IMG/VR virus record: IMGVR_UViG_3300011430_000002
Coordinates: 1 to 61,690 of that record
Length of the DNA: 61,690 nucleotides
Strand: one strand, 5' to 3'
From: a virus
Lineage: Duplodnaviria > Caudoviricetes
Shown: positions 1 through 61,690 of the stretch, one piece after another
Layout: each line of letters opens with the position of its first letter
Position numbering within the stretch: position 1 is the stretch's first letter
The notes under the pieces: generated by a model
Databases searched by the model: none
What the model saw: only the letters and a program-made list of their open reading frames with translations
What the model was told of the DNA's origin: nothing
Made by a program: the position numbers and the translations under genes

Positions 1-123
1 ACTCGTCCAATATCAGCACGTCCCCATAGGACAGGCTGCGCAGGATGGGGTGCAGGTGGATGGTCATGCCATCATCCTTGGCCCACGGAATTCCCGGGAA
101 GTCGTACTCCTCGTGTCGGCCAA
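1..123. repeat. 123-bp terminal direct repeat, copy 1 (probable assembly overlap of a circular or permuted genome)
   Basis: Identical to 61568-61690; lies inside a gene that reads through the join. Confidence 0.95.
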
Positions 124-349
124 CGCGTACCTGCACGATTTTGGTACCGGTTTCCGCCACCTTGGCAGGGTCCCAGCCCAGCGGTACGAACTGCGCCGCG
201 TGCTCACCCACCAGCGTCTGCCCCAGCTGCGTCTTGCCCATGCCGGGTGGCGACTCCACTACCATCGGGTTGTTGGCCATGCGGTTGACGCACACCGCTT
301 CCATGTAGCCGGCGACGCCGTGAATCACATTCATTTCCTTGTTGCTCAT
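1..349 (-). CDS. MoxR-type AAA+ ATPase, N-terminal part (continues across the join into 61567..60819)
   Basis: ATG at 349 with AAGGAG RBS; translates MSNKEMN...ESPPGMGKT (Walker A); joined length 1098 nt = 365 aa, in frame. Confidence 0.85.
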   Translation of the reverse strand, partial: MSNKEMNVIHGVAGYMEAVCVNRMANNPMVVESPPGMGKTQLGQTLVGEHAAQFVPLGWDPAKVAETGTKIVQVRVGRHEEYDFPGIPWAKDDGMTIHLHPILRSLSYGDVLILDE

Positions 350-385
350 GCTCTTGCTCCTTGTTGATTGGTCGGTTGGTCTCGG

Positions 386-400
386 TGTTACTCAGTAACA
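386..400. promoter_or_regulatory. Palindrome TGTTACTCAGTAACA, copy 1 (putative operator)
   Basis: Perfect 6-3-6 palindrome just downstream of the promoter at 428-456. Confidence 0.7.
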
Positions 401-427
401 TCTGGTGGTGCGACGGAAAGAGTGCCC

Positions 428-456
428 ATCATACCATGTATCAGTAGCTGTGTCAA
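428..456 (-). promoter_or_regulatory. Sigma70-type promoter
   Basis: TTGACA-17 bp-TATGAT with extended TGn, upstream of the AAA+ operon. Confidence 0.8.
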
Positions 457-465
457 GTAGCGGTG

Positions 466-783
466 TCAGGTCACCTCCACCACGGTGTTGACTACCCGCC
501 ACACATGCGGCGCATCGGTTTCGTCCCAGCTCACCATTTCAGGCAGGTCATTAGCGTCATGTTCCACGTACATGTTCAGGTTGATGAAGTGCGTGACGCT
601 CAGTGGTTCGCCCAGTTCATCACTATCGCCTTCCCGCTCGTGCTCGGTATGCTCCGCAATGTCGTTCACCATGTCCTCTGCGGCGTCCAGTTTGGAAGCG
701 AACACGGTCCCTGCCCACACGCTGGCAACCTCGCCATCGCTGGTGCAGGTAGCCGCCACGTACTGCCAGCCTTGCATGCTCAC
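466..783 (-). CDS. Hypothetical acidic protein
   Basis: GTG start with GGAGG RBS, overlapping the upstream stop. Confidence 0.65.
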   Translation of the reverse strand: MSMQGWQYVAATCTSDGEVASVWAGTVFASKLDAAEDMVNDIAEHTEHEREGDSDELGEPLSVTHFINLNMYVEHDANDLPEMVSWDETDAPHVWRVVNTVVEVT

Positions 784-1490
784 ATCGCACCTCCTGCCTT
801 CAACGCTGCCGTGATGTCGGCAACATTCACGCTCAGTGCCTTCTCGATGGGAGCAGGGGGATGCGGAATGAACCGCTCGCCCTCCGGCCACACTTCAATC
901 AATCGCTTGGTGGTCTTCACCTCACACAGCAACCGTTTCAAGTTCCACGCAGTTTCGGAGCGTGCATTTTTGTGCTTGCCCATATCCCCATAGGCTTCCT
1001 TGATGGTGATGAGGGACTTCTCCGATGCCGCCTTGTAGGTACGGTCGGGGTGCTCCTTCGTCATCTCGGCCTTGACTGCGGCGAGGCACACGAAGGTGTT
1101 GCAGGCGTGCGGGAAGGCATGGAAATTCGCCGGCAGTTTCACGTACTGGGTCAGCCGGTCCAGCGACACATCGTAGGAATCGAATTGATACTTGCCGGTG
1201 TACGCACACAAGGTGTGGCTACGGGACTGGTAGTGTCCGTGCTGCTGCCAACCCTTGGGCAGGCAGCACCACAGGTTCAGTGCGTGCTCGTTGGCAGCGC
1301 GGAACAGTGCCCACCACGTGGTGAAGTAGAGCAACTCAGCAGCCTTGATTTCCTCCTCGTACAGGTTGCGGGTGGCAAGGTGAATGATGTCGTTGCGCAG
1401 GGTGTCGTCAATGCGCCGGGATTTCAGTGGCACGTGCTTGGCAGGCGCCACCTTCGGTGCGGTCTTGGTCTTGCGCTTGGTCGTGGTCAT
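780..1490 (-). CDS. Nmad5-like (nucleotide modification associated domain 5) protein
   Basis: C-terminal LCEVKTTKRLIEVWPE..F.P pattern recalled as typical of Nmad5; strong RBS. Confidence 0.55.
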   Translation of the reverse strand: MTTTKRKTKTAPKVAPAKHVPLKSRRIDDTLRNDIIHLATRNLYEEEIKAAELLYFTTWWALFRAANEHALNLWCCLPKGWQQHGHYQSRSHTLCAYTGKYQFDSYDVSLDRLTQYVKLPANFHAFPHACNTFVCLAAVKAEMTKEHPDRTYKAASEKSLITIKEAYGDMGKHKNARSETAWNLKRLLCEVKTTKRLIEVWPEGERFIPHPPAPIEKALSVNVADITAALKAGGAM

Positions 1491-1843
1491 GGTGTTACTC
1501 CTTGGTGGGTGGTGAAGTACCAGTCGTTAGCGTACGTGCCGCCGGTCAGCGACACGTTCCACCCCAGTACCTCGTTGACATAGTGCTTGGCTACAGCGGC
1601 GGCACAATCATCGCCTCCGTTCAGTGGGTCCAGCAGTAGGCAGTGGCGTGAGTACGTCTGCCCCATGCGCCCACCATCGTTGATGCTGACGAGATAGCGA
1701 GCGGGTAGATTGGCCGTGGGTCCGAAATAGCGCACACGCACGGCTTTGCCAGTGACCACGCTGGTGTGGCGAGGGAACAGTGGCAACTGTTGCGGGGTGA
1801 AGAGTACGCCCCGTTTGCGGGTGGATTTCTTGCGTTCGGTCAT
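1487..1843 (-). CDS. Conserved phage early hypothetical protein
   Basis: Start MTERKK after AAGGAGTAACACC; RYFGPT motif; contains QLPLF. Confidence 0.7.
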   Translation of the reverse strand: MTERKKSTRKRGVLFTPQQLPLFPRHTSVVTGKAVRVRYFGPTANLPARYLVSINDGGRMGQTYSRHCLLLDPLNGGDDCAAAVAKHYVNEVLGWNVSLTGGTYANDWYFTTHQGVTP

Positions 1844-2244
1844 GGTGTTACTCCTTCTCCAGTGAGGGGGAAATACGTGTCGGCATACTGCCTCAGCACA
1901 CGTGCGCACACGTCTGCTTGGGTCACCCAGTTGTCGTCGCCTTCCAGTGCATCCATGTGGCTGTAGAAGATGGACACAGTGTTACCCAGCGGGTGGGGAT
2001 GGAGGGCGTACACAAAGTCGGCTGCCACCTCCAATATGTGCGGCTGGACGGGTTGGGGGCCGGCCTTCAAGTCGGCAAAGTACGCCACCCAGCCCAACAC
2101 GCAGGCTTGCTGGCGCCAGTGCGGTTCGTCGTTCACTACAGGCACGCTGGTGCATCTGAACCGGTAGCATCCCGGCTTGGTTTCAAACAGGTGCGCCACT
2201 TGCAGCAGTGCTTGGCGCGGGGTCGTACTTTTCGTGTCGGTCAT
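1840..2244 (-). CDS. Hypothetical protein
   Basis: Start MTDTKS after AAGGAGTAACACC; stop overlaps the next start. Confidence 0.7.
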   Translation of the reverse strand: MTDTKSTTPRQALLQVAHLFETKPGCYRFRCTSVPVVNDEPHWRQQACVLGWVAYFADLKAGPQPVQPHILEVAADFVYALHPHPLGNTVSIFYSHMDALEGDDNWVTQADVCARVLRQYADTYFPLTGEGVTP

Positions 2245-2248
2245 GGTG

Positions 2249-2443
2249 TTACTCCTTGTTATCGTCCAGTTGGTAGAGAATCTCGGCAACCTGCTCATCA
2301 GTGAGCGTAGGCGCCTCGGTAAAACAGGTGGCGTCACGCACATAGTGCAGCCAGATACCGTGGGCAATGAGCATGCCCAGCACCATGCTGAGCACCAACA
2401 GAAGCCCGTCCAGTGACTTGCGGTAGGTCTCGTCATAGTTCAT
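2249..2443 (-). CDS. Small membrane protein
   Basis: Hydrophobic LLLVLSMVLGMLIAHGIWL segment; ATGA overlap with upstream gene. Confidence 0.6.
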   Translation of the reverse strand: MNYDETYRKSLDGLLLVLSMVLGMLIAHGIWLHYVRDATCFTEAPTLTDEQVAEILYQLDDNKE

Positions 2444-2646
2444 GCCAGTGGCCCCCACAAGGTGCCAAGCACGCGCACCAGTGCGATGAGTGCTATGGTC
2501 ACGAAAGCAGCCAGCATCTGCCGTCCGCGTGCACGGTGTTTGCGCTCTTGCTCCAGTCGCATGTTGCAGACGTGTTGGTAGTCACGCGGTGCCGGTGGGA
2601 TGGATGGACGTACTCGGGTGGCGTTCGCCAGTGGGTTGGTGTTCAC
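2440..2646 (-). CDS. Small membrane protein
   Basis: GTG start with AGGAG RBS; C-terminal hydrophobic helix. Confidence 0.55.
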   Translation of the reverse strand: MNTNPLANATRVRPSIPPAPRDYQHVCNMRLEQERKHRARGRQMLAAFVTIALIALVRVLGTLWGPLA

Positions 2647-2684
2647 GTTCACTTGCTCCTGCTTGTTGGTGGTGGGGGGCCAGA

Positions 2685-2699
2685 TGTTACTCAGTAACA
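2685..2699. promoter_or_regulatory. Palindrome copy 2
   Basis: TGTTACTCAGTAACA, intergenic. Confidence 0.7.
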
Positions 2700-2771
2700 G
2701 CGGCCGGAAAAAAGGCAGACACAGCCCAACCCGCCCCAAGTGGGGCAGGTGGGTGGTGGTGGGTTGGTAGG

Positions 2772-3020
2772 TCAGGCGGCGGCGCTACGTGCCAGTGCCC
2801 ACACCTTGTCAGCGGCACGCGCCTCGCGCACCAACTTGGCGGCAGCGGCGGCCTTCTGGAACTTGGCCTTGCACACCTTGCAGTGCGCGGCCGACACCTT
2901 GTGCATGCACAGGCCCAACATGGGCAGCTCCCGTGCGTCGTTCGGCAGGATGATGACACCGGTGACGCTACCGCGCACCAGTCCGTGCTGGCTCTTGTTC
3001 ATGCTCTTGCTCATGCTCAC
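2772..3020 (-). CDS. Small basic protein, possibly Zn-binding
   Basis: CMH...HCKVC motif, Ala/Lys-rich tail. Confidence 0.55.
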   Translation of the reverse strand: MSMSKSMNKSQHGLVRGSVTGVIILPNDARELPMLGLCMHKVSAAHCKVCKAKFQKAAAAAKLVREARAADKVWALARSAAA

Positions 3021-3075
3021 TTCCCTCGTGCTGTGGGCGCCGCACCATGCAGCGCACCTTGATTCGATTGGCCGA

Positions 3076-3090
3076 TGTTACTGAGTAACA
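3076..3090. promoter_or_regulatory. Palindrome copy 3
   Basis: TGTTACTGAGTAACA, intergenic. Confidence 0.7.
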
Positions 3091-3197
3091 CTTGGCCTTG
3101 GGGGCATAGCTCCCCCTTGCCCCCTTGTGGGGAGGCTTGGGCGCTGCACTCAAGCAGCGGGGTAATGCCTACGGCATTGGGCAGATGTCGCTGAGCA

Positions 3198-3212
3198 TGT
3201 TACTCAGTAACA
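3198..3212. promoter_or_regulatory. Palindrome copy 4
   Basis: TGTTACTCAGTAACA, intergenic. Confidence 0.7.
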
Positions 3213-3221
3213 TCTGGCCAA

Positions 3222-3245
3222 TGCCGCCCCCCGAAGGGGGCGGCA
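3222..3245 (-). terminator. GC-rich hairpin right after the 222-aa gene (terminator or processing site)
   Basis: TGCCGCCCCCC-GAA-GGGGGCGGCA; no clear U tract. Confidence 0.4.
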
Positions 3246-3251
3246 GCGGGG

Positions 3252-3920
3252 TTACGACTTGGCAATCTTCCGAAGGAAGGTCGCCACCTCGGCACGGTAT
3301 GCCTTGGTCCATGCCTTGTCCCCTTCGGGGAGACGGGAGAGCAAGCCTTCGGCTTGGTGCTTGAAGGTCACGTCGGCAACTGGGCCATTCACCTTCGGTG
3401 ATTTGGTGTCAGAGCGAGGCGACTCGGCTTTGCCGGGGATGATGGGCTTACCTGCCTTGGCAGCCTTCTTGGCTGCAGCCTTGGCCTTGCCCTTGGACGT
3501 TCCTTCGGAACGTGCCTCAGAGACCGGGATGAGGTCAGCACCAAGCTCTCCGAGCTTGGTCAGCGAGCCGGCGGCAACCTGTTCGGCGAAGCCGGTACGC
3601 TTGGCGAGGATGGCAGCCAAGGCAGCTTTGCTACGGCAGCGGTACTGCCGCCACGTGCTGCCGGAGAATCCGGCACTGTCCCAGCCCTTCCGGGCTTCAC
3701 CCTTGTGGTCGAAGACCACACGGTCGAACTTGTCGATGAAGGCCAGCAGGGCCTTGGTCGGCTTGCCTTCGGCATCCACGGCGTCACCAGTGAACTGGTC
3801 GCTGGCCTTGGACAGCGAGCCGACAAACAGCGAGTCCAGACGGACACCGAGCTTCGTGATGGTGGTGCCAAGGTTCTTGGCAATCGGGGCGAAATTCCAC
3901 TTCGTGGCAATCGTGGTCAT
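3252..3920 (-). CDS. First early gene; Ala/Lys-rich hypothetical protein
   Basis: 222-aa ORF, AGGAG RBS, histone-like KAKAAAKKAAKAGK segment. Confidence 0.75.
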   Translation of the reverse strand: MTTIATKWNFAPIAKNLGTTITKLGVRLDSLFVGSLSKASDQFTGDAVDAEGKPTKALLAFIDKFDRVVFDHKGEARKGWDSAGFSGSTWRQYRCRSKAALAAILAKRTGFAEQVAAGSLTKLGELGADLIPVSEARSEGTSKGKAKAAAKKAAKAGKPIIPGKAESPRSDTKSPKVNGPVADVTFKHQAEGLLSRLPEGDKAWTKAYRAEVATFLRKIAKS

Positions 3921-3941
3921 GGTGCACTTGCTCCTAGCTGG

Positions 3942-4403
3942 GACAGCGGCGGGATTGCTGCTGTCGATTTTTGCTGCCGGTTCTGGCCGGCCCCCCCTCT
4001 CTTAGCCGGGGGTCACTTCGTTCCCCCCGGCGAGAGGGGGGGACAGACCCTACGGGTCTGAATGATTTTCGGGGTCGGCGGCGACAAGGGGGCAAAATCC
4101 CTTCAGCCCAAAGGGCTGGGGTGCTGTTACTGAGTAACATCGACTCAGCCCAAAGGGCTGGGGGTCGGGTCATGCACACAGCAGGGCAAAGCCCTGCCAG
4201 TCCACCCATTGCTATCCACTTGTGGATAGCGATGGGGCTGCTTGCCCCCTTGGGGCAAGGGAGGTTGAGGGCAGAGGGAGACGCGGCGGCCTTACAGGCC
4301 GGGTTCGGAAGCGACGCCGCTACGCCCCGAAGGGGCGGGTTTTGGGCGCCGTTTCGCCTTCACGCGGCGTCGGCCCGGGCAGGACGGCCTGCAAGGCAGG
4401 CCG
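3942..4403. other. Dense array of hairpins and inverted repeats (structured RNA or ssDNA element)
   Basis: At least 10 stems, many with C(N3)G loops; see findings. Confidence 0.6.
4125..4139. promoter_or_regulatory. Palindrome copy 5
   Basis: TGTTACTGAGTAACA flanked by two direct copies of TCAGCCCAAAGGGCTGGGG. Confidence 0.7.
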
Positions 4404-4430
4404 AGCGGCCGCGCCGGTTCGCATCGTGTA

Positions 4431-4458
4431 ATTATGCCCCGATTACGGATGCGGTCAG
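4431..4458 (-). promoter_or_regulatory. Candidate leftward (early) promoter
   Basis: CTGACC-16 bp-CATAAT. Confidence 0.4.
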
Positions 4459-4554
4459 GGGGTTAAGATAGCCTTCCTGATACCGGAACTTGATAGGCCC
4501 GTGAGTTGGCGAACGGGCAGTTGAAGAGAAAAACGCCCCGACACCGCAGACCCT

Positions 4555-4905
4555 TGATACCATTTTAGGCAGCTGTGCTACCATTTTTCGACCTTTGCTA
4601 CCAAGCTTTGCTACCACCCAATAATGAATGTAATCAGTAACTTAGCGACCAATTATACCAATGTTCCGCTTTTTTTGCTTTTTAAGGGACCCCCCTTAGA
4701 CGTTTGGGGTGGAAATTTACGGAAAACGAAAAAATGCCCTGTTATTTAACCTGATACTCACTACTGATACAACCACTCTCTTATATATATACCTTATAAA
4801 ATAATGGTAAAAAAGGTAACAAAGGTAACAAGGGCTGAGCCGGCCGTTGATTTCATTGAGATTTGCTTTGTTACCACCAGCGACACAAAGGTAGCAGAGG
4901 TTGCC
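4555..4905. other. Putative replication origin
   Basis: AT-rich core; TACCA iterons on the left, inverted GGTAAC/GGTAGC iterons on the right; IHF-like AATCAGTAACTTA at 4632-4644; at the strand divergence point. Confidence 0.55.
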
Positions 4906-4906
4906 C

Positions 4907-4935
4907 TTTACACCTTGCCAAAACCCCTGTAAACT
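4907..4935 (+). promoter_or_regulatory. Candidate rightward promoter
   Basis: TTTACA-17 bp-TAAACT upstream of the first + strand gene. Confidence 0.45.
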
Positions 4936-4970
4936 GCCCATTCCACCCTACCACCCACCGAGAAACGACT

Positions 4971-5222
4971 ATGAAATCATGCACTTGTAAGCTAGGCCCT
5001 CTCAACTCCATCAGTGCGTGGCAATACGTGCCCCATAGCACCGAGAAGGTACCGGACGGGGTAAAAACCCACACAGGTACTCGCGGCACCGAGGCGCTGG
5101 TAGCCCGCGACGACGGAATCGTGTTAGTGGCTTTGCCTATGGACTGGGTTGTTTCGATAGACAACGGCAATCTGATGGTTTTGCCCGACTATGCGTTCCG
5201 CGCCCTGTTCCGCATCGACTAA
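4971..5222 (+). CDS. Small hypothetical protein
   Basis: 83 aa from ATG 4971; AWQY...DWVV...G.L.V.PD..F pattern. Confidence 0.6.
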   Translation: MKSCTCKLGPLNSISAWQYVPHSTEKVPDGVKTHTGTRGTEALVARDDGIVLVALPMDWVVSIDNGNLMVLPDYAFRALFRID

Positions 5223-5288
5223 GCCCGGCTTGACCAAAGCTAGGTTCAGGAATAGGGTAGTTTTCCCCATCCCCAGTGGAGAACTGCC

Positions 5289-5453
5289 ATGACCCTAAGA
5301 CTGATTTTCTGGATTTTGATGCTGCTCTGGTTGGTTGGTGTATTCGCCGGTCCCCGCATCGGCCCATGGGCGCCGATGGGCAGCAACATCTTGTTGTTCG
5401 TGCTCCTGCTCATCTTGGGCTGGGCCGCTTTTGGGCAACCCATCCAAGGTTGA
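5289..5453 (+). CDS. 54-aa two-TM membrane protein (holin candidate), absent from the ORF track
   Basis: GGAG RBS; MTLRLIFWILMLLWLVGVFAGPRIGPWAPMGSNILLFVLLLILGWAAFGQPIQG. Confidence 0.7.
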   Translation: MTLRLIFWILMLLWLVGVFAGPRIGPWAPMGSNILLFVLLLILGWAAFGQPIQG

Positions 5454-5577
5454 CGACCGCCAACAGCCGGCGTAATCTGGCCTCTGGGTCAGTTGTTCGC
5501 ACCGCGCATTTGTTTGGGGGGTAAGACTGCTGCTGTGACGGGTTGGGGTTCGGCCCCTACAAGTCGGCATCAGCACT

Positions 5578-5625
5578 AGCCCCATAGGCTCGCTATCCCC
5601 TTGCTGCCTATGGGGCTTTTTATTT
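5578..5625 (+). terminator. Intrinsic terminator
   Basis: 12-bp stem AGCCCCATAGGC/GCCTATGGGGCT followed by TTTTATTT. Confidence 0.7.
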
Positions 5626-5728
5626 CCCCACCAAACCCCCTCTTGTTCCCCTACGACAGTGTGGTAATCTAGCCGCGCTAGTAGTACGTGCCATCCATCG
5701 CAATCAACGCACAAGCGGGAGGTTCGTC

Positions 5729-6130
5729 GTGACGCACAAAGTTTCATCTTCACACTTTCGCGGCCCCGGTTTCGTCCAGCGGCTGGCGAAGAAAATCCAA
5801 GGTCAGTTCCGTGTCACCTACTCGGTTGCCGTCGAGCGGGCCAATGCCGCGTTGGGTATCGACGTGGTGGTGCTGGAGGAAACTCTCGCCGCCCGCGCCG
5901 CTGAGCGTGCCAAGGCCGCCCCCCAACCTGAACCGGAAGCCAAACCCACCTCGGAACCCAAGGCCAAGTCCAAGGGCAAGCCCAAGTCCGAGCGGGCCGA
6001 AGAGTTGGAAGGCCACACCGTGGCGGAGCTTGTGGAGTTCGCCCGTAAGTCGGAGTTTGAAGGCTACAGTGGCTTGAACAAGGCTGAGTTGATTGCCTTC
6101 ATCATCGACGCCGAGGAGGAACAATCATGA
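5729..6130 (+). CDS. Rho N-terminal (HeH)-like domain protein
   Basis: C-terminal LEGHTVAELVEFARKSEFEGYSGLNKAELIAFI; GGAGG RBS. Confidence 0.7.
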   Translation: MTHKVSSSHFRGPGFVQRLAKKIQGQFRVTYSVAVERANAALGIDVVVLEETLAARAAERAKAAPQPEPEAKPTSEPKAKSKGKPKSERAEELEGHTVAELVEFARKSEFEGYSGLNKAELIAFIIDAEEEQS

Positions 6131-6636
6131 GCACCGCCAAGCACTATGCCAATCCGGCTACACCCATCATCAACGGTGAGTATCGTAATGACACCACCGG
6201 CGCCCGCCAGCATCTGGGCATCGGCATGGCGTGGCAGCCCGGCGCCGACCGGGCGACACTGCAACTGCAGCAGGAGCAAATCCGCATCCGCTTGCATTTG
6301 CCTTCCAACCCGGCCGCCACCGCCTTTGAGATGCAGGTCTCCGAACGGGTCGGCTTCAATGACCCGGCCCGCACCTCGGCGCCCGGCCCGGCCGCGTTCG
6401 TGGTCACCGACGGCGTGGCCCAGTTTCAGTTTCCCAGCTACACGCCGCAGAACACCACGGTGTACCCGGGCGCGGTGGTGTTTGCCAACTACCCCGGCAA
6501 GCAGTTCTATGTGCGCGTTCGGTTGGCCGCTGGTCCCGGGCCATGGTCGGTCGTGGGTCACGCGCACCCTTACTTCCCGAGTGCCGACGACAAGTACGCG
6601 CTGAGCGGGTTACCGTTCGCCATCCCGGCGGTGTAA
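6127..6636 (+). CDS. FN3/Ig-like virion protein
   Basis: EMQVSER...FYVRVR...GPWS FN3-like pattern. Confidence 0.55.
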   Translation: MSTAKHYANPATPIINGEYRNDTTGARQHLGIGMAWQPGADRATLQLQQEQIRIRLHLPSNPAATAFEMQVSERVGFNDPARTSAPGPAAFVVTDGVAQFQFPSYTPQNTTVYPGAVVFANYPGKQFYVRVRLAAGPGPWSVVGHAHPYFPSADDKYALSGLPFAIPAV

Positions 6637-6637
6637 C

Positions 6638-7876
6638 GTGGGTCTCGCTGTGCGTCCACGTCTGGCTGGCGTGGCCAAGGCGACACGCTGGCAGGCCATG
6701 GGCAGCAGCCGTAATGCGTCCTTGGTCAACGTCAACATCTGGAGTCCGAAGTCGGGGCTGACCCGTTCATTTACGCCCACCGGCGGGTTGGATGGCAATG
6801 GTCATTCAACCATCAACGACCCCGGTACCTCGCTGTCCAACATCATCGCCCAAGCCTACTCACAGGGTTGGGGTACGTGGCGGATTTTCATGCGCGGCCC
6901 GGATGGGAGTAAGAACTACACCACCCCGGTGCAGGCGGTGGTGCGCTGGTCCAATGCGGTGGGTAAGTGGGACCGCATTGAGTTCAACCCCACCACCAAC
7001 CAGATTCGTGCCGGCCTGTATGGCGCCACCAACGAAGACTCGGCCATGGGGCCGCTGTACATTGAAGATGGTGCCAACCTCGGGTATCCGGGTTGGGACG
7101 TGGTGTATTTGTTTTCTGCTGACCGCCAGCCCATCACCGATGGCTATGGCCCCTCGGCCGCCACCTACTACTTCTACCCCGCCTATGCCTCGGTGTTGGG
7201 TGGGCCGTCGGTGGCGACCCTGACCGGTGGTATCCAGCTCGGCAACGTGGAGCACTGGCCCGGCGTGGGCATCGCCCGGGCGCGAACTTTGCCCATCACC
7301 TTCAACACTTCCACCGCTGGTGTGGGCACGCCCAAGGATTCAGGCGTACGCGACGAGGTATCCCTTGGTGTCACCGGATTGCCCCTGCACTACAACTACC
7401 CCCAGCACTATGCCGGCTCGTCCTTGGCCGTTACGTTCCTATGGGACGCGGTGCGTTACCCCACCAACAAAATCGAGATTCAGGTTTCCGAGCGGGCCGA
7501 CTTCCCCGCCGCGTTGTCTGGGGTGGCGATATTGGCCGACTTTGTGGCGTTCGTTGACCAAGCCCCCCTCACGCTGGGGCCGGTACACTTCTGGACGGTC
7601 TCGCGCTTCAAGAAGGGCGGTGGTGCGAGCGTAAACCTCGTCGCCAACAAGAGCTACTATGTGCGCATCCGCGCCGAGCGGGCCACCGGTGGCTGGACCG
7701 GATGGAGCGAGGTGGGTAGCGGCAAGACCCCGCCGCGTGACATCAATGCCTTTGCCCGTGTCGCCGGGTTACGTGCCAGCTTCCCGCGCCTGCAGGTACC
7801 ACTGGCCACTATCACGCCGGCCGGCGTTGACTTTGACCCCGGGGTGCTGATGCCGGAACCGCAGGACGCGCCGTAA
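6638..7876 (+). CDS. Putative virion or tail protein with C-terminal FN3-like domain
   Basis: LWDAV...EIQVSER...YYVRIRA...GWSEV. Confidence 0.6.
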   Translation: MGLAVRPRLAGVAKATRWQAMGSSRNASLVNVNIWSPKSGLTRSFTPTGGLDGNGHSTINDPGTSLSNIIAQAYSQGWGTWRIFMRGPDGSKNYTTPVQAVVRWSNAVGKWDRIEFNPTTNQIRAGLYGATNEDSAMGPLYIEDGANLGYPGWDVVYLFSADRQPITDGYGPSAATYYFYPAYASVLGGPSVATLTGGIQLGNVEHWPGVGIARARTLPITFNTSTAGVGTPKDSGVRDEVSLGVTGLPLHYNYPQHYAGSSLAVTFLWDAVRYPTNKIEIQVSERADFPAALSGVAILADFVAFVDQAPLTLGPVHFWTVSRFKKGGGASVNLVANKSYYVRIRAERATGGWTGWSEVGSGKTPPRDINAFARVAGLRASFPRLQVPLATITPAGVDFDPGVLMPEPQDAP

Positions 7877-7877
7877 C

Positions 7878-9731
7878 ATGGTCGTCCAGCCCAACGCCTT
7901 GCGCAATGAACTGGCGCTGGAGATTAAGCGTTGGTATCCCCAGCCGTGGGATGATGCTCTCGCCGCTGCCGACGCGGCGATAGCCGGCATGCTCAATGGC
8001 GAGGCGGCGACACCGGTGGAGCATCACCCGCTGGTCATCTTCATCGCCAACACCTTCATCGTGCCATGGTCATGGGCCTCGGCGGCGTATGCCACCATCC
8101 TGACCGGCGGCGTGGTGGTGCCACCACCCTTGGTCGGCTTCGTCACCGTGTGGCGCACCACGGCGGTCAACGAAACCATCACCCTACCCTTGACGGGTTC
8201 AGGCTACAACGCCACCGTCAACTGGGGTGATGGTACGCCTGACTCGTTGATTACTCTCGGCAATACTGACCCCGCCCGCATCCATGCCTATGCGGTAGCG
8301 GGTGACCATACCGTCACCATCACCGGCACCTTCCCGAAGTTTTTCTTCAACAACGCGGGTGACAAGGCGAAGCTCATCAAGATTTTGAATTGGGGCGCGG
8401 TGGGTTGGGCCAGCGGCGGATTGGTCAGCGCCTTCCATGGTTGCGTCAACCTGAATGAAGTGTCTGCCACCGACTGCGCAAATATGCCGGGAGGTAGCTG
8501 GAACCGGGTGTTCATATCTTGCTCCAGCTTGACAAGCATCAACCTGACTGGCGCCCCCGCTGCCAGCATAACCGTGCTGTCGGACCTGTTGGCCCTTTGC
8601 CCCGCACTGGTCACTGCGGTCCTGCCCGGGCTATGCACGGCAGCTTGCACCTCGTTGGCCCAGACGTTTGGAGGTTGTGTTGCGCTGACCAGTATCGTGG
8701 GTTTGGAGACGTGGATTACTACCAATGTAACCAACATGTCTTCTTTCTTTGCAAGCTGCACCAGTTTACCTGCTGCGGAAGTGGCTAAAGTCGCCGGGTT
8801 TAACACGGCCAAGGTCACTAACTTTGATAAGACTTTCCGCTACATTAACGTGCCCATCCCCGTGGCGACGTGGACTACACCAGCAGCAACCCTCATGCCC
8901 TACATGTTCGGTGATGTGAAACAGGTCAGCGTTAACTCTGCCCACTTTGACATGGGGCTTGTTACCAACGCTACGTTGATGTACCAAGCAACGGCTGGAG
9001 TCAACGGTCTTACTACCGCCCACTACGATGCCATGTTGATTGCATGGGCGGCGCAGTCACCTGACCTGAAACCCGCCGTGCCCTTTACCGCCACCGGGGT
9101 CAAGTTTTCTGCTGGCGCCGCTACCACCGCCCGTGGCGTACTCACCGGTACCCACACGTGGGCCATCACCGACGGTGGCCCCGCTGCCCTGCTGGTGAAT
9201 GACCAGATGCAAGGGCCAGTGGAAGATGTGTCCACCCGCGTGCTCAACGTGGACCCGCTGGGCAATGGCTGGAACGTGCTTACAGGTTCTGCCGATGTGG
9301 GCGAAGGCCAGACCGTGGTTGGCCCCGGTGGCGTGCGGGCGGTCATCAACGCTGGCAGCCCCAACGTCGTCATCACCGCTGTCGTGCAGGCGTTTGCCCC
9401 GGTGGGCCTGATGTTCCGTAGTCGTGTCGGTGGCGTGCGCTCCATGCGCGTGCTACTCAACATGGACGGCACCTTGGAGTTGCAGCGGGTTGGCAACGGC
9501 GGGGCGGTCACCGTGGTCGCCAGCGTGGCTGCCATGCCCGCTGCCGACACCGAAGAACACCACCTGCAGATTTGGGTCGATGCCGCCTCGCGTATCATCG
9601 TCTACTTCGATGGCGTGCCCTTGATTGACGTGGTGGATGCCTACCAGATGAATCGGCCGTGGCACGGCATCCTTGCCGGCCCGGGGGCCGTATACTTGCG
9701 CGAGTTCAGCATTGCTCAATTTCCCTTATGA
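7878..9731 (+). CDS. BspA/DUF285-repeat surface-type protein with PKD-like and lectin-like domains (putative adhesin or RBP)
   Basis: VNWGDGT; TNVTNMSSFFASC-type repeats; YDAMLIAWAAQ...W.ITDGG signature; beta-rich C-terminus. Confidence 0.7.
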   Translation: MVVQPNALRNELALEIKRWYPQPWDDALAAADAAIAGMLNGEAATPVEHHPLVIFIANTFIVPWSWASAAYATILTGGVVVPPPLVGFVTVWRTTAVNETITLPLTGSGYNATVNWGDGTPDSLITLGNTDPARIHAYAVAGDHTVTITGTFPKFFFNNAGDKAKLIKILNWGAVGWASGGLVSAFHGCVNLNEVSATDCANMPGGSWNRVFISCSSLTSINLTGAPAASITVLSDLLALCPALVTAVLPGLCTAACTSLAQTFGGCVALTSIVGLETWITTNVTNMSSFFASCTSLPAAEVAKVAGFNTAKVTNFDKTFRYINVPIPVATWTTPAATLMPYMFGDVKQVSVNSAHFDMGLVTNATLMYQATAGVNGLTTAHYDAMLIAWAAQSPDLKPAVPFTATGVKFSAGAATTARGVLTGTHTWAITDGGPAALLVNDQMQGPVEDVSTRVLNVDPLGNGWNVLTGSADVGEGQTVVGPGGVRAVINAGSPNVVITAVVQAFAPVGLMFRSRVGGVRSMRVLLNMDGTLELQRVGNGGAVTVVASVAAMPAADTEEHHLQIWVDAASRIIVYFDGVPLIDVVDAYQMNRPWHGILAGPGAVYLREFSIAQFPL

Positions 9732-10303
9732 CCGCCTTAGAAGACATGAAAATGGAACCGATAGAAGTGTGGCGTGATGTGCCGGGGTACGAGGGGCTGT
9801 ACCAAGCCAGTTCTCTGGGTAGGGTGAAGCGCCTTGAGGGTGTTGTCACGTGCCGGGATGGGAAGCTCAAGCCGATACGAGAGCGGGTTTTGCGCCCCGG
9901 TATTCGGGGGGCATACTTGAAAGTGGAACTGTGCGCCAAGGGGATAATTACAAGCCTTTCAGTTCATCGGCTTGTGTGTTCGGCTTTCCATGGTGAGGGG
10001 GCTGAAGGTCACGAGGTCAACCATCGTGATTCGGACAAGCACAACAACGTAGCTGCTAATCTTGAATGGGTCTCCCGACTGGGTAATGTGCGTCACGCTC
10101 ACCTAGCCGGCCGGATGCACGCCACAACCAACCCGGGTCGTGGTGTTAAGCTGTCCCAGTCTGACGTGGATGTGATTCGCGCTGAATCTGCGCGAGGTGT
10201 GATGCGCAAAGACCTCGCCCGCCGTTTCGGTGTGGACCCGTCAATGGTTTCGTCAGTGGTGCTTGGTAAATGTTGGAACCATCCTGCGGAGTACCCCGCA
10301 TGA
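9728..10303 (+). CDS. NUMOD4-HNH homing endonuclease with C-terminal HTH
   Basis: EVWRDVPGYEGLYQASSLGRVK (NUMOD4); VHRLV..AF...VNHRDSDKHNN..NLEWV (HNH). Confidence 0.92.
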   Translation: MTALEDMKMEPIEVWRDVPGYEGLYQASSLGRVKRLEGVVTCRDGKLKPIRERVLRPGIRGAYLKVELCAKGIITSLSVHRLVCSAFHGEGAEGHEVNHRDSDKHNNVAANLEWVSRLGNVRHAHLAGRMHATTNPGRGVKLSQSDVDVIRAESARGVMRKDLARRFGVDPSMVSSVVLGKCWNHPAEYPA

Positions 10304-11745
10304 TAATCCGCCGCTTCTACTTCACCCCACTGCAGATACCCGGTGTGACCAACAACGCGCCGCTGTTGCGCGGCACGCGGGGTTACATCGTCACCGCATA
10401 CTCTTCCAACTCGGTGGCAACCTCGGTGGAAGTGGAGTTGACCAACTGCACCGGCTTGCATCGCGTGGTTACCGAGGACGGGCAGGAGGTTGGCGCGGGC
10501 TATTTTGAAGTCGGTCGTGAATACCTGTTGATTTGGGACCCGGACAAGGAGTGGTTCACCGTGCGGCCGACCTTTGAGCGACTGCAGCGCCTTACAGGCC
10601 GCGTGGTCAGGCTCACCAATCACCCCACGCAGATTTTCACCCGGCTAAGGTTGCATCGCACTGCGCTGGCGTGGACGAAATACCCGGGCATGGCGGTGGC
10701 GGAAACCGAGCGTGCCCACACCAACGTCTCCGAATCGTTGCGGCCCGAGTACCGGCCCACCCGCCTCGCGCTCTACCAGCGGGGCACCTACATTTTCAAG
10801 CTGGAGCCGAGGTACGGTGGCGGGGGCTGGGAGACTTGCCCACCGTTGTTTTACCTTGACCAGAACAACGACGAGCAGCCGTTCACCACCGGTGTGTGGC
10901 GGGACTTGTTTGGCGACTCGCAAGTGGTCAACTCCGGTACGTGGGAGATTTACGCCAAGCTGGCGTTCCCGACCGGCGCGGTTGAGCAGTCGGTGTGGGG
11001 AGTGTGGGACATCACCATTGCCTACCGCGACGAGACCCAGTTACCGGGCGTGCTGTTGCCCAAGGGCACACATCACCAGTTGATACGCTGGTTCGGTGGC
11101 ATGTTCACGCGCAACGCGCCGGCCGGCTTCGGCGTGGTGAACCCCGGCACCATGCCGCTGCAGTTTGCCGACTCGTTGGGCAAGTGGGGCGGCCCCGGTA
11201 TCGTCAGTTGGGCACGCGAACCCGGCGGTGCGGTGGTGCACGAAATAGAATTCCTGACCGGCCCGGGCACGCTGAACTTTGCCACCCCGTTCGATTACGG
11301 TATCTACGACTGGGCGTTCACCTACATGCACAATCAGGATGTGGTGCAGGACGACCGCCCGTGGACCGGTTACGACTTGGGGCCGGGCCACAACCTGATG
11401 CGCGTCACTTTGCTGTCGGGCACGGGCCTCGTCACCCTGACGCGCATGGGTGCACCGTTCCAGTTTGGCCAGTGGGTGGGCGCGGATAACATCGTGATTA
11501 TGCTCAACTCGGTGCTGCCGTCAGTTGAGAGCCTGCTACGCATTGACATCACCTACAACCTTGATGAGCCGGGCAGCATCGACCTTGCCCACCTACGTCC
11601 AGACCTTCTGCACATGCGCTCGCGCCTCGTGCGCATGATTACCGAGGTAGCCCCGGCGGATGCGCCGCCCCCCGACCTGACACCGCCGGAAACGCTGCCC
11701 ACGCAAGATTTGATTCCGTGGCCGCAGAATGACCCGGATGTCTGA
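10300..11745 (+). CDS. Hypothetical, probable tail or virion protein
   Basis: 481-aa beta-rich ORF between adhesin and fibre genes. Confidence 0.55.
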
Positions 11746-11750
11746 CGCGC

Positions 11751-13664
11751 ATGTCCAATGAACGCGAGTTCCGTGCCCGCATAGGTGTACTGGAAAGCAC
11801 CGTCAGGAAGATACTGACTGACGGTACCGGTGGTGGCGGTGCGAGTAATTTCCTTGCCTTAACTGATACGCCCGCTTCCTACGCGGGGGAAGGCGGCATG
11901 GTCGTTACCGTCACGTTGGCAGAGGACGGGTTGGAATTTACCGCCGGCGTCCCCGGCCCCGCCGGGCCAGCCGGGGCCACGGGCAGCCAAGGAATTCAGG
12001 GCATCCCCGGGGCGCCGGGCAGCCAAGGACCGCCGGGGCCTACTGGGGCCACGGGTAGCCAAGGAATTCAGGGCGTGCCCGGAAATACCGGGGCCACGGG
12101 CGCCACGGGCAGTCAGGGGCCGCAGGGAATTCAGGGGGTGCCCGGAAATACCGGCGCCACGGGCGCCACGGGCGCCACCGGGCCGGGTGTCGCACCCGGC
12201 GGCACCACCGGTCAGGTGCTGACCAAAATCAACGCCACCGACTACAACACCCAGTGGACAACCCCGGCCGCTGCGGGCACCAACTACTGGACCTTGACCG
12301 GCTCCGAGTTGTACCCAACCGACGCCGCTGCGCAGGTGGTCATCGGCGCAACGGTAGCGGCCCGCAAGCTGCACGTTGTGGGTTCCGCGCAGGAAATTGC
12401 CCGCCTTGAAAGTACCGGCATCACCTCGTCATTCTTGGAGTTTCTCCACGCCGGCGATGCAGCCCTCTGGACCATCGGTAAGACGGCGCTCAACTTCATC
12501 ATCCGCTCCGCAGGTGGCGAGCGTGTCACCGTGTTGCCAACGGGTGAAGTGGGCATTGGTCGCACCGCCCCTAACTCAAGGCTGCACGTTTATGGCGCAG
12601 CGCCAGTCCTGACCATTCAGGATTCGTCCACCGGCCTGTCTACTGCCGCACCTGCCGTGCGGCTGGCAGAAAGCGGCGCCTCGGCGGTGGTGGAAAACTA
12701 CTGGGACCTGATAGCGGACCCCAACGGCGGCAACTTCAGCTTCAAGATTCGCTACAACAGCGCTGACTTGCTGAACGTCTTGAGTACCGGCAACGTCGGC
12801 ATTGGCACCATTACACCCACCCAAAAGCTGGATGTGACCGGTGGCGGTCAGTTTTCCTTGGGCCTCACGGTAGCCGCCCCGGCCGATTTTTGGAACGCCA
12901 ATCTGGGCTTCTTTCACTTGGTTGGCAACACCACCACTCCGCAGGGATGGGTGGGGTCCAACGGCAGCAACCGGGTGGTCATCGGCTCCAATGCCTATCG
13001 CAATGCTTCGTCAGGTACGTCCTACCTTGGTGCTGGTGGCGTAGTCAACAACGGCTCGCAAATGGAGCTTGCGCCCAGCGGCGAAATCTACTTCAAGAAC
13101 GGGCCGGCATCGGGTATCAACCTGACCCAGCGCATGCTGATTGATGCGGCTGGTGCCGTCACAGTCAACAACCTTGCGGGCACCGGTAACCGTTTGGTGC
13201 AGGCCAGTCCAACCGGGGTACTGTCGGCGGCAGCCGCCGTGGCTCCCACTTCCGGCACCTTTGCCACGCCGACCCTTTCCGGCGCATCCGGTGTCACCTA
13301 CACCGGTACCCGTTTCGTCCGTTGGACGCGCTTCGGGGATGTGGTGTTCATCAACGGCCGCGTGCAGTGGTCGGCCATCACCAAGAACGCCACGGCGGCG
13401 GCGATTGCCTGCGGCACCGGGATGCCCCGGCCCGCCTTTGCCAACCCGTTGTCACAGAGCATCAACCTTGGGCGGTCCACGGGGCTTGATGTGACCGCTG
13501 CTGAAATTTCCAACATGTCGTGCATGATGGACAGTTCCGGTTCCACCACGCTGGTGCTGCCTTACGTCATGATGGACAACGACATCCCCGGCCAGTACAC
13601 CTACAATTCCTTCAACTCTGCCGGCTACATTGAGTTTTCTGGCGGCTACTTCACCGACGATTGA
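11751..13664 (+). CDS. Collagen-like tail fibre protein
   Basis: About 27 Gly-X-Y triplets; [10 protein letters not shown] and GNVGIGT fibre motifs. Confidence 0.85.
11946..12188 (+). repeat. Collagen Gly-X-Y repeat with DNA-level duplications
   Basis: Repeated GGGGCCACGGG(C/T)AGCCAAGGAATTCAGGGC and GTGCCCGGAAATACCGG units. Confidence 0.85.
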
Positions 13665-13673
13665 GGATTTACC

Positions 13674-13943
13674 ATGGCCTTACCCATTCCCCCTCAGTAC
13701 CTTGCCAGCGGCATCACCATCCAAACACTGGAGGTTTTTTTCAACCCGGTATGGGACGGGTTGGCTTGGGTGGTGGACCCTGCCAATGTCGAAGCGCGGG
13801 CCACCGTGTTGCTGGTGGATGGCGACCAGCCGGTCATCAGCCAGACCATTGTTTTCCCCTACAATGACCTTGATGCCCCCGGGCAGGCCCAAGTGGATGC
13901 GTTGGAGGATTATTTTGAGCAACGCGCTGCTGACTCGTACTAG
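13674..13943 (+). CDS. Small acidic protein, possible tail fibre chaperone
   Basis: GAGGA RBS; directly after the fibre gene. Confidence 0.55.
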   Translation: MALPIPPQYLASGITIQTLEVFFNPVWDGLAWVVDPANVEARATVLLVDGDQPVISQTIVFPYNDLDAPGQAQVDALEDYFEQRAADSY

Positions 13944-14169
13944 CCTCATCGGGTTGGCGCTGGCCATTCTGGGAGGCTGTGCTATGCTGGGCCGCGACTT
14001 TCAGCGGGTGCACATCGAGAAGAAGTGCGAGGTAACTCTCACCCGTGGGGGCGCAAAATACGGGCAACCTGACAACGAGCATGTTGCACACGTCACCGTT
14101 GGGGATGACTGCACTGTCGATGTCAAAACGCAAGACGAGCAAAACACACCGGAAGCCGAAGGCGGATGA
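13915..14169 (+). CDS. Lipoprotein (possible spanin or exclusion protein)
   Basis: TTG start with GGAGG RBS; hydrophobic signal ending in lipobox-like LGGC. Confidence 0.55.
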   Translation: MSNALLTRTSLIGLALAILGGCAMLGRDFQRVHIEKKCEVTLTRGGAKYGQPDNEHVAHVTVGDDCTVDVKTQDEQNTPEAEGG

Positions 14170-14257
14170 AGTGATGGATAACATCGGGTGTGCTCTCATG
14201 CTGACCATGTTCGGGTGCGCCCTGTTGTTCTGGCTACTCAACTGACTGGAGAAGAAA

Positions 14258-14848
14258 ATGGGCGTGATGATTGAACTGACCACCGACCAAGAACTTGCAG
14301 TGCTTGCCTCGTACGGTTATTCCGACGCAGCGCGAGACCCGGCGGCACCCCCGCCACGTGATGACCTTGTGGTCACCGAACAGCCGTTCGATGAGTTTTA
14401 CGGCATCGCCTTTGGCACCCCCCACAACGGCAAGAATCAAGACCTGCCCCCGGCAGTGAATACGGCTGACGGTCTGGTCTCGTGGCGGTTCTACATCGGC
14501 GGGGAACTGGCGGCCAACGCCGGCGTCTCCGACCACGGCGGCGACTTCCACGTGCACACGGTTGCCGACGAGTTGGCAAAGTGGCAGGGCGGTGGTCATG
14601 ACAGCATCCTCGTCAAGATTGACGAAATGGGCTTGGATGATGACGACTTCGCGGTGTTCCCCGAGAACATCGGGCAGGTGCCCTTGTACGGGGTGGCCTA
14701 CGATGGCCGCGACTGGCGGCTGGAAGTGTGGCAGCAGGGCGAGTTGCGTCACGCCATCACCGGCCCCGGTCTGGCCCCGGGTGAGCAGTTCAAGTTCACC
14801 CTCTACCAGTCCGGGTCGAAGCTGGGCATCCAGTACTACTGGAAGTAA
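14258..14848 (+). CDS. Hypothetical acidic protein
   Basis: 196-aa ORF with GGAG RBS. Confidence 0.7.
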   Translation: MGVMIELTTDQELAVLASYGYSDAARDPAAPPPRDDLVVTEQPFDEFYGIAFGTPHNGKNQDLPPAVNTADGLVSWRFYIGGELAANAGVSDHGGDFHVHTVADELAKWQGGGHDSILVKIDEMGLDDDDFAVFPENIGQVPLYGVAYDGRDWRLEVWQQGELRHAITGPGLAPGEQFKFTLYQSGSKLGIQYYWK

Positions 14849-14853
14849 TCGCC

Positions 14854-15090
14854 ATGACTGAACAGACGCTTGGCGAGTACCGGGTGGGGGTAGACTTCAA
14901 CCCCACCGGCAGCGAGGCGGTGCACAGCATCAAGCACCGGGTGGCTGACCTCATCACCGACATGGAGGCGCTCAAGACCGCTTCCCTGAACATCAACCCG
15001 GAAGTGATTCGCCTTCTGGCGTTGGCGCAGACGGCGTTTGAGGAAGGCGCGATGTGGGCGGTCAAGGCGTTGACCAAGCCGGCACGATGA
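14854..15090 (+). CDS. Acb2/Tad1-like helical hairpin protein (candidate nucleotide-signal sponge)
   Basis: GEYRVGVDFNP...RLLALAQTAFEEGAMWAVKA resembles the R..A.A.T..EEA.MW helix of Acb2/Tad1-type proteins. Confidence 0.6.
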   Translation: MTEQTLGEYRVGVDFNPTGSEAVHSIKHRVADLITDMEALKTASLNINPEVIRLLALAQTAFEEGAMWAVKALTKPAR

Positions 15091-15196
15091 AGGACCAACT
15101 CCCCATCAGTGGGTTGGTGAGGCGCACAATTGCGGTCGTCCTCGCCATCCATGGTGCCCTGCCAACACTGGTGGGGAGTTGCTTTGAGGTGTTCAC

Positions 15197-16009
15197 GTGA
15201 GAACCATGCGCGACCCCACCGATGAGTGGCTGATAGCCACCATGGGGGAGCGGGCCAATCCGATGGTCACGCTGCTGGACAAGCTCACCGACCAGCAATA
15301 CCTGTTCTGCGTTGAATACGTGAAGTGTGGTTCCGAGGTCAAAGCCGCCGAGCGAGCCAAGCTGGGCGGCAGTCAGAACCCGCACTTCCTTGTGCACCTG
15401 CCGAAAATCGCCGCCTGCATCAACATCCTCACTGCCAAGCGCGAGGCGGACTTGGGCCAGAAGTCCTCGGCGGAAATCCTCACCCGCTTGGAAAAGACGC
15501 CGTTGCTGGAAGCGGATGACTTTGACTTTTCCGAGGGTACCATCAAGGAACGTGAAAGCCAGCTGGCTGCCAACGGCAAGGCACTGGGCGGTGCGGATGA
15601 CGACGAGTTGGTAACCAACATCAATGGTTCGCTGGCTGATTACGGCATCATGCAACTGCCCAAGGTGCGCGTGTCCAAGGCGCAGAGCTTTGGTCCGCAG
15701 TGGATTATCGAACGGTTCGTCACGGTGGCTGAACGCTGCCTGCAGATTGAACCGGTGTACGACCGCAAAGGACGCCCCATCGGCCAGTTCAGGTTTGAAC
15801 CCGCCGCCGCGCTGAAGGCGCTGGAGATGCTGGGCAAGACCATGGCTATGTTCCGCGACCGGGTGGAGGTCACGCACGAAGTGAGCGGCCTGCTGGAAGA
15901 AGAGTTGGACGCTCGGTTACGCGCCCTCGGCCAGCAGTTCCCCGAGTTCAGGTCTATCATCGAAGCCAAGGCGCTTCCTGCAGTGGCGGTGGGCTTCGAT
16001 GCTGAATGA
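15197..16009 (+). CDS. terS: Terminase small subunit
   Basis: LTDQQYLFCVEY...AAERA and ALKALEMLGK motifs; directly upstream of TerL. Confidence 0.8.
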   Translation: MRTMRDPTDEWLIATMGERANPMVTLLDKLTDQQYLFCVEYVKCGSEVKAAERAKLGGSQNPHFLVHLPKIAACINILTAKREADLGQKSSAEILTRLEKTPLLEADDFDFSEGTIKERESQLAANGKALGGADDDELVTNINGSLADYGIMQLPKVRVSKAQSFGPQWIIERFVTVAERCLQIEPVYDRKGRPIGQFRFEPAAALKALEMLGKTMAMFRDRVEVTHEVSGLLEEELDARLRALGQQFPEFRSIIEAKALPAVAVGFDAE

Positions 16010-17483
16010 AATTCCCTTTGAAGCTACCAATGCGGAGCTGCCGCAGGATGCACGCTCGGCCAAGGAAGAGCTGTATCGGCTGCTGGAAGAGAAGGCCAAG
16101 CGTAAGCGCGAGTCGAAAATTGACGAGCTGTTCACCGACACCGGCCCCAACTCCCGCGAGAATTACCGCAAGCACATCCAGTTTTTCAACGCCGGCCGCG
16201 ACTACCGCGAGCGAGTCATCTTTGGTGGCAACCGTACGGGCAAGTCGGTAGCCGGCGCGACCGAGGTTTCCTACCACTTAACAGGTCTGTATCCCAACTG
16301 GTGGGCAGGCAAACGCTTCGGCCGGCCGGTGCAGGTATTGGCCTGTGGCAAGGAAGCGAAAATCACCCGCGACACCGTGCAGCAAATCTTGGTCGGCAAG
16401 CCGGATGAATTCGGTACCGGCCTGCTGCCCGGTAACTGTCTGGACCGTGACAAGTGCACCTCTTCCCGCGCCGCCGCTGGCCTGTTTGATGGCGTGCAGG
16501 TGCGGCACGTGTCTGGGGGCTGGTCGATGCTACGGTTTCGTTCCTATGACCAAGGGCGTACCGCCTTTGAGGGTGTGGAACGTGATGTCATCTGGGAAGA
16601 CGAGGAAGCCCCGCAAGACATCCACAACGAAAACATCATGCGCACCATGACCACTGGTGGCATTGTGCTCAACACCTTCACGCCGCTGAAGGGTGAGACG
16701 CCGCTGGTGCGTGACCTGCTGAACCGGGCCAAGGAAGGTACCGTGTTCTCCATCAACGTCTGGTGGGACGACGTAGGCCACATCACCAACGACATGATTG
16801 AGGACATGAAGAAACGCTACCCGAAGCATGAGCTGAGGGCGCGTCGCTTCGGTGAGCCGCAGCTGGGTTCAGGCGCCATTTTCACGGCTGACGAAGACAG
16901 CTATGTAATTCGCGCAGTACCCCTGCCCGACTACTGGCCGCGTGTGTTCGGGCTGGATTTTGGTTGGGTGCACCCCACGGCGGGCGCGTGGCTGGCGCAC
17001 GACCGCGAGACCAACACGATTTACGTGTACTCGGAGCACCGTCGTAGCCAAGCCGAGGTTGCTGTGCACGTGGGCGCCATCAAGGCGCGGGGTGACTGGA
17101 TACCGGGCATTGCTGAAACTGCAGGTACCAATCAGGCTGACGGCAAGCGCATGATTGAACTGTACAAGGGCCACGGCCTGAACTTGCGCAAGGTGGTCAA
17201 AGGCCCGGGCAGCGTGGAGTCGGGCATCATGCGCATCCAAGAACGGTTCAGCAACGGTACGCTGAAAATCATGGATACCTGCCCACAGCTCATCAGCGAA
17301 ATCCGTCGCTACCACCGTGATGAGAAGGGCGCCGTGGTGGAAGAGGCGGACGATTTGATTGACGCTTTACGTTACGGCGAGTCGGGGCTGAAGTACGCCA
17401 AGACCCGGGCTGAGGCGCGGGGTGGTCCAACAGGTGGCAATGTGCGGGAGATTAACTTCTTCCCCAGTCGGAGAATTGCGTGA
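15999..17483 (+). CDS. terL: Terminase large subunit
   Basis: GGNRTGKS Walker A, IWEDEE Walker B, TFTP, GLDFG and DDLIDALRY nuclease motifs. Confidence 0.95.
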   Translation: MLNEIPFEATNAELPQDARSAKEELYRLLEEKAKRKRESKIDELFTDTGPNSRENYRKHIQFFNAGRDYRERVIFGGNRTGKSVAGATEVSYHLTGLYPNWWAGKRFGRPVQVLACGKEAKITRDTVQQILVGKPDEFGTGLLPGNCLDRDKCTSSRAAAGLFDGVQVRHVSGGWSMLRFRSYDQGRTAFEGVERDVIWEDEEAPQDIHNENIMRTMTTGGIVLNTFTPLKGETPLVRDLLNRAKEGTVFSINVWWDDVGHITNDMIEDMKKRYPKHELRARRFGEPQLGSGAIFTADEDSYVIRAVPLPDYWPRVFGLDFGWVHPTAGAWLAHDRETNTIYVYSEHRRSQAEVAVHVGAIKARGDWIPGIAETAGTNQADGKRMIELYKGHGLNLRKVVKGPGSVESGIMRIQERFSNGTLKIMDTCPQLISEIRRYHRDEKGAVVEEADDLIDALRYGESGLKYAKTRAEARGGPTGGNVREINFFPSRRIA

Positions 17484-20044
17484 TGGCCAGCGTGAAAGGG
17501 TTGAAGTCAGCACCGAAGGAATCCAAGGCGAGCAAGGAAGAGCGACTGGAGGCTGACGCCAAGCGCGACGAAATGTTCGCGGCGCTGGAACGGGAGCTGG
17601 ACAAGGAGTTGGGTAAGGCCATTGCCGACAAGTCGCCAGTGGAGATTCGCATGCTGGCCGACGAGGCCCAGTATTGGGGCACCATTGGTGGCTTCGACAA
17701 GGAAGACGTGGTGGCCGGCCATGACCAGCTCACGCGGGCGAACCGGATGCCCACGGATAACAAAACTCGTAGCAAGACTCGCATCGCTGCTTCGCGCATT
17801 GGTGACATGCTGTTTCCGACCAACGCCCCCAACTGGGACATGCGCCCCAGCCCCTACCCCGATGTTCCTATTCCACTGCTGGTGGAGGAGTACCAGAAGC
17901 AGAAGGCGGCCGAGGCTGCTGCAGCCCCGCCAGCGCCCGAGATGCCCCCAGAGGCCATGGGTGGCCAGCCCCCGCCGGAAGCGGGGATGGGTGGCCCGCC
18001 CATGGTCACGGAGGACATGATGGCGATGGGTGGCGGGATGCCCCCACCGGACATGGGCGGCATGATGGCGATGGGTGGTGGGATGGGCGAGATGCCGCCC
18101 GAAGACCCCATGATGGGTGGCGGGATGCCGTCCATGGAAGACTTGGACTACGAACAGCTGGCCATGGAAGTGTCCACCAAGCGTTGCCGCAAGATGCGCC
18201 AGCTTATTCGCGACGCGTTGTCAGAGAACGACTATGCCAAGGTTGGCCGTGCCGTCATCATGGATGGCTGCAAGCTGGGCACCGGCATCGTCAAAGGCCC
18301 CTATGTCCGCTATCGCACCCAGCGCACCTACGAAGAGATAGATGACGGCCAAGGTCCAGTGACGGTGCTGAAGATGCAGCGGGTGGTGGAGCCGGCTGTA
18401 GCGCGGGTCTCGCCGTGGATGTTCTTCCCCCAACGCGCCCGCTGCATAGACGAGTGCGAGCACACCTTCGAATTGCACATCCTCAACCGCATGAAGTTGT
18501 CGCAGATGGTTGAAACGCACGGGTTCTTCCCACGCCAGACTGCCAAGTTGCTGAGCAAGCAACCCACCCTCGGGCAGATTGAGACGGTGCTGGCCCAACG
18601 TGCTGCCATCACCAACTACTCCATGGCGCGGTACGAGAACTGCTATGCGGTGTGGGAGTACCACGGCATTATCGACGCGAAGGTCCTACGCGAGATGGGC
18701 TTTGAAATTCCCGAGGAAGAAGACGCGCTGGACAACCTGCACAACTACATGGGCACCGTGTGGTTCAGTGAGCATGAAGTGCTGCGCATCGACATGGCTC
18801 CACTGGAAGCGCAGGACCGCGTGCCATACCGGGTGTGGAACTACGAAGAGGATGAGACCCACGTTTTCGGTTTCGGCGTGCCGTTCATCATGCGCGATGA
18901 CCAGTACGTTATCGACATGGTGTGGACAGCCATTCTCCATAACACCTCGGTGTCAGCGGGGCCGCAGTTGGCTGTCGAAAAAGGCTGCATGACGCCGGCC
19001 GATGGCAGCTACTCCATCCGTTCGCCCAAGCTCTGGTACAAGAATGACGTGGACGTGCCCATGGCCCAAGCCATGGAAGCCTTCATCGTTCCCAACACGT
19101 TGGGAAACACCATGCCGGTTTACCAGCAGGCGGTGAAGAACGCCGATGACAACACCCTGCTGCCGCACATGCTGGGCACCGGGCAGGCTACCGGGCAGGA
19201 ATCGGGCGCGTCGGGCATGGTGCACATCGCCATGATGAATCAGACCAACATCGTGCAGCGGCAGGCCGCGCACAACTGGGATGACAACATCACCGACCCG
19301 TTGATTACGGCCCTCTACCAGTGGTTCATGGAGTCCGACGACCCGGCGCACGAAGACGCCAAGGGCGACTTCAAGGTGGAGGTGCGTGGCGCTTCCCACC
19401 TGCTGGTCAAGGACACGCAAGCCCAGCACGTTCAGTTGCTCATGCAGATGGCGGCCAGCGACCCCGAGCTGCGCATGGAACTGAACATGAACGACGTGTA
19501 CCGGTTGTACCTGAATTTCTTGGACGTGCCGGTGGAAACGCTGGTCAAGTCGCCAGAGGAAGCGGCGGCTGAGAAGGCCAACCAACAGCCCGACCCCCTG
19601 CAGGAAGCCGAGGTCAACCTGAAGAACGCGCAGGCGCAGGCAGCCACGGCGCGGGCTGAGGCGGATAATTTGCGGGCGCAGGCCATGATGATTGAAGCCC
19701 AGCAGGGCCAGTCCATGGACATTGTTGACCACTCCGAGGTGATGGCGTTGGAGCTGCGCTATGCCGAGATGCGCGACAAGCAAAACGACCGAGATTTGAA
19801 GCTGCAGCTGGCGTTGATTGACCGCGAGACCCGGCTGATGGAGATTGCCAGCAAGGAAGGCATCGCCTATGAGCAAATGAACAAGCAGGTTTCCAGCGAG
19901 CGTGAACAGATGCTGGCCGACCTTCAGGTGACCAACTCCCAGCAGGCCAGCAAGGATTACTTCGATGCTGCCCGGTTGCGTCTGGACCAGTACCGGGAGG
20001 AGTTGAGGACCAAGAACGCCAGCAAGGGGTATGACTCGTTCTGA
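17480..20044 (+). CDS. Portal protein
   Basis: Follows TerL; GTGIVKGP and FGFGVP motifs; long helical C-terminus. Confidence 0.85.
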   Translation: MMASVKGLKSAPKESKASKEERLEADAKRDEMFAALERELDKELGKAIADKSPVEIRMLADEAQYWGTIGGFDKEDVVAGHDQLTRANRMPTDNKTRSKTRIAASRIGDMLFPTNAPNWDMRPSPYPDVPIPLLVEEYQKQKAAEAAAAPPAPEMPPEAMGGQPPPEAGMGGPPMVTEDMMAMGGGMPPPDMGGMMAMGGGMGEMPPEDPMMGGGMPSMEDLDYEQLAMEVSTKRCRKMRQLIRDALSENDYAKVGRAVIMDGCKLGTGIVKGPYVRYRTQRTYEEIDDGQGPVTVLKMQRVVEPAVARVSPWMFFPQRARCIDECEHTFELHILNRMKLSQMVETHGFFPRQTAKLLSKQPTLGQIETVLAQRAAITNYSMARYENCYAVWEYHGIIDAKVLREMGFEIPEEEDALDNLHNYMGTVWFSEHEVLRIDMAPLEAQDRVPYRVWNYEEDETHVFGFGVPFIMRDDQYVIDMVWTAILHNTSVSAGPQLAVEKGCMTPADGSYSIRSPKLWYKNDVDVPMAQAMEAFIVPNTLGNTMPVYQQAVKNADDNTLLPHMLGTGQATGQESGASGMVHIAMMNQTNIVQRQAAHNWDDNITDPLITALYQWFMESDDPAHEDAKGDFKVEVRGASHLLVKDTQAQHVQLLMQMAASDPELRMELNMNDVYRLYLNFLDVPVETLVKSPEEAAAEKANQQPDPLQEAEVNLKNAQAQAATARAEADNLRAQAMMIEAQQGQSMDIVDHSEVMALELRYAEMRDKQNDRDLKLQLALIDRETRLMEIASKEGIAYEQMNKQVSSEREQMLADLQVTNSQQASKDYFDAARLRLDQYREELRTKNASKGYDSF

Positions 20045-20081
20045 CCCCACATGACGGCTGACAACAAGAGGATAAGGTAGT

Positions 20082-20279
20082 ATGCTCGACCGCAATTCGC
20101 CGGCAGTGGCCAAGTTTCTGGACACCATCGACTCAGAAATAACTCGGCTTCACGTGGCCCTTGAACGGATAGGCAAGACCCCCTCGGAGTACGACATTTC
20201 CCGGGGCAAGATAAAGGCATTACGCCAAGTACGAAACATGATTTTAGGTGACGAGGAACCTGATGCCACAGCCGAATAA
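20082..20279 (+). CDS. Small hypothetical protein between portal and scaffold
   Basis: RGKIKALR helix; a CTGACA-17-TATGCT promoter candidate overlaps its start (20058-20086). Confidence 0.6.
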   Translation: MLDRNSPAVAKFLDTIDSEITRLHVALERIGKTPSEYDISRGKIKALRQVRNMILGDEEPDATAE

Positions 20280-21342
20280 TGCCGCCGCTCGCGACCCTGC
20301 CGAGGGAGTGGTACCCGAGGACGAAAGTTTCCTGTCCGACGAGGACATGTTTGAACAGGCGTTCAACGACAAGTACGGGCCTGACAACGGTGGGGAAGAG
20401 AACCCCGGGGATGAACCCGGTCAGCCTGAGTACGGCGCTCCACCGGAAGGTGGTCAAGAGCAGCCCGCTCCTGAAACCCCCCCAGCCCAAGCACCCACGG
20501 CCGCAGTAGCTGCGGAACCTGAATGGGTGAAGAATCTTCCTGATGAGGCCAAGGCCCATCTCAATCAGGTAGCCAACGAATTAACCAACCTACGTGGACA
20601 GTACACAGCTCTCCACGGCAGGCTGGCTCCAGTCCAACAGGAAAATGCCCGACTTCGCGGGCGGCTTACAGCGACGGCAGTACCGGCGCAGCAACCCGCA
20701 CAAGGCGCGAACTCGGGTAACGCCCAAGTTGGTCAGTCACCGCCGGGTGCTTTCAAGTTAGCGGATGTCGCGGAATTCAAGGAATTCCAAGACGCGTTCC
20801 CTGACGAAGCCAAGGCACTTGAAGCGGTGTTTGCACGTCAGACCCAGAACCTCACCTACTTGCAGCGGCAACTGGAGGGGGTTTCGCGGGGGTTGCAGGA
20901 AGTACAGCAGTCTTCTTTCAGCCAGAGACGGACGCAGGAATTGGCCCGGTTGTCGGATGCACACCCCGACTGGGCCACGGTACGCCCATCACGAGAATTC
21001 GCCGATTGGCTGCAGGCGCAGCCGGCTGAGATTGCTCAGTTCGCCGACTCTCCACGGGCCGACCACTGCATCTGGGTTCTGGACCGATACAAGGCTGATG
21101 CCTACATAGCCCAGCAGTTTTCCCAAGGGGGAGACTTGCAGCAACCCCAGCCCGGGATTGACGTTGCGCAGCAGACGCGGGTGCGCCGGCAACAGATTCG
21201 TTCCGCCCCTTCCTTGGACCCACAGCAAGCTGGTATTGGTGCCCCCAACGGGGACCCCGGCCAGTTCATGTCGGAAGAGGAAATCTGGAACGCGGAAGTT
21301 GAGAGACGGCTACGCCTGCAACGTGAGTCCAACCGTCGATAA
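20263..21342 (+). CDS. Capsid scaffolding protein
   Basis: Acidic and Pro-rich N-terminus, coiled coil, HPDW motif; just before the MCP. Confidence 0.7.
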   Translation: MPQPNNAAARDPAEGVVPEDESFLSDEDMFEQAFNDKYGPDNGGEENPGDEPGQPEYGAPPEGGQEQPAPETPPAQAPTAAVAAEPEWVKNLPDEAKAHLNQVANELTNLRGQYTALHGRLAPVQQENARLRGRLTATAVPAQQPAQGANSGNAQVGQSPPGAFKLADVAEFKEFQDAFPDEAKALEAVFARQTQNLTYLQRQLEGVSRGLQEVQQSSFSQRRTQELARLSDAHPDWATVRPSREFADWLQAQPAEIAQFADSPRADHCIWVLDRYKADAYIAQQFSQGGDLQQPQPGIDVAQQTRVRRQQIRSAPSLDPQQAGIGAPNGDPGQFMSEEEIWNAEVERRLRLQRESNRR

Positions 21343-21357
21343 TGGAGGAATAGGCAG

Positions 21358-22422
21358 ATGCCTACCTTAGCAAGACATTATGGCGGCACAGGCAACTACG
21401 GCGGTGCGCTGACTGGCCCGGGTAACCGTACGAATGTCTATGCCGAACTTGACCTTCTGGAACGTGCACGGCCCCAGCTGGTGCTGGACCTCGCATGCGA
21501 CAAGAAGAACATCCCTGCCAACAAGGCGGAAACCATCGCGTTCCGTCGTGCGGTCAACGCCATCGTCAGCACCACCACGGTGACCGAAGGTGTGACTCCG
21601 GCGTCCCGCGCTGTCGCCTACGAAGACGTGTTCGGCACCCTCGGTGAGTACGTCGAGGTCTACGAAATCACGTCCCGCATGCGCGAACTGGGTGAAGACA
21701 ACGCAATCCGCGATTCTTCCGACGTGCTTGGCGACCTCGTTGCCAACATCAAGGAAGCGGTGGGCTGGGCTGCCTTCATACAGGGAGCGAACGTCATCTA
21801 CTCTGGCGGCGTTGCGTCTCGCGCCACGGTGTTGGCGCCTATCTCCCTTGGCGACTTGCAGGAAGCGGTGCGTTCCCTGCTGGCTGCGAAGGCGATGCGT
21901 TACACCACGGTGGACCATGGTGGTCTGAACGAGAACACCTACCCCATCGAAGCGGCGTTTTACGCGTTCACCCACACCGACATGCACCCGGACATTCGCA
22001 TGCTGCCGGGCTTCCGCACCACAGCGGAGTACGGCGCGAAGAAAATCGTGTCCGAGTACGAGTTCGGTGCCATTGAAAACCTGCGTGTCATCACCACGCC
22101 CCAGCTGACGCCGCTCATCAATGCGGGCGCGGCGCTGGCCGGCGCGAACGTGAAGTCCACGGGTGGTGCGAACGCGGACGTGTACCTGATGATTGTGTGC
22201 GGTCAGCACGCATTGGGTACGGTGGACCTGAAGGGCGCGGGCAAGAAGGGCTATGGCGGCACAAAAATCAATGTGCTGACCGGCGCTTCGAAGTCCGACC
22301 CGGCCGACCAGCGGGCGTACGTGTCCTGCCGGTGGTGGGACCTCAAGCTCATCCTGAACGATGAGTGGGTGGTCCGACTGGAAGTGGCCTGCACGGACGA
22401 CCTGAGCCAGTTGTACGTCTGA
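21358..22422 (+). CDS. Major capsid protein, N4 gp56-like
   Basis: TEGVTP, YEFGAIENLRVI, DVY.MIV.GQ.A and DP.DQR motifs; followed by a terminator. Confidence 0.85.
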   Translation: MPTLARHYGGTGNYGGALTGPGNRTNVYAELDLLERARPQLVLDLACDKKNIPANKAETIAFRRAVNAIVSTTTVTEGVTPASRAVAYEDVFGTLGEYVEVYEITSRMRELGEDNAIRDSSDVLGDLVANIKEAVGWAAFIQGANVIYSGGVASRATVLAPISLGDLQEAVRSLLAAKAMRYTTVDHGGLNENTYPIEAAFYAFTHTDMHPDIRMLPGFRTTAEYGAKKIVSEYEFGAIENLRVITTPQLTPLINAGAALAGANVKSTGGANADVYLMIVCGQHALGTVDLKGAGKKGYGGTKINVLTGASKSDPADQRAYVSCRWWDLKLILNDEWVVRLEVACTDDLSQLYV

Positions 22423-22443
22423 TTCTGGACGTACTACTCCCCC

Positions 22444-22469
22444 GGGTGGGGCTTACGCCCCACCCTTTT
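22444..22469 (+). terminator. Intrinsic terminator after the MCP
   Basis: GGGTGGGGC-TTAC-GCCCCACCC-TTTT. Confidence 0.8.
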
Positions 22470-22489
22470 CACCGGAGAATTTGTTTCCC

Positions 22490-23248
22490 ATGGACTTTAA
22501 CAAAGCCGCTGAGAACGACTTCCGCGACGCTGAGCTTGAAGAGTTGCGGGCGTACTGCGACCACATCAAGCTGGAATACCACCCCAACATGAACGCTGAC
22601 ACTCTGCGCAAGAAGCTCACTGCAGCGATGGGGGAATACCGTGAGCTTTCCGGGGATGAACCCGGTCAGCCTCTGGTTGTTCCCAGTCAGCAAGCAGAGA
22701 TTCGTGCCTTGGTTGGCTTGAACCTGAAGCCCACGGGACGTTGGGAGGGCAGGCGTAGACGGATTACCTTGCACCGCTCCTTGAGCCACGACAACACATC
22801 ACGCCCCCAGTTTTTCGCATGGGGCCGGCTGCATGTGTACGTGCCTTTCGGCGTGGAGTGCTCGGTACCGTATCCCATTTTCAACATCCTCAAGGACACG
22901 ACCGGTCAGAAGCTGGAGCGCAAGCGCACGGTGGATGACGAAGGCCGCATCTTCTACCGGGATGTTTGGATTCCTTCGCAGCGGTTCATGTACGCTGACC
23001 ATGGCGACGACCCGGACACGGTTCGTTTGCCCGAGTCAGAGATTGACCGCATTGCACGCCTGCACCGACTCACGGACGGATTCGCCGGATTCTCCGAGCG
23101 ACAGTACCGGGCCATTTGCACCACGCTACGCTTGTCAGTTCCTGCAGTGAGTGGAATCGTCGGCATGCGCGGGGCCATTGAAGCGCGTTGTGGTATCGCC
23201 AATTCACCGGTGGACCTCAGCACGCCCGAGCGTACTGTCGCCGCATGA
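22490..23248 (+). CDS. N4 gp55-like protein
   Basis: LRAYCDHIKLEYHPN...TLRKKL and YVPFG...VP..IFNILK; position after the MCP. Confidence 0.5.
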   Translation: MDFNKAAENDFRDAELEELRAYCDHIKLEYHPNMNADTLRKKLTAAMGEYRELSGDEPGQPLVVPSQQAEIRALVGLNLKPTGRWEGRRRRITLHRSLSHDNTSRPQFFAWGRLHVYVPFGVECSVPYPIFNILKDTTGQKLERKRTVDDEGRIFYRDVWIPSQRFMYADHGDDPDTVRLPESEIDRIARLHRLTDGFAGFSERQYRAICTTLRLSVPAVSGIVGMRGAIEARCGIANSPVDLSTPERTVAA

Positions 23249-23257
23249 GGACGCGGC

Positions 23258-24016
23258 ATGACATTTCTGGAGTTGGTGCAGCAACTCGGTAGCGAAACCG
23301 GCACCGAGTTGGTATCAAAAATCACGTCGGTGGAGGTACCACCGGCGGCTGCCTATGGCGAGACCACGGAACACCGGTCTCGCCTTGTTCGTTGGGCACA
23401 ACGGGCATGGCTGGACATTCAGCAAGACCAGACCCAGTGGGACTTCATGGTGAAGCGCACCATGATTCATCTGGCCAAGGGCCAGCTTGTCTACGACCTG
23501 AAATTCCTCACTGACAGCTACAACTCCGCTGCTGGGGTGGACTACCCTTACGAGGCGCTGGTACCGTTCGTTGCTTCCAACGATGTTCGCTATGTTTGGG
23601 TGGTGGATTCCAAGCAGGGTTTCCCGGTTACCCGGAATCTTTGCTATTACGTTCCGCCCGAGCGTTTCTATGGCTACCTTGACCGGTCCAGCGACCGCAA
23701 CAAGGGCATCCCCGGTCGCTACTCGCTGACCCGTGACGGCTGCCTTGAGTTTGATTCCGCGCCCCCGCACGACGAGCTGCGACTTGAGTACCAGTACCGA
23801 GCCATGCCGCAGAAGCTGCTGGTGGATGCTGATGTGCCGCGTGGCCTACCGGAGAAGTTCCACGACCTGATTATCTACCGGGCCATGGTGCACTATGCCG
23901 GCTTCGATGAGAGCGCAGCACAGCTGCAGCGGGCGGCCAAGTTGTACCGTGACCTGATGAACAAGCTACGCCTTGAGCAGTTGCGTGAATACTCCATGGC
24001 CGGGACGGGGACCTGA
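23258..24016 (+). CDS. Head-tail adaptor / tail tubular protein A-like
   Basis: MTFLELVQ start, W.....W.DIQ and LPEKFHDLIIYRAM motifs. Confidence 0.75.
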   Translation: MTFLELVQQLGSETGTELVSKITSVEVPPAAAYGETTEHRSRLVRWAQRAWLDIQQDQTQWDFMVKRTMIHLAKGQLVYDLKFLTDSYNSAAGVDYPYEALVPFVASNDVRYVWVVDSKQGFPVTRNLCYYVPPERFYGYLDRSSDRNKGIPGRYSLTRDGCLEFDSAPPHDELRLEYQYRAMPQKLLVDADVPRGLPEKFHDLIIYRAMVHYAGFDESAAQLQRAAKLYRDLMNKLRLEQLREYSMAGTGT

Positions 24017-27000
24017 TGCCCGAGAACGTCATCCTTGATGGTGGCCTTGACCTGATTCGGGCACGCCCGGCTGTGCTGGCTGGGCGCATCCGCGAGTGCT
24101 TGAACTACGAGGTTGGCTACCGCCGTGGGAATACCCGCATCGACGGCTTTGAACGCTTCGATGGCACCACGTCGCCATCCAACACCACCGGATGGGTGTT
24201 GGAAGTGCCCAAGGTGGATGTGACCGGGTTGTTTACCACGCCCGAGGATTTGGTGTGGACGTTGGGGGTAGACTCAGGGAACGCTGGCACCTTGGTGCAA
24301 AGGGATGATGCTGGCGCCAACTGGCGTTTGTTCATCATTTTTCGCACGGGCTTGCTGCGCCCTACCTACGATGCCGTGGTCACTGGCGAGCAGTCGGGAG
24401 CCAGCTTCGTCCTTTCCGCTTCGTTGGCACCGAGCATCAAGAGCCTCCCCAAGTATTACACCACGCACGAGGAGTACATCGAGGCGCTGCATAGTTTCGC
24501 CGAAATTCTGCGCACGAAGGTGTTACCCGTTCCGGGTGTGGGCACCATCCTTGGTCTGCATTTCCATGAAGACCAGTTGTACGCCGTGCGTGACATCGCC
24601 GAGGTGACCCTGACCCCGGCCACCGCGTCGTCCTTGGAGCATGGGCAGTTCGTGTACAACGATGCTGACCAAGTGGGTGAGGTTGTCACCCTTGATGGAA
24701 CTACCGGGGTAACGCACATCGCACCGGTGGATACCTATGGGTTTGAGGCGAACAACGGCGCGGCCATCCACAGCGCCCTGACCGTTCGCTTCACCAACGG
24801 TACGGGTGCGTTTCCGAGGAACCATAAGGTGAAGGGACTTTCCAGCGGGTGGGAGGGCCTTGTTGGCCACATCCGGGTGGAGTTTGGCAGTTTCGCCGCT
24901 GGCGATGCCGAGGGCATTGCTGCGTTCATGGCCTTTGACCCCCTTGACCCTGCCAGTGTGGCCACGTTGGGCGAGACCTTCCAGAATCAGATTGATGGCA
25001 CCAGTACCATGGTTGTGTCTGCGAACTTGTTCGCATCGGGCATGTCCGTGGCCACGGTTGAAACCTTGTCGCCGTTGTCGGACATCGCCAGCCTGTGGCG
25101 CAGCTCTGAGGAAGGTTGGGTAGGCGCCCTGCCCCCCCGGTATTTAAGGTTTCAGCAGGCCGCCCCTTCCGACGTTGAGCCTCCGCTGAATAATTTCGTG
25201 CGTGAAGTTCGGGATGGCTTCCTGCCCACCACGGTGGTAAAGGTGGCTAATGGATACGGGCCTACCCCGGCATGGACTGGGGCGCTGACCGGGTTGCTGA
25301 CTGAGAACGCAGCGGGGCCAAATTACACGGCGGGAGCAACCATCACGCCGTCCCGTTCCGACGTGTTGCGAGTGGCTGGCTTCAATGCCGACTTGGCGGA
25401 AGGGGAGGTACTGTACGGGATTCGCTTGTACACGCGCATCGCGGGGTTCAGTGTTTGCCCGGCTACCTCGGGAACCTTGGAAGTGAAGTTGGCTTCTGGC
25501 TTTGGCGGCCGACCGACCTATCACTTCGCCACGGGTTGCGGCGGTGCGTGGCCGGTTGCGCCTTACCCCTCTGTGGCCAACACCGCGTTTGCGTGGAATG
25601 GTGGCCAAGAGATTACCCGTGAAATGGTGAATGACCCAGCGTTTGGGTTTGACTTGCAAGGGGTCAGGGTAGGTGGCGCAGCCGCCAACTTTTCCATCGA
25701 CGTGGTGCGGATGAGCCTGACCGTTGATGTGCCCGTGGGCAGCACGCTGTACTTGTGGGACCCCATCAATGCTGTGAGTCTTGGCACCTTGAGCGCCGAG
25801 TCGTTGGTGCTGGAGAGCGGGGGCTGGGACACTGATGATGCTGCCGGCCGCATCCGGCTGGATGGTACCGGACTCACCAACATCCCCGAAGGCACCGAGA
25901 TTCGTACGGCCCCCGGTGGGGCCGGTAACCGTGTTGCCGTGACCAGTGGGTCCACCACGACATTGACCCTGCCCGGCTCGCGCCTGTTACGTGCGCACAA
26001 CTCCCGGTACCAGTTCATCTCCCACAACTTCTATGCCAGCGAGGACCGCAACGCCATCTACGGTGTGAGCGGGGCTGGCCCGGCGTTCTGGTACGACGGT
26101 ACCACGCTGGACTTCATCTTCACCGGCGTGGACGAGGCGCTGGAGAAGCCGCGTCACTTGGCAGTGCATCTTACCCGTCTGCATCTGGGCTACCCGTGGG
26201 GCGAGGTGTACGCCTCGGCGCCCGGCGACCCGCTGAATTTTGCGGGTGAGGATTTCGCGGCCACCTATGGCTTCGGGGACAAGATAACGGGACTGATGCC
26301 GGCCGCTGGCGACGTGTTGGCCGTGTTCACCGAGTCGGCCACGCACGCGCTGGCTGGTGCGAACGGTGATGACGCCAATCCACCAAGGCAGACGGTCATC
26401 AATCATCGCGTGGGCGCCATTGAGTACACCGTGCAGAATGTAGGCAACCGGCCCATCTTCACCAGCTTCCGGGGTATTGAAACGCTGGAGACCATGGACC
26501 AGTTTGGCGACCTGTTCACCGCCCCGCTGACCCACGACATTGCGCCGTTTCTGCTCCGTCGCTTGCAGACGGCAGCGGGCGTGGAAGCTGCCAACGAGTC
26601 AGTAGTGAACTCCGTGGTGGTGCGGAATAAAAACCAGTATCGGTTGTTCTTCGCTGATGGTTACGTGGTCACGCTGACGCAGGTGGGTCCAGAGCGTGAG
26701 CCACAGAACACCATTCAGCGGTACTACTTCAACGACGACCAGCGCCAGTTTGCGCGTGTGTTTGCCACCGCGTCGGGGGTAACTTCTGATGGTCGGGACC
26801 GGGCGTTCTTCTCCGTGGAAGAGCGGCCCAATGTACCCGACCCGGATGCTTTCCTCGTGACGTTGCCGGAAACTGATTTCGTCTATGAGCTGGACCGGGG
26901 GCGTAGTTTCGACGGTGGTGAGATTGCGTCGTACTTCACCATGACCCACTATTTCAGCCAGCAACAGCAGGCCAGTATGGTGGAGAAACGTTACAACGTG

Positions 27001-27285
27001 GTCCAGCTGCACGGGGAGTGCCCCGGCTATGCGGGTATTCGCCTGTCCCGGGCGATGAACTATGAAGACATGGACTTGCCCGAGCTTCCTCATGAGGACA
27101 TTGCCATGGGTGCGCTGTCGCATCCGCCAGAGGACCAAGCCAAACCGAAGTACACCCAAGGCCGATTGTCGGGCCGTGGGTTCGCTGTTTCCTTGCGCGT
27201 CTCACACGAGAGCAGGAAGGAATTCCCGCACGCCATCCAGATGATTACGTTCTTGGATGACGCGCCCTTGCGCCCCAACAGGTAA
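24016..27285 (+). CDS. Tail tubular protein B / nozzle-like protein
   Basis: GGLDL...NYE...G..RIDGFERFDG N-terminus; KNQYRLFF.DG; beta-propeller-like. Confidence 0.75.
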   Translation: MPENVILDGGLDLIRARPAVLAGRIRECLNYEVGYRRGNTRIDGFERFDGTTSPSNTTGWVLEVPKVDVTGLFTTPEDLVWTLGVDSGNAGTLVQRDDAGANWRLFIIFRTGLLRPTYDAVVTGEQSGASFVLSASLAPSIKSLPKYYTTHEEYIEALHSFAEILRTKVLPVPGVGTILGLHFHEDQLYAVRDIAEVTLTPATASSLEHGQFVYNDADQVGEVVTLDGTTGVTHIAPVDTYGFEANNGAAIHSALTVRFTNGTGAFPRNHKVKGLSSGWEGLVGHIRVEFGSFAAGDAEGIAAFMAFDPLDPASVATLGETFQNQIDGTSTMVVSANLFASGMSVATVETLSPLSDIASLWRSSEEGWVGALPPRYLRFQQAAPSDVEPPLNNFVREVRDGFLPTTVVKVANGYGPTPAWTGALTGLLTENAAGPNYTAGATITPSRSDVLRVAGFNADLAEGEVLYGIRLYTRIAGFSVCPATSGTLEVKLASGFGGRPTYHFATGCGGAWPVAPYPSVANTAFAWNGGQEITREMVNDPAFGFDLQGVRVGGAAANFSIDVVRMSLTVDVPVGSTLYLWDPINAVSLGTLSAESLVLESGGWDTDDAAGRIRLDGTGLTNIPEGTEIRTAPGGAGNRVAVTSGSTTTLTLPGSRLLRAHNSRYQFISHNFYASEDRNAIYGVSGAGPAFWYDGTTLDFIFTGVDEALEKPRHLAVHLTRLHLGYPWGEVYASAPGDPLNFAGEDFAATYGFGDKITGLMPAAGDVLAVFTESATHALAGANGDDANPPRQTVINHRVGAIEYTVQNVGNRPIFTSFRGIETLETMDQFGDLFTAPLTHDIAPFLLRRLQTAAGVEAANESVVNSVVVRNKNQYRLFFADGYVVTLTQVGPEREPQNTIQRYYFNDDQRQFARVFATASGVTSDGRDRAFFSVEERPNVPDPDAFLVTLPETDFVYELDRGRSFDGGEIASYFTMTHYFSQQQQASMVEKRYNVVQLHGECPGYAGIRLSRAMNYEDMDLPELPHEDIAMGALSHPPEDQAKPKYTQGRLSGRGFAVSLRVSHESRKEFPHAIQMITFLDDAPLRPNR

Positions 27286-27290
27286 CCATC

Positions 27291-28550
27291 ATGGCCAGCA
27301 CAACAAAGACTCCCGAGACTGTCATCACGCCCCCGGCCTATGACCCGAAGGCTGGTCTCATGCAGAACCAAGTACAGACGGGTGTGGGTGGGAAGGCCAA
27401 CCAAGACATCAACCTTGGCCTTAATCCGGGGCTGATGGATTACGCCACGGACGTGTACAACACGACCCCCTTCGGCAACCAGAACTACGATGTGGCGGCG
27501 GGCAGTTCCCGTGCAGCTCAAGCCCAAGCGTTCACGCGTAAGGCGCAGCAGGATGAGATGTCCGCGCAGCAGCTCAACCAGATGTTGGGCAGCAACTCGC
27601 CGTTGATGCGGCGTGCGGCACAACATGCCATGGCGGGCGCCGCTGGGCGTGGGTTGATGAATAGCAGCATCGCGGTCGGCAACGCGCAGGGTGAGATGAT
27701 TGACCGTGCCCAGCCGTTCGCGCTGCAGGATGCGCAGGCCCACGGGAAGGCAGCGAGCGAGTCCCTTGCCAACCAGCAGGCAGCGGCCAACCTCAATGCC
27801 CAGCTGCAGACGGAATCCAGCATCTCCAACGCGGGCCTGATGACGCAGGCGGGCATGGCTTCCATGAACGCCCGCGCAACCCGTGACCGTGATTTCATAC
27901 AGGGCGCACTGGGCGGCCGACAGGATGTGGCCCGTCACGCGTTGGGTATGGAGAACCGCGAGGACCAGCAGGAATGGCAGAAGATTGAGAACGACACCAA
28001 CCGGGACTGGGGTACCAAGGAACGTGAGGGCGGGCAGGAATTCCAAGACCGACAGGCGCGTTTGACTGAGGCTTTCCAGTGGGGTTTGGGTCGGCAGGAA
28101 GCGGCCGAGCGTTGGGCCGAAGGCGAGTTGACCATCTTGGCCAACCAAGGGCTGGCCAAGTACAGCGCCATGGGCCAGATTGCCAGCAGTATCTTCGGCA
28201 ACCCGGACCTGACCTCTGCGGAGCAAAACGCGGCATGGGAGAGTGCGAAGGTCATCATGGATGACACATGGGACCGGGCAACTGGACAACCCATTCCTCG
28301 GGGGCCAGCGGCTGACCAAGGCAACCCGAACGCCCCGGCTACGCCAGCTACGCCTACGACTCCCGAGGGTCCAACTGTGCCGCATGGTGTGAACGTGACG
28401 ACCACGGCGCAACCAGCCTCGCGTGGTTCCACCACGCCTTCTGCCAGCCCCGCCACGGTGGCGCAGAACGAAGCTCTGGGGCAGACCTATGCTTCGGCCA
28501 CCAACCCCAAGGCTGAGGCGACGACTGCCGCCCTGCCGGCGCTGACTTGA
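27291..28550 (+). CDS. Internal virion / ejection protein
   Basis: Gln/Ala-rich; SPLMRRA...RGLMNSSIA...A.QDA motif. Confidence 0.65.
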   Translation: MASTTKTPETVITPPAYDPKAGLMQNQVQTGVGGKANQDINLGLNPGLMDYATDVYNTTPFGNQNYDVAAGSSRAAQAQAFTRKAQQDEMSAQQLNQMLGSNSPLMRRAAQHAMAGAAGRGLMNSSIAVGNAQGEMIDRAQPFALQDAQAHGKAASESLANQQAAANLNAQLQTESSISNAGLMTQAGMASMNARATRDRDFIQGALGGRQDVARHALGMENREDQQEWQKIENDTNRDWGTKEREGGQEFQDRQARLTEAFQWGLGRQEAAERWAEGELTILANQGLAKYSAMGQIASSIFGNPDLTSAEQNAAWESAKVIMDDTWDRATGQPIPRGPAADQGNPNAPATPATPTTPEGPTVPHGVNVTTTAQPASRGSTTPSASPATVAQNEALGQTYASATNPKAEATTAALPALT

Positions 28551-29008
28551 TGCGTACCCGAATCGCCAAGTACAAGGACTTGTCGGCGGTGTGCCGGTAT
28601 CTGACCGCCATGCACGAGCGCACGGGGTGGGATTTTGTGCCCATCAATCCGAAGGTGTTGCGCGAGTCGGTGGTCAACATGATTCGCACCCAGCACCTTG
28701 TAGACGTGTTGGTAGCGGAAGATGATGATGGGAATGTCCGTGGGGTCCTGTTGGCCAGTGTGGACCGGTTCTTCTGGTCCAAGGCCCACTATGCCAGCGA
28801 CGTGCATTTCATCGCCGATGGTGGTGGGGCTTCTTTGCTGACGGCGTTCAAGGACTGGGCGCACCGCCGGCAGTGTACGTGCATTGTGATGGCGGTGGCC
28901 ACTGATGACCCCCGCGCTGAGATGTTTCTGGAAGCGGGTGGATTTGAGCGCCGGGGTGGCGCGATGGTGTGCTTCCTGACTGACCGCCCCGAGGAGAAAG
29001 CAGCATGA
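28547..29008 (+). CDS. GNAT-family acetyltransferase-like protein
   Basis: R.AK..DL..V, LVAED..G.V.G, G..LL..F..WA and GF...G motifs; typical position among ejection genes. Confidence 0.7.
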   Translation: MMRTRIAKYKDLSAVCRYLTAMHERTGWDFVPINPKVLRESVVNMIRTQHLVDVLVAEDDDGNVRGVLLASVDRFFWSKAHYASDVHFIADGGGASLLTAFKDWAHRRQCTCIVMAVATDDPRAEMFLEAGGFERRGGAMVCFLTDRPEEKAA

Positions 29009-29922
29009 GCTTCGTGAAAAAGGCCGTCAAGAAAGTGGTCGGCTTCGTCAAGAAATACTGGAAAGAGATTCTCATCGTTGCGGCGATTGTCTTCACCGCC
29101 GGCGTGGCGACTGTTGGTTTCTCCTACTTCGGTGCGGCTGCCGGCCAAGCTGGTTTCGGTGGCTTCATGTCGGCAGTGGGTAGCACCATGGTGCAGGGTG
29201 TGGCGGCCATCGGTAGCGCGGTGGGGATTGGTAGCGGGGCGGTTGTCGGCGGCGCGGGTCTTGGTGGTTCCACCGCGTTGGCTGGTACCAGCGTGGGCTT
29301 CGGCGCCGCTGCCGGTCTTGGGGGTGGCGCTGGTATTGGCGCGGGGTCGGCGGTAGCGGAAGCGAACTTGGCGGCTTTGGCGACTCCGACGGCCCCGGTT
29401 GCTGCGGGGTCAGGTCAGGCAGCGTTCAACTACGCAGCAGGTACCAAGATAGGCGCCACGGCGCAGGCAGTTCAGGCGGCTACACCCACGGTGTTGGCCA
29501 GCGGTGCGCTTCCGACAACCATTGCGACCACTGCTCCAGCTGCGACCAAGGGTTTGTCACTGGCTGGCGTGGGCAAGTTGTTGTCAGGCGTCGGCGCCGT
29601 AGCGGGTCCCGCCATGAAATACTATGGCGACAAGAAGGCAGCGGAGGCGGACTACCCACTGGCTTCGTGGGGCGTACCGGTGGGCCGGGGCGACGCGTTT
29701 TATGAGGACCCCGCCAACTACATGCCCGGAGCTGGTGCGGCTCCCCCCGTTATGCCGCCGCCGACCCAGCCCCCACTGGCTCCTGTTGGTACTGGGGCGT
29801 TGGCCCAACAGGCGGGTGGGGGTGTTGGTGTCCCGTCGGGGCAGCAACCTTTGATGTCGTTGATGCCATTCGGTCAGCCCATGGAGCCTGACCCCTTACT
29901 TGGAGGGCCTTCCTATGGCTGA
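29005..29922 (+). CDS. Gly/Ala-rich ejection (DNA transfer) protein with N-terminal TM segment
   Basis: Basic amphipathic N-terminus followed by a hydrophobic segment. Confidence 0.65.
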   Translation: MSFVKKAVKKVVGFVKKYWKEILIVAAIVFTAGVATVGFSYFGAAAGQAGFGGFMSAVGSTMVQGVAAIGSAVGIGSGAVVGGAGLGGSTALAGTSVGFGAAAGLGGGAGIGAGSAVAEANLAALATPTAPVAAGSGQAAFNYAAGTKIGATAQAVQAATPTVLASGALPTTIATTAPAATKGLSLAGVGKLLSGVGAVAGPAMKYYGDKKAAEADYPLASWGVPVGRGDAFYEDPANYMPGAGAAPPVMPPPTQPPLAPVGTGALAQQAGGGVGVPSGQQPLMSLMPFGQPMEPDPLLGGPSYG

Positions 29923-30613
29923 CGAAAAGCCACAAGCGAACCGGAATACCGGTGGTAATACCGGGCCGTTCTTTCCGGGTGAGGATGTCGATTCGATGTT
30001 CCTTAATCAACTCACTGCAGAAGCAGCGGAGTACATCCACGACACCGCGAAGGACGAAGTGCTGGAGGTGTTGAGCAACACCGACGACACGGCCGCGACC
30101 ATCGCTGCGACCACGTACAAGATTACCCGTGGCTTGCTTGAACGGCACAAGGATGTGGGCTTGTCACTGGAGGCGGACCTTTCCCACGCGTTGGCACTGG
30201 GGTCGGAAGTGACCGACATGTTGGTAGAGATTGTCGAGGTCACCCAACCCAACGCGGCGTTCGACCCGCAGCGGTTGCGCGAGGAATCCCTGTTGCGTGC
30301 GACCGTCATGCACGGTGAAGAAGTGGAAAAGCGCGACGACCCTGACGAGAAGGATGCGGCCCGCGTCATGTACACGATGATGATGCAGGACGGTACCGTT
30401 GAGCAGGGCATGAACTATGTCAACAAGCGGTCCAGCGAGATGGGCCTGAACACCAACGACATGCTGCGTCGTGGTGTGGAAGGGCACCGCAAGCAGCAAA
30501 ACCCCAAGAAAGACCCGCTGTCTGCTGCCGTTTCCAACGGCGTGCAAGGCATGGCTGAGCCGCCCCCGGCTGCGCCGCCGGCGGAAGAGCTGCCCTTGAT
30601 GGGAGGCATGTGA
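29915..30613 (+). CDS. Hypothetical virion-module protein
   Basis: GGAGG RBS; acidic and helical. Confidence 0.65.
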   Translation: MADEKPQANRNTGGNTGPFFPGEDVDSMFLNQLTAEAAEYIHDTAKDEVLEVLSNTDDTAATIAATTYKITRGLLERHKDVGLSLEADLSHALALGSEVTDMLVEIVEVTQPNAAFDPQRLREESLLRATVMHGEEVEKRDDPDEKDAARVMYTMMMQDGTVEQGMNYVNKRSSEMGLNTNDMLRRGVEGHRKQQNPKKDPLSAAVSNGVQGMAEPPPAAPPAEELPLMGGM

Positions 30614-30614
30614 C

Positions 30615-31562
30615 ATGAGTGACGACCGTTCTCGTAGGGAGAATAAGGGCGGTAATGCCGCCCTGATGGGTGCCGTTGGCGCCGGGTTGGAAGGGTTCTC
30701 CCAGTGGTATGACCGCGAGCGCCAGTTCCAAGCTCTGGAGTTGCGCCAGCGACGGCTGGAAGAATTGCAGAGGCAGGAACTTGCCCAAGGCGACCGGCGC
30801 TTGGACATCACCGAGGGGTTGGCCAACAAGGCTGCAGCCCGGGCTGATGCCATGAGCCTGACTGAGAAGAAAAACGCCTTCATTCAGGACGTGGACAGCT
30901 GGAAGTCGCAGTACATTGGCAAGGATGAGAAGTCCAAGCTACGAGCGGAAGCGTGGAAGCAAGCGTTCGATGAGGGCTTCCTGTTGCTGGATGACAAGGA
31001 TGCCAAGGTCATGGCTGACCGCATCGCAGGGTCCTTTGGTGGGGCTGGTACAGCGGGCGGGGCGCCGGTGATTTCCGCTGATGAGATGTTGGCAGGGTTG
31101 GACCAGCTACGAGCGCGGCGTTCGGCGCGTGGACTGAGCGTGGAAGACATGCCCGACGATGTAATCTCCGGCATGATTGGCGGGTACAGCCTGATGGGTG
31201 GCGCTGGCGGCGGGGCCGGCGGGCCGGGTATGCCCGACCCTGTAGTGGAAGACCCCGAGGTTGCTGCAGCAGCTGCAGCGGAAGAGGTTGCTGCAGGGGG
31301 GCCTATGTACCCTCGTATCAGTCGTGCCCTGTATGGGGTTGGAAACGAGGGGGAGCTACACAAGGATTTGTCCGCGCTGATGGGGCCTGTTGTGGACCCG
31401 GTTTTGAGTGGGGTGGATGCGGTGAAAAAGAAGTACAAGGAGGAAGGGTTGTTCGGTGTTTTTTCGCCTTCTTACCACGAGATACCGACCGACCCTCGTG
31501 ACAACGACCGCCTGAAGCTGCAGCCGTTCGATGCACCGTTCTCACTGTTCAAGACTCCGTGA
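30615..31562 (+). CDS. Putative ejection protein
   Basis: Gly-rich N-terminus plus coiled coil; precedes the giant gene. Confidence 0.6.
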   Translation: MSDDRSRRENKGGNAALMGAVGAGLEGFSQWYDRERQFQALELRQRRLEELQRQELAQGDRRLDITEGLANKAAARADAMSLTEKKNAFIQDVDSWKSQYIGKDEKSKLRAEAWKQAFDEGFLLLDDKDAKVMADRIAGSFGGAGTAGGAPVISADEMLAGLDQLRARRSARGLSVEDMPDDVISGMIGGYSLMGGAGGGAGGPGMPDPVVEDPEVAAAAAAEEVAAGGPMYPRISRALYGVGNEGELHKDLSALMGPVVDPVLSGVDAVKKKYKEEGLFGVFSPSYHEIPTDPRDNDRLKLQPFDAPFSLFKTP

Positions 31563-31572
31563 GGTAGTGTAA

Positions 31573-34500
31573 GTGGCCGACCCACTTTCCAACTATGGCT
31601 CGTATGCACTGCCCGATTTTTCGGACCTGTTGTTCAGTGCGGCCGAGGACACGGGCTTGGATACGGACCTGCTGGCCTCGGTCATGGAAGCCGAAAGCTC
31701 GTTCAATCCCCGAGCTGTTTCCAGTGCGGGTGCCCGTGGCCTCATGCAACTCATGCCGGATACGGCTGGCCAGCCGGGTTTCGGTGTGGAAAAGTTCGAC
31801 CCCGACTTGCCGCTGGATGACCCAACGGAAAATGTTCGCGTTGGTTCTCAGTACCTGAAGGGTCTGCTCAATGCGTTCAACGGTGACCTTGACGCCGCGT
31901 TGGTAGCCTACAACTGGGGTCCGGGTAAAGCCCAGAAGTGGGTGGCCAACGGCTCTGATTTTTCCAAGCTCCCCGCTGCAACGCGCAAGTACGTGAACGA
32001 CATCAAGGGCAAGGTCGCGGCGCGGAAGCAGGCGGCCGGTACCACCCCCGCCGGTGCTTCCACCTACCAGCCCTTGGACCCGTGGGCGGATGTTTCTGCA
32101 ACGGGTGCCGTGGATACGGCGCCCGTGTCAGGGTCAGTCGCCGTGGACCAGCGTAGGGCTGACATTGCTGAGCGGCGTGCGGCCTTCAACGAGCGTTTGC
32201 AGCGGGACCCGGAAGCGGCCCGGCTGAATCTGCCCACGGAAGAAGGCGACGAAGAGGAACCCATTGGCGCCGGCCAGTGGCTCAAGGACCAAGGCGAGTG
32301 GGCGGCCAAGGCGTTGTACTCCAGCGTGGTGGACCTCGGGTCTTTGCTGGCTGACCTCGCTGACTTCGGGATGGGACCCGACAGCGGCCTTACCGACCGG
32401 GTGTCAGCGAAGCTGGAGAACCACGCCAACCGGGTTCGCCAGTCCCTGCCCGATTACATCCGCAAGGACTTGGCCAACGAACTCATCACCACGGATGCAA
32501 ACGGCGAGCTGGACTTCCACATGCCGAATTTGCGGCAGGTGGCCAACCTCGTGTTTGAGTCCGCCGCTCCGTCCGGGGCAATTGTTGGTGGTGGCAAGGC
32601 GCTGCTCAAGGGCGCGATGACCATCAACAAGCTGAAGAAGGTCATCAAGGCGTCACCCGGCGTGTCCAACGCCCTTGCCTTGGGCACCGCCAACAGCGCC
32701 TATGTCACGGCCGACACCTACACCACGGTGTACGACGACGTGAAGGAACAGGCCCAGCGCGAGGGCAAGTCGCTCAAGCAAGCCAGCGACGAAGCGGCGC
32801 GTGCGGCGTCATTGGCGGCCGGAATTATTGCCCCCTTGTCGTTCGCCACCGGCGCGGCTGGCGAGGGGTTGGCAGCGACCGGGGCCACCGTCTACCGTAG
32901 GCTGGCCAAGGGCTTGGCCTATGGCTCCATCACTGAAGCGCCCGAGGAATCCGGCCAGTACGTGGCCGAGGAACTGGGACGCGGCAAGTCGCTGGCGGAA
33001 ATCGACAAGGGCAAAGCCTTGGAAGCGGGTCTGCTTGGTGCCCTTGGCGCCGGCCCGACTGAAGGCGTGCTGGCTGCGCTGTCTGGCGACACGGGTGCGC
33101 CGGCTCCGGTGGATGATGTTCCACGTGAAACACCATCCGGCCGCATGGAACAGTTGGAACTGTTCCCGAATCTCCCTATCGACCAGTTGCCAACGCTGCC
33201 CGGTGAGCCGCCCGCTGGCCCGCCCCCCGGCGCACCGCCCTTCAATCTGGAAGGTCCCAGCACCATGGAGCAGCTGGAGCTGCCCCTGATGCCGCTGGAC
33301 CTGCAGGGTCCGCAGGGTCCGCAGGGTCCGCAAGGTCCGCCGGAACAACTGGAGCTGCCCTTCCCGACCCCGCCGAATCCAGCCATCGCCGCCGGCGTTG
33401 CCGACATGGAACAGGCGTTGGATGCGGACCCCAACTTGCCCAACGCAGCGGACGCGCTGAACGCGCCGTCCCCGGAACAGTTGGGTATGTTCGCTCGTGC
33501 CCGGGCGAAGTTGGATATAGAGCGGCGGGACGATGAGGATGAAGTAGGCGCCACGCCAGAATTTCTGGAGTTGGGTGAGCAGGACGAGGACCAGTTGTGG
33601 GAAGACCAGCAGGCGCTGATGAAGAACAGCGCCTTTGAGGCGGGCCTGTCCATCGTGCCCAAGGAAACGCTGGCTTCGCTTCCCAACGTGTCGGTACGGG
33701 ACGCGGAGGAAATCGACCGTAGGTTGCGGCCGACCATGCCCGACCCCGAGTTGCGCTCGTTGGTGGTTGAGCAGCAGCTGGAGGTGCTCTCGGAATATCG
33801 CGGCGAGTTCCCCAACGCGACCCTTGACGAAGCGTTGGGAGCGCCCCGCGCCACTGGCTCCTTGTCGGAAACGGAGGTTGAGCCTGAGTTTGAAATTCTG
33901 ACCGACCAGTTCGGTGAGCAGGAAGAACCCCCGCAGCCCCTTGAAGTGGGGGAACTGGCCCCAGTTGTTGACCTTGTGCAAGCTCGGGCACGGGCGCAGG
34001 CGGGGGAATCGCGTAGTGAGGAAGTTGGCTCTACACCCAGCCCGGATACGGGCACGCCTACTGAAAAAGTCCATGACGAGCAGCAGGCAAGAGAAGACTA
34101 CATGCGGGTTCGGGCGCGTTTGAATCCTGATTCCCTGCATGTCCTTGATAACCTGACTGCGAACGAAGTTCTGGCTATGGTGCAGAGGGAATGGGCTACG
34201 CAGGGTCAGTCTGGTAATCCGCGTAATCCCGCTGCTGTCTATCGGGCTGTCGCCGCACGGTTAAACGCTGCCGCTGCACGGGTAAACAAGGCCGCCACGG
34301 CGAAGCCGGCCGAGAAGCCGGCGAAATGGGACCCGCTCACGGATGACGGGTTCGCGCAGGAGATTATCGACGACGAGGGCGGGGCGGGGATGCGCCTGCT
34401 CAACGCTGGTTACACGGAAGAGCAAGCCGACGAGGTAATCACCAAGGTGATGTCGCGCTTTGTCGGTCGTAGGCTGCAGGAAGCCCGTGAGGATGGTACC

Positions 34501-37500
34501 CGGTCACGGATGCGCAACCTGCGCCAGCCGGATGAAGGCCAGCAACGGCTGCAAGTGACCCGCGAGCAGCCGGCCCGCAACGACTTCGAAGCGCGGTTGG
34601 AACAGTTCGCGGATGAGACAGGTACGCCGGCTGACCCAGCGGCAGTTGCCGAGGCGGTGCAGGAACCCGACGGCCCCAAGGTGCAAAGGGGCGACGTGCT
34701 GGACTTGGTGCACGGCACCGCCGAGGACTTCAACCTGCACCAGTTCCCCGCTGGCAACCGGGGGTCAGGGTTGTGGTTCACTGCCAACGAGACTTCAGGG
34801 ACCCGCTATGCTCAGCAGGGCGCCGGCCCCCGCCCGCGTCGCATCGTCGCCCGGGTCGTGCCCAAAAACCCGCTGACCCTTGCGTGGCAGGACGAGTGGT
34901 TTGGCAATATGGCCGAGTACGAGCGGGTGGTGTGGGAGGCTCGTGAGGCGGGGTATGACCTGATTGCCTTTGTCGGCGTGCAGGAAAGTTTCGGCCCCGA
35001 TGAGGGTGGTGCTCCCGGCCGTAGGTCCACTGAATCCCCGAGGCAGGGCATCCCGGGGGTGAACAACTATTACGTAGTGCTGGACCGTACCATCCTCTCG
35101 CACCGCCCCGGTGCCAACACGTTGGCATTGGCGCCAGAGCCAGAAACTGCCCCGGATGCGGGACCCGCGCCGGCACAGGCTGAGCTGGATTTGCAGGGTG
35201 GTGCGGGTGCTGCGCCTACCGCACGTACGGCACCGCCCATGCGCACACGCGGGCAGGCCGCCGCCGAAGCTGCCGCCCCACCTGCCCCGGCTCCCGCTCC
35301 GGCGCCAGAGCCTGCTCCCACAGCCCCCGTCACGCCCCCGGAGGACCTCAAGGGGCAGCTGCAGGCGGCCCGGGATAGGTACGCCGCTCGTCGGGCGCAG
35401 GTTGCCGCTGCAGCCGCTGCCAATGCGCCCGCCCCTGTCCCCGTTGGCACCAGTACGCCAGCCAGACCCGCCCGTGCGCACGTCTACTACCCGCGTAGGC
35501 GCCTGCAGCGGGCGATGAACGCGAGGTTCTCGGATAATAGGCAGGACCGGGCGTTCCGCGCCGGTATCACGCCGGAAGAGTTGGAGCGTAGGTATCGTGC
35601 GGTGGCTCGCGACGTGATGGCAGCGCCGCGTTTCAACACGCTCACCGAGACGCAGCAGATTCGCGAAATCATCGACCAGACGGTGCGTACCTTTGACAGT
35701 GGCGCCACGACCCGAGCGGCTCCCGCGCCGGCGCCTACACCGGCACCCACTTCCGTGCCCGCCACGCCCGCGTCTACCGGCTCCGCGCCGGAACAGCAGT
35801 TCACGCAAACTGTGCACAGCACGATTCGCGATTTTACGTTGGGGCCGTCTTATGCGTCGGACTTTGTTTCCGGCTTGGTGGCAGCGGGGCGTACGCTGGA
35901 GGAAGCTGCAGCGGAACTGGGTTTGCCACCCCCCACAGGTACTGACCCTAATGATTTTTGGGGCGGTACGCTAGGCCCAGTAAACGTCACCCGTGTGGCT
36001 GCTGACCAGACAACCACGGCACCGGGCGTTGCGGGGCGGGTGAACCAGACTTCCTACTACATCATCACGTTCTCCAACGGGGCCAAGGTAGCCCGCATCG
36101 GTGGTACCGGTAGCATGAATCAGGCGCTGCCGCGTAACCAAGGACTGGGTAAGCAGCAATACGCAAACTTGCTCACGCACCTATTTGAAAATGAAGGCGT
36201 GAGCATCCTGCTGTCGGATTCCACCAACCTTCCGGGGTCGGCACAGTTGTACGCGGCTTTGAAAGTGGCCGGGTGGGATGTGGTCGCCAACCCATCCAGC
36301 TATGAAGTTCAGCCCGGCCACCCTACCACCACGGTTTACCCGCGCTTGGGTAACTGGAACTTCGCCGTGGTCAGCGGGCCACCCGTGCAGCCCCAGCTGC
36401 TCACCTCGCGAGCCTATGGGGCTACCCGTGGCTCGCCGCTGGCTGTGGTGCGCGGGACGGCCGCTGTACCCACGTGGCCGGGCAAGACTCCTGAAGCGGC
36501 AGAAACCGCTGACACCGGGCCGCCCACGGACCCGACGCAGCTGGAGCTGTTTCCCGGTAGCACGCCACCGCCGGCGCATGCAGTGGCGGCGCCCGAGGCT
36601 ACAGGTGCCCAGAGGACTGACCCGACGCAACGGTCATTGTTTCCCCTAGATACCCCGCAGCCGGTGACGACCGAGGAGATGGATGAGGCGCAGAAGTCTG
36701 ACGCCACCGCTGCCGACGCGACGTTAAGGGGCGCCCCCGCTCCCGCCCAGACGGTAACGAATACTTCACCCGATGCGGTGGACCCTGACTCGCAGGAGAA
36801 ACTGGCCGAGGCGGAAGATAATCTCACCGGTGCCAACGATGGCGGTGAGGGTGGTGATGGCGGGGATGGTGGTGGCCGTGGCCCGGATGACGCCAGCGAG
36901 TCCAGCGACATGCCCGGTGACCGCGAGGTCTCTGAGTACCAGACCAATCAGGCCCTCAATGATGTCATCGACGCCCACTCAGGTCGGTGGTCAGATGTCT
37001 GGCACTACTGGTTTGCCGGCTCCACCAAGGCGCGTGGCTACCATCGCGGCCAGCGGGCTACCCCCGAACAATCCACGGCGCGTGGCGACGTGCTTGCACG
37101 TAGAGCCTTCCGTGAAGAACTGACGGCGTGGAAGAATCGCCGGCGCCTTGCGGAGAAGAACGCCCGGGCGCAGGGGCAGCAAGACTTCCAGTTCACTGAA
37201 CCCCGGCCCTTACTGCCCAGCCAGCGCCGCGAAGCCAACGACGCCGGTGAGTTCAACTGGGATGAGTTCCGCACCTTGGTCAAGCGTGCACTGGGGCGCA
37301 CCAAGGTCCGGTGGATGGAGCGTTTGGTGGACCAGCACTACTCCATCAAGCTGATTCAGGAAGTGCTGGCCGACGAGAACGGCTTCGTGAATTCACCGGT
37401 GGACCTGTACGAGTCACTCACTCGCATCGGTTCCAAGATTGACGTGCGGGTGAAGAAGTTCCAAGGCAAACAACAACGTGCCATTCAGGACGTTGCCAAC

Positions 37501-40275
37501 ACGATGGGAGCGACCTTTCAGGAAGTAAACGACTTCGCCGCCGCCCTGCACTCACTGCAGCGCAACGGCTACATGTTCCGCCGCAACTTGGAACAGGGGC
37601 TGGTGCCGCACGCCTATGACCCGGACCCGGACAACGACGTGGTGGGATATTCCGGCATGTCCAACAAGCAGGCCCACGACCTGCTGACCAAGATGGAAGA
37701 GCAGTACGGCCGGGAGAATCTGGCCGCTCTTGAAGATGCCATCTTCGACGCTGCCCAGTTCGTTCGCGCCGAGTTGGTAGCCGGCGGCCTCATTGGCGAG
37801 ACGCAGCAAGGCAACTGGCACCCGCACCCCAACGGCGACACGTACATCCACGACCGCTACAAGGAGTTGCGGGATTCGCAGGGCTACAAGGCGGCGATGG
37901 ACCCAACCAACTATGACATGGCGCGGATTCCGGCCAAGGATGTACCGGGCGTTGACTACACCGAGGACGAGGCCAAGAACGCCACGTTGATGGACACGCT
38001 GCACAACATCACCTATGTGCCGTTGTCCGACATTCGCACCCCCGGCGTGGTTGAGACCATCCGCCAGCAGCTGATGGCCAAGGCTGGCGCCAGCTTCTAC
38101 TCCGAGTACGACGTGTGGGGCGACGACATTGGCAAGGCGTATGGCCGGCAGACCTCTGGTCCCGCCTTGTCGGCAGTGACGCACCTGCTGCAGCACGGCC
38201 AGCAGGCCATCATCCGTGGCGTGCACAACACCGAGCAGGGCGCTCGCATCCGTGCCTTGGTCGCTGAGCTGGACGACCCGTACTTCGCTGTCACCTTGCC
38301 GACAATGAAGGAGGGCTACTACAACATCCCGGGGAACATCAAACGGCAGCTGAACTTGCACTTCACCAACCGTGGCCTGCCACCGCCGGCGCTGCCCACC
38401 ATGGACATCGACCTGCTGACCTTCCGTCACAAGCAGGGCGACAACTCGACACCCACCGTCATTCTCGACTTGGGCATGGCCAACGCGCTGACCAACAGCT
38501 TCTCCGGTGCCAACGTGAAGCGAGTGTTCAACGCCTTTGGCAACTCGTCGTCATGGGTGCGCAAGTCCATGACTGCGTGGTCGCCGCCGTTCTGGGCGAC
38601 CAACTATGTCCGCGAGGTGTGGAACGCAAAGATTCAGGCGCGGGGCATCAAAGGGCTGACCGATGAACAGCGTGCGGCGGTTGCTGCCAAGGCGGGTTTC
38701 GGCGAATCCTTCAAGTGGGTGAAGACCATCTTCCAGCAGATGAAGGACCCGAACTTCGACCCCAGTACATTAACGGACCCCGAGGAACGCACTCGTGCCG
38801 AGGTGTTCAAGAAGATGCACGAGGCCGGCATGACTTCGGAGTTCTTTCACATCAAGGACATCACCGAGCTGGAGCGTGACCTGACCCGCATTGAGCGGGA
38901 GCTGAACCGGCCGGGCAAGAACACCATGGCCAAGACCCGCGAGCTGTTCCGCTCGCTGGCGCAGAACCTTGAGTTGATTGCCAACGTGTCGGAAAACGCG
39001 GTGCGCATGTCGGTGGCTGCCGAGGTGTTGGCCCAGACCGGCAACGTGGAGTTCGCTGCCAGTGTGGGCAAGGACTTGTCCGTCAACTTCCAGCGGTACG
39101 GTACGTGGGGGTCGGCCATCAACAGCCTGTTCTTCTTCTACAACCCCACCATTCAGGGGCTGTACCGTGCCAAGCGTGCACTGCATCACAAGGATGTAAG
39201 ACGCATCGTGGTTGGCGCCACGGTGTTTGGCGCCATGATGCCCATCATCAACCGGATGATTGCCGGCGAGGACGATGACGGCCGGAACTACTACGAGGCG
39301 GTGCCGCACTGGAAGCGCAACACCAACTTCATCCTGATGATTCCCGGCGGCGAGGGGCGGCACATCTCCATCCCCCTGCCGTACGTGTGGAACCTGCCGT
39401 ACGCCCTGTCCGAGAAGCTGGTGGATTCGCTCACTGCTTCTGACCAGCTCAGTGGCGCCGAGAAGGCAAGGAGTATTGCCGGCCAGATGGTTGGGCTGAC
39501 CATAGAGAACATCTCGCCGTTGTCGTTCTCTTCCAAGCACCCGGTGCGGTCGGTCGTTCCCACCATGTTGCAACCGGGGTACGACGTGCTGACCAACCAG
39601 ACGTGGTTTGGTGGCTACATCAACCCGGCCAAGAATCAGTTCGCCGCAGCGCCAGTGACCGATGCCTTCAACGTCAAGGACCCGGACACCAAGCAGAACT
39701 GGCAGGCGCTGTCGCAAGCCATGGCCATTGGCGGCAGCAAGTACGAGGAAGGGCTGATTGACGTGTCACCGGGCACACTGGAATACCTGTTCGGGTATTA
39801 CACCGGTGGCGTCGGTACCTTCATGACGCGAACCTTCGACACCGTTGCCGCCGTGGCGACACCGGGCGACGGGAAAACTTTCGAGGATGTGGTGGCCAAC
39901 GCGCCCATCCTGCAGCGGGTCTATGGGCTGGGCAAGTTTGAAGAGGCTGACCGCGACCGCTACTACCAGCTGCGCACCGACATGGAGTCCGTGCTGAACG
40001 TGGAGAAGGATTTACGAGCAGCCCGTGACATCGCTGGCATGAAGATTTTCAGGGCCAACGAAGGGGACCTGTATTCAACCGGCGTCATCAGCCGGTACAA
40101 GAACACGGAGCGCATGGTGGACAACCTGCGCCGTGCCCGCAACAAGTTGGTGAAGCAGGCCAACAAGTCGGAAGCGACCAAGCGCCGCATTGAGCAGCTT
40201 GATGACCGGATGACCAAGTTGATGACGCGGTTCAACCGGTACTACTATGAACGCATCACCAAGGAGAGTTTCTAA
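31573..40275 (+). CDS. 2900-aa polyvalent internal virion protein: SLT lytic transglycosylase, ART-like, GNAT-like and LPD38-like domains
   Basis: ESSFNPRAVS.AGARGLMQLMP and AYNWG (SLT); HGT...GLWFT...KNPL...GYD (ART-like); RNQGLGK...LSDS (GNAT-like); YEAVPHWKR...ISIPLP (LPD38-like). Confidence 0.85.
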   Translation: MADPLSNYGSYALPDFSDLLFSAAEDTGLDTDLLASVMEAESSFNPRAVSSAGARGLMQLMPDTAGQPGFGVEKFDPDLPLDDPTENVRVGSQYLKGLLNAFNGDLDAALVAYNWGPGKAQKWVANGSDFSKLPAATRKYVNDIKGKVAARKQAAGTTPAGASTYQPLDPWADVSATGAVDTAPVSGSVAVDQRRADIAERRAAFNERLQRDPEAARLNLPTEEGDEEEPIGAGQWLKDQGEWAAKALYSSVVDLGSLLADLADFGMGPDSGLTDRVSAKLENHANRVRQSLPDYIRKDLANELITTDANGELDFHMPNLRQVANLVFESAAPSGAIVGGGKALLKGAMTINKLKKVIKASPGVSNALALGTANSAYVTADTYTTVYDDVKEQAQREGKSLKQASDEAARAASLAAGIIAPLSFATGAAGEGLAATGATVYRRLAKGLAYGSITEAPEESGQYVAEELGRGKSLAEIDKGKALEAGLLGALGAGPTEGVLAALSGDTGAPAPVDDVPRETPSGRMEQLELFPNLPIDQLPTLPGEPPAGPPPGAPPFNLEGPSTMEQLELPLMPLDLQGPQGPQGPQGPPEQLELPFPTPPNPAIAAGVADMEQALDADPNLPNAADALNAPSPEQLGMFARARAKLDIERRDDEDEVGATPEFLELGEQDEDQLWEDQQALMKNSAFEAGLSIVPKETLASLPNVSVRDAEEIDRRLRPTMPDPELRSLVVEQQLEVLSEYRGEFPNATLDEALGAPRATGSLSETEVEPEFEILTDQFGEQEEPPQPLEVGELAPVVDLVQARARAQAGESRSEEVGSTPSPDTGTPTEKVHDEQQAREDYMRVRARLNPDSLHVLDNLTANEVLAMVQREWATQGQSGNPRNPAAVYRAVAARLNAAAARVNKAATAKPAEKPAKWDPLTDDGFAQEIIDDEGGAGMRLLNAGYTEEQADEVITKVMSRFVGRRLQEAREDGTRSRMRNLRQPDEGQQRLQVTREQPARNDFEARLEQFADETGTPADPAAVAEAVQEPDGPKVQRGDVLDLVHGTAEDFNLHQFPAGNRGSGLWFTANETSGTRYAQQGAGPRPRRIVARVVPKNPLTLAWQDEWFGNMAEYERVVWEAREAGYDLIAFVGVQESFGPDEGGAPGRRSTESPRQGIPGVNNYYVVLDRTILSHRPGANTLALAPEPETAPDAGPAPAQAELDLQGGAGAAPTARTAPPMRTRGQAAAEAAAPPAPAPAPAPEPAPTAPVTPPEDLKGQLQAARDRYAARRAQVAAAAAANAPAPVPVGTSTPARPARAHVYYPRRRLQRAMNARFSDNRQDRAFRAGITPEELERRYRAVARDVMAAPRFNTLTETQQIREIIDQTVRTFDSGATTRAAPAPAPTPAPTSVPATPASTGSAPEQQFTQTVHSTIRDFTLGPSYASDFVSGLVAAGRTLEEAAAELGLPPPTGTDPNDFWGGTLGPVNVTRVAADQTTTAPGVAGRVNQTSYYIITFSNGAKVARIGGTGSMNQALPRNQGLGKQQYANLLTHLFENEGVSILLSDSTNLPGSAQLYAALKVAGWDVVANPSSYEVQPGHPTTTVYPRLGNWNFAVVSGPPVQPQLLTSRAYGATRGSPLAVVRGTAAVPTWPGKTPEAAETADTGPPTDPTQLELFPGSTPPPAHAVAAPEATGAQRTDPTQRSLFPLDTPQPVTTEEMDEAQKSDATAADATLRGAPAPAQTVTNTSPDAVDPDSQEKLAEAEDNLTGANDGGEGGDGGDGGGRGPDDASESSDMPGDREVSEYQTNQALNDVIDAHSGRWSDVWHYWFAGSTKARGYHRGQRATPEQSTARGDVLARRAFREELTAWKNRRRLAEKNARAQGQQDFQFTEPRPLLPSQRREANDAGEFNWDEFRTLVKRALGRTKVRWMERLVDQHYSIKLIQEVLADENGFVNSPVDLYESLTRIGSKIDVRVKKFQGKQQRAIQDVANTMGATFQEVNDFAAALHSLQRNGYMFRRNLEQGLVPHAYDPDPDNDVVGYSGMSNKQAHDLLTKMEEQYGRENLAALEDAIFDAAQFVRAELVAGGLIGETQQGNWHPHPNGDTYIHDRYKELRDSQGYKAAMDPTNYDMARIPAKDVPGVDYTEDEAKNATLMDTLHNITYVPLSDIRTPGVVETIRQQLMAKAGASFYSEYDVWGDDIGKAYGRQTSGPALSAVTHLLQHGQQAIIRGVHNTEQGARIRALVAELDDPYFAVTLPTMKEGYYNIPGNIKRQLNLHFTNRGLPPPALPTMDIDLLTFRHKQGDNSTPTVILDLGMANALTNSFSGANVKRVFNAFGNSSSWVRKSMTAWSPPFWATNYVREVWNAKIQARGIKGLTDEQRAAVAAKAGFGESFKWVKTIFQQMKDPNFDPSTLTDPEERTRAEVFKKMHEAGMTSEFFHIKDITELERDLTRIERELNRPGKNTMAKTRELFRSLAQNLELIANVSENAVRMSVAAEVLAQTGNVEFAASVGKDLSVNFQRYGTWGSAINSLFFFYNPTIQGLYRAKRALHHKDVRRIVVGATVFGAMMPIINRMIAGEDDDGRNYYEAVPHWKRNTNFILMIPGGEGRHISIPLPYVWNLPYALSEKLVDSLTASDQLSGAEKARSIAGQMVGLTIENISPLSFSSKHPVRSVVPTMLQPGYDVLTNQTWFGGYINPAKNQFAAAPVTDAFNVKDPDTKQNWQALSQAMAIGGSKYEEGLIDVSPGTLEYLFGYYTGGVGTFMTRTFDTVAAVATPGDGKTFEDVVANAPILQRVYGLGKFEEADRDRYYQLRTDMESVLNVEKDLRAARDIAGMKIFRANEGDLYSTGVISRYKNTERMVDNLRRARNKLVKQANKSEATKRRIEQLDDRMTKLMTRFNRYYYERITKESF

Positions 40276-41060
40276 TGGCCACTCCCTACCAAATGAACTT
40301 CGCGAGTGCACGTAGGCAGGGGCAGGCGCGGGCAGCTGCGCCGGCACCAGCCCCGGCTTCCAACACCCCGTCTTTTGCGCTTCCACCCATGGGTACGTCC
40401 ACCCCTTTGCCGCCACCCAGCCGGCCGACGCCGGTGCAGCAGGGGGTTGACCCTCTGTCGGTGCTGGCGGCCCAGCAGCAGAAGTTCAACCAGCGGGGTA
40501 TGCCCGCCCCCTCCCGTGCCAACCTGTTGCCAGCGCAGCAGCCGGGCTTCATGCAGCGCATGTACGGCGGGATGCGGGGTAACCCGGGGTCGGTGCCTTT
40601 GCCGCCCATGTACGCAGGCCCCAAGCCCCCCGGGGCGCCAGTGCAGCGTATGCCCGTCTACGGCGGCAGCCAGCCGCCGAGGGGTCCCGGGATGCCCCCG
40701 CCCCAGATGGCCCCCTTGCCGGGCTACGGAGGCGGTTACCGGGCAGCCCCGGGCATGGGCGGGGGCTACCCGAACGTGGCAGCCAGCGTCATGGGTAACC
40801 CTAACCTGACGGCGTGGCAGCAGCAGGCGGCAGCGCAGGACGCATGGCGTAGGCGCATGATGGGGGGCATGGTGGGACGGGAGAACCGAGAGGACTTTGC
40901 TACCCCGGCGGTCATGCCGCAGCGTCCCGGTAACCCGGGAATCGCCGGCGTGGTGTCACGGCTGGGTGGGCAAGGTGGTTACCCGGTGGCCGCGCCCCCG
41001 CGTAGCAGCATCGGCGGCCAGCCGGATACCCGGGCACTGGCGCCGGCGCGGTACTTCTGA
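40275..41060 (+). CDS. Pro/Gly/Gln/Met-rich low-complexity protein
   Basis: AAGGAG RBS; TAATG overlap with the upstream stop. Confidence 0.65.
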   Translation: MATPYQMNFASARRQGQARAAAPAPAPASNTPSFALPPMGTSTPLPPPSRPTPVQQGVDPLSVLAAQQQKFNQRGMPAPSRANLLPAQQPGFMQRMYGGMRGNPGSVPLPPMYAGPKPPGAPVQRMPVYGGSQPPRGPGMPPPQMAPLPGYGGGYRAAPGMGGGYPNVAASVMGNPNLTAWQQQAAAQDAWRRRMMGGMVGRENREDFATPAVMPQRPGNPGIAGVVSRLGGQGGYPVAAPPRSSIGGQPDTRALAPARYF

Positions 41061-41062
41061 CA

Positions 41063-44000
41063 TCAGGGAAGGATTGGTGGGAAAAGGATTTCCACCGCCC
41101 TGACTGCGTTCCCTGCCTTCAAGCGGGTAGTGGTGATTCGGTAGCGGGACCCATCTTCCATGCGGCTGGGCCGGGCGGGGTCGATGCCAATGACTTTGGC
41201 CCCGCTGTGCACCAGTGACCCGTACAGCTCTTCCCACACCGTGGCTGACAACTTGTCGCTACCCTGTATCAACTCTCGTAGCCGGCTCAGTGGTATCTGC
41301 ACCGCCCGTTCTACCCTCAACAGGACGTTGTTCTCGTCGTAGACTTCCGTGGCCACGATGCGCCACTGGGCGGTGTTGACCATGCGGTTGGTTATTTGGT
41401 TGAACAGGTTGGTGCTGCCACCTTTCTCCAGCCACTGGCGATGTTGCCCTCGCACCCCGTCTGCATGAACATGGTTCCAATCAGGCCATGCGAACTTAGG
41501 TCCCAGCGTGACTGAGAACTCGGACAGGTTGATGTTGATGCGCCCGTTGTCGTCGTTGGTCAGCAGGTCCCACAAGCTGTCCATGTCGTCGGCTTGCACC
41601 GTGTCGGTAAGGCTCTGCTGCTCACACGCCAGCTTCAACCCGGCGCGGATGATTTCCTTCAGGTTCCAATCGACCAGCTTCAAGTCGTTACAGATGGCGG
41701 CCGTTACCGCCACGGCGGCAAGGTAGCGGCACCAGAACCGATACGGCCCCACGATTTCCCCCTGCAGGCGCCGCTTCAGGGCGGTCTCAAACTGCCCTTC
41801 GCGAGCGGCCAGCATCTCGGTGACCAAATCGCGGTTGGCTACCACGTACTTGGAGAACATGTGCAGCGCGTGTCCGTTGTTCCCGCGCACCAAGGTGGCT
41901 GCGTTGCGCCAGCGTTGGGTGTCCACCCCTTCAATCATGGCGTACTGGGCGGGTATCTCCAGCTGCCGGGTCTGTGCCGCTTCCAGTTGTAACCGGTTGC
42001 CCCCTTTCCTTCCCGCCATGAAGGCAGCGGAGGTGGAGAAGTTGGAGGTCAGCATCAGGCTGGCGTTGATGTTGGCCGAGTCAGACGGTGACCACGACCC
42101 CGTGGAGTCCTGCTCCAATCGTAGCCGTGGCTTGCCCGAGGTGACGGTGCTGAGGATGGCGGATAAATTCTCCGCGCTCAGCGACGTGACATCATCCACC
42201 GGCAGCATGAACACGCCGGCCTGCTTGAGCATGTCCAGCATCACCTTGTCGGTACTTGACCCTTGCACAATCCCTTCCTGCGGGTCGCCAATGAAGCTGT
42301 TCATGAACTCCATCAACGAAGTCTTGCCACGTCCAATGGGGCCGGTCAGTGCCAGCAAAATTCCGCCGCGCATACCCGGCATCAGGGGCAGCAGCATGTT
42401 GGACATGCCTGACAGCAGAACCATTTGCGCATAGGGGTGGTCGCCGTCGAACACGGAGATGGCGTGCTTCCACTTGGCCAGTGTTCCAACCGGTCGCCCG
42501 GAACAGAATTTCTCAATGGTCTTGGGGCTGCCGCCGGAGTGCTCAGCGTACGTGTTGCCGTTCACTATCGACCCGTTGTTATTGAAGCGGGTTGCTCCCA
42601 CCGTGAGGCCAGTGGGTGTCCAACCCTTGGTTGCATAGTGCGGCGTGGGCCGGTGGCTGGCGACATTCACGATGTCGGCCAGAAACTTTCTCACCGCCGT
42701 CATTTCCTTCGGCGTTGAGATGTCGAACAGCATGCCGATTTGGCGCAAGGGTTCAGTCGCCCGGTCCAATGTTGTGGCTGTCAACCGGTTGGCAGCGATG
42801 GCCACGTCAGTGCTGGACTGCCACACCCGTACGTTCAGGTGAATCATCAGGTCTACACGCTTGTCCTCACCTTCCGCGTCGGTCTCCAGAGCGACGCTGG
42901 CGCCGATGACGTTGATGTGCCCCCGTATCAGCGGCCGCATCACCTCGCCTTCTTCCTCACCCACCCACACTGGTATCAAGGTGAACGGCTGGTGGGTGTC
43001 GGCGTTGCGCGTCTGGCGGTAGAACACTGGCAGTGGCAGGTAGCCTTGCGGCGTGGTCTGCCCCTGCTGCAGCTTCTCCACCGCCTCAACCTTCTGCAGC
43101 TCCCGGGTTTCCTGTTGCTGAACCTTCTCGGCAATCTGGCTGGGCGTCCACACCTTGTCCCTGAATCTGCATCCCTCGCAGTTCTTCGGGTTGATGGCGC
43201 GGAACTCGTCGCACCCGGCGCTTGGCGAGTTGAAGGTACTGCGCAGGTGCCTTACCTTGTTGATGGTAGCGACGCGTGAGTAGCTGGGGTGGCCGTTGCT
43301 GAAGGCGTGCACCAGCTCGTCGTTCTTGTCGCAGGTGTCCAGCACCCGCAACATCAGTACCCACTCCGGTTCCGACACGTTGCCGTGCAGCGTCATCATG
43401 CGGTGCATCTGCTTGCACCCCTTCACGATGGGCACCGGGTTCAGGCCGGCGAAGCGAGCTGTCGTTTCATGGAACCCAACGCTCAGTGACGACGCGGTGC
43501 CGATGGCGTGCGCGGGCGGCGGGCTGTTGATTAACGGCGTGGAGTCAGGGACCACGCTGGATACCCACACGTTGCGAGCGGCGGCGGCTTGAGCCAGCCC
43601 GGTCTTGAGGGTGTCGAAGTCTACGTCGGTACCATGCCCCATTATCTTCACGTACTCACGGGTCGCCGTCTTGGCGTTCCACGTGCAGGGCACACGCATC
43701 ACCCGTGCTGCATCCTTGGTTGGCACCGGGTCGGCCAGCAAGCGTGGGTCCACGTGCTCAACCACCTTGGCAAACGTGTTGGCAACTACGAACCAGTCAT
43801 CAATGGAGACGGGTTGGGTGAAGGTGAAGTAGGCGTGGATGCCGTTGCCCGAGTCCACAATCGTTGGCTTGGGCAGGCAGGGGATTTCCTTGTACAAGTT
43901 GTGCAGTCCCATCACTGCATCAGCCTTGCTGTTGTAGTGCGGCCGGTCACCCTTGAGGTCGATGTCCAGCAGCAGGCACTTGATGAGTTGGGCGTTCTGC

Positions 44001-44248
44001 TTGCTACGCTCACGTGCCCGGTATGCGGCGACACCAAAATAAATGTTGGTGTCCATGTGCGTGTTGAGTTCGGTTACATGTTCAAGCAGTGAGCCGTTGG
44101 CTATCTGCTCGTCGGTAAAGAACTGTTGGGTCCACACTTTCGTGGTCCTGCCTTTGGCTGGCACTGACCGCTCGTGGGCTATACACAGAAGGGCGCTGTT
44201 TGGTACTATCGCCCTCAGAAACTGGGTTGAAAAACTCTCTTTCTTCAT
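41063..44248 (-). CDS. Primase-helicase (RepB/AEP-like primase plus DUF927-type helicase)
   Basis: LLDID, SGNGIHAY, RVMRVP (primase); C...C..C cluster; GPIGRGKT Walker A and VDD. Confidence 0.85.
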   Translation of the reverse strand: MKKESFSTQFLRAIVPNSALLCIAHERSVPAKGRTTKVWTQQFFTDEQIANGSLLEHVTELNTHMDTNIYFGVAAYRARERSKQNAQLIKCLLLDIDLKGDRPHYNSKADAVMGLHNLYKEIPCLPKPTIVDSGNGIHAYFTFTQPVSIDDWFVVANTFAKVVEHVDPRLLADPVPTKDAARVMRVPCTWNAKTATREYVKIMGHGTDVDFDTLKTGLAQAAAARNVWVSSVVPDSTPLINSPPPAHAIGTASSLSVGFHETTARFAGLNPVPIVKGCKQMHRMMTLHGNVSEPEWVLMLRVLDTCDKNDELVHAFSNGHPSYSRVATINKVRHLRSTFNSPSAGCDEFRAINPKNCEGCRFRDKVWTPSQIAEKVQQQETRELQKVEAVEKLQQGQTTPQGYLPLPVFYRQTRNADTHQPFTLIPVWVGEEEGEVMRPLIRGHINVIGASVALETDAEGEDKRVDLMIHLNVRVWQSSTDVAIAANRLTATTLDRATEPLRQIGMLFDISTPKEMTAVRKFLADIVNVASHRPTPHYATKGWTPTGLTVGATRFNNNGSIVNGNTYAEHSGGSPKTIEKFCSGRPVGTLAKWKHAISVFDGDHPYAQMVLLSGMSNMLLPLMPGMRGGILLALTGPIGRGKTSLMEFMNSFIGDPQEGIVQGSSTDKVMLDMLKQAGVFMLPVDDVTSLSAENLSAILSTVTSGKPRLRLEQDSTGSWSPSDSANINASLMLTSNFSTSAAFMAGRKGGNRLQLEAAQTRQLEIPAQYAMIEGVDTQRWRNAATLVRGNNGHALHMFSKYVVANRDLVTEMLAAREGQFETALKRRLQGEIVGPYRFWCRYLAAVAVTAAICNDLKLVDWNLKEIIRAGLKLACEQQSLTDTVQADDMDSLWDLLTNDDNGRININLSEFSVTLGPKFAWPDWNHVHADGVRGQHRQWLEKGGSTNLFNQITNRMVNTAQWRIVATEVYDENNVLLRVERAVQIPLSRLRELIQGSDKLSATVWEELYGSLVHSGAKVIGIDPARPSRMEDGSRYRITTTRLKAGNAVRAVEILFPPILP

Positions 44249-44284
44249 GCCCTTCCGTTCCTCGCTAGGTCATGGTCTCGGTGG

Positions 44285-44320
44285 GAAGCCCCCGGTTGGT
44301 CGCCGGGGGCTTCATTTTTT
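44285..44320. terminator. Hairpin between SSB and primase
   Basis: GAAGCCCCCGG/CCGGGGGCTTC stem; T tract is on the + strand. Confidence 0.5.
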
Positions 44321-44326
44321 CAGCCC

Positions 44327-45370
44327 TTAGAATCCAAACTCGGCCAGTGCATCTTCCAGTTTGGCGTCAAAGACCATCTCTCCACCTTCGTCTTCACCCT
44401 CACTCGCAGCTGCGTGCTCCGCTGCCGCCTTGTCGACTGCCGCCTTGGCATCTGCCTCAGCCTTGGCCTTCTTCTCGGCGCGGGTCTTGGCTGCCTTCTG
44501 GGCGGGGGTCGGTTCCCCACTGGCGGCTGGTACCTCCGTGGCGGCAGGGGGCGTTGCTGTCGGGTCCGCGTGGGCCGGCTTGCGCTGGCTCAGGGCGTCA
44601 CGGAAGCCGGTGGGTGCGGCTGCCCCCTCGGCCGGGGGTACAACGGCGCCTGTGGGCAGGTCGCTCGTGCTTACCATGGCCTGCAGTTCACCGCTGTCCA
44701 GCAGGGGGGCGATGTACTTGTCGTGGAAGGGGGCGCTGGTGAAGTCCAATGCCCTGAACACCAACTTGGGGACGGACTCGTTGGGGTCGAACCCAGCCTC
44801 GGTGATGACGGCGTACGGCATAACCTTGTTCTGGTCCAGCCGCTTGGCATAGTCGCGTAGCGAGAACGCGCCCTTGTCGGGTTGGCTGTTGCCGAACATG
44901 GTCATGGCCTTCATGTCGGCAACCAGCGGTCCCAGTTCCGGCTCGTCCACAAGGAGTACCACTACCCGCTTGAAGAATGAACACGCCCGGGTCTTGCCGC
45001 CGGTGTCGGTGACCGCGCTGCCCTTCTCGTTCTGTGGGCAGGTTGCACAGAGCTTGCTCTGTGGCGCGGCGACATTGGCCAGTGGTGTGATGCCATCGGC
45101 GCTGGCGCAGTCGGGCCGGCTGGCGTTCTCGCTGTCGTACGCGGTGCCATAGAACACGCGGGACACGTGCGGGTTGGCCTCAAGTATTACCAGCTTGGTG
45201 GTAAGGGTGCCCAGCACCCGCTCATCCCCGCCAATGTTCACGCGGAAGCGGTTGCCCTTGAAGGTGAGGCGGGGCCAGCCGGCTCCCCCCATGTCGGCAG
45301 AGAGATTGCTACCACCCGTTGCTTGCGCATGGGCGGGAAGGTTCTTTCCATTTAACATCAGGTCGTTCAT
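44327..45370 (-). CDS. Single-stranded DNA-binding protein-like
   Basis: PDC.S.DG...C..CP.N..GS...RAC Zn-type motif; acidic C-terminal tail ending in F. Confidence 0.65.
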   Translation of the reverse strand: MNDLMLNGKNLPAHAQATGGSNLSADMGGAGWPRLTFKGNRFRVNIGGDERVLGTLTTKLVILEANPHVSRVFYGTAYDSENASRPDCASADGITPLANVAAPQSKLCATCPQNEKGSAVTDTGGKTRACSFFKRVVVLLVDEPELGPLVADMKAMTMFGNSQPDKGAFSLRDYAKRLDQNKVMPYAVITEAGFDPNESVPKLVFRALDFTSAPFHDKYIAPLLDSGELQAMVSTSDLPTGAVVPPAEGAAAPTGFRDALSQRKPAHADPTATPPAATEVPAASGEPTPAQKAAKTRAEKKAKAEADAKAAVDKAAAEHAAASEGEDEGGEMVFDAKLEDALAEFGF

Positions 45371-45385
45371 TGATAGGTTCCTCTG

Positions 45386-45790
45386 TTAGTCTCGGCGTAC
45401 GTTGACGGTTCGTTCAGTGGACATGCTCACCCCCGGCGGCAATTCCCCGTTGGCTTCAACATAGTCCTGCACCGCTCGCGATGCGACGCGCTTCTGCAGG
45501 AGTTCGGTGTCTTGGTGTTCCAGTATGTGCTGCCACAGCGCGTTCCAATCTGTGGCGTTGACTATCACTTTCTTACCAAGGAAAGCCTGCCCTACTCCAC
45601 TCACTTTCAGGGAGTCGGAGCCAGCGGCGTTTAGCATCTTGAGCAGCTGGGCTTCAATCAGGTCCAGCTTTTCAACAAGGCCCCTGTCGGTCTCATCGAA
45701 CAGGCGCTTGTTCTCTGCCCGGGTATCCCGCATTTTCATGTAGGCCCGTAACAGCCGCTCAAGGTTACTCCCATTCTTTTCTTCTGTCAT
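45386..45790 (-). CDS. Conserved replication-module hypothetical protein
   Basis: Coiled coil, DW and LLQKRV...LPPGV motifs. Confidence 0.7.
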   Translation of the reverse strand: MTEEKNGSNLERLLRAYMKMRDTRAENKRLFDETDRGLVEKLDLIEAQLLKMLNAAGSDSLKVSGVGQAFLGKKVIVNATDWNALWQHILEHQDTELLQKRVASRAVQDYVEANGELPPGVSMSTERTVNVRRD

Positions 45791-45793
45791 TGC

Positions 45794-47401
45794 TCAGACT
45801 CCTAACGTCTCTTCGTACAGTTTCAGGATGCCAGCTTGCTGGCGTTCTCGGTCCCTCAGTATCCCGTAAGCACCCCATTCCAGCTTGTTGGCGCCAAGGT
45901 GGATGATGGACATTTTGTGCGTCTGTCCCGGTCTGGCCATCCGTTCGTTGGCTTGGGTGTACTGCTCGGTACTGAAGATTGGGTTGAACCAAATGATAGT
46001 ATCAGCACATGTCAGGTTCAGTCCATGGCTGGCGGTCTTCGGCTGGGCAACAAGGACCTTGGGGTCATCGTTGTCCATGAAGGCGGTGAGGATTGTGTCA
46101 CGTGCCTTGCCTGTCACGTCACCGCTAATGACGGCGTTGGTTATCCCCTGCTTGGTAAGGTACTCGGACACCCGGTCCAGTGCCCGGCGGAAGGACACAA
46201 ACACAATGACCTTGCGGTCGCTCTGGTTGATGCACTCTTCAAGCACATTCAAGCGGTCGGGCATGGAGATGTTGGCGAACTTGCCATACTCCCCGTACAC
46301 GCTGCCGCAGCAGATTTGCAGCAGCTTGCTCATCTTCACGGCGGCATTGACGGCGCTCACTACCACCCCGTTGCCAAGCTCATCGAAGGTCTCGGCCTTC
46401 AGTGACCGTTCCATTTCAAAGTAGGAACGCGCCTGCTCACCGGACAGCTGCACCTCCCGGTCCATGTAGGTGACCGATGGCAGCTGGATGCAATCCTCTT
46501 TCTTGAACCGCACGGCCGGCTGCAAGTACGTGCGTACCACCGCCTGCGCGTTGGCCCTCGGGCGCCACTTGAACGAGCTGACCTTCACTTCCACCATGTC
46601 TTTAAAGCGGGTGAAGGACAGGGGCATCCCCTGCGGGTTGGTCTCCGCGTTGAACGGGTTGACCAGCCGGCCCATTGACCAGCAGTCGGACGGTGCGTTG
46701 GGCGTGGGCGTACCGGTGAGCAGCCACAAGCGAGGGGCGATGCGCTGCACCAGTTCCTTCAACTGCCTGAACCTACGAGAGCGTGGGTCCTTGATGGCTG
46801 TCGCCTCGTCGTAGACGATGAGGTCGATGTCGCCCCTTGCTGCCAACGCGTCGGCCACGATGTGCAGCCCATCGTGGTTGACCATGAAGATGTCCACGTC
46901 CAGTTCCTTCACCATCTGCAGGCGCTTGGCGCGTGGTCCGTGGAGGATGCCCACCGTGCGGCTCGGCGTCACGTTGAATACTTCCCGCTCCCACGTGACC
47001 CGCATGGTGGAGAGTGGGCACACGACCAACACCTTGCGCACCAACCCTTCCTGCTTGAGATGGTCCATGGCCCACAGGGCAGAGGCAGTCTTGCCTGTCC
47101 CCATGTCGTTAAGGCACAGGTTGCGGTAGTTGAGGGTGAGGAACTCGGCGGTCACGCGCTGGTGGTCGAAGGGTTTGTAGCGACCCGGCCAGCTGTAGCG
47201 GGTGGCGATGGTGCTGGGCACAGTCAAACCCATCCTACGAGTGGCTGCCACCGTGTCGGAAGTGTGCGGCGCCGCCAGCATCAGCTGCCCGTTGGTCTCA
47301 ATGACCTTGCTCGCCTTCACGTTGCGAAGGAAGCGGGCCACGTCCGACGTGTCGGGAAACAACATCACCGGCCGGTGCGGGTGGAGTACAACATTGGTCA
47401 T
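45794..47401 (-). CDS. SNF2-family DNA helicase
   Basis: DMGTGKT, YDEA, LTGTP, HGLNL and QANERMARPGQ motifs. Confidence 0.93.
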   Translation of the reverse strand: MTNVVLHPHRPVMLFPDTSDVARFLRNVKASKVIETNGQLMLAAPHTSDTVAATRRMGLTVPSTIATRYSWPGRYKPFDHQRVTAEFLTLNYRNLCLNDMGTGKTASALWAMDHLKQEGLVRKVLVVCPLSTMRVTWEREVFNVTPSRTVGILHGPRAKRLQMVKELDVDIFMVNHDGLHIVADALAARGDIDLIVYDEATAIKDPRSRRFRQLKELVQRIAPRLWLLTGTPTPNAPSDCWSMGRLVNPFNAETNPQGMPLSFTRFKDMVEVKVSSFKWRPRANAQAVVRTYLQPAVRFKKEDCIQLPSVTYMDREVQLSGEQARSYFEMERSLKAETFDELGNGVVVSAVNAAVKMSKLLQICCGSVYGEYGKFANISMPDRLNVLEECINQSDRKVIVFVSFRRALDRVSEYLTKQGITNAVISGDVTGKARDTILTAFMDNDDPKVLVAQPKTASHGLNLTCADTIIWFNPIFSTEQYTQANERMARPGQTHKMSIIHLGANKLEWGAYGILRDRERQQAGILKLYEETLGV

Positions 47402-47838
47402 TGAACCGTACCTCCTTCCAGTGCGATGGCTTGCTTGGCTTCGGCCACTACCTCGGCCGCTTCCTCGGGTGAGAGTGACTGGTAAATTTTCCTACGCTCA
47501 CGGTGCTTGACGATTTCGTGCAGGAACTCAATGCCCATCTCCGCACGACCCGGCGTCATTGGCGACATGTTGATACCGCCGGCCTTGTCCACGTCGATGG
47601 CGAACTTTTCCTGCAGCTTGGTCAGTTCCCTACCGTCCAGCTTCAGCTCCATGGAAATGAACAGGCCACCGAAGCAGATGATGAAGTCACTCACCCCACT
47701 GCTACCGTACCCTGTCGCCGTGTGGTTAATGATTTTGATACTGTCGCCGAACTCTTCCTTCAACCGCTTGCCCATCCACGTGGAGAACTTCGACTCAGTG
47801 GTGAAGTTGGGCACAGCCCTGATTTTTTCCATGTTCAT
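47398..47838 (-). CDS. VRR-NUC nuclease
   Basis: E...GVSDFI...MELK...LTKLQ...AGG. Confidence 0.85.
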   Translation of the reverse strand: MNMEKIRAVPNFTTESKFSTWMGKRLKEEFGDSIKIINHTATGYGSSGVSDFIICFGGLFISMELKLDGRELTKLQEKFAIDVDKAGGINMSPMTPGRAEMGIEFLHEIVKHRERRKIYQSLSPEEAAEVVAEAKQAIALEGGTVQ

Positions 47839-48080
47839 TTCTTGTCTCCTTGTTGGTCAGGAATTTCAAAGCGCATGTAGCCGTACCGAAACCGGTCAGG
47901 CCAGCCGAACTTGGTACGCTCGGCTTTGCAGAGGGCACGTTCTTTTAGAATCTGTGCCCGTGAGTAGGCAACACGCTTGATGCCCCTACGGCCTCGCCCA
48001 AACTGGCCATAGAAAATCATGCGGTGTTCCTCACTGAACTCGGCAGGGCAACCGTCGATGGTGTGGATGTAGAAAATCAT
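47835..48080 (-). CDS. Hypothetical protein
   Basis: Overlapping start and stop with neighbours. Confidence 0.6.
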   Translation of the reverse strand: MIFYIHTIDGCPAEFSEEHRMIFYGQFGRGRRGIKRVAYSRAQILKERALCKAERTKFGWPDRFRYGYMRFEIPDQQGDKK

Positions 48081-48409
48081 GGCGCCACCCTCACCTTGCC
48101 ACCGCACCAGCAGGGGCGGTCGGTGTTGGTTTCATACATGGCTGTTTTGCGCCCACAAGCAGTCATCCACCAAGGGTCTTTATCCGCCCACACGCACTCC
48201 CGCTGCCCTTCCAAGATGTCGGCAAGGGAGCGTAGTTTGCTCGGCACATCTTCGGACAAAAGCAGAGCGACTAAATCCTCAAGCCGGTCAGCCGCCATCC
48301 ATGCGGTGTGTTCCCTAACCGGGAAATCTTCTTCTGTCGCATCCTCGGTGGCTGTTTCGCGCAAGTAATCAATGAAGGTTTTTGTGGTGAACTCCTCGTT
48401 TCGCATCAT
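48077..48409 (-). CDS. Hypothetical protein with C-terminal Cys cluster
   Basis: CVW...TACG...C.CGGKV. Confidence 0.6.
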   Translation of the reverse strand: MMRNEEFTTKTFIDYLRETATEDATEEDFPVREHTAWMAADRLEDLVALLLSEDVPSKLRSLADILEGQRECVWADKDPWWMTACGRKTAMYETNTDRPCWCGGKVRVAP

Positions 48410-48819
48410 CCTTCTCCCCACGGTCTTTCCCGGTCATCACTGAAGATGGTGCGCAGGTTGCAGCCGCAGATGCCACAGTGGATGAACACGTCAGGCTTAC
48501 GCAGGTCATGCACTTCCACCTTGTGCTCGCACTGGTCGGCTTCCTCTTGGGTCAGCGACTTGGCTACGCAGCGGTCAGTCTCTTGCTGCACTGCCACCAC
48601 GTCGGCACCCAGTTGCTCGGCTGGAATCTCGGTGGCAAAGGGCACGGACGATACTACCGGCCCTCGCCCATACCACCGCTCACGCCACGATACCGCCGCG
48701 TTGAAAGTCGTCAGGCACTGGCCCAAGTAGTGGGCAAGGATGAAGTCGGGCGTGTGGCTACCGCTCTCCATACTGTGCCTGTTGATGAGTTGTTCCAGTT
48801 CCTTTCTGAAGCCGGTCAT
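48406..48819 (-). CDS. Hypothetical protein
   Basis: FRKELEQLINRHSME.GS.TPDFILA motif; C-terminal C..C. Confidence 0.65.
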   Translation of the reverse strand: MTGFRKELEQLINRHSMESGSHTPDFILAHYLGQCLTTFNAAVSWRERWYGRGPVVSSVPFATEIPAEQLGADVVAVQQETDRCVAKSLTQEEADQCEHKVEVHDLRKPDVFIHCGICGCNLRTIFSDDRERPWGEG

Positions 48820-49031
48820 GGCGTTTCCTCCTTGACGACAGGTGTGCAGTGATAGCCTTGGTCCAGTTCCATTATTTTGAGATGGGTCCATGAGCCTCCA
48901 TTGGTGCATGAGGAAGCCACTTGAGCAAAGGCACAGCCACGCGCCCAGAAAATGAACAGCAGCATCACGAGGGCTACAGCAACGCTGACCGGGAAGACAT
49001 CGTTCTCGTCTGATTTTCTTGGGTCAGTCAT
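48816..49031 (-). CDS. Small membrane or secreted protein
   Basis: One TM helix followed by Cys residues. Confidence 0.55.
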   Translation of the reverse strand: MTDPRKSDENDVFPVSVAVALVMLLFIFWARGCAFAQVASSCTNGGSWTHLKIMELDQGYHCTPVVKEETP

Positions 49032-49441
49032 GGCCTGTTCTCCAGCTTCTCTTCCAACTCGTCGGCACAGTCACTCATGCCGCCAGCCATGCAGTCCGTG
49101 TTCAGATACTTACGGTGCAGATTGCGAATGGCGTACGCCTCGGGCACATCAGCCATCGCTTTACTGCGCCACTCCCCCGGCAGGGGACGCACCCGTTCCA
49201 GCGTTGCCTTGAGGGTGGTGATTTCATCGCGCAGTTGATTGTTTGCCTGAATGTAGCCTTCCAGCGATTGCAAGGCTTCTGATTCTGACACGCCAAATTC
49301 ACGGCGCATGAGCCTGTCATTATCCCCCCGCAGCCTGTCCAGTTCGTCGGCTGCATCTACCACGACCTTTATGTGGTTACGTGCCAGAGGTACTACGTTG
49401 GCAATGTGGCGCAGTTCGTTGGTGTCGATGGCGTCAGTCAT
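49028..49441 (-). CDS. Hypothetical coiled-coil protein
   Basis: AADELDRL motif, shared with 50281..50682. Confidence 0.6.
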   Translation of the reverse strand: MTDAIDTNELRHIANVVPLARNHIKVVVDAADELDRLRGDNDRLMRREFGVSESEALQSLEGYIQANNQLRDEITTLKATLERVRPLPGEWRSKAMADVPEAYAIRNLHRKYLNTDCMAGGMSDCADELEEKLENRP

Positions 49442-49611
49442 GGCTTGCGCTCCCCCGTCACTGTCAACAAGACGGCACAAGTCCAGCCCAATCCAAACGC
49501 GGAGGTAGCGGAGGAAGCGACACGGCCCATTGCGATGGATAACAACATGAGGCCGCCCAGCAGCAGGATGACGAACAAGAGCAGCAGCTTCAGTTTCAGT
49601 TGGTCGGTCAT
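49438..49611 (-). CDS. 57-aa two-TM protein, absent from the ORF track
   Basis: MTDQLKLKLLLLFVILLLGGLMLLSIAMG...; ATGA overlaps on both sides. Confidence 0.6.
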   Translation of the reverse strand: MTDQLKLKLLLLFVILLLGGLMLLSIAMGRVASSATSAFGLGWTCAVLLTVTGERKP

Positions 49612-49919
49612 GGCAGTTGCTCTGCTTCAGGTTCAGGGGCCTTGATTTCCACCGTCATGCCGGTCTGCTGACGAATGTAATCAGCGATGTTCGCTTGCAC
49701 CTTGGGGGTCAGGTCGAAGCTGCCACTCACGTTAGGCAATGTCGCCGTGAAGGTAAGCACCGGCTTCTCAAACAACGCGGTGGGAATGTCCAGATTTACG
49801 TGGATGGCTACCTCGTTGGAAGCCAAGGACGGTTTCTTCTTGGTGACCCGGGTAGCGCCCGGCTCCCAGTAGGTGTATCGCTTGCGTGCGGAGACCACCA
49901 AGTACAGTTCGATGTTCAT
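49608..49919 (-). CDS. Hypothetical protein
   Basis: GGAG RBS; overlapping operon structure. Confidence 0.65.
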   Translation of the reverse strand: MNIELYLVVSARKRYTYWEPGATRVTKKKPSLASNEVAIHVNLDIPTALFEKPVLTFTATLPNVSGSFDLTPKVQANIADYIRQQTGMTVEIKAPEPEAEQLP

Positions 49920-50284
49920 GGCGCTCTCTCCACAGTGGGTAGGGCCTGCACCCGGTTCCAATTAAAGTAGGCCCCACTTTCCCAGTACCCTTGCCAACAG
50001 GTGCCATCAGCAGCCAGTGCGTACAACCGCTCAACCCCCGAACCTACCGCTGCAATCTGCACGATGGCCCGGGGGTTCCACAGCTGGGTCCGCACCCCTG
50101 CCACCTCATTGAGAATGGCGTACTTGGTGCGCAGCTTTTCAAACTCAGCTTCGGCGGTGCGCAGTTGCTCGCGTAGCCCCTTCACTGTCAGCAGCATGTA
50201 CACGATGTCCTTGTGTGACGCAGGCCCATGCCCCTGCAGCCGGGCGGCGACCTCATCAAACGTCTCGGGTTTCTTGGTGCTCAT
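49916..50284 (-). CDS. Hypothetical protein
   Basis: Coiled coil plus LYALAADGTCW module. Confidence 0.65.
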   Translation of the reverse strand: MSTKKPETFDEVAARLQGHGPASHKDIVYMLLTVKGLREQLRTAEAEFEKLRTKYAILNEVAGVRTQLWNPRAIVQIAAVGSGVERLYALAADGTCWQGYWESGAYFNWNRVQALPTVERAP

Positions 50285-50682
50285 ATCATGTTCTCCCCGT
50301 ACTCAGGCGCGGCGTCATGGTCCAGTACCAGTGGCCCACCCCTTGGCTCGCTGTTGGTAAGGGCCGCAACCTGTGCCTCCAGTCGTGCCTTGATGGCAAG
50401 CAGGGTCACGTTGTAGGCGTGCAGTCCCTCAACATATTCCTCCACCAACTCCAGTGGATGAGCTTGGCAGGGGGAATTGTCGTAACGCTTTTGCCCCATG
50501 ATGCGCACAGCAAGGGCTTCGGTGCTGGTTCTCCACTGAGCAAGCTCGGCGTGTAGGCGGTCAAGTTCGTCGGCTGCATTGTTCAGCAGGTTACTCAGGT
50601 TCACTTCCACCATGGCGTTAGTGACCACGATGTATTCGTAGGTCGCCTTGCGCAGCAGGTCGGTGTCTACCTTGATGCTCAT
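50281..50682 (-). CDS. Hypothetical protein
   Basis: AADELDRL motif; overlapping neighbours. Confidence 0.6.
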   Translation of the reverse strand: MSIKVDTDLLRKATYEYIVVTNAMVEVNLSNLLNNAADELDRLHAELAQWRTSTEALAVRIMGQKRYDNSPCQAHPLELVEEYVEGLHAYNVTLLAIKARLEAQVAALTNSEPRGGPLVLDHDAAPEYGENMI

Positions 50683-51470
50683 TTCAACACCTGCTTCACC
50701 ACGCGGTGCATGTCATAGGGCAGCACCATTTCGTCCTCGCCCCGCCCTTGCCATGGACCGATGGTGTTCTTGGCTACCACCTCGGCAGTAAGCAGCATGG
50801 GTGCGCCTCGTTCACCGCAGCCGGCGAAGCGTTGCGCAAACCAGATGGCCCGGTCCCGGTCCAGTGTCCACGACAGGCCATAGCGTTCCATGAACTCGGC
50901 GCCCTCATTGGTGCAGGTACCCCGGTACACAACGATGGTCGGGTCTTCGTCCTTGGGTGACGCCTTCTTGCCAACCAACTGGTTCCTTGCCGCCCATTCG
51001 TCAGCGGTGTACAGGTGGGTCCAGTTGGCGGTGAGGTGGAGGCTGGCCTCTTGGTACTGGTGCAGCCAGTCGAACCACTCCATCCACAGTTCCTTGTTGA
51101 CGTGCGGGCTTTCGCAGTCCATCCATACAGCCTTGGTCAGCTCGGCCCGCACCCCTTCCGATATGTCATAGTCGGATTCCAACAGGTTGAACAGGAAGTC
51201 CATGCGGAACGGCCGCTCGGTCAGCCACAGGCACTGCTCCCAGTCCTTGGCTTCCACGGCCTCGTTGAACGCTGCCACCTTGTTGGTGAGGATGCCCTTC
51301 AGGCCCAAGTCCTTGAACATGCCCAGCGGTGGCAACGTGTCGGGAAGGGCCACGCCCACGTACAGCGGGTGCCGGTACAAGGGCAGGGCGGCGATGCTGG
51401 TATCAAGGGTCGCCTTGACCGCGTGCATCAGGCGGTCAATGTTGGTGGTGTACAGCAATGACTTGCTCAT
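50679..51470 (-). CDS. Putative R-S-E type ADP-ribosyltransferase-fold protein
   Basis: VYRG ... LSWT ... A..FA ... EDE order of motifs. Confidence 0.55.
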   Translation of the reverse strand: MSKSLLYTTNIDRLMHAVKATLDTSIAALPLYRHPLYVGVALPDTLPPLGMFKDLGLKGILTNKVAAFNEAVEAKDWEQCLWLTERPFRMDFLFNLLESDYDISEGVRAELTKAVWMDCESPHVNKELWMEWFDWLHQYQEASLHLTANWTHLYTADEWAARNQLVGKKASPKDEDPTIVVYRGTCTNEGAEFMERYGLSWTLDRDRAIWFAQRFAGCGERGAPMLLTAEVVAKNTIGPWQGRGEDEMVLPYDMHRVVKQVLK

Positions 51471-51496
51471 TTGTTTTTCCTCGCTCTGGTCGGTGG

Positions 51497-51739
51497 TTAC
51501 TGTGGAATGTTCAGCGGCAGCTCAAGCTGGGCTGGGTCGATGGTGCGTCCTACCTCTGGCGCTTCGTCGTCAGCCTTGGGCAACGCTGCCAACAAGCCGG
51601 CAGGAATCCTGATTGCCTTCATCTGCTGGCCGGTGGCGGTGCGGGTCACGTCGAAAACGTACAGGCCACCTCGGTCCACGAACCTGAACTTCAAGGTCAG
51701 GTCCATCTGGTGGGTCTTACTCGGTCCTCGCATACTCAT
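51497..51739 (-). CDS. Small protein with C-terminal QLELPL motif
   Basis: 80 aa; GGAGG RBS. Confidence 0.65.
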   Translation of the reverse strand: MSMRGPSKTHQMDLTLKFRFVDRGGLYVFDVTRTATGQQMKAIRIPAGLLAALPKADDEAPEVGRTIDPAQLELPLNIPQ

Positions 51740-52431
51740 TTTTTAAATCCTCCATTGTGTTTGCATGTGGTGACTGGGCAATACTTAGCGCACAGTCCGC
51801 TCGGGTTTTCTGGCCAGCTGCCTGCCACCATGGCGTCAGTCAGTTCACGCACGGTGGGCAGGTACTGCTTCCATAACGTGGTCTCGCGGTCGCGTGTGAA
51901 CCCAAGGAAACTCAGGTCCCCATCGTGGGCCAGCCAACAGAAGGCTGACATCACCCGGTTCACGGTTGGGTAGTGACGGAACACGAACGCAGCTTGTAGT
52001 GCCAGCTGCTTGTCGTCGTCCTTCTTCTTACCTGTCTTCCAGTCGATGGCGATGGCATTGCCTGTGGTCATGTTGGCCATGAGTACGTCGGTGATGCAGC
52101 GTCCCCACGTGTCGGTACCGAACCAGCCGCAGGGCTTCAGCTTCGTATCCACGGCCAGCTGCTGCTCGCACAGGATGGGTGCGTCAAGGCGCCGGCCCAG
52201 TTCCTCTACCTTCAGGGCGTGCGGCTCGTACTGCATCATGTCTGCTGGCAACGTGACGCCAAGGGACAGCCTACGCTCCAGTGCCTTGTGCACTTTCTTA
52301 CCCCAGTCGGCCTCGGGTCCGAAGTCCTCCACGAAATTCTTGGCGATGCTCAGTTCAAAGAACCTACGGGGGCAGGTCTTGAACGCAGTCACCCGGGAGT
52401 GGGACCACGCAATTACCGGTGCGCCGCTCAT
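51736..52431 (-). CDS. PD-(D/E)xK exonuclease (RecB/Cas4-like)
   Basis: WSHS...CPR, G..VH.ALE, IDWKTGK, QL, C..CPV..C.H. Confidence 0.9.
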   Translation of the reverse strand: MSGAPVIAWSHSRVTAFKTCPRRFFELSIAKNFVEDFGPEADWGKKVHKALERRLSLGVTLPADMMQYEPHALKVEELGRRLDAPILCEQQLAVDTKLKPCGWFGTDTWGRCITDVLMANMTTGNAIAIDWKTGKKKDDDKQLALQAAFVFRHYPTVNRVMSAFCWLAHDGDLSFLGFTRDRETTLWKQYLPTVRELTDAMVAGSWPENPSGLCAKYCPVTTCKHNGGFKK

Positions 52432-52826
52432 CGCTTGGCCTTGGGCTTGATGACTTGCGGCTTGTTACCCTTGGGCTTGATGTACTGCAGCTTGTGGGTG
52501 GACAGGTAGTGCTCACCATCCGGTGTCAACATGTGGCGAATCACCACCTCGCTTTCCAGTTCCACCCGTTCAAGGTAACCACGGTCTCGTAGTCGCTTCA
52601 GCACGTGGTACAGGTAGTCGCGGGTCTTGGCCTCACCGGTCACGTTCCAGATGTAGACCAGCAGTTCATCGACAGTCGCTGGCCCACAGTGGTCGCAGTA
52701 CACCAGCGCCAGTGAGTGGGCAGTGGGTGCCCTCTTGTCGCGAGGCTTGGTCATCTCTGCCAACAGGTCTGCAGGCAGGGTTTCATTTACAGTCGGCATA
52801 CGTTGCTCCAGCATGGGCTTCTCCAA
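52428..52826 (-). CDS. Winged-helix DNA-binding protein
   Basis: GPATVDEL...LYHVLKRLRDRGYLER. Confidence 0.65.
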   Translation of the reverse strand: MEKPMLEQRMPTVNETLPADLLAEMTKPRDKRAPTAHSLALVYCDHCGPATVDELLVYIWNVTGEAKTRDYLYHVLKRLRDRGYLERVELESEVVIRHMLTPDGEHYLSTHKLQYIKPKGNKPQVIKPKAKR

Positions 52827-54720
52827 ATACAGGTAGTTCGGGCCACCATTTTGGTGACTCGGAAAAAATCTTCTCGGCCATGGTGCACACCTTGTCCATG
52901 TGGATATGGTCGGGGATGAGGCACAGGCTTTCGTCGTGAATGGACATCACGGTGCGGCAGGCAGGGTCAACCTCTTCTTTTAAGTACCTGTCCAGTTTCA
53001 GTTGCTGCCCAAACACCACGTTGCGAGCCAGTGCTTGGCAGATATTTTCAAAACACTTCGCACCCCACAGCCGGGCATCTTCCAGTCTATGGGTGTCTTG
53101 GTTATAGCGGCTGTACACCAGCTCCCTACGCTCGTCACCGTCACGTTGGTAGCGTAGCTTGGGGTAGGTAATGCTCAGCCCGGTAGCTGGCATCGTGAAG
53201 CCAGCGCAGCCGGCCGTTGTGTTCGGGTTGGCAAACACCAGCCTGTCATTCCACCAGCCTTCCTGCTGCCCACGTTCCAGCTTGGCCAGCACATAGTCCA
53301 GTTGCTTCCATGTCGCCACGATGTGAGGGAAGGTCGCACGGTACAAGGCCACCACCCGCATGGCCTCTTCGGCTTCCAGCTCCACACCCCAGCCATAGGC
53401 GGCGTTCATGTACCCGCCCCATCCGGTACCGTATTGAAGCGAGAGCATGGCAATCTTGCCGCACAGTCGCTCATGCTTGGTCACGTCCTCTGGCACCTTG
53501 CCGTACATCTGCGCAGCGAACATGACATACAGGTCAGTGGTCGGGTCCCACAGTGCGCTCAGTACCTCGCTTTCCCTTGCCAACGCCATGGCAATGCGCA
53601 GTTCCACGTTGGTGCTGTCTACCGACATCATCTGGAAACCGCGTGGCGCCATCACCGCCTTGCGTAGCTTGGAACCCCGGCCCAAGTTCTGCGGGTTACC
53701 CCCGCCCCCGCTGCCACCACTCAGGCGGTGCGTGGTACGTGCCCCTGAAAGGTTCAGGTCCACCGGCCACGTGCCCCGCTGGGCAACGCCAAGGTAACTA
53801 CGAGCGCGTGTGTCCATGATACTGGTCTTGATGCGCAGCCTCGCCTTCACCAAGTTGGCAACGGCCGGGTTGTCATGGTCAACCAGCTTCACGAAGGACG
53901 GGTCGGACTGGGCAAACGCGTACGTCTCCTTGCCCGTGGTCGGGGAGATTTTGGTGGGCGGCGTCACCCCGTGTGACTGCAACAACGTGGCCAGCTGCTT
54001 GTTGCTACGCACTTGCACCATGTTGGTAGCCACACTCAGGTCCAGTGCTGCCTGCTTCTCTGACTCTTCGATGGCAAGCACCTCGGCCAGTGGGTCGGGG
54101 TCCAGTTCCAACATGGGGTCAGTGAACATGCGGGTCACGAAGTCCACGGTCAGCAGGTTGAAGTCACGTGCCTCGTCGTTACCTTTCATCCACCGATAGA
54201 ACAAGCTGTACAGCATGTGCGCCTTGTCGCAGTCGCCCTTGCAATACTCGCCCATTTCATAGGCTTCCTCGGGTGACAGGCGATACCGGCCCTCAAGGTC
54301 GAACAGCACACGCTGGTCCTTGTCCTCTCCGGGCAGCAACAGCTTGGTCAAGTGGGCAAGGCTCGTTGACTGCAAGTTGTTACCGAACATCATGCTTGCC
54401 AACGAGCGGGTATCCACCCAGTGCTGCGGCCTTACGTCGTAGTGATGACTCAACACCAGCCCGTCGAACTTGGCGTTGTGCGCCAGCATGGTGGTAGCCT
54501 TGAAGTCGGAGCGCCGGAAGAACTCGGCTACCTTCTTGTGGCCATACAACCACAGGCTGGGGTTGCTTCCCTTCTTGACGCCAACACCATAGGTCAGCCA
54601 GCGTGGGTCGCGGATGTACTCCTCGGTGGATTGATGTTTGAAGCCCAGCTTCTCGGCGTCACTGAACCGCGACTCAAAGTCCACTGTCACCACGTTGTCA
54701 GGGTGCAATAGCTCAATCAT
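52783..54720 (-). CDS. DNA polymerase, family A, with 3'-5' exonuclease
   Basis: VDFE, AHNAKFD, YC..D (exonuclease); DSTNVELR, R..GK...L...YG, IHDE (motifs A, B, C). Confidence 0.93.
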   Translation of the reverse strand: MIELLHPDNVVTVDFESRFSDAEKLGFKHQSTEEYIRDPRWLTYGVGVKKGSNPSLWLYGHKKVAEFFRRSDFKATTMLAHNAKFDGLVLSHHYDVRPQHWVDTRSLASMMFGNNLQSTSLAHLTKLLLPGEDKDQRVLFDLEGRYRLSPEEAYEMGEYCKGDCDKAHMLYSLFYRWMKGNDEARDFNLLTVDFVTRMFTDPMLELDPDPLAEVLAIEESEKQAALDLSVATNMVQVRSNKQLATLLQSHGVTPPTKISPTTGKETYAFAQSDPSFVKLVDHDNPAVANLVKARLRIKTSIMDTRARSYLGVAQRGTWPVDLNLSGARTTHRLSGGSGGGGNPQNLGRGSKLRKAVMAPRGFQMMSVDSTNVELRIAMALARESEVLSALWDPTTDLYVMFAAQMYGKVPEDVTKHERLCGKIAMLSLQYGTGWGGYMNAAYGWGVELEAEEAMRVVALYRATFPHIVATWKQLDYVLAKLERGQQEGWWNDRLVFANPNTTAGCAGFTMPATGLSITYPKLRYQRDGDERRELVYSRYNQDTHRLEDARLWGAKCFENICQALARNVVFGQQLKLDRYLKEEVDPACRTVMSIHDESLCLIPDHIHMDKVCTMAEKIFSESPKWWPELPVFGEAHAGATYADCK

Positions 54721-55126
54721 TCAAGTGCCCCTGCCGTACCGTGAGAATTCTTCGCAGCTCAAAGTGAGCGGCGGGTAGCACTGACTGCACCATGACCCGT
54801 GCCGCAGCGGTGGCTACCAACGAGTGGGTACCGCACTTGAGCAGGTCGGCGAAGGTTGCTCCCCGTTCGGGTGCAATGCGTACCAACGGGTCAATCTGCG
54901 TGACCACACTGGCCACTGATGCCTCACGGTCCAGCCGGGTAGCGGTGGCCATCGGTGGGCCATAGGTGTCCATGTCCCTTGGCCTCACGGTGGCAAGCAG
55001 CACGAAGCTGAAGTCACCATCCGGGTCCACGTTGTGCTGGTCATTCTGCTGCTCCAAGGCGATGAAGTATTCCTTCAGCATGGCGTGGAGCTTCAGCGAC
55101 AGGGCGTCGATGTCAGGCTTTGGCAT
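54713..55126 (-). CDS. Hypothetical protein
   Basis: AAAGGA RBS; in operon. Confidence 0.6.
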   Translation of the reverse strand: MPKPDIDALSLKLHAMLKEYFIALEQQNDQHNVDPDGDFSFVLLATVRPRDMDTYGPPMATATRLDREASVASVVTQIDPLVRIAPERGATFADLLKCGTHSLVATAAARVMVQSVLPAAHFELRRILTVRQGHLND

Positions 55127-55565
55127 TTCCTTTCTCCTGCTTCAGCCACGGGTGGGTACCGGCAGCTGGCAACTTGTGGGGAGCGAACTCGCTCGGTGCA
55201 TAGGGTACATCGGCGAACGACTCACCCCTTAGCAACCGGGCGATAACCAGTGGCTGGTATCCCAACTGCTTGGCAATGGACAAGGGGGTCTTGCCGGCCA
55301 TGAACAGGTCACGTGCCCGGTTGATGTCGTACTCGGACACCCTACGATTCTTGGTCGGCACGATGCCGGCGCCGGGTGCCTGCCCTTGAATGTGCAGCAG
55401 CAGGTTCCTGATACCAGTCAATGACAAACGCTCTGGTCCTGTCAGTGCGACAGCCCGGTCTTTCAACACGCCGTTAAGGTGCTTGGTCTGCAGGTCCAGC
55501 AGCGTCATGTCAACGTCTTCGATGGTGATGCTCTTCGGTGCTTGGGTCGGTGAATTAACAGCCAT
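55113..55565 (-). CDS. HTH-containing protein
   Basis: ARDLFMAGKTPLSIAKQLGY...IARLLRG. Confidence 0.65.
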   Translation of the reverse strand: MAVNSPTQAPKSITIEDVDMTLLDLQTKHLNGVLKDRAVALTGPERLSLTGIRNLLLHIQGQAPGAGIVPTKNRRVSEYDINRARDLFMAGKTPLSIAKQLGYQPLVIARLLRGESFADVPYAPSEFAPHKLPAAGTHPWLKQEKGNAKA

Positions 55566-55567
55566 GG

Positions 55568-56575
55568 TCAAGTGCTCCTTTCTCTCGGTTGGTTGATGTC
55601 TACTTTCAGTTGGTGAATCTGCATTAGCAGGGTCGCCGTTGCCACCCATAACCTGTCTACCAACAAGGCGCTAAGGTTGGCCATCGTTGTCAACGCGAGG
55701 GGTACAATGCGTGCCTGCTCATGTACTAGGTCAAGGCGCTGGACTTCCAGCTCCTTGAGTTTGGTGCTCAGTTCTCTCGGTGTGAACGTGCTCAGTGCGA
55801 TGAACTCAGGGCGCAATGAGTCTTCACGTGTAAACATGTCGGGTCGGTATGGACCCCGTTGCGTACTGAAGCCCATCGAACGCTTGGCCTGCAGTACCTT
55901 CTTCACATCGGCAATCTGTTGGGTCACCTGCTCGGTTCTCGCTGCGTAGCCAGCGAGTTTGCTCGTCAGCATTTCACGCATCCGTCCCGGGTTCGGGTTG
56001 ATGCCGCTGTTGTACAAGAAACTCAGGTCCAGCTCGTCGCTGGTGAACACCAGCTGCGTACCTACCACCTTGTGGGTAAGCGGTGTCCCCATGTTCTCGC
56101 ACTGGGCAGTCAGGGCGATGGGATTGTAGTTACCCTCGCTCTTTACTTGCCCCATGATGGTGAAGTCGAACCGCCACAGGTATCCCCGCTGGTCCTTGAG
56201 TGTCCAGACGGGGTTGCGGTCAGAGTAAGTACCCTCGTAGATAACACTGGCCCCGGCCGGGTTGTGCCCTGCCACCTTGTGGGTGTCGAAGCTGCTGCTT
56301 TTAACACCGGGCGTCCAGCCTTTGGTTGTACCCGTCCCCGCCCACCGTTTGTGCAGTATGTTCAGGTCAGTGGGTACCCAGAAAGGTACCGCACCTGTCG
56401 CCATCTGCAACAGGGCCTGCTCGGATGCCACCTCTATGTGCTTACCCTTTGGCCCCGGCTGAACCATTACCTCCAAGTAGCTGGCCAGTCCTTGCCTTAC
56501 CAACGGGTCGGCATAGAAGTCACGCGTGGTACTGACGAACAGCACCTTGTTGGTCTGGATGTTGGCCCACGTCAT
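55568..56575 (-). CDS. Hypothetical protein
   Basis: 335 aa; ATGA overlap with upstream gene. Confidence 0.65.
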   Translation of the reverse strand: MTWANIQTNKVLFVSTTRDFYADPLVRQGLASYLEVMVQPGPKGKHIEVASEQALLQMATGAVPFWVPTDLNILHKRWAGTGTTKGWTPGVKSSSFDTHKVAGHNPAGASVIYEGTYSDRNPVWTLKDQRGYLWRFDFTIMGQVKSEGNYNPIALTAQCENMGTPLTHKVVGTQLVFTSDELDLSFLYNSGINPNPGRMREMLTSKLAGYAARTEQVTQQIADVKKVLQAKRSMGFSTQRGPYRPDMFTREDSLRPEFIALSTFTPRELSTKLKELEVQRLDLVHEQARIVPLALTTMANLSALLVDRLWVATATLLMQIHQLKVDINQPRERST

Positions 56576-56856
56576 GGGGTGCCACCAACGCGTACCTGAC
56601 ATGGCGTACCTCCCATCGTGGCGGCAGCGGCGAACCAGAACCGGTTCTTCTCTATCTGGTATTCATTCAGCAGGGCCGGCGCCAAGCCCTCCCACTCTTC
56701 CTTCGTGTACGTGCGGGTAATCCGCAAGTGCGGGATGCTGACCTCAAACGAGGGGCCATTGATGTCGGGCCACTGCCCTTCAGCACGGCATAGCTCATGC
56801 CCGAAGATGGTTACAGGCGGCAGCTCTTTGATGTTCTTGATGGTCGGTTCGGTCAT
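56572..56856 (-). CDS. Hypothetical protein
   Basis: GAGG RBS; 94 aa. Confidence 0.6.
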   Translation of the reverse strand: MTEPTIKNIKELPPVTIFGHELCRAEGQWPDINGPSFEVSIPHLRITRTYTKEEWEGLAPALLNEYQIEKNRFWFAAAATMGGTPCQVRVGGTP

Positions 56857-56904
56857 GGTCGGTACCTCGGTGTGCTAGTAACATATCAAGTATCAATGAT
56901 ATGG

Positions 56905-57288
56905 TCAAGCGGGTGCGGGTAGAGTACCTCGCACACGTGCCCACCACTCACGCTCGTACTCGGCGGATGCAGAGTGCAGCGTGGTACCGGTGATGGGTAC
57001 CCCGTTCTCTATCAACGCGTTGTAAAGGGCAGCGGTGGCTACCGCTGCGTCAGCAGCGAACCATTCCAGTCGCTTGTGCAGCCCGGCCTTGATGAGCGTG
57101 CGGTGCACGCTCGCCTCGACATACGGCAGCACCGTCTTCGGCGTCACCTGCAAATCCAGATGCACCTCCCAGTCGTACGGTGAGCCGGTGTCCCAGTCGC
57201 CGATGCGCTTGTGCACTGACCTCGTGGTCATGCCAATCTTGATGAAGCCATGCCCGTTGGGCTGGCCCACGATGTAGATGTTAGACAT
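56905..57288 (-). CDS. GIY-YIG / T5orf172-type domain protein
   Basis: IYIV...IKIGMT..V.KRI....TGSP...E..VH......R.EWF. Confidence 0.85.
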   Translation of the reverse strand: MSNIYIVGQPNGHGFIKIGMTTRSVHKRIGDWDTGSPYDWEVHLDLQVTPKTVLPYVEASVHRTLIKAGLHKRLEWFAADAAVATAALYNALIENGVPITGTTLHSASAEYEREWWARVRGTLPAPA

Positions 57289-57601
57289 CGACCTGCTCCC
57301 CTCTCGCTGTCTTCACGGTGGTAATCAGCCGGCGCATGTTGCGTGTCGTCTTGATGGCCTCACGGTACTGCGCATAGTGCATCCCTCCGCAGAACAGGGC
57401 GATGACGGACAGGGTGAGCGTCCACGAGGAACGGTTGCCCGTCGCAGCGATGACCAGATACAGGCCCATTGCTGTCCACATGAGGGTAAGCAGAACGTGC
57501 TTGCCAACCAGTCGTAACGACTGGTCACGCACATCAACTGCACGTTGTATCAGTTGGTCGGTTGCTTCGATGTTCATTTCAACTTTCGTTGGGTCGCTCA
57601 T
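57281..57601 (-). CDS. Two-TM membrane protein
   Basis: Likely start MSDPTK with AAGGA RBS; two hydrophobic helices. Confidence 0.65.
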   Translation of the reverse strand: MSDPTKVEMNIEATDQLIQRAVDVRDQSLRLVGKHVLLTLMWTAMGLYLVIAATGNRSSWTLTLSVIALFCGGMHYAQYREAIKTTRNMRRLITTVKTARGEQVDV

Positions 57602-57644
57602 GGTCTCGGTGTTCCTTGTCGTGTGGTTGTAAGGGAATCCGCTG

Positions 57645-57776
57645 TCAATCCCAGCGGTAGAAGTAAAGCCAGCCTCGGTCTTTCTGTTGCCTTCTCCAGC
57701 AGCGGGGGTTGGCGAATCCACCACTGGCATACCAGTTGCGCTTGCTCATGCGCTCACTGCCTACATTCGTTCGCAT
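57645..57776 (-). CDS. 43-aa basic, aromatic-rich protein, absent from the ORF track
   Basis: AAAGGAG RBS; MRTNVGSERMSKRNWYASGGFANPRCWRRQQKDRGWLYFYRWD. Confidence 0.6.
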   Translation of the reverse strand: MRTNVGSERMSKRNWYASGGFANPRCWRRQQKDRGWLYFYRWD

Positions 57777-57974
57777 GACCCTGCTCCTTTGCTTCACGTT
57801 GTAAGGGGGTAAGGCATCCTGCCCTCGCCGGCTATCAACGAGGCGTCAACCTCAACCGGGTCATGGGGCAGGATTATTTGTGGCTGCATCCCCACGGATT
57901 TATGACTCCACTCCGGTGGGTCCGTGGTTTGCGTTTAACTGGCGGCCACACGCCAGCAGGAAATGTCCCACCGG
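57774..57974 (-). ncRNA. Candidate structured RNA with pseudoknots
   Basis: Five or more complementary segments in crossed order; see findings. Confidence 0.5.
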
Positions 57975-57977
57975 GCG

Positions 57978-59603
57978 TTAAGTCAATTTCTCCATCGGCA
58001 ATTCAGCCACCACACCGAAGCCCATCTGGTTGCACTTCACGGTGAAGTGCTCGGTGCATGACCAACCCAAGTCACCCAGCGCCCATATCAGGGGCATCCG
58101 GCGCAGCTTGGTGTTCCAGAAAGCGAAGCACTCGTCTACTTGCATGTCATCCACGCCACCATCGGTGAGGTAGGTCATGCAGGCAGCATCGGGGTAATCA
58201 TCGGCGACACGTTGGAAGGCAGGCATGAACTCGGTACCACCACCAACACGCCGAATCCTACGGTCTAACTTGCCAAGGTCGGACTTGGTGTACTCGAACA
58301 CACCCTCTTGCGGGATGCCATCGCTGCACCAGATAACCACGGCACGTTGGAACATGGCCAACCTTAATGCGTTCTCCATTTCAAAGAAGAAGTAATCCAC
58401 CATCGGGCCACTCGTGCTTCCCGACGAGTCGATAATGAACACTACCGTTCCCAACTCCTTGCCAACGGGGCCGGGGTACATTGCACCTTGCGACGTGCGG
58501 CGCTTGGTGCTCGGACGTGAGTACGTGTAGGACCCTGCCCTCATGTTGGCATTGGCATAGCGATTCAACTGCCGGTCCCAGCGGTGCCGTGCCTTGTACA
58601 CCATGGCGCCCAGCTCCCCGGTGAACGGGTCGCTACCTTCCACGCCTTCGCCACGGCTACGCATGGGTGCGGCCATCCGTTCGGCGTTGGCAGCGGCGGC
58701 AATGTTGTTCAGCTCCATGCTGTGCAGCTGCTCATCGGTAAGCGGGGTGTCGATGTCGCCCTTGTATTCATCGGGCAACACGATGTCGGTACCAGCGCCG
58801 GCTTGGGAATTCTCGGGTTGGGTCAGGTCACGCTCGCCTTCACCCTTGCCCTTGCCCTTGCCCTCGCCCTTGTCAGCGTCACCAGCGTCATCGGCCGGGT
58901 CATCCCCATCCTCGCCCTCATCGGCGCCGTCACCCTCGCCCTCGCCCTTGGCCTTCTGTTCTTCATCCTTGTCCTCATCATCGGCGTCGTTCGCTTCCGG
59001 CTTGTCGCCAGCGTCTGCCTTGTCTGCCTTCGGCTTGTCAGACTTGCCCCCACTGCCACCCTCACACGGGGGCTGGGTACCAGCAGGCGGCTGCGAGGTC
59101 GGCTTCTGCAGTTCCTTCTTTACCAACTCGTCGGCAATCGCTTCGGTGGTGTACTTGTCCGGGGAATACCGGGCGTCGTACATCCAGTCGTCGCGAATGT
59201 TCAGGCGCCACTCATGCTTGAGCATGTAGTTGATGAAGTAGTCCTGCGCTTGGTTGAAGAAGTACAGCAGCTGCCTACGAGTGAGCCTCGTGTGCTGGTA
59301 CCTGCGCACCCACCGCTCATAGCGGGGGAAGAAGTTCAGGAACTTGTGATACACCTCGTGCACCAGCGCCGACACGCAGTCATCAACGCTGGACTCGGCG
59401 AAGTACGTGGGTGCGTACCAGATTTTCCTCACGCAATCGGTGGCTGCGGTTTTCACCTTCTCGTCAGGGATAATCTCCATCTCCATCATGTACATGGCGA
59501 CGGTGCAGTAGCGGGGGTCCCGCAACATGCGGTGCACGGCACGCTGGAAGTTGTTCACTTCCACCGGTACAGCAGCGGCATAAATGTTGGTGAACATGTG
59601 CAT
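57978..59603 (-). CDS. Metallopeptidase (HExxH) plus vWA domain protein (DUF2201-like)
   Basis: TAATD, HEVYH, D..IN; acidic linker; IDSSGST, GGGTEF, YLTDG MIDAS residues. Confidence 0.88.
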   Translation of the reverse strand: MHMFTNIYAAAVPVEVNNFQRAVHRMLRDPRYCTVAMYMMEMEIIPDEKVKTAATDCVRKIWYAPTYFAESSVDDCVSALVHEVYHKFLNFFPRYERWVRRYQHTRLTRRQLLYFFNQAQDYFINYMLKHEWRLNIRDDWMYDARYSPDKYTTEAIADELVKKELQKPTSQPPAGTQPPCEGGSGGKSDKPKADKADAGDKPEANDADDEDKDEEQKAKGEGEGDGADEGEDGDDPADDAGDADKGEGKGKGKGEGERDLTQPENSQAGAGTDIVLPDEYKGDIDTPLTDEQLHSMELNNIAAAANAERMAAPMRSRGEGVEGSDPFTGELGAMVYKARHRWDRQLNRYANANMRAGSYTYSRPSTKRRTSQGAMYPGPVGKELGTVVFIIDSSGSTSGPMVDYFFFEMENALRLAMFQRAVVIWCSDGIPQEGVFEYTKSDLGKLDRRIRRVGGGTEFMPAFQRVADDYPDAACMTYLTDGGVDDMQVDECFAFWNTKLRRMPLIWALGDLGWSCTEHFTVKCNQMGFGVVAELPMEKLT

Positions 59604-59669
59604 TTCCTCGGTCAGTTGCGCCCGCCCCATGGCGGGCGCTTGGTCGGTGGTGGTCAGGTGGAACGTGCT

Positions 59670-60791
59670 TTACATGAACGCTTCCAACTCGTTGACAGCT
59701 TCGTTCACGTGCTTGTGCACCTCTTCAACCACGCCCTCGCCTTGGTTGGCAAGGTTGGTCAGGTTCCTCGCCATCGTGGCGCGAAGGTCGGGGTTCTTTA
59801 CCAACGTGTCGGCGTCGATGTCACCGATGGTGGCACGCACCTCGGTGGCAAAGCGCACCAACGTGTTATCCCCTGCCGCCTCGGCGAGAGCGAGGGTCAG
59901 GTCGCACTGACCCCGTAGGTTGGGCAGTAACGACTGCGCAATCGGCACAGCACGAGCGGTCTTGCGTTCTTCCTTGGTGTTGTTCATTTCCCGCACCGTG
60001 TCGGCGTCATTGCCAAGCACAGCGGCGGCGAACTTCACGGAGTTCACGAACACCTCTGATGTACGTGACCATGCGTTGGTCATGCGGTCAGCGATGCGGT
60101 TCATCGTCGCCTTGCGTACCTGCATGGCAAGGTCACCTCGGGCAACTCTATCCATGTCGATACGCATGTCGAAGGCGGGGAAGTCCAGCACCTCAAGCTC
60201 GATGCTCCACTTGCTCAGCCAGCCCTCGGCGTCGGGGAACGAGTCAAGGTCGAACATGTCGCCAAGGTAGGACTGCGCTTGGTTCATCACCCCGTCCCAC
60301 TCGGCACGCACCCGCTGCTTGCCAGCCTCTTGCGTACCACGGATGGCATCGACCTGCATTTCCAGCTCGGCCAGTCTGCTACGAGGCACCACGGTCCACG
60401 TGTCATCCCACTTGCCCAGCCCGAAGTTCACCCCGGTTTCATTGGCCGGCGTACCATCCTCACGAGCGCCTTGCCCCACCGTGAGCAACTCACGCACGGC
60501 GTGATACGGTGCGGTCACAGGTTGCACGGCCTGTCCTTGGAAGAGCCGATTGGATACGCTTACCCAATGCTGGTCTGCCTTCTTGTTGGCAGCGAGTTCA
60601 TTCCTTTCCGCCTTGTTGGTAGCGGTGGTCGGAGCACGAGTCGCTCGGATGCGTGCCAGCACACATCTATCGGCAAGGGCCTGCACCCTCGTGCTGCCAC
60701 CCATCATGTTGCGGATGTCTTGGTCGGTGATTTCCCCTGCTTTGAGCAGGTCCAGAAAGTCTTGCTTGGTCACTACAGTTTTGTTGGTCAT
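59670..60791 (-). CDS. DUF3150-like helical protein
   Basis: LGDMFD...FP motif; position between AAA+ and vWA genes. Confidence 0.5.
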   Translation of the reverse strand: MTNKTVVTKQDFLDLLKAGEITDQDIRNMMGGSTRVQALADRCVLARIRATRAPTTATNKAERNELAANKKADQHWVSVSNRLFQGQAVQPVTAPYHAVRELLTVGQGAREDGTPANETGVNFGLGKWDDTWTVVPRSRLAELEMQVDAIRGTQEAGKQRVRAEWDGVMNQAQSYLGDMFDLDSFPDAEGWLSKWSIELEVLDFPAFDMRIDMDRVARGDLAMQVRKATMNRIADRMTNAWSRTSEVFVNSVKFAAAVLGNDADTVREMNNTKEERKTARAVPIAQSLLPNLRGQCDLTLALAEAAGDNTLVRFATEVRATIGDIDADTLVKNPDLRATMARNLTNLANQGEGVVEEVHKHVNEAVNELEAFM

Positions 60792-60818
60792 GGTCTCAAT
60801 CCTCGTTGGTCGGGTGGG

Positions 60819-61690
60819 TTAGAACGAGCGGCGCAGTGAAGAGGTGCGCAGCAGGTAGTCTTGCGTCAGCTTGTCAGCTGCCAGTTCAGGGTGCCGCTTG
60901 AGTACCGGGTCCACGATGGCACCCTGCACCTCAACGGGTAGCCTCGTCACGTACTGCATGACGGGGGTGAAGTTGTCGGTGTTGGTCTTGTTGCCTACGT
61001 TGGAGCACAGCATCATCATCGACGCCGGTGAATCAGGTACCGGTGCGGTGTTGGGTGACGACACGATGGTAGCGAAAGGAATCAGCTTGTCTCGTAGGTG
61101 AAACAGCGCAGCGAACCGTACCGCTGCGGCGTCGTGCATCCACGAGGCCAGCACCACCAGCCTCTGCTCATGGGTAGGTTCACGCCCTTGCAAGGCGCAG
61201 TACCGTTCCAGTGCATCCATGTTCTCGCTTGCTTCCATGATGGAGCGAGGCGTGGTGTTGCGCATCCGTGAAGGGTTGTAATCCTTCAGCAAATTATCCC
61301 CTTCCATCTTGACGCCAGTGATGAGGATGGGGTTCGCCTTCTTCTCCAGTGCGTGCACCACGAATTCGCCCGAGGTCGGGCCGGTCCACCGATACTGCGA
61401 GGTACGGTTGCCCAGCACCGGGTTCTCCACGCACTCCAGCGCACCATCATCGGTACCGTTGGCCAATGCGAGTCGGAACACGTGCTCGGGTCCAACCCAG
61501 TCACCGCAGGTGGGCCGGTCACCTTCCATCATCTGCATCGCCATCTTGTTGGCGCCCTTGAGCTTGTACTCGTCCAATATCAGCACGTCCCCATAGGACA
61601 GGCTGCGCAGGATGGGGTGCAGGTGGATGGTCATGCCATCATCCTTGGCCCACGGAATTCCCGGGAAGTCGTACTCCTCGTGTCGGCCAA
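60819..61690 (-). CDS. MoxR-type AAA+ ATPase, C-terminal part (gene starts at 349)
   Basis: VLILDE Walker B, LAN sensor, LGNR arginine finger, TPRS. Confidence 0.85.
   Translation of the reverse strand, partial: GRHEEYDFPGIPWAKDDGMTIHLHPILRSLSYGDVLILDEYKLKGANKMAMQMMEGDRPTCGDWVGPEHVFRLALANGTDDGALECVENPVLGNRTSQYRWTGPTSGEFVVHALEKKANPILITGVKMEGDNLLKDYNPSRMRNTTPRSIMEASENMDALERYCALQGREPTHEQRLVVLASWMHDAAAVRFAALFHLRDKLIPFATIVSSPNTAPVPDSPASMMMLCSNVGNKTNTDNFTPVMQYVTRLPVEVQGAIVDPVLKRHPELAADKLTQDYLLRTSSLRRSF
61568..61690. repeat. 123-bp terminal direct repeat, copy 2
   Basis: Identical to 1-123. Confidence 0.95.

Follow-up and report, generated by a model that had tools for sequence, protein, structure and literature searches.

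A stretch of about 480 bases in the 61,690-nt viral DNA analysed here (the window) is packed with short inverted repeats, raising the question of whether these are selected features and, if so, whether they act in RNA or in DNA, and on which strand. Defining a perfect hairpin as a stem of at least 6 bp enclosing a loop of 3-8 nt, we identified 14 such hairpins in 3921-4420, where 1000 dinucleotide shuffles yielded 1.18 +/- 1.11 (maximum 7). The initial annotation had placed this stack at 3942-4403; the interval is indeed hairpin-dense, but the dense zone as a whole spans 3000-4420, with 29 hairpins against 2.78 +/- 1.68 expected. Reading of the sequence and a perfect-stem scan recovered all ten of the stems listed originally at their given positions, the list being correct except for the omission of a hairpin at 4287-4301 (Table 1). 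Two enclosing pairings, 3971-3982/4073-4084 (12 pairs, five of them G.T) and 4312-4320/4364-4372 (nine Watson-Crick pairs), were likewise present on reading. The density of the zone, 29 perfect hairpins in 1.4 kb, is about ten times the expected number.

Codon-position GC is flat across the stack, marking it as non-coding, and a near-identical strain carries frameshifting indels within it, which fits this status. Among the 14 hairpins of 3921-4420, all with stems of 6-8 bp, ten have triloops and ten are closed by a 5'C-G3' pair; the 125 hairpins outside 3000-4420 include 31 with triloops, and their closings are C-G in 41 and G-C in 37. On the + strand the triloops of the stack read TAC, AAA, TGA, AAA, AAA, CTT, GGG, TAC, GAA and AAG, with UUU, CUU and UUC among those of the - strand. 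Both strands of the stack fold far below the energies of shuffled sequence, with z-scores of -6.81 (+) and -7.59 (-) for RNA and of -7.35 and -8.00 under DNA parameters. The full range of fold z-scores obtained for the stack was -6.8 to -8.5.

Table 1. Coordinates of the hairpins and flanking features (loops as read on the + strand unless indicated).
Feature	Position	Strand	Details
Second, small hairpin cluster	3000-3251		Behind the first gene; 10-bp hairpin, two others and two palindrome copies
Copies of 15-bp palindrome	3076 and 3198		Inside cluster 3000-3251
Hairpin	3222-3245		10 bp; C-UUCG-G on - strand
First leftward early gene P0001	3252-3920	-	222 aa, ORFan; 10 perfect hairpins
Hairpin	3942-3965		9 pairs, one G.T on + strand; loop GGGATT
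Long GC-clamped hairpin	3991-4042		Imperfect in window: 7+4 pairs, 3-nt bulge, 8 pairs
Hairpin	4044-4060		7 bp, C-TAC-G
Hairpin	4104-4118		6 bp, C-AAA-G; first copy of duplicated 18-nt unit; loop GAA in L019
Palindrome	4125-4139		15 bp, TGTTAC-TGA-GTAACA; one of 5 genome copies
Hairpin	4146-4160		6 bp, C-AAA-G; second copy of duplicated 18-nt unit
Hairpin	4181-4197		7 bp, C-AAA-G
Hairpin	4205-4236		14 pairs, one T.G; core 4211-4230 of 8 bp, loop CTTG
Hairpin	4241-4259		8 bp, C-CTT-G
Hairpin	4287-4301		6 bp, T-TAC-A
Nested hairpin	4312-4372		Outer helix 4312-4320/4364-4372 (9 perfect pairs) around hairpin 4323-4337
Inner hairpin	4323-4337		C-GAA-G; then GGTTTT on + strand
Hairpin	4385-4403		8 bp, C-AAG-G
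Sigma-70-like leftward promoter	4431-4458	-	CTGACC-16-CATAAT; consensus match 9/12
AT-rich zone	4550-4900		GC 0.35-0.46; half-site repeats TG(C/T/A)TACC and GGTA(A/G)CA

The initial annotation had held that the stack folds best on the + strand, that this appears to be the selected fold, and that the enclosing helices join its stems into multibranch junctions. Minimum free energy (MFE) is indeed lower on the + strand (-292.0, versus -260.7 on the - strand), but the native difference of -31.3 is reproduced by 150 paired shuffles (-29.7 +/- 6.8; z -0.23, or -0.14 with the hairpins kept), so the lower + strand energy is a matter of base composition, the stack region containing 184 G, 149 C, 90 T and 77 A. 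Beyond the 29 stems of 3000-4436, the first non-Watson-Crick pair is G.T in five cases, A.C in five and another combination in 19. Shuffling the 245 linker bases while keeping 12 hairpins produced MFEs of -301.6 +/- 6.6 (+) and -271.1 +/- 6.3 (-), such that the native stack folds no better than its linker-shuffled counterparts on either strand. Long-range pairing therefore does not exceed chance, the multibranch junctions are not borne out, and the stack represents a string of independent hairpins, with no strand bias in paired shuffles, stem ends or linker shuffles.

These results make it very unlikely that the functional form is a + strand product, as envisaged initially; such a product would be antisense, non-coding, or the pre-primer RNA of a system directed toward the AT-rich zone. 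Its attractions are a G+T-rich + strand of lower raw MFE; internal wobbles that are G.T on that strand (in 3942-3965 and 4205-4236, besides the five in 3971-3982/4073-4084); T-runs following 3942-3965 (a T5 run), 4044-4060 and 4323-4337; and a substitution in the comparison strain L019, A4084G, that preserves the 3971-3982/4073-4084 pairing on the + strand alone. The same strain, however, carries a TT-to-AA change at 3968-3969 that disrupts the GATTTT/AAAATC pairing by which the + strand helix is extended, and to the absent strand bias and chance-level long-range helices are added a count of terminator-like matches in 2400-5400 of 8 against 4.0 +/- 2.1 in shuffles, and a scan that found no + strand promoter-like site upstream of the stack. 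The suggestion of an undescribed large non-coding RNA also finds no support in Rfam: the whole window gave no match to a curated covariance model at gathering thresholds, and the sole match in 3000-6000 at E<=1 was Pab91 (E 0.48, scoring 22.5 bits where the gathering score is 71). Also dropped were a CsrB/Rsm-like decoy RNA (GGA motifs lie outside the loops, by reading, and Rfam gave no match), a ColE1 RNA II-like pre-primer on the + strand (no + strand promoter found), and a retron or DGR-like element (no reverse transcriptase in Pfam and PHROG scans of selected ORFs).

The region occurs in 24 sequencing runs, and sediments are the source of DNA runs that contain the phage. Comparison of one strain pair, the window and the 94%-identical L019, revealed how the stems are maintained. 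The 50 differences between the two touch a single one of the 29 hairpin stems, where circular shifts touch a mean of 8.0 and none of 1436 shifts touched one or fewer; the stems are maintained by purifying selection. Hairpin 3991-4042 is the hot spot of strain variation, and its arms in L019 form 21 perfect pairs by way of five two-sided pair changes, which were read by eye from the aligned strains, MAFFT having put the arms out of register. Because the stems are depleted of strain differences and one has been changed by compensatory pairs, it is supported that the stack hairpins are selected nucleic-acid features, in excess of chance.

The excess also extends into the coding sequence of the first early gene, P0001. 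Its 10 hairpins compare with 2.22 (maximum 6) in 500 synonymous shuffles and 1.38 under 500 codon permutations, and no such excess was seen in four control genes taken from the window. The hairpins of P0001 thus depend on synonymous codon choice. With regard to homologs, neither tblastn of P0001 nor blastn of 3000-6000 gave a match among phage records, no relatives of P0001 or of the 412-aa protein were found in viral contigs, and among 5.8 billion proteins P0001 matched its own cluster only.

Selection on the stems bears directly on the possibility that the hairpins are by-products with little function of their own, being either palindromes generated and homogenised through template switching in an often-unwound region or leftover boundary modules (a terminator hairpin plus an operator) of gene cassettes that came and went by shuffling, as with the PeSL of T4-type phages. 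Such an origin would suit a stack that is specific to its lineage and hypervariable in part: two of the four metagenomes examined (X5 and X14) contain both of two alleles of 3921-4095, and in run X14 the unitig covering 4066-4271 has a depth of 4.4 versus 52.9 for 4281-4456. It would also suit the replacement of window 794-1483 by a different segment in L019, the duplication of an 18-nt hairpin unit around the palindrome at 4125-4139, and the recurrence of hairpin-plus-palindrome modules at gene boundaries in both the window and a relative, G001. Yet neutral debris would show neither the strong depletion of strain differences in stems, which holds within the gene too, nor the use of synonymous codons for building hairpins. 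Moreover, the stack holds a single operator copy, and apart from the 18-nt duplication each of its hairpins occurs once in the genome, blastn-short of the stack against the genome returning only copies of the TGTTAC palindrome and a few words of 12-14 nt. Taken together, we consider a by-product origin rather improbable. REP or host-derived repeated palindromes were rejected as well, in that the 18-nt unit has no match in viral contigs and 16 isolated matches spread over unrelated bacteria and one archaeon, approximating chance by an arithmetic estimate; exact-pattern scans gave no match in viral contigs for either of two stack words, and none in genome contigs for one.

Our preferred reading, held tentatively, is that the stack comprises local stem-loops in the leader of an early leftward transcript, with an operator palindrome embedded among them. 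In this view a 1.4-kb zone dense in hairpins starts some 20 nt away from a conserved sigma-70-like leftward promoter, on the downstream side, and takes in the 5' leader, the first early gene and the stretch that follows this gene. The stack would be the portion of the zone that is not translated, and would consist of about twelve independent, mostly perfect short inverted repeats as opposed to one folded molecule. We infer that 4431-4458 drives transcription of the leader and that RNA is the form in which the hairpins act, in which case hairpin 4385-4403 would be the first stem-loop of a putative transcript starting near 4424. On the - strand transcript, a 5'-terminal hairpin may be protective, hairpins may affect processing or stability (the long stem at 3991-4042 is similar to an RNase III-type site), or they may govern termination or the access of Rho to a C-rich leader that is untranslated over 500 nt.

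This leader reading is favoured because the stack lies between the promoter-like site and the Shine-Dalgarno and ATG of the first gene, hairpin 3942-3965 ending, on the - strand, 6 nt before the Shine-Dalgarno, and because the promoter block alone still aligns with G001, block 4397-4456 being the sole alignable part of the GC-rich non-coding region. It is favoured further because the excess tracks the transcription unit into P0001, a property that G001 shares with unrelated sequence; because the stems are conserved relative to L019, two-sided changes in 3991-4042 included; and because the hairpins are independent and without strand bias. Finally, reading and a terminator scan showed no - strand T-run after any of the 12 stack hairpins, so premature terminators are absent, and the hairpin behind the gene carries an RNA-type C(UUCG)G on that strand. 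Intrinsic terminators of the leftward unit were accordingly rejected, all stack sites in the scan being on the + strand. Conversely, the reading is weakened by a promoter matching only 9 of 12 consensus positions, by stems that are nearly all Watson-Crick with no - strand G.U pairs, by loops of mostly 3 nt, which are atypical of selected RNA hairpins, and by three more distant relatives (G006, DES1 and StenR_269) that have no comparable stack.

The central base of the palindrome at 4125-4139 flips between copies, so that it is read as symmetric duplex DNA; all copies precede leftward genes, as do the palindrome-plus-hairpin modules, and a perfect sigma-70 promoter lies upstream of one copy. 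These sequence features suggest an operator-like site to which a dimeric DNA-binding protein would bind, possibly a DNA operator inside the leader for a phage-encoded dimeric regulator.

The initial annotation had drawn an analogy to the early promoters of phage N4, template-strand DNA hairpins read by a virion-delivered polymerase. The geometry is similar, with short stems, 3-nt loops, C-G closing pairs and an early-region location: against the N4 form of a 5-7 bp stem and 3-nt loop, ten of the 14 hairpins have loops of that size, on stems of 6-8 bp. The capsid protein of the phage falls in the N4-gp56 family of its relatives, the template (+) strand presents one C-GAA-G loop, and the StenR_269 authors speculate that their own giant protein is a virion RNA polymerase. 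However, according to PMC4496689, the three N4 promoters share sequence from -17 to +1, present a GNA loop on the template strand and are served by a 3500-aa virion polymerase. Here, no sequence is common to the hairpins (blastn-short against the genome), only one of the ten + strand triloops is a GNA loop, twelve hairpins with no intervening genes are not a promoter layout, and the sole repeated hairpin-like element is symmetric and in one copy preceded by a perfect sigma-70 promoter. Nor did the 2900-aa virion protein, which is of polyvalent type, yield a polymerase match: Pfam gave only SLT and LPD38, PDB sequences gave only lytic transglycosylases, its PHROGs are of unknown function, homologues of residues 1790-2900 carry polyvalent-type domains, and the patterns R...K......[YF]G, D.D[GA]D, a longer NADFDGD-like form and [HY]D[SAC] are absent, which is a weak test. 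No virion-packaged single-subunit RNA polymerase was thus found in these searches of the giant protein, nor support here for the published speculation on giant virion proteins as RNA polymerases; N4-type promoters are extremely improbable, and the tempting link to them was removed as unsupported.

Action at the level of DNA, in contrast, is unlikely but merits serious consideration. Here the stems would form cruciforms in supercoiled DNA or folds in transient single-stranded DNA beside the AT-rich repeats, with a role in initiating or priming replication, in packaging or in the processing of genome ends. Near-pure Watson-Crick stems and minimal 3-nt loops fit DNA palindromes at least as well as a leader RNA, and the 5'C-G3' closing bias and equality of strands point in the same direction. 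The stems directly adjoin the AT-rich zone with its repeated half-sites, which could be an origin or promoter region and forms the flanking context of the stack, and the block-wise change of both arms of 3991-4042 would be expected from hairpin-templated copying. In addition, the record ends of StenR_269, which its authors state were set with PhageTerm, are located in the equivalent intergenic region, with a GC-rich patch of C-runs and G-runs over the last ~190 nt, which points to a role at DNA ends and weakens the leader reading. Against DNA-level action, the excess moves away from the AT-rich zone as it extends 900 nt into and beyond the gene; at the corresponding position, G006 and DES1 lack a stack; and the end repeats of the window (123 bp, inside early genes) and of G001 (in genes elsewhere) occupy different sites, so that both look like assembly overlaps. 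Extra-stable GNA triloops, tied to origin and ssi hairpins in PMC13037366, number one in ten on the + strand and two in ten on the - strand (one of these C-G closed). The ssi signals and G4-type origins (PMC13037366) resemble the stack in having GC-rich hairpins beside an AT-rich repeat region, and the core quoted for ssiA, CCGAAGG, is present in one stem here; they differ from it in their GNA loops and strand specificity.

Among the relatives, the early region of G001 is unrelated in sequence to that of the window but has 21 hairpins in its first five leftward genes against 3.37 +/- 1.86 expected, two of the five being individually enriched. G006, DES1 and StenR_269 show at most a weak hairpin excess. 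The lack of a comparable stack in these three suggests that the element is not essential to the clade. If the leader reading holds, the locus would be an extreme example, among phage early transcription units, of selection on local secondary structure, and the same density reached by G001 with unrelated sequence suggests a general early-phase requirement in a little-known clade of podophages with N4-type capsids, candidates being mRNA survival, termination control, or DNA-level events at an origin or genome end. A bolder proposal, which we regard as highly improbable, is that the leader and first gene, lying on the DNA that acts first in the cell, form a dedicated nucleic-acid device, selected independently in two sequence-unrelated lineages. 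Hairpins in unwound or single-stranded DNA would then tell an unrecognised enzyme, brought in with the 2900-aa virion protein, where to start, or the zone would act as a transcription or ejection timer, slowing entry until the first gene product is made.

The early leader of phage T7, as Dunn and Studier are said to have described it in 1983, comprises host promoters followed by an RNase III stem-loop before the first gene. The arrangement here is similar in that a non-coding leader of several hundred nt separates a host-type early promoter from the first early gene, with a long imperfect stem shortly before that gene and stem-loops between early genes. The two differ in that T7 has few, long RNase III sites where the present locus has about twelve short, perfect triloop hairpins, and is not known to have a hairpin excess inside its first gene; their sequences are unrelated, and processing here is putative. 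PeSL cassettes of T4-type phages (PMC4122927) differ as repeated homologous sequences, whereas in the present phage each hairpin is unique and repetition is confined to the 15-bp palindrome. In both cases, nevertheless, small composite regulatory motifs, a stem-loop plus a promoter- or operator-like site, recur where small early genes adjoin, within a variable region whose segments are replaced between strains.

The stack lies in a 940-nt gap that separates two divergent gene blocks and consists of a GC-rich and an AT-rich half. Because GC content in the gap is equal over the three codon positions, and L019, the metagenome contig of a near-identical strain, differs from the window there by 1- and 2-nt indels, we regard the gap as non-coding. 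Searches for perfect hairpins (stem of at least 6, loop of 3-8) identified 14 in 3921-4420, against 1.18 +/- 1.11 expected from 1000 dinucleotide shuffles (maximum 7). All ten stems listed in the initial annotation were located as described, including the identical pair flanking the palindrome, together with a further hairpin absent from that list, and both strands fold far below shuffled sequence (z-scores of -6.81 and -7.59 with RNA parameters, -7.35 and -8.00 with DNA parameters). Triloops (10/14) and 5'C-G3' closing pairs (10/14) are over-represented in the stack; outside the hairpin zone, where 125 hairpins occur at about 1 per 500 nt, near shuffle density, 31 have triloops and closings are 41 C-G versus 37 G-C.

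Positions of the features discussed, in window coordinates
Feature	Position	Direction or strand	Detail
Hairpin zone	3000-4420
Stack	~3921-4420
GC-rich half of gap	3921-4460
AT-rich half of gap	4550-4830
Long hairpin	3991-4042
Additional hairpin	4287-4301
Block alignable to G001	4397-4456		sole such block in GC-rich half
P0001 gene	3252-3920	leftward	222 aa; ATG 3918-3920
Shine-Dalgarno of P0001 gene	3931-3935	leftward
Sigma-70-like site	4431-4458	leftward	CTGACC-16-CATAAT
Near-perfect sigma-70 promoter	428-456	-	TTGACA-17-TATGAT; TG before -10 hexamer
TGTTAC-TSA-GTAACA copies	386-400, 2685-2699, 3076-3090, 3198-3212, 4125-4139
Nmad5-domain gene	780-1490
Segment exchanged in L019	794-1483
Leftward genes	3920 to 1, then 61,690 to 41,063	leftward
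Rightward genes	about 4863 to 41,060	rightward
2900-aa virion protein	31573-40275		SLT and LPD38 domains
End repeat	1-123, 61568-61690		123 bases
Other recognisable products			T4-type large terminase; family A DNA polymerase; SNF2 helicase; DUF2201 protein; primase-like 1061-aa protein; portal/adaptor-like protein

The originally proposed element, 3942-4403, is indeed hairpin-dense, but the zone proved wider, with 29 hairpins in 3000-4420 (2.78 +/- 1.68 expected), including 10 in the first early gene, which encodes the ORFan P0001 (1.11 +/- 1.03 expected), and 5 in the 250 nt behind that gene (0.55 expected). Synonymous shuffles of the P0001 gene gave a mean of 2.22 hairpins (maximum 6; 0/500 reached 10), so the surplus depends on which synonymous codons are used, and codon permutations gave a mean of 1.38. 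No excess over synonymous shuffles was found in four other window genes tested. Leftward genes at 57000-61690 show a second, milder excess (17 perfect hairpins versus 6.80 +/- 2.64; 300 shuffles, maximum 15).

The + strand, previously put forward as the selected fold, has the lower energy (-292.0 versus -260.7), but shuffles behave alike (-238.7 versus -209.0): the paired strand difference is -31.3 for the native sequence and -29.7 +/- 6.8 for shuffles (z -0.23), and is thus attributable to base composition (G 184, C 149, T 90, A 77). Outward from each of the 29 stems in 3000-4436, Watson-Crick pairing first breaks at a G.T in five cases and at an A.C in five, and internal single mismatches are too scarce to discriminate (two G.T pairs, one within an alternative pairing). 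We therefore consider a + strand RNA very unlikely to be the functional form. Both "enclosing" pairings exist, but the multibranch junctions ascribed to them are not upheld: with 12 local hairpins retained and 245 linker bases shuffled, folding was slightly better on both strands (-301.6 +/- 6.6 and -271.1 +/- 6.3) than in the native stack, which accordingly appears to be a string of independent hairpins. A search of Rfam, suggested for a large non-coding RNA, returned no match for the stack.

L019 matches the window here with about 94% identity as far as position 4436. Only one of its 50 differences in 3000-4436 touches any of the 29 window stems, at an outermost pair, whereas circular shifts of these differences touched a mean of 8.0 hairpins (minimum 2), with 0/1436 reaching the observed value. 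The arms of the long hairpin contain 12 differences, through which five pairs are altered on both sides (TCTC/GAGA to ACAT/ATGT; GCC/GGC to ACT/AGT) and the 3-nt bulge of the window is closed by pairing, so that the arms form 21 perfect pairs in L019; one hairpin loop changes from AAA to GAA. A mostly mutational origin of the hairpins, or one as cassette debris, would agree with the hypervariability but leaves both the purifying selection and the codon-level hairpin construction unexplained, and we consider it unlikely.

Alleles and depths were compared in Logan contigs from four DNA metagenomes. In two of the four, 3921-4095 is represented by both alleles (depths 5.9 versus 7.5, and 7.5 versus 8.6). 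Also in two of the four, 4281-4456, which includes the promoter-like block, reaches 5-6 times the depth of its flank contigs (52.9 versus 4.4-9.6; 33.6 versus 5.3-6.6), indicating a core common to more genomes than the flanks in those samples. Elsewhere, a cassette replacement has exchanged the segment of the Nmad5-domain gene in L019 for an unrelated one of about 400 nt, between flanks 94-99% identical.

The block conserved in G001, a related phage, holds a sigma-70-like site from which a transcript would start near 4424, reach its first hairpin at 4403, and traverse the entire stack before arriving at the Shine-Dalgarno and ATG of the P0001 gene. No T-run follows the stack hairpins on the leftward (-) strand. 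On this sequence arrangement we tentatively favor, at somewhat less than even odds, the view that the early leftward transcript begins with the stack as an untranslated leader, with stem-loops acting singly and an embedded operator for a phage regulator. The stem-loops might protect the 5' end or shield a C-rich, 500-nt untranslated RNA against Rho or nucleases, and the long stem could serve as a processing site.

The operator would sit inside the leader, where one of five copies of a palindrome is found, all within the leftward early region. G001 has 11 copies of another palindrome, TGCTAA-NNN-TTAGCA, of which most separate a terminator-like hairpin from the Shine-Dalgarno of a leftward gene. 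Both palindromes are 15 bp, of shape 6-3-6, with copies upstream of leftward early genes and a free central base. In the window this base flips among copies, all preceding leftward genes, and also between strains at 3083; the palindrome thus has two-fold symmetry, which fits duplex DNA bound by a dimer and not a strand-specific hairpin. Related half-sites recur in the AT-rich zone of each phage. Together these features suggest a dimeric regulator specific to each lineage, with sites that have changed along with it. Relative to the presumed start of the near-perfect sigma-70 promoter, the leftmost copy is placed about 22-36 nt downstream, and a similar -10 element precedes the homologous gene in G001.

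The initial annotation had also drawn an analogy to the early promoters of phage N4. In the available portions of PMC4496689 and PMC13037366, these comprise three hairpins with sequence conserved from -17 to +1, each having a C-G closed, 3-nt GNA loop on the template strand, and are recognised by a 3500-aa virion polymerase. Compared with N4 as so described, the stack matches in stem and loop sizes only: its hairpins have no common sequence, and just 1/10 of its + strand triloops are GNA. An RNA polymerase gene had not been seen in the window, and the giant 2900-aa virion protein likewise contains no detectable polymerase. With these three differences the analogy fails, and N4-type promoters are extremely improbable here. 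The giant protein lacks cysteine, contains long low-complexity Ala/Pro/Glu-rich linkers, an N-terminal SLT domain and LPD38 near its C-terminus, and did not match N4 polymerase chains. Over its last 1100 residues (the C-terminal third) it is homologous to LPD-domain proteins, combining LPD with ART-PolyVal, helicase and methyltransferase domains, which we take to be the "polyvalent proteins" of Iyer and colleagues. As no polymerase signal was found in it, this protein lends no support to the speculation that giant proteins of this type act as virion RNA polymerases.

The complete relative G001 (55.7 kb) has a capsid protein with 83% identity and is collinear with the window from 15 kb onward; its early region does not align. 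Its first five leftward genes and spacers nevertheless contain 21 hairpins against 3.37 +/- 1.86 expected, and two of the five genes are enriched relative to synonymous shuffles, with leader folding less striking (z -2.5 and -4.3). No stack was found at the equivalent place in the related phage G006 (73% capsid identity; 7 hairpins versus 3.3 expected), Xanthomonas phage DES1 (6 versus 2.05) or Stenotrophomonas phage StenR_269 (4 versus 2.4). The latter two, with Pseudoalteromonas phage vB_Pun_Y3 and Pseudomonas phage Rollin, are the closest cultured relatives by capsid protein, at only 29-36% identity. Stem-loop-rich early control regions are known, and the T7 early leader with its RNase III site is among the nearest arrangements. 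So too are N4 promoters and, from the accessible part of PMC4122927, the PeSL cassettes of T4-type phages. The stack is not assignable to any of these three families; it stands out because its hairpins are so dense, because they continue into a gene, and because what is conserved is the property and not the sequence.

At 61,690 bases, the window represents a complete virus record. Its end repeat is located within the block of leftward genes, and that of G001 at a different, non-homologous place; on these grounds both resemble overlaps left by the assembly of a circular or permuted map rather than physical ends. The record of StenR_269 begins and ends in the intergenic region equivalent to the divergent gap of the window, where its last ~190 nt are a GC-rich patch (genome 49.7% GC) containing C-runs, G-runs and small hairpins and adjoining an AT-rich stretch; the termini were set with PhageTerm, according to the available part of its authors' report (PMC10747016). 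These termini, along with the perfect Watson-Crick symmetry of the stems and their minimal loops, would suit the main rival to an RNA leader, in which the same inverted repeats act in DNA, adjoining an origin or genome end. As the hairpins spread into and past a gene and GNA loops are nearly absent, we regard DNA-level action as possible but rather doubtful.

StenR_269 shares the window's order of structural genes, AT-rich stretch, GC-rich patch and early genes. In their AT-rich zones, which otherwise align poorly, the window and G001 share ACCCCCCTTAGA (4689-4700 and 46546-46557, respectively), as well as AAAACGAAAAA and CCTGATACC; G006 carries the similar TTTCCCCTTTAGTA.

What the first reader, a model, noticed from the sequence alone, without database searches (positions are those of the whole stretch)
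33145..36645. Tandem beta-clamp-type motifs in the injected protein and in two early-arm proteins
Seen in Pro-rich disordered linkers: QLELF (~33151), QLELPL (~33271), QLELPF (~33346), QLGMF (~33478), QAELDL (~35176), TDPTQLELFP (~36526) and TDPTQRSLFP (~36616). Also QLPLF in 1487-1843 and a near C-terminal QLELPL in 51497-51739. Established: QL[S/D]LF and QLxLxL are DnaN-binding consensus motifs. Inference: a multivalent clamp-binding scaffold delivered with the DNA that sequesters DnaN or tows the neighbouring ART and GNAT domains to host replisomes. I do not know of this being described.
Basis: partly seen in the sequence, partly recalled or inferred. Interest (0 to 1): 0.75.

Follow-up and report, generated by a model that had tools for sequence, protein, structure and literature searches.

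The report
Clamp-docking tags on an injected phage protein
A giant protein that this uncultured phage probably injects with its DNA carries a row of short peptides that match the tag bacterial proteins use to dock on the DNA sliding clamp, which suggests, without proving, that it latches onto the host's replication machinery on entry.

Summary
The 2900-aa ORF 31573-40275 (N-terminal SLT domain, LPD38 polyvalent module) contains every motif at the stated coordinates.

- **Enrichment:** five strict matches (QLxLF or QLxLx[LF]) against 0.125 expected; 0 of 5000 shuffles reach this.
- **Level of selection:** codons differ synonymously between copies, so the motif is kept at protein level.
- **Conservation:** a complete related phage (G001) has four strict motifs in the same linker, two of them positionally orthologous. 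Nine homologues together have 6 strict matches against 0.57 expected.
- **Second protein:** an 80-aa protein in the replication module ends in QLELPL, and its G001 orthologue ends in QLELDL.
- **Specificity:** 29 other polyvalent proteins show no enrichment.
- **No phage clamp:** no DnaN domain was found in the phage.
- **Docking model:** with Pseudomonas DnaN it scored 0.69 against a best control of 0.02. This may reflect memory of solved complexes.

Binding, virion delivery and the host are untested. My best reading is that these are host-clamp address tags on an ejected multi-enzyme protein. Whole-cell sequestration of the clamp looks unlikely on copy number. This scan has noted similar motifs before on other phage DNA. 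I found no paper describing them.

The parts
31573..40275 (+). Giant ORF, 2900 aa (P0001): a polyvalent, probably virion-borne and ejected protein
   Evidence: Searches give the ORF. Pfam finds SLT and LPD38 above their cut-offs. It is the last and largest gene of the structural arm, after the terminase, portal, capsid and SU10-type adaptor genes.
31630..31959 (+). SLT lytic transglycosylase domain (aa 20-129)
   Evidence: PF01464, E 3e-27, 95 bits against a cut-off of 21.3.
32245..33132 (+). Family-specific N-terminal domain (aa 225-520) with Gly/Ala-rich, mildly hydrophobic segments
   Evidence: Conserved at 37-67% identity in 8 homologues. Hydropathy peaks at aa 411 (1.53) and aa 485 (1.28) fall below the usual transmembrane threshold. 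No match in cultured phages.
33085..33522 (+). Linker 1 (aa 505-650), Pro 21.9%, holding four motifs
   Evidence: Composition. Local shuffle 3 strict against 0.023 expected, 0 of 20000. Gappy alignment with homologues.
33151..33165 (+). Motif 1, QLELF (aa 527-531)
   Evidence: Positionally orthologous to QLNLF in G001 and QLDLGL in P0106.
33271..33288 (+). Motif 2, QLELPL (aa 567-572), Hda type
   Evidence: Docked in the pocket of DnaN protomer 1 in the model, contact residues 564-573.
33346..33363 (+). Motif 3, QLELPF (aa 592-597)
   Evidence: Aligns with QQILPL (P0002), QMELPL (P0004) and QLELDL (G001) just before the conserved PNPAIAAG block. Docked in protomer 2, contact residues 589-600.
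33478..33492 (+). Motif 4, QLGMF (aa 636-640), doubtful
   Evidence: Homologues conserve GMF and the following helix, not the Q. The one population variant here is synonymous (33481 T>C).
34645..35142 (+). ART-PolyVal-like domain (aa 1025-1190)
   Evidence: PF18760 scores only 14.8 bits against a cut-off of 31.2. Atlas features 0.94, with 28 of 30 hits in that family.
35176..35193 (+). QAELDL (aa 1202-1207) in an Ala/Pro-rich linker after the ART domain, weak
   Evidence: Not conserved in P0002-P0004.
36025..36507 (+). Possible GNAT-like domain (aa 1485-1645), a lead only
   Evidence: No Pfam hit at E <= 0.1. Atlas scores 0.88-0.91, with Acetyltransf_1 in 13-48% of members of some hit clusters.
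36538..36552 (+). Motif 5, QLELF (aa 1656-1660), within TDPTQLELFP
   Evidence: The linker is 21% Pro. Not conserved in P0002-P0004 or G001.
36628..36642 (+). Motif 6, QRSLF (aa 1686-1690), within TDPTQRSLFP
   Evidence: It lies 30 residues after motif 5 and shares the TDPTQ prefix.
36670..40272 (+). Conserved C-terminal module (aa 1700-2900) including LPD38 (aa 2572-2763, nt 39286-39861)
   Evidence: 48-61% identical in P0002-P0004 and G001. PF18857, 105.7 bits. Distantly related (23-25% identity) to giant proteins of 336 cultured-phage records.
51497..51739 (-). 80-aa early or replication-arm protein (P0034). Its C-terminal motif QLELPL is at nt 51512-51529, 10 residues from the end.
   Evidence: It lies between the PD-(D/E)XK nuclease gene (51736-52431) and the phrog_4776 gene, two genes downstream of PolA. 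The G001 orthologue ends in QLELDL.
1487..1843 (-). 118-aa early-arm protein. Its N-terminal QQLPLFP motif is at nt 1775-1789.
   Evidence: Its ends overlap its neighbours by four bases on each side. Called as a gene on 45 contigs. No orthologue in G001.

Best explanation
The QLELF, QLELPL and QLELPF peptides are functional short linear motifs that dock into the protein-binding cleft of the host's beta sliding clamp (DnaN).

The giant protein is a polyvalent internal virion protein. Its conserved N-terminal part (SLT plus a family-specific domain) and its conserved C-terminal LPD38 module frame a variable enzyme cassette (ART-like, possibly GNAT-like).

After ejection, the clamp tags at the two junctions of that cassette tether it to clamps loaded on host DNA, that is, to replication forks and freshly replicated DNA. 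Neighbouring tags are 25-44 residues apart, so two of them can fill both pockets of one clamp ring and locally shut out Pol III, Hda and repair clients.

The 80-aa replication-arm protein, which ends in the same tag, extends this once phage genes are expressed. The phage replicates with its own family A polymerase, so it loses nothing by occupying host clamps.

- Shown: the motifs, their enrichment, their conservation and the phage's lack of a clamp.
- Modelled only: docking.
- Inferred: ejection, cytoplasmic exposure, tethering and its consequences.
For: 1. **Textbook match.** QL[SD]LF is given as the consensus in passages of PMC9690074 and PMC12867686. Hda's canonical motif is 6-QLSLPL-11, with Leu7, Leu9, Pro10 and Leu11 in the cleft (PMC5397184 passages). 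The same QLxLP[LF] pattern occurs here at aa 567 and 592.
2. **Enrichment.** 5 strict matches against 0.125 expected, 0 of 5000 shuffles. Inside linker 505-650, 3 against 0.023, 0 of 20000.
3. **Protein-level selection.** Synonymous codon differences between copies.
4. **Conservation with turnover.** The complete related phage G001 (capsid 83% identical, syntenic) has QLNLF, QLRLDL, QLNLF and QLELDL at aa 512-604 of its giant protein. The first and last align with motifs 1 and 3 here.
5. **Positional recurrence.** Six of 9 homologues carry a motif within about 35-135 residues after the N-terminal domain.
6. **Family statistics without the discovery protein.** The 9 homologues have 6 strict matches against 0.57 expected (0 of 1000 shuffles) and 24 relaxed against 10.06 (0 of 1000).
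7. **A second protein.** P0034 in the replication arm ends in QLELPL. Its diverged G001 orthologue, in the same place beside the PD-(D/E)XK nuclease, ends in QLELDL.
8. **No phage clamp.** None of the three DnaN Pfam domains is found in the window. PF02768, the only one searched in G001, is also absent there.
9. **Docking model.** Pseudomonas aeruginosa DnaN in two copies plus aa 558-606 gave a score of 0.69 in all 3 runs against a best of 3 controls of 0.02.
   - That mark was reached by 51 of 78 solved complexes and 2 of 108 mismatched pairs.
   - The runs agree in at least 70% of contacts, and the partner's pLDDT is 60-61.
   - Residues 564-573 and 589-600 touch DnaN residues 172-177, 243-248, 321, 345-347 and 361-367 of the two protomers.
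   - The tightest pairs are DnaN 363-365 with Q592 and L593. This is like the Gln6-Met362 backbone contact described for Hda.
10. **Precedent.** Phage Mu MuC binds the host clamp through two such motifs, and its family consensus is Qx[D/E][L/M]F (PMC12867686 passages).
Against: - No binding has been measured.
- Hda-clamp and similar complexes are solved, so the docking pass may be memory of those structures. It shows likeness, not binding.
- DnaN was a stand-in, because the host is unknown.
- Two of 9 homologues (P0003, P0038) have no motif. Several others have only relaxed forms such as QRELPL or QQILPL, and P0002 and P0003 carry Q-less ELPL or ELPV at the motif 2 position.
- The second cluster (aa 1656 and 1686) is not conserved in any relative.
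- Polyvalent proteins in general are not enriched: 29 proteins gave 1 strict match against 3.1 expected. Giant proteins of two cultured phages have one loose match each.
- Virion packaging, ejection and cytoplasmic exposure of the linkers are inferred, not shown. The N-terminal SLT domain must act in the periplasm, and the topology of the following segment is unknown, since the hydropathy peaks are marginal.
- Population variation is too low to test selection: 15 variable sites in 3.7 kb.
Confidence: 0.5

Rival explanations
1. The motifs do bind DnaN, but the purpose is blockade rather than targeting. The multivalent linkers and the small tagged proteins plug the clamp's pockets and so stop host replication, RIDA and repair, as the SocB toxin does or as MuC does when overproduced.
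For: - Pairs of motifs 25-44 residues apart fill both pockets of a dimer in the model.
- SocB blocks elongation by binding the clamp through the usual motif (PMC9690074 passage).
- MuC overexpression is lethal through its clamp motifs (PMC12867686 passages).
- The phage has its own polymerase and no clamp, so blockade would cost it nothing.
- P0034 and the 118-aa protein could be made in quantity.
Against: - A few copies of an internal virion protein with 4-6 tags each cannot titrate the hundreds of clamps in a cell. These copy numbers are recalled, not from any call.
- No toxicity data exist.
- All the limits listed for the best explanation apply here too.
Confidence: 0.15
2. The peptides are real, selected short linear motifs for a different partner. 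That partner could be a phage protein (a head-incorporation or ejectosome-assembly signal, or a replication hub), a processing protease, or another host protein.
For: - The most widely kept core in the family is [E/x]LP[L/V], sometimes without the Gln: TEDLPL in P0002 and TEELPV in P0003.
- Many copies carry a DPxQ prefix that is not part of the published clamp consensus.
- Polyvalent proteins are proposed to be cut into units (PMC5512222 passages).
- A putative metallopeptidase (DUF2201_N) is encoded at 57978-59630.
Against: - The same motif ends a small protein of the replication arm in two phages, which a head-packaging or cleavage signal does not explain.
- No prohead protease or MPTase domain was found in the structural arm or in the giant protein at the thresholds used.
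- The strict forms are exact clamp-consensus matches and dock in the clamp pocket in the model.
Confidence: 0.2
3. There is no function. The motifs are leftovers of local duplications in a fast-evolving Leu, Gln, Glu and Pro-rich linker that happen to resemble the clamp motif.
For: - The copies sit close together and share short flanks (MEQLEL, PEQLEL, TDPTQ), as duplicates would.
- A (GPQ)4 repeat lies between motifs 2 and 3.
- Two relatives lack the motifs entirely.
Against: - Shuffling within the linker's own composition still gives 3 against 0.023 expected, 0 of 20000.
- Tandem Repeats Finder reports no DNA repeat spanning the motifs, and codons differ synonymously.
- The motif is kept at orthologous positions in a phage whose linker is otherwise unalignable.
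- It recurs in an unrelated small protein.
Confidence: 0.1

Closest known systems
Cellular beta-clamp clients with a clamp-binding motif (consensus QL[SD]LF; Hda 6-QLSLPL-11)
   Same: Same pentapeptide and hexapeptide patterns, placed in flexible linkers or at protein termini. [quoted passage not shown]
   Different: Here there are up to six or seven copies in one polypeptide, in a phage virion-type protein with no relation to polymerases, Hda or repair enzymes. Binding is untested.
Phage Mu MuC/Mor transcription activators (PMC12867686; abstract and passages read)
   Same: Phage proteins that use near-consensus motifs (QHDLF, QPDLF; family consensus Qx[D/E][L/M]F) to bind the host's clamp. 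There are two motifs per protein, and overproduction disturbs host replication control.
   Different: MuC is a 16.5-kDa DNA-binding activator made during infection, and it uses the clamp for late transcription. The protein here is a 2900-aa structural-arm protein with enzyme domains, presumably present from the first second of infection. No sequence relationship.
Polyvalent proteins of phages, including DarB-like giant virion proteins (Iyer et al. 2017, PMC5512222; JC1 gp69, PMC9144972)
   Same: Many domains in one giant polypeptide encoded among late genes, and LPD38 is listed as a phage-only polyvalent domain. JC1's 4515-aa DarB-like protein was found in purified virions by mass spectrometry with 51 unique peptides. 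Ten Burkholderia and 31 Ralstonia phage records are among the 336 that match the C-terminal module here; I did not check which records they are.
   Different: The main text of the 2017 survey has no occurrence of 'clamp' or 'DnaN'. In my sample of 29 such proteins the motif is not enriched. The tag array is a trait of this SLT-headed subfamily.
Phage Twort Gp168, inhibitor of the host beta clamp (PMC8565349; title and abstract start seen in a search listing only)
   Same: A phage protein aimed at the host's sliding clamp.
   Different: By its title it occupies the DNA sliding channel, not the client pocket. It is a small early protein, not a virion protein, and it has no motif array.
SocB toxin of Caulobacter (as described in review PMC9690074, passage read)
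   Same: Binds the clamp cleft through the usual motif and thereby blocks replication elongation. This is the model for the blockade rival.
   Different: A chromosomal toxin-antitoxin component with a single motif, not phage-delivered.
Earlier notes of this scan on other uncultured phages (e1-2902776, e1-6081589)
   Same: QLxLF-type peptides in the linkers of large phage proteins encoded beside head genes, or of giant polyproteins.
   Different: By their titles those phages encode their own DnaN, and this one does not. They are unchecked AI notes on unrelated DNA. A sequence look-up with this protein found no look-alike among earlier windows.

Membership tests
Beta-clamp-binding motif (CBM) clients | Peptide matching QL[SD]LF / QLxLF or the hexapeptide QLxLx[LF] | tested here: met
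   QLELF twice, QLELPL and QLELPF in the giant protein, QLELPL in P0034 and QLPLF in the 118-aa protein. The consensus comes from paper passages.
Beta-clamp-binding motif (CBM) clients | Motif lies in a flexible, exposed segment (a terminus or an inter-domain linker) | tested here: inconclusive
   The linkers are 21-22% Pro with few hydrophobic residues and align poorly with homologues. In the small proteins the motifs are 10 residues from the C-terminus and about 18 from the N-terminus. No disorder predictor or confident fold was obtained.
Beta-clamp-binding motif (CBM) clients | Physical binding to the cleft between domains II and III of DnaN, lost on Gln or Leu substitution | not testable with these tools
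   There is only a model: score 0.69 against a best of 3 controls of 0.02. The mark was reached by 51 of 78 solved and 2 of 108 mismatched pairs. Contacts agree in at least 70% between runs, and partner pLDDT is 60-61. Like complexes are solved, so the pass may be from memory.
Beta-clamp-binding motif (CBM) clients | Motif conserved in orthologues while the surroundings vary | tested here: met
   G001 has four strict motifs in the same linker, two of them positionally orthologous. Nine homologues have 6 strict matches against 0.57 expected. The P0034 orthologue keeps the C-terminal motif. Two of 9 homologues have none.
Phage-type polyvalent proteins (Iyer et al. 2017) | Several unrelated effector-type domains in one giant polypeptide of a phage, including a polyvalent-associated domain | tested here: met
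   SLT 95 bits and LPD38 105.7 bits, both above their cut-offs, plus an ART-PolyVal-like segment. The gene lies in the late structural arm.
Phage-type polyvalent proteins (Iyer et al. 2017) | Packaged in the virion and delivered into the host with the DNA | not testable with these tools
   Inferred from gene position, from the SLT domain, and from distant relatives of the C-terminal module in cultured phages. One such protein class is virion-borne (JC1 gp69).
ART-PolyVal (PF18760) | Pfam score over the gathering threshold | tested here: not met
   14.8 bits against a cut-off of 31.2, E 0.051, covering only aa 1040-1085. Atlas language-model features point to the family (0.94, 188 shared features, 28 of 30 hits). 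It therefore works like an ART-PolyVal domain, but membership is not established. Catalytic residues were not examined.
GNAT acetyltransferases | Match to a GNAT profile | tested here: not met
   No Pfam hit at E <= 0.1. Atlas hits score 0.88-0.91, mostly to unnamed viral clusters. Acetyltransf_1 is present in 13% and 48% of members of two of them. This is a lead only.
T7 gp16-type internal core (ejection) proteins | N-terminal lytic transglycosylase on the largest of the internal proteins, encoded last in the structural block | tested here: met
   SLT at aa 20-129. The gene follows two smaller ORFs (29900-30613 and 30615-31562) at the end of the structural arm. The comparison with T7 is recalled. 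No sequence homology to gp16 was tested.

The most novel reading that the evidence does not exclude
A virion-delivered 'clamp plug and address tag'. Before any phage gene is expressed, the ejected giant protein seizes DNA-loaded host clamps with pairs of tags that fill both pockets of a ring. This stalls host replication and repair at the fork. It also places the protein's ADP-ribosyltransferase-like module, and perhaps an acetyltransferase-like one, where they can modify the clamp or clamp-bound replisome proteins. Together with the earlier scan notes on other phages, this would make clamp docking a general targeting principle for injected phage enzymes.
Probability: 0.2. Interest if true: 0.85.

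Novelty: new variant of a known kind. Interest (0 to 1): 0.62.

Why it matters
How the many enzyme domains of giant injected phage proteins find their targets in the first moments of infection is an open question.

A clamp tag would give a simple answer. The sliding clamp marks replicating DNA and is the docking hub for replication and repair enzymes. An injected protein that docks there would reach, or block, exactly the machinery a lytic phage needs to neutralise.

The claim can be tested directly with synthetic peptides and purified DnaN. The natural peptide variants also add to the set of sequences known to fit a validated antibacterial target pocket.

I found no paper that links clamp-binding motifs with virion, ejection or polyvalent proteins.
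- ('polyvalent protein' + 'clamp'): 7 papers hold both terms. Judged from the listing (titles and abstract starts, not opened), none appears to be about this.
- 15 of 684 listed, none on this.
- 0 papers each.
- The 2017 polyvalent-protein survey does not mention the clamp in its main text. Its supplements were not available to me and may hold more.

Tried and rejected
**Searches for relatives**
- A megablast of the giant gene against cultured phages found nothing.
- The N-terminal family domain has no tblastn match in cultured phages, so no cultivated model exists in that collection.
- The first IMG/VR scan, with aa 1-800, found no relative. Alignment-based scans then found G001 and three partial loci. 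L088 ends before the linker and the ORF in L089 is broken, so I dropped both before any count.
I used these only as a natural background.
- A capsid scan of bacterial genomes found no prophage, so it gave no host clue.
- Searches for homologues of the two small proteins returned only the proteins themselves.
- A cluster look-up of the giant protein found no entry.

**Selection and expression**
- The phage is near-identical in 20 freshwater-sediment, sediment and groundwater runs.
- Four runs laid on nt 33000-36700 gave 15 variable sites, only one of them in a motif codon, and that one is synonymous. This has no power to test selection.

**Structure**
- AlphaFold2 on P0034 with its one orthologue gave mean pLDDT 46.5, which is unusable.
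- The alignments meant for folding the cassette (A2, A6) were too scattered to hand in. ART and GNAT folds and linker disorder were therefore not modelled.

**Generality**
- 29 other polyvalent proteins show no enrichment.
- The giant proteins of an E. coli Traversvirus and of Xanthomonas phage DES1 each have one loose match.

**Alternative readings**
- A DNA-level repeat is rejected.
- The antisense QLQLF at 33357 is a by-product of near-palindromic codons.
- No prohead protease or MPTase domain was found for a cleavage-site reading.
- The transmembrane topology of aa 400-505 cannot be settled from hydropathy.

Full report
**What the window is.** The window is a complete uncultured virus record of 61,690 bp with direct terminal repeats and about 60% G+C.
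- The structural arm is on the + strand: large terminase 15999-17483, portal-like 17480-20044, major capsid 21358-22422 and an SU10-type adaptor 23258-24016.
- The replication arm is on the - strand:
  - a family A DNA polymerase, 52783-54720
  - a PD-(D/E)XK nuclease, 51736-52431
  - an SNF2-type helicase, 45794-47401
  - a 1061-aa primase-polymerase-like protein
- The nearest cultured phages are distant. The capsid is about 35% identical to phages of Pseudoalteromonas, Stenotrophomonas and Xanthomonas. The polymerase is about 30% identical to Pseudomonas KPP25-like and Rhizobium phages.
- The host is unknown. The same phage occurs nearly unchanged in 20 freshwater-sediment, sediment and groundwater runs.

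**The protein.**
- ORF 31573-40275 encodes 2900 aa.
- Pfam finds an N-terminal SLT lytic transglycosylase (aa 20-129, 95 bits) and LPD38 (aa 2572-2763, 105.7 bits). LPD38 is a domain of phage-type polyvalent proteins. An ART-PolyVal hit at aa 1040-1085 is sub-threshold.
- Atlas features support the ART-PolyVal reading for aa 1025-1190 (0.94, 28 of 30 hits). They give only a lead towards GNAT for aa 1485-1645.
- Comparison with the closest homologues shows two conserved parts: aa 1 to about 770 (44-46% identity) and aa about 1700-2900 (48-61%). Between them lies a variable middle.
- The gene closes the structural arm after two smaller ORFs. A giant relative of the same broad class, JC1 gp69, is virion-borne by mass spectrometry (passages read). 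That this protein is packaged and ejected is therefore a reasonable inference, but not a result.

**The observation.**
- Every motif is at the stated place (both small ORFs).
- The a priori patterns QL.LF and QL.L.[LF] occur 5 times against 0.125 expected, 0 of 5000 shuffles.
- Within the composition of linker 505-650 alone, the count is 3 against 0.023, 0 of 20000.
- One of the five strict hits, QLNLHF at aa 2259, lies in the conserved folded module, and I discount it.
- The linkers are 21-22% proline against 7.4% for the whole protein.
- The copies use different synonymous codons, and no tandem DNA repeat covers them. The pattern is therefore held at protein level.
- Natural backgrounds are low. 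There are 0 strict hits in 27,009 aa of 80 unrelated SLT proteins. There are 4 in the phage's other 16,254 aa, two of which are the small proteins in question.

**Relatives.**
- I assembled ten members of the SLT-headed family: this protein, P0002-P0004, P0036-P0039, P0106 and the giant protein of G001.
- G001 is a second complete phage of 55,720 bp. It is syntenic with this one, its capsid is 83% identical, and it also lacks the DnaN C-terminal domain.
- Its giant protein has QLNLF (512), QLRLDL (545), QLNLF (569) and QLELDL (604) in the same linker.
- The first and last of these align with motifs 1 and 3 here, although the rest of the linker is barely alignable.
- The other members carry the following:

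| Member | Motifs |
|---|---|
| P0106 | QLDLGL, QLQLGL |
| P0004 | QMELPL |
| P0039 | QMELPL |
| P0002 | QQILPL |
| P0037 | QRELPL, QRLLPL, QRKLPL |
| P0036 | QPDMF, QPSMF (32 residues apart) |
| P0003 | none |
| P0038 | none |

- Leaving out the discovery protein, the nine homologues (20,875 aa) hold 6 strict matches against 0.57 expected and 24 relaxed against 10.06. No shuffle out of 1000 reaches either count.
- In six of the nine, a motif lies within roughly 35-135 residues after the N-terminal domain.
- The trait belongs to this family. 29 other polyvalent proteins show none of it: 1 strict against 3.1 expected, 56 relaxed against 50. The giant proteins of an E. coli Traversvirus and of Xanthomonas phage DES1 also lack it.
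- Motif 4 (QLGMF) looks structural, because GMF and the helix after it are what is conserved.
- QAELDL and the pair at aa 1656 and 1686 are not conserved in any relative.

**A second, independent protein.**
- The 80-aa ORF 51497-51739 sits in the replication arm beside the PD-(D/E)XK nuclease and ends ...DPAQLELPLNIPQ.
- G001 has a diverged orthologue in the same position. It shares a small N-terminal core and ends ...APEQLELDLQGGGR.
- A head-packaging or cleavage signal would not be expected there.
- The 118-aa ORF 1487-1843, with QQLPLFP near its N-terminus, has no orthologue in G001. Neither small protein has other relatives on record.

**What the motif is likely to bind.**
- The pentapeptides fit QL[SD]LF, and the hexapeptides fit Hda's canonical QLSLPL (passages).
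- The phage has none of the three DnaN domains, so the target would be the host's clamp.
- The input was aa 558-606 with two copies of Pseudomonas aeruginosa DnaN, used as a stand-in.
- The verdict was that the model supports binding but does not show it.
  - The score was 0.69 in all three runs, and the best of three controls scored 0.02.
  - The mark was reached by 51 of 78 solved complexes and 2 of 108 mismatched pairs.
  - The runs agree in at least 70% of contacts, and the partner's pLDDT is 60-61.
- QLELPL occupies one protomer's pocket and QLELPF the other's. Both contact DnaN residues 172-177, 243-248, 321, 345-347 and 361-367.
- Hda-clamp and similar complexes are solved, so this pass may come from memory. 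It shows that these peptides look like clamp ligands to the model, not that they bind.

**Mechanism.**
- My best reading is that the tags are address labels. They tether the ejected protein, and so the enzyme cassette they flank, to clamps on host DNA. Paired tags can plug both pockets of a ring locally.
- The small tagged protein would continue this once early genes are expressed.
- I rank whole-cell clamp sequestration by the virion protein lower. Internal virion proteins come in few copies and cells hold hundreds of clamps. These numbers are recalled, not tested.
- The phage's own family A polymerase carries no terminal motif. Its only match is an internal QRVLF in the exonuclease domain. 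This fits a phage that does not need the host clamp for itself.
- The main unknowns are:
  - the host
  - whether the protein is packaged
  - whether the linker after the periplasm-acting SLT domain reaches the cytoplasm (the hydropathy of aa 400-505 is marginal)
  - actual binding

**Comparison with what is known.**
- Clamp-binding motifs in cellular clients are textbook.
- Phage Mu MuC/Mor are recently shown phage clients of the host clamp.
- Twort Gp168 inhibits the clamp by another route (listing only).
- SocB blocks the clamp through the motif.
- What is new is an array of such tags on a giant virion-type polyvalent protein, plus a matching small replication-arm protein, in phages without their own clamp.
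- I found no paper on this. The 2017 survey of polyvalent proteins does not mention the clamp in its main text (its supplements were not seen).
- This scan has noted similar motif arrays before on unrelated phage DNA, in phages with their own DnaN. Those notes are unchecked and share no sequence with this protein.

**Verdict.** This is a new variant of a known kind and is of moderate to high interest. The decisive experiment, peptide binding to DnaN, is simple.

Noticed in passing
window 57978-59630 (-) and 59670-60791 (-): A 550-aa early-arm protein combines a putative metallopeptidase domain (DUF2201_N) with a VWA-like domain (DUF2201). PHROGs labels its family 'HNH endonuclease', which looks like a misnomer. 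The neighbouring 373-aa ORF has no family. A peptidase could bear on processing of the polyvalent protein.
   Followed up: no
window 780-1490 (-): A 236-aa protein with an Nmad5 (nucleotide modification associated domain 5) match, E 1.6e-10. The phage may modify its DNA.
   Followed up: no
window 33303-33340 (+): A (GPQ)4 tripeptide repeat, a 9-nt unit in 4.2 copies, lies between motifs 2 and 3. Contigs of run X20 show loose ends at both borders of the repeat. These may come from cross-matching of other organisms' repeats or from length variation.
   Followed up: partly
window 36838-36874 (+): A Gly/Asp-rich 9-nt repeat (GDGG-type, about 4 copies) in the acidic stretch that follows the second motif pair.
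   Followed up: no
window 7878-9731 (+) and 11751-13664 (+): A 617-aa protein with a DUF285 repeat domain and a 637-aa protein with collagen triple-helix repeats. They are probably fibre or receptor-binding proteins encoded upstream of the terminase.
   Followed up: no
window 33357 (- strand frame): The antisense frame reads GQLQLF opposite motif 3, because CAGCTGGAGCTG is nearly palindromic. This is an artefact of the codons, not a gene.
   Followed up: yes
L087 ORF aa 929 and 961 (also P0036 aa 920 and 952): A family member carries QPDMF and QPSMF 32 residues apart in a polar stretch. Their second-position proline is the same as in MuC's C-terminal QPDLF.
   Followed up: partly
window 41063-44248 (-): A 1061-aa protein with only a weak PHROG link to DNA polymerase/primase (phrog_2478, E 4.4e-6) and no Pfam family. 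It is 51% identical in G001.
   Followed up: no

Follow-up and report, generated by a model that had tools for sequence, protein, structure and literature searches.

Does the long gap between two genes of an uncultured phage encode a structured RNA, and, if it does, what could such an RNA be doing there? The question was raised by a first-pass annotation of a stretch of 61,690 nucleotides (hereafter the window), which had proposed a double-pseudoknot RNA on its minus strand. The window is a complete phage genome (61,690 bp) with direct terminal repeats. Its plus strand carries the structural genes, encoding terminase, head-tail adaptor, major head protein, tail fibre and a 2900-aa polyvalent virion protein with SLT and LPD38 domains. 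Past about 41 kb, and up to the right end, every gene lies on the minus strand, and these genes are of replication or early type, including those for DNA polymerase, helicase and exonuclease. The proposed element is located in this region, in gene sense, within a 377-nt intercistronic gap. The gene 5' of the gap (57978-59630, minus strand) encodes a 550-aa protein in which DUF2201_N is combined with a VWA-like DUF2201 domain. This protein corresponds to N4 gp25 of cultured N4-like phages, and a gp24-like AAA ATPase gene precedes the gp25-like gene both in the window and in those phages. The next solid gene 3' of the gap encodes 106 aa and starts at 57601 on the minus strand.

The element is found where a variable region of small accessory genes begins, and in uncultured phages of groundwater and sediment it forms the boundary at which a conserved N4 gp24/gp25-like module gives way to a variable small-gene block. 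Near-identical strains were present in all four of the examined runs of groundwater and sediment DNA, and of the 24 runs listed none was of RNA. To our knowledge, gene regulation in such uncultured phages is essentially unknown. Here we report that the element, which matches no Rfam family, is real, because its shape is kept and its letters are changed in three distantly related environmental phages, and we weigh the functions that such an RNA might have.

Architecture of the element in the window

All pairings listed in the first-pass annotation proved exact on the minus strand, both on reading and in a script check (Table 1). Helices A and B cross, and zero nucleotides separate the 5' strand of B from the 3' strand of A, which is the geometry of an H-type pseudoknot; because the two strands abut, A and B would form one continuous stack. 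The first loop of this pseudoknot contains hairpin H, whose own loop is clamped by the 3' tail (L-L'). The strand order of the whole is A, hairpin, B, A', (hairpin), B', L'. The core spans about 96 nt in the window and, in the two further copies described below, about 103 nt (L095) and 124 nt (L099); both of these have a small extra hairpin in the L3 linker. One G.U pair is present in each of the three copies and would be A.C on the opposite strand, in agreement with the earlier proposal that G.U pairs favour the transcribed strand.

Table 1. Coordinates of the element, its neighbours in the window and the core helices of the L099 copy
Feature	Coordinates	Strand	Remarks
Stop codon UAA of the 550-aa N4 gp25-like gene	57978..57980	-	
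Helix A, 5' strand CCGGUGGG	57967..57974	-	starts 3 nt past the stop codon
Junction J1 ACAUUUCCU	57958..57966	-	unpaired, pyrimidine-rich; UUUCCU same in L095
Hairpin H	57938..57957	-	stem 57957-51/57944-38, 7 bp including one G.U; loop 57950-45 UGUGGC
Junction J2 UAAACGCAAA	57928..57937	-	CGCAAA same in L095; unpaired strain SNP at 57937
Helix B, 5' strand CCACGGA	57921..57927	-	0 nt from the 3' strand of A
Helix A, 3' strand CCCACCGG	57913..57920	-	A = 8 bp with 57974-67
Linker L3 AGUGGAGUCAUAAA	57899..57912	-	UCAU at 57905-02 common to all three copies
Helix B, 3' strand UCCGUGG	57892..57898	-	B = 7 bp with 57927-21
Junction J3 GGAUGCA	57885..57891	-	same in L095; AUG at 57889-87; GUG at the L099 counterpart
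L' GCCACA	57879..57884	-	6 bp with the entire H loop 57950-45 = second pseudoknot
Second domain P5	57816..57874	-	outer stem 57874-66/57824-16 (9 bp), inner stem 57859-56/57831-28, conserved 5' bulge CAUG
Tail GCCUU after P5	57811..57815	-	conserved with L095
Candidate 31-codon leader frame from the J3 AUG	57794..57889	-	weak evidence
Shine-Dalgarno AAAGGAG (57790-84) and AUG (57776-74) of the doubtful 43-aa ORF	57774..57790	-	
L099 helix A	2267-73 with 2331-37		7 bp; contains the stop codon UGA 2269-71
L099 hairpin	~2284-2304		8-nt loop; seven loop bases pair with 2384-90
L099 helix B	2324-30 with 2366-72		7 bp including an internal U.G; abuts the 3' strand of A

On the minus strand the nested-only MFE is unremarkable (z -1.16; equalled by 31 of 200 shuffles), and on the plus strand it is the more unusual of the two (z -2.41). 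A minimal descriptor, requiring A of at least 7 pairs, an abutting B of at least 6 and a loop-tail helix of at least 6, matches 25 of 1000 dinucleotide shuffles of the window stretch and has about 40 further matches in the 123 kb of both window strands, or roughly one per 3 kb of window. Since the MFE is not unusual and the descriptor is common, the single window sequence is suggestive and not decisive, and it is conservation that decides. Both figures agree with a reading in which the element has no function as an RNA and represents chance complementarity in GC-rich sequence or a DNA-level site, to which we return with the comparative data.

Two further copies in distantly related phages

A covariance model built from the window sequence only, with the nested helices A, H and P5, matched positions 4990-5153 of a 55.7-kb IMG/VR contig, L095, at 55.8 bits (E 1.3e-11), and revealed no further copies in the window or in nine other related loci. 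The gene order of L095 is that of the window (379-aa protein, DUF2201 protein, gap, small genes, T5orf172 protein), its flanking DUF2201 protein is 47% identical to the window's, and its element is found directly 3' of the stop codon of that gene. The two copies were aligned with the covariance model, and both pseudoknot helices were added afterwards. All 41 pairs are kept in this alignment; 17 of them have changed in both partners, and there are no one-sided changes and no broken pairs. No shuffle out of 500 equalled this result, and sliding the partners by 1-3 columns gave one such pair each. Compensatory pairs account for 5/8 of helix A, 4/7 of the H stem, 5/7 of B and 1/6 of the loop-tail helix, in which L095 pairs UGCGGC with GCCGCA where the window pairs UGUGGC with GCCACA. 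As B and the loop-tail helix were absent from the model, the alignment was not fitted to their compensatory changes. RNAalifold independently recovered A, H and P5. A double-pseudoknot RNA on the transcribed, minus-strand sense is upheld by the pair conservation in L095.

Within the core, 26 of 56 paired and 26 of 39 unpaired columns are identical between the window and L095. Paired columns are no more conserved than third-codon positions in the flanking gene, of which, at conserved residues of four-fold codon families, 73 of 133 are identical. The junction letters kept between the two copies are CGCAAA, UCAU, GGAUGCA and UUUCCU, and the first three of these are partly kept in L099 as well. 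Judged from the alignment, helices that drift and yet stay paired, around junction letters that stay fixed, form the pattern that would be expected of a functional RNA fold.

A third copy was recognised by eye, post hoc, in L099, a 2.9-kb metagenome contig in which a 220-nt gap follows the gene for a flanking protein 36% identical to the window's; a two-sequence covariance model gave no match in this contig. The strand order in L099 is the same and the helix letters are wholly different (Table 1). The end of its linker, which follows the small hairpin, reads UCAUAAU, as compared with UCAUAAA in the window and UCAUGUA in L095. A full descriptor was written afterwards (A of at least 7 bp, an abutting B of at least 7 bp, a loop-tail helix of at least 6 bp, a hairpin of at least 5 bp and UCAU within the final 10 nt of the linker), with the hairpin threshold lowered from 6 to 5 pairs to admit L099. 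In 3.75 Mb, both strands included, it gave eight matches, four at these three loci, as the L095 contig is present twice in the sequences scanned and was counted twice, and four elsewhere. Against a background of about one match per Mb, a chance match in the 220 nt after an orthologous gene is unlikely, on the order of 2e-4.

The proposal of chance complementarity or of a DNA-level site is countered by the E value of the covariance match in L095, by 17 compensatory and no disruptive changes in 41 pairs, by the same architecture at the same gene boundary in L099, and by crossing helices and kept G.U pairs, which are ill-suited to a double-stranded DNA site. We consider it largely refuted and very improbable. 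On the structural evidence of only three independent sequences (the window, L095 and L099), the RNA structure is very probably real and under selection.

How widely the element occurs was approached through the upstream protein and through the RNA itself. The protein has 24 relatives in a large protein collection, 13 of them at E<=5e-85, and the element was compared in the contigs of a few relatives, a set from which the ENA/Logan contigs of the homologous proteins P0002, P0003, P0005-P0008 and P0010-P0013 were left out. No element follows the same gene in L097 (protein 42% identical, 70-nt gap), in L100 (38% identical, no gap) or in three cultured relatives, in which 45 nt, an overlap or 94 nt come after the gene. 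The element is therefore dispensable for the gp25-like gene. The L099 protein gave 131 matches to phage records, all less than 60% identical; the 30 of the 131 that were listed are N4 gp25-like proteins, 23.6-25.2% identical.

Neither the window region nor its protein had a match among 50,697 phage records (blastn, tblastn). A 15-mer scan of viral contigs returned 93 stretches, all of them unrelated coding genes, and two motif patterns returned nine and two stretches of viral contigs, the L095 contig alone being genuine. In genome contigs a motif pattern gave at least 120 stretches, and the covariance model matched none of the 80 loci scanned. A script check of 130 loci found, among the matches listed, L109 alone. 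Viral contigs yielded nothing when a single protein guided the scan; scans with protein alignment A1 gave one locus in viral contigs, nine in metagenome contigs and none in genome contigs, and a scan with the C-terminal alignment A6 recovered the same contig again. Among the near-identical strains one SNP was found inside the element, in the unpaired part of J2 (Table 1), and five in the last 163 nt of the coding region.

Comparison with known RNAs

Conserved pseudoknotted mRNA elements are known as a kind; the present fold matches none of the 4227 families of Rfam 15. At gathering cut-offs the whole window gave no match. A scan of 57400-58200 at E<=10 returned only porB (15.8 bits), outside the element and on the plus strand, L095 only CRISPR-DR23 (24.4 bits against a gathering score of 45, antisense) and L099 only a 12.8-bit lncRNA fragment. 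In the literature searched we found nothing that describes this kind of element, a statement that does not extend to the 26 supplementary motifs of PMC10085705. The first-pass annotation had been unable to match its RNA to a known Rfam class, and the model scan likewise gives no family for the window, L095 or L099.

HDV-like ribozymes have the strand order P1, P2, P3 hairpin, P1', P4, P2'. Like them, the element is a double pseudoknot about 100 nt long that has a hairpin between its two crossing helices and may carry another in the second linker. It differs in that its hairpin precedes the 5' strand of the second helix, in that B abuts A' with 0 nt in all three copies, and in that the hairpin loop pairs with the 3' tail and not with J1/4. 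According to PMC13635239, HDV-like self-cleaving ribozymes include phage examples. An HDV-like ribozyme was rejected on the differing strand order and the lack of an Rfam match.

In the pistol ribozyme the pseudoknot partner lies between the 5' strand of P2 and P3, and the cleavage dinucleotide precedes the 3' strand of P2. The loose likeness to pistol that had been noted in the hairpin followed by UUAAA does extend to a whole 6-nt hairpin loop engaged in a 6-bp pseudoknot with a downstream strand (UGUGGC/GCCACA, kept in L095) and, in the window, to the A-rich linker UUAAAC after the hairpin. It nevertheless fails on strand order and on the Rfam model, as L' lies 7-11 nt past the 3' strand of B in all three copies and not inside the second helix, the element has an extra enclosing helix A, and neither L095 nor L099 retains the UUAAA linker. 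A hammerhead was also rejected, CUGAUGA being found only in the variable linker of L095.

A new class of self-cleaving ribozyme, cutting an early or middle polycistronic transcript where the conserved module meets the variable small genes, would account for a complex pseudoknotted fold with conserved unpaired CGCAAA, UCAU and GGAUGCA and for the lack of a consistent downstream gene. The host of the element is a phage, and many small ribozymes are located between phage genes. Conserved positions plus pseudoknots or multi-stem junctions are given as expected marks of self-cleaving ribozymes in PMC10085705, and the element shows both conserved positions and pseudoknots. These marks are weak, however, as ten such candidate motifs showed no cleavage in vitro according to the same source (PMC10085705). 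Moreover, no Rfam ribozyme model was matched, the strand order is unlike that of HDV-like and pistol folds, and a cut at the 5' edge, in the HDV-like or hatchet manner, would remove the stop codon of L099, which is inside helix A. We regard such a ribozyme as unlikely.

In strand order the element agrees with group I introns, whose P3-P7 core runs P3, inner domain, P7 abutting P3', P8 hairpin, P7', 3' hairpin and is in this respect identical to the element. The element, in contrast, has neither P1 nor P10, its inner domain is a single hairpin, and Intron_gpI was not matched. A group I intron was rejected: no gene is interrupted, the upstream protein ends in the LPMEKL-type C-terminus usual for its family whether the element is there or not, and the genes downstream are unrelated.

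The S4 operator of the E. coli alpha operon (rpsM; Rfam Alpha_RBS) is a nested pseudoknot around a start codon. Here, too, two interlocked helices surround a candidate start codon, that of J3, and would act on translation initiation, and the loop of an upstream hairpin pairs with the first codons, L' covering codons 2-4 of the J3 frame. Unlike the operator, the element gives no match to the model, its candidate J3 start lacks a Shine-Dalgarno sequence, and it follows a stop codon in a phage operon, with no ribosomal protein involved.

Position behind the stop codon and candidate functions

In all three copies the element begins where the upstream gene ends: helix A lies 3 nt past the stop codon in the window and 4 nt past it in L095, and in L099 the two overlap. 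Downstream, the 106-aa protein of the window and the 127-aa and 150-aa proteins of L095 gave no alignment, or one with E 0.82, the genes following the element in L099 differ again, and the distance from the element to the next start varies among copies. Its close spacing from the stop codon, the unrelated downstream genes and the varying position of the next start tie the element to the 3' end of the upstream gene. From the known footprint of the ribosome and the position of helix A, a ribosome terminating on that gene must unwind helix A. The tight spacing could also be mere compaction of the phage genome.

The reading that we prefer, tentatively and at a probability of about 35%, is that of a cis-acting intercistronic translational gate or relay that is melted by the terminating ribosome. 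A ribosome ending the upstream gene would melt helix A and loosen the whole knot. With no ribosome present, the folded knot would hold the J3 start codon between helix B and L-L' and, together with the pyrimidine-rich J1, would limit the access of ribosomes to the variable downstream genes. Such a gate would couple how the downstream cassette is expressed to the translation of the conserved module before it. Ribosome-driven unfolding is known to couple translation at the MS2 coat-replicase junction and at rpmI-rplT, where the L20 pseudoknot serves as operator. There, as would be the case here, the upstream ribosome opens a structure that limits downstream initiation; the present element differs in being wholly intercistronic and in that its connection with the downstream ribosome-binding site is putative. 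Across the three copies, the accessibility of that site did not change consistently under constrained folding.

It is conceivable, if rather unlikely, that the element is the founding member of a new catalytic or sensing RNA class, a phage double-pseudoknot domain without a counterpart among described folds, either self-cleaving or reading the translational state of the upstream gene. In the sensing version, ribosomes would be passed via the clamped J3 start codon and a leader of about 30 codons to the variable early-gene cassette, which would make the element a ribosome-operated relay across the long intercistronic gap.

The frame concerned has a start codon in J3 in every copy (AUG, AUG and GUG), which opens 31, 28 and 33 codons and is preceded by no Shine-Dalgarno sequence. 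The frames end 3 or 1 nt before the next Shine-Dalgarno sequence (3 nt in the window) or overlap the next AUG, and codons 7-8 are Leu-Pro in all three copies, with synonymous differences. They are weak evidence for a leader, because in L095 all three reading frames end within 22 nt of the next gene.

A position immediately past the stop codon of a conserved gene, in all three copies, would also suit a passive barrier, in which a stable fold stops 3'-to-5' exonucleases or 5'-to-3' RNase J, or denies a loading site to Rho. The gap is long and untranslated, the helices are GC-rich, and a knot with strands clamped at both ends agrees with the nuclease-blocking idea of the first-pass annotation. 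A plain hairpin would suffice for this purpose, however, and a precise double knot with unpaired nucleotides conserved at 36% protein identity suggests a more specific role; relatives, moreover, do without the element. We therefore think a barrier improbable.

Covarying helices around conserved junction nucleotides are typical of aptamers, and the knot might bind a small molecule or a phage or host protein and control the downstream genes as a riboswitch or protein-binding operator. A pairing of J1 with the Shine-Dalgarno or start region that follows is possible (over 5 bp in the window, 6 bp in L095 and 7 bp in L099), and folding predicts this pairing in L095 with helix A open and in unconstrained L099. 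The pairing is short, though, and purine-rich partners are common. The genes downstream have unknown functions and are not homologous, it is the upstream stop codon and not the downstream ribosome-binding site to which the element is anchored, a scan of the region found no terminator-like U tract, and no known riboswitch model matches. Such a switch or operator appears to us to have a low probability. Against a metabolite riboswitch in particular, no related downstream gene recurs among the copies.

The element might, lastly, be a separate gene for a trans-acting small non-coding RNA, for example a decoy against host defence, kept in place by synteny. It does sit where variable small accessory genes begin, P5 and the GCCUU tail might serve as the 3' end of a transcript in the window and in L095, and positions 5019-5052 of L095 have a weak antisense likeness to a CRISPR repeat (CRISPR-DR23, E 0.015). 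That match falls below the gathering score, belongs to the opposite strand and has no equivalent in the window; a scan of the region found no promoter-like or terminator-like site, P5 is missing in L099, and the L099 copy is tied to the mRNA by the stop codon that its helix A includes. This possibility seems to us decidedly improbable.

Several further candidates were rejected. No intrinsic terminator is listed on the minus strand of 55000-61690, where P5 is followed by GCCUUACCCCC. ARAGORN found no tRNA or tmRNA gene in the whole window. For a -1 frameshift, no X XXY YYZ heptamer is readable before the stop codon in any of the three copies, and for readthrough the stop codons differ (UAA, UAG and UGA) and the extension frames, of 25, 60 and 3 codons, are unalike.

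Riboswitch, ribozyme and nuclease block, the functional classes named in the first-pass annotation, may all be considered candidates from the sequence. For assays of self-cleavage, ligand binding or ribosome-coupled switching, the element offers an RNA that is small (about 100 nt) and has covariation behind it. As a ribosome-melted gate, should that reading hold, it would provide a compact natural means of coupling two genes in their expression; as a ribozyme or riboswitch it would represent a new class. We expect its interest for RNA and phage biologists to be moderate to high.

The second domain, P5, and the GCCUU tail are found in the window and L095 only; L099 lacks the second domain. The first-pass annotation had this domain present CAUGACCC (57865-58) over the AUG of the 43-aa ORF. 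The complementarity stands, CAUGACCC being the exact complement of GGGUCAUG (57781-74) in the window. The pairing is confined to the window: L095 has no more than the self-complementary CAUG (4 nt) for pairing with its start region, and the proposal that the domain presents CAUGACCC over this AUG is not supported. The 43-aa ORF itself has an atypical GC content by codon position (0.47/0.56/0.67, against about 0.6/0.43/0.75 in the genes of this phage). P5 of L095 has a UUCG loop. The candidate pairings of J1 with the Shine-Dalgarno sequence and of J3 with the tail involve invariant or very short segments.

A start codon within the junction and the frame it opens

The conserved junction J3, which lies between the 3' strand of helix B and L', the segment pairing with the loop of hairpin H, contains a start codon in all three copies of the RNA element: AUG in the window and in the IMG/VR contig L095, and GUG in the metagenome contig L099. 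The frame opened there encodes Leu-Pro at codons 7-8 in 3/3 copies, with codons that differ synonymously, and no Shine-Dalgarno sequence is found upstream of its start codon. Across the three copies the frame ends 3 or 1 nt 5' of the next Shine-Dalgarno sequence or overlaps the next AUG; in L095 the remaining frames likewise stop as near the next gene.

Features in the window and the related contigs
Feature	Location	Strand	Remarks
J3-opened frame	window 57794-57889	-	31 codons
J3-opened frame	L095:5088-5174		28 codons
J3-opened frame	L099:2377-2478		33 codons
43-aa ORF	window 57645-57776	-	strong Shine-Dalgarno
127-aa T5orf172/MUG113 (GIY-YIG-like) protein	window 56905-57288	-	conserved in both phages
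	L095:6022-6405		
2900-aa virion protein	window 31573-40275	+	N-terminal SLT transglycosylase domain, C-terminal LPD38 domain

Alternative pairings and sequence variation

RNAalifold paired J3 (57885-57891, GCA, GGA) with the conserved tail UGCCUU (57811-57815), located 3' of the second domain, P5, on the - strand, thereby lengthening P5; since neither segment differs between the window and L095, this pairing lies outside what covariation can judge. In L099, GUGCUCAC forms an exact 8-nt repeat (2329-2336 and 2377-2384), whose second copy covers the GUG of J3 together with the initial base of L'. Because this copy offers the 5' strand of helix A an alternative 6-bp partner, the repeat could act as a switch; no counterpart was seen in the window or L095.

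Among near-identical strain contigs (window 57560-58140), 5 SNPs fall in the final 163 nt of the DUF2201 gene and a single one in the 418 non-coding nt, at the unpaired position 57937. In L095, Rfam returned a weak CRISPR-DR23 match (5019-5052, locus - strand; E 0.015, with 24.4 bits against a gathering score of 45) antisense to the hairpin-to-helix-B stretch, and none in the window.

Neighboring genes

For the 43-aa ORF, the Shine-Dalgarno sequence is strong and AGCAAAGGAG is positionally conserved with the next gene of L095, but GC content by codon position is atypical (0.47/0.56/0.67), and the ORF may be a remnant. If so, about 175 nt of additional non-coding sequence would precede the 106-aa gene. 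The T5orf172/MUG113 protein, encoded downstream of the RNA element, bounds, in the window and L095, the variable run of small genes located after that element. Elsewhere, the C-terminal third of the 2900-aa virion protein has matches among PHROGs whose members are 2800-3900 aa long and have no known function.
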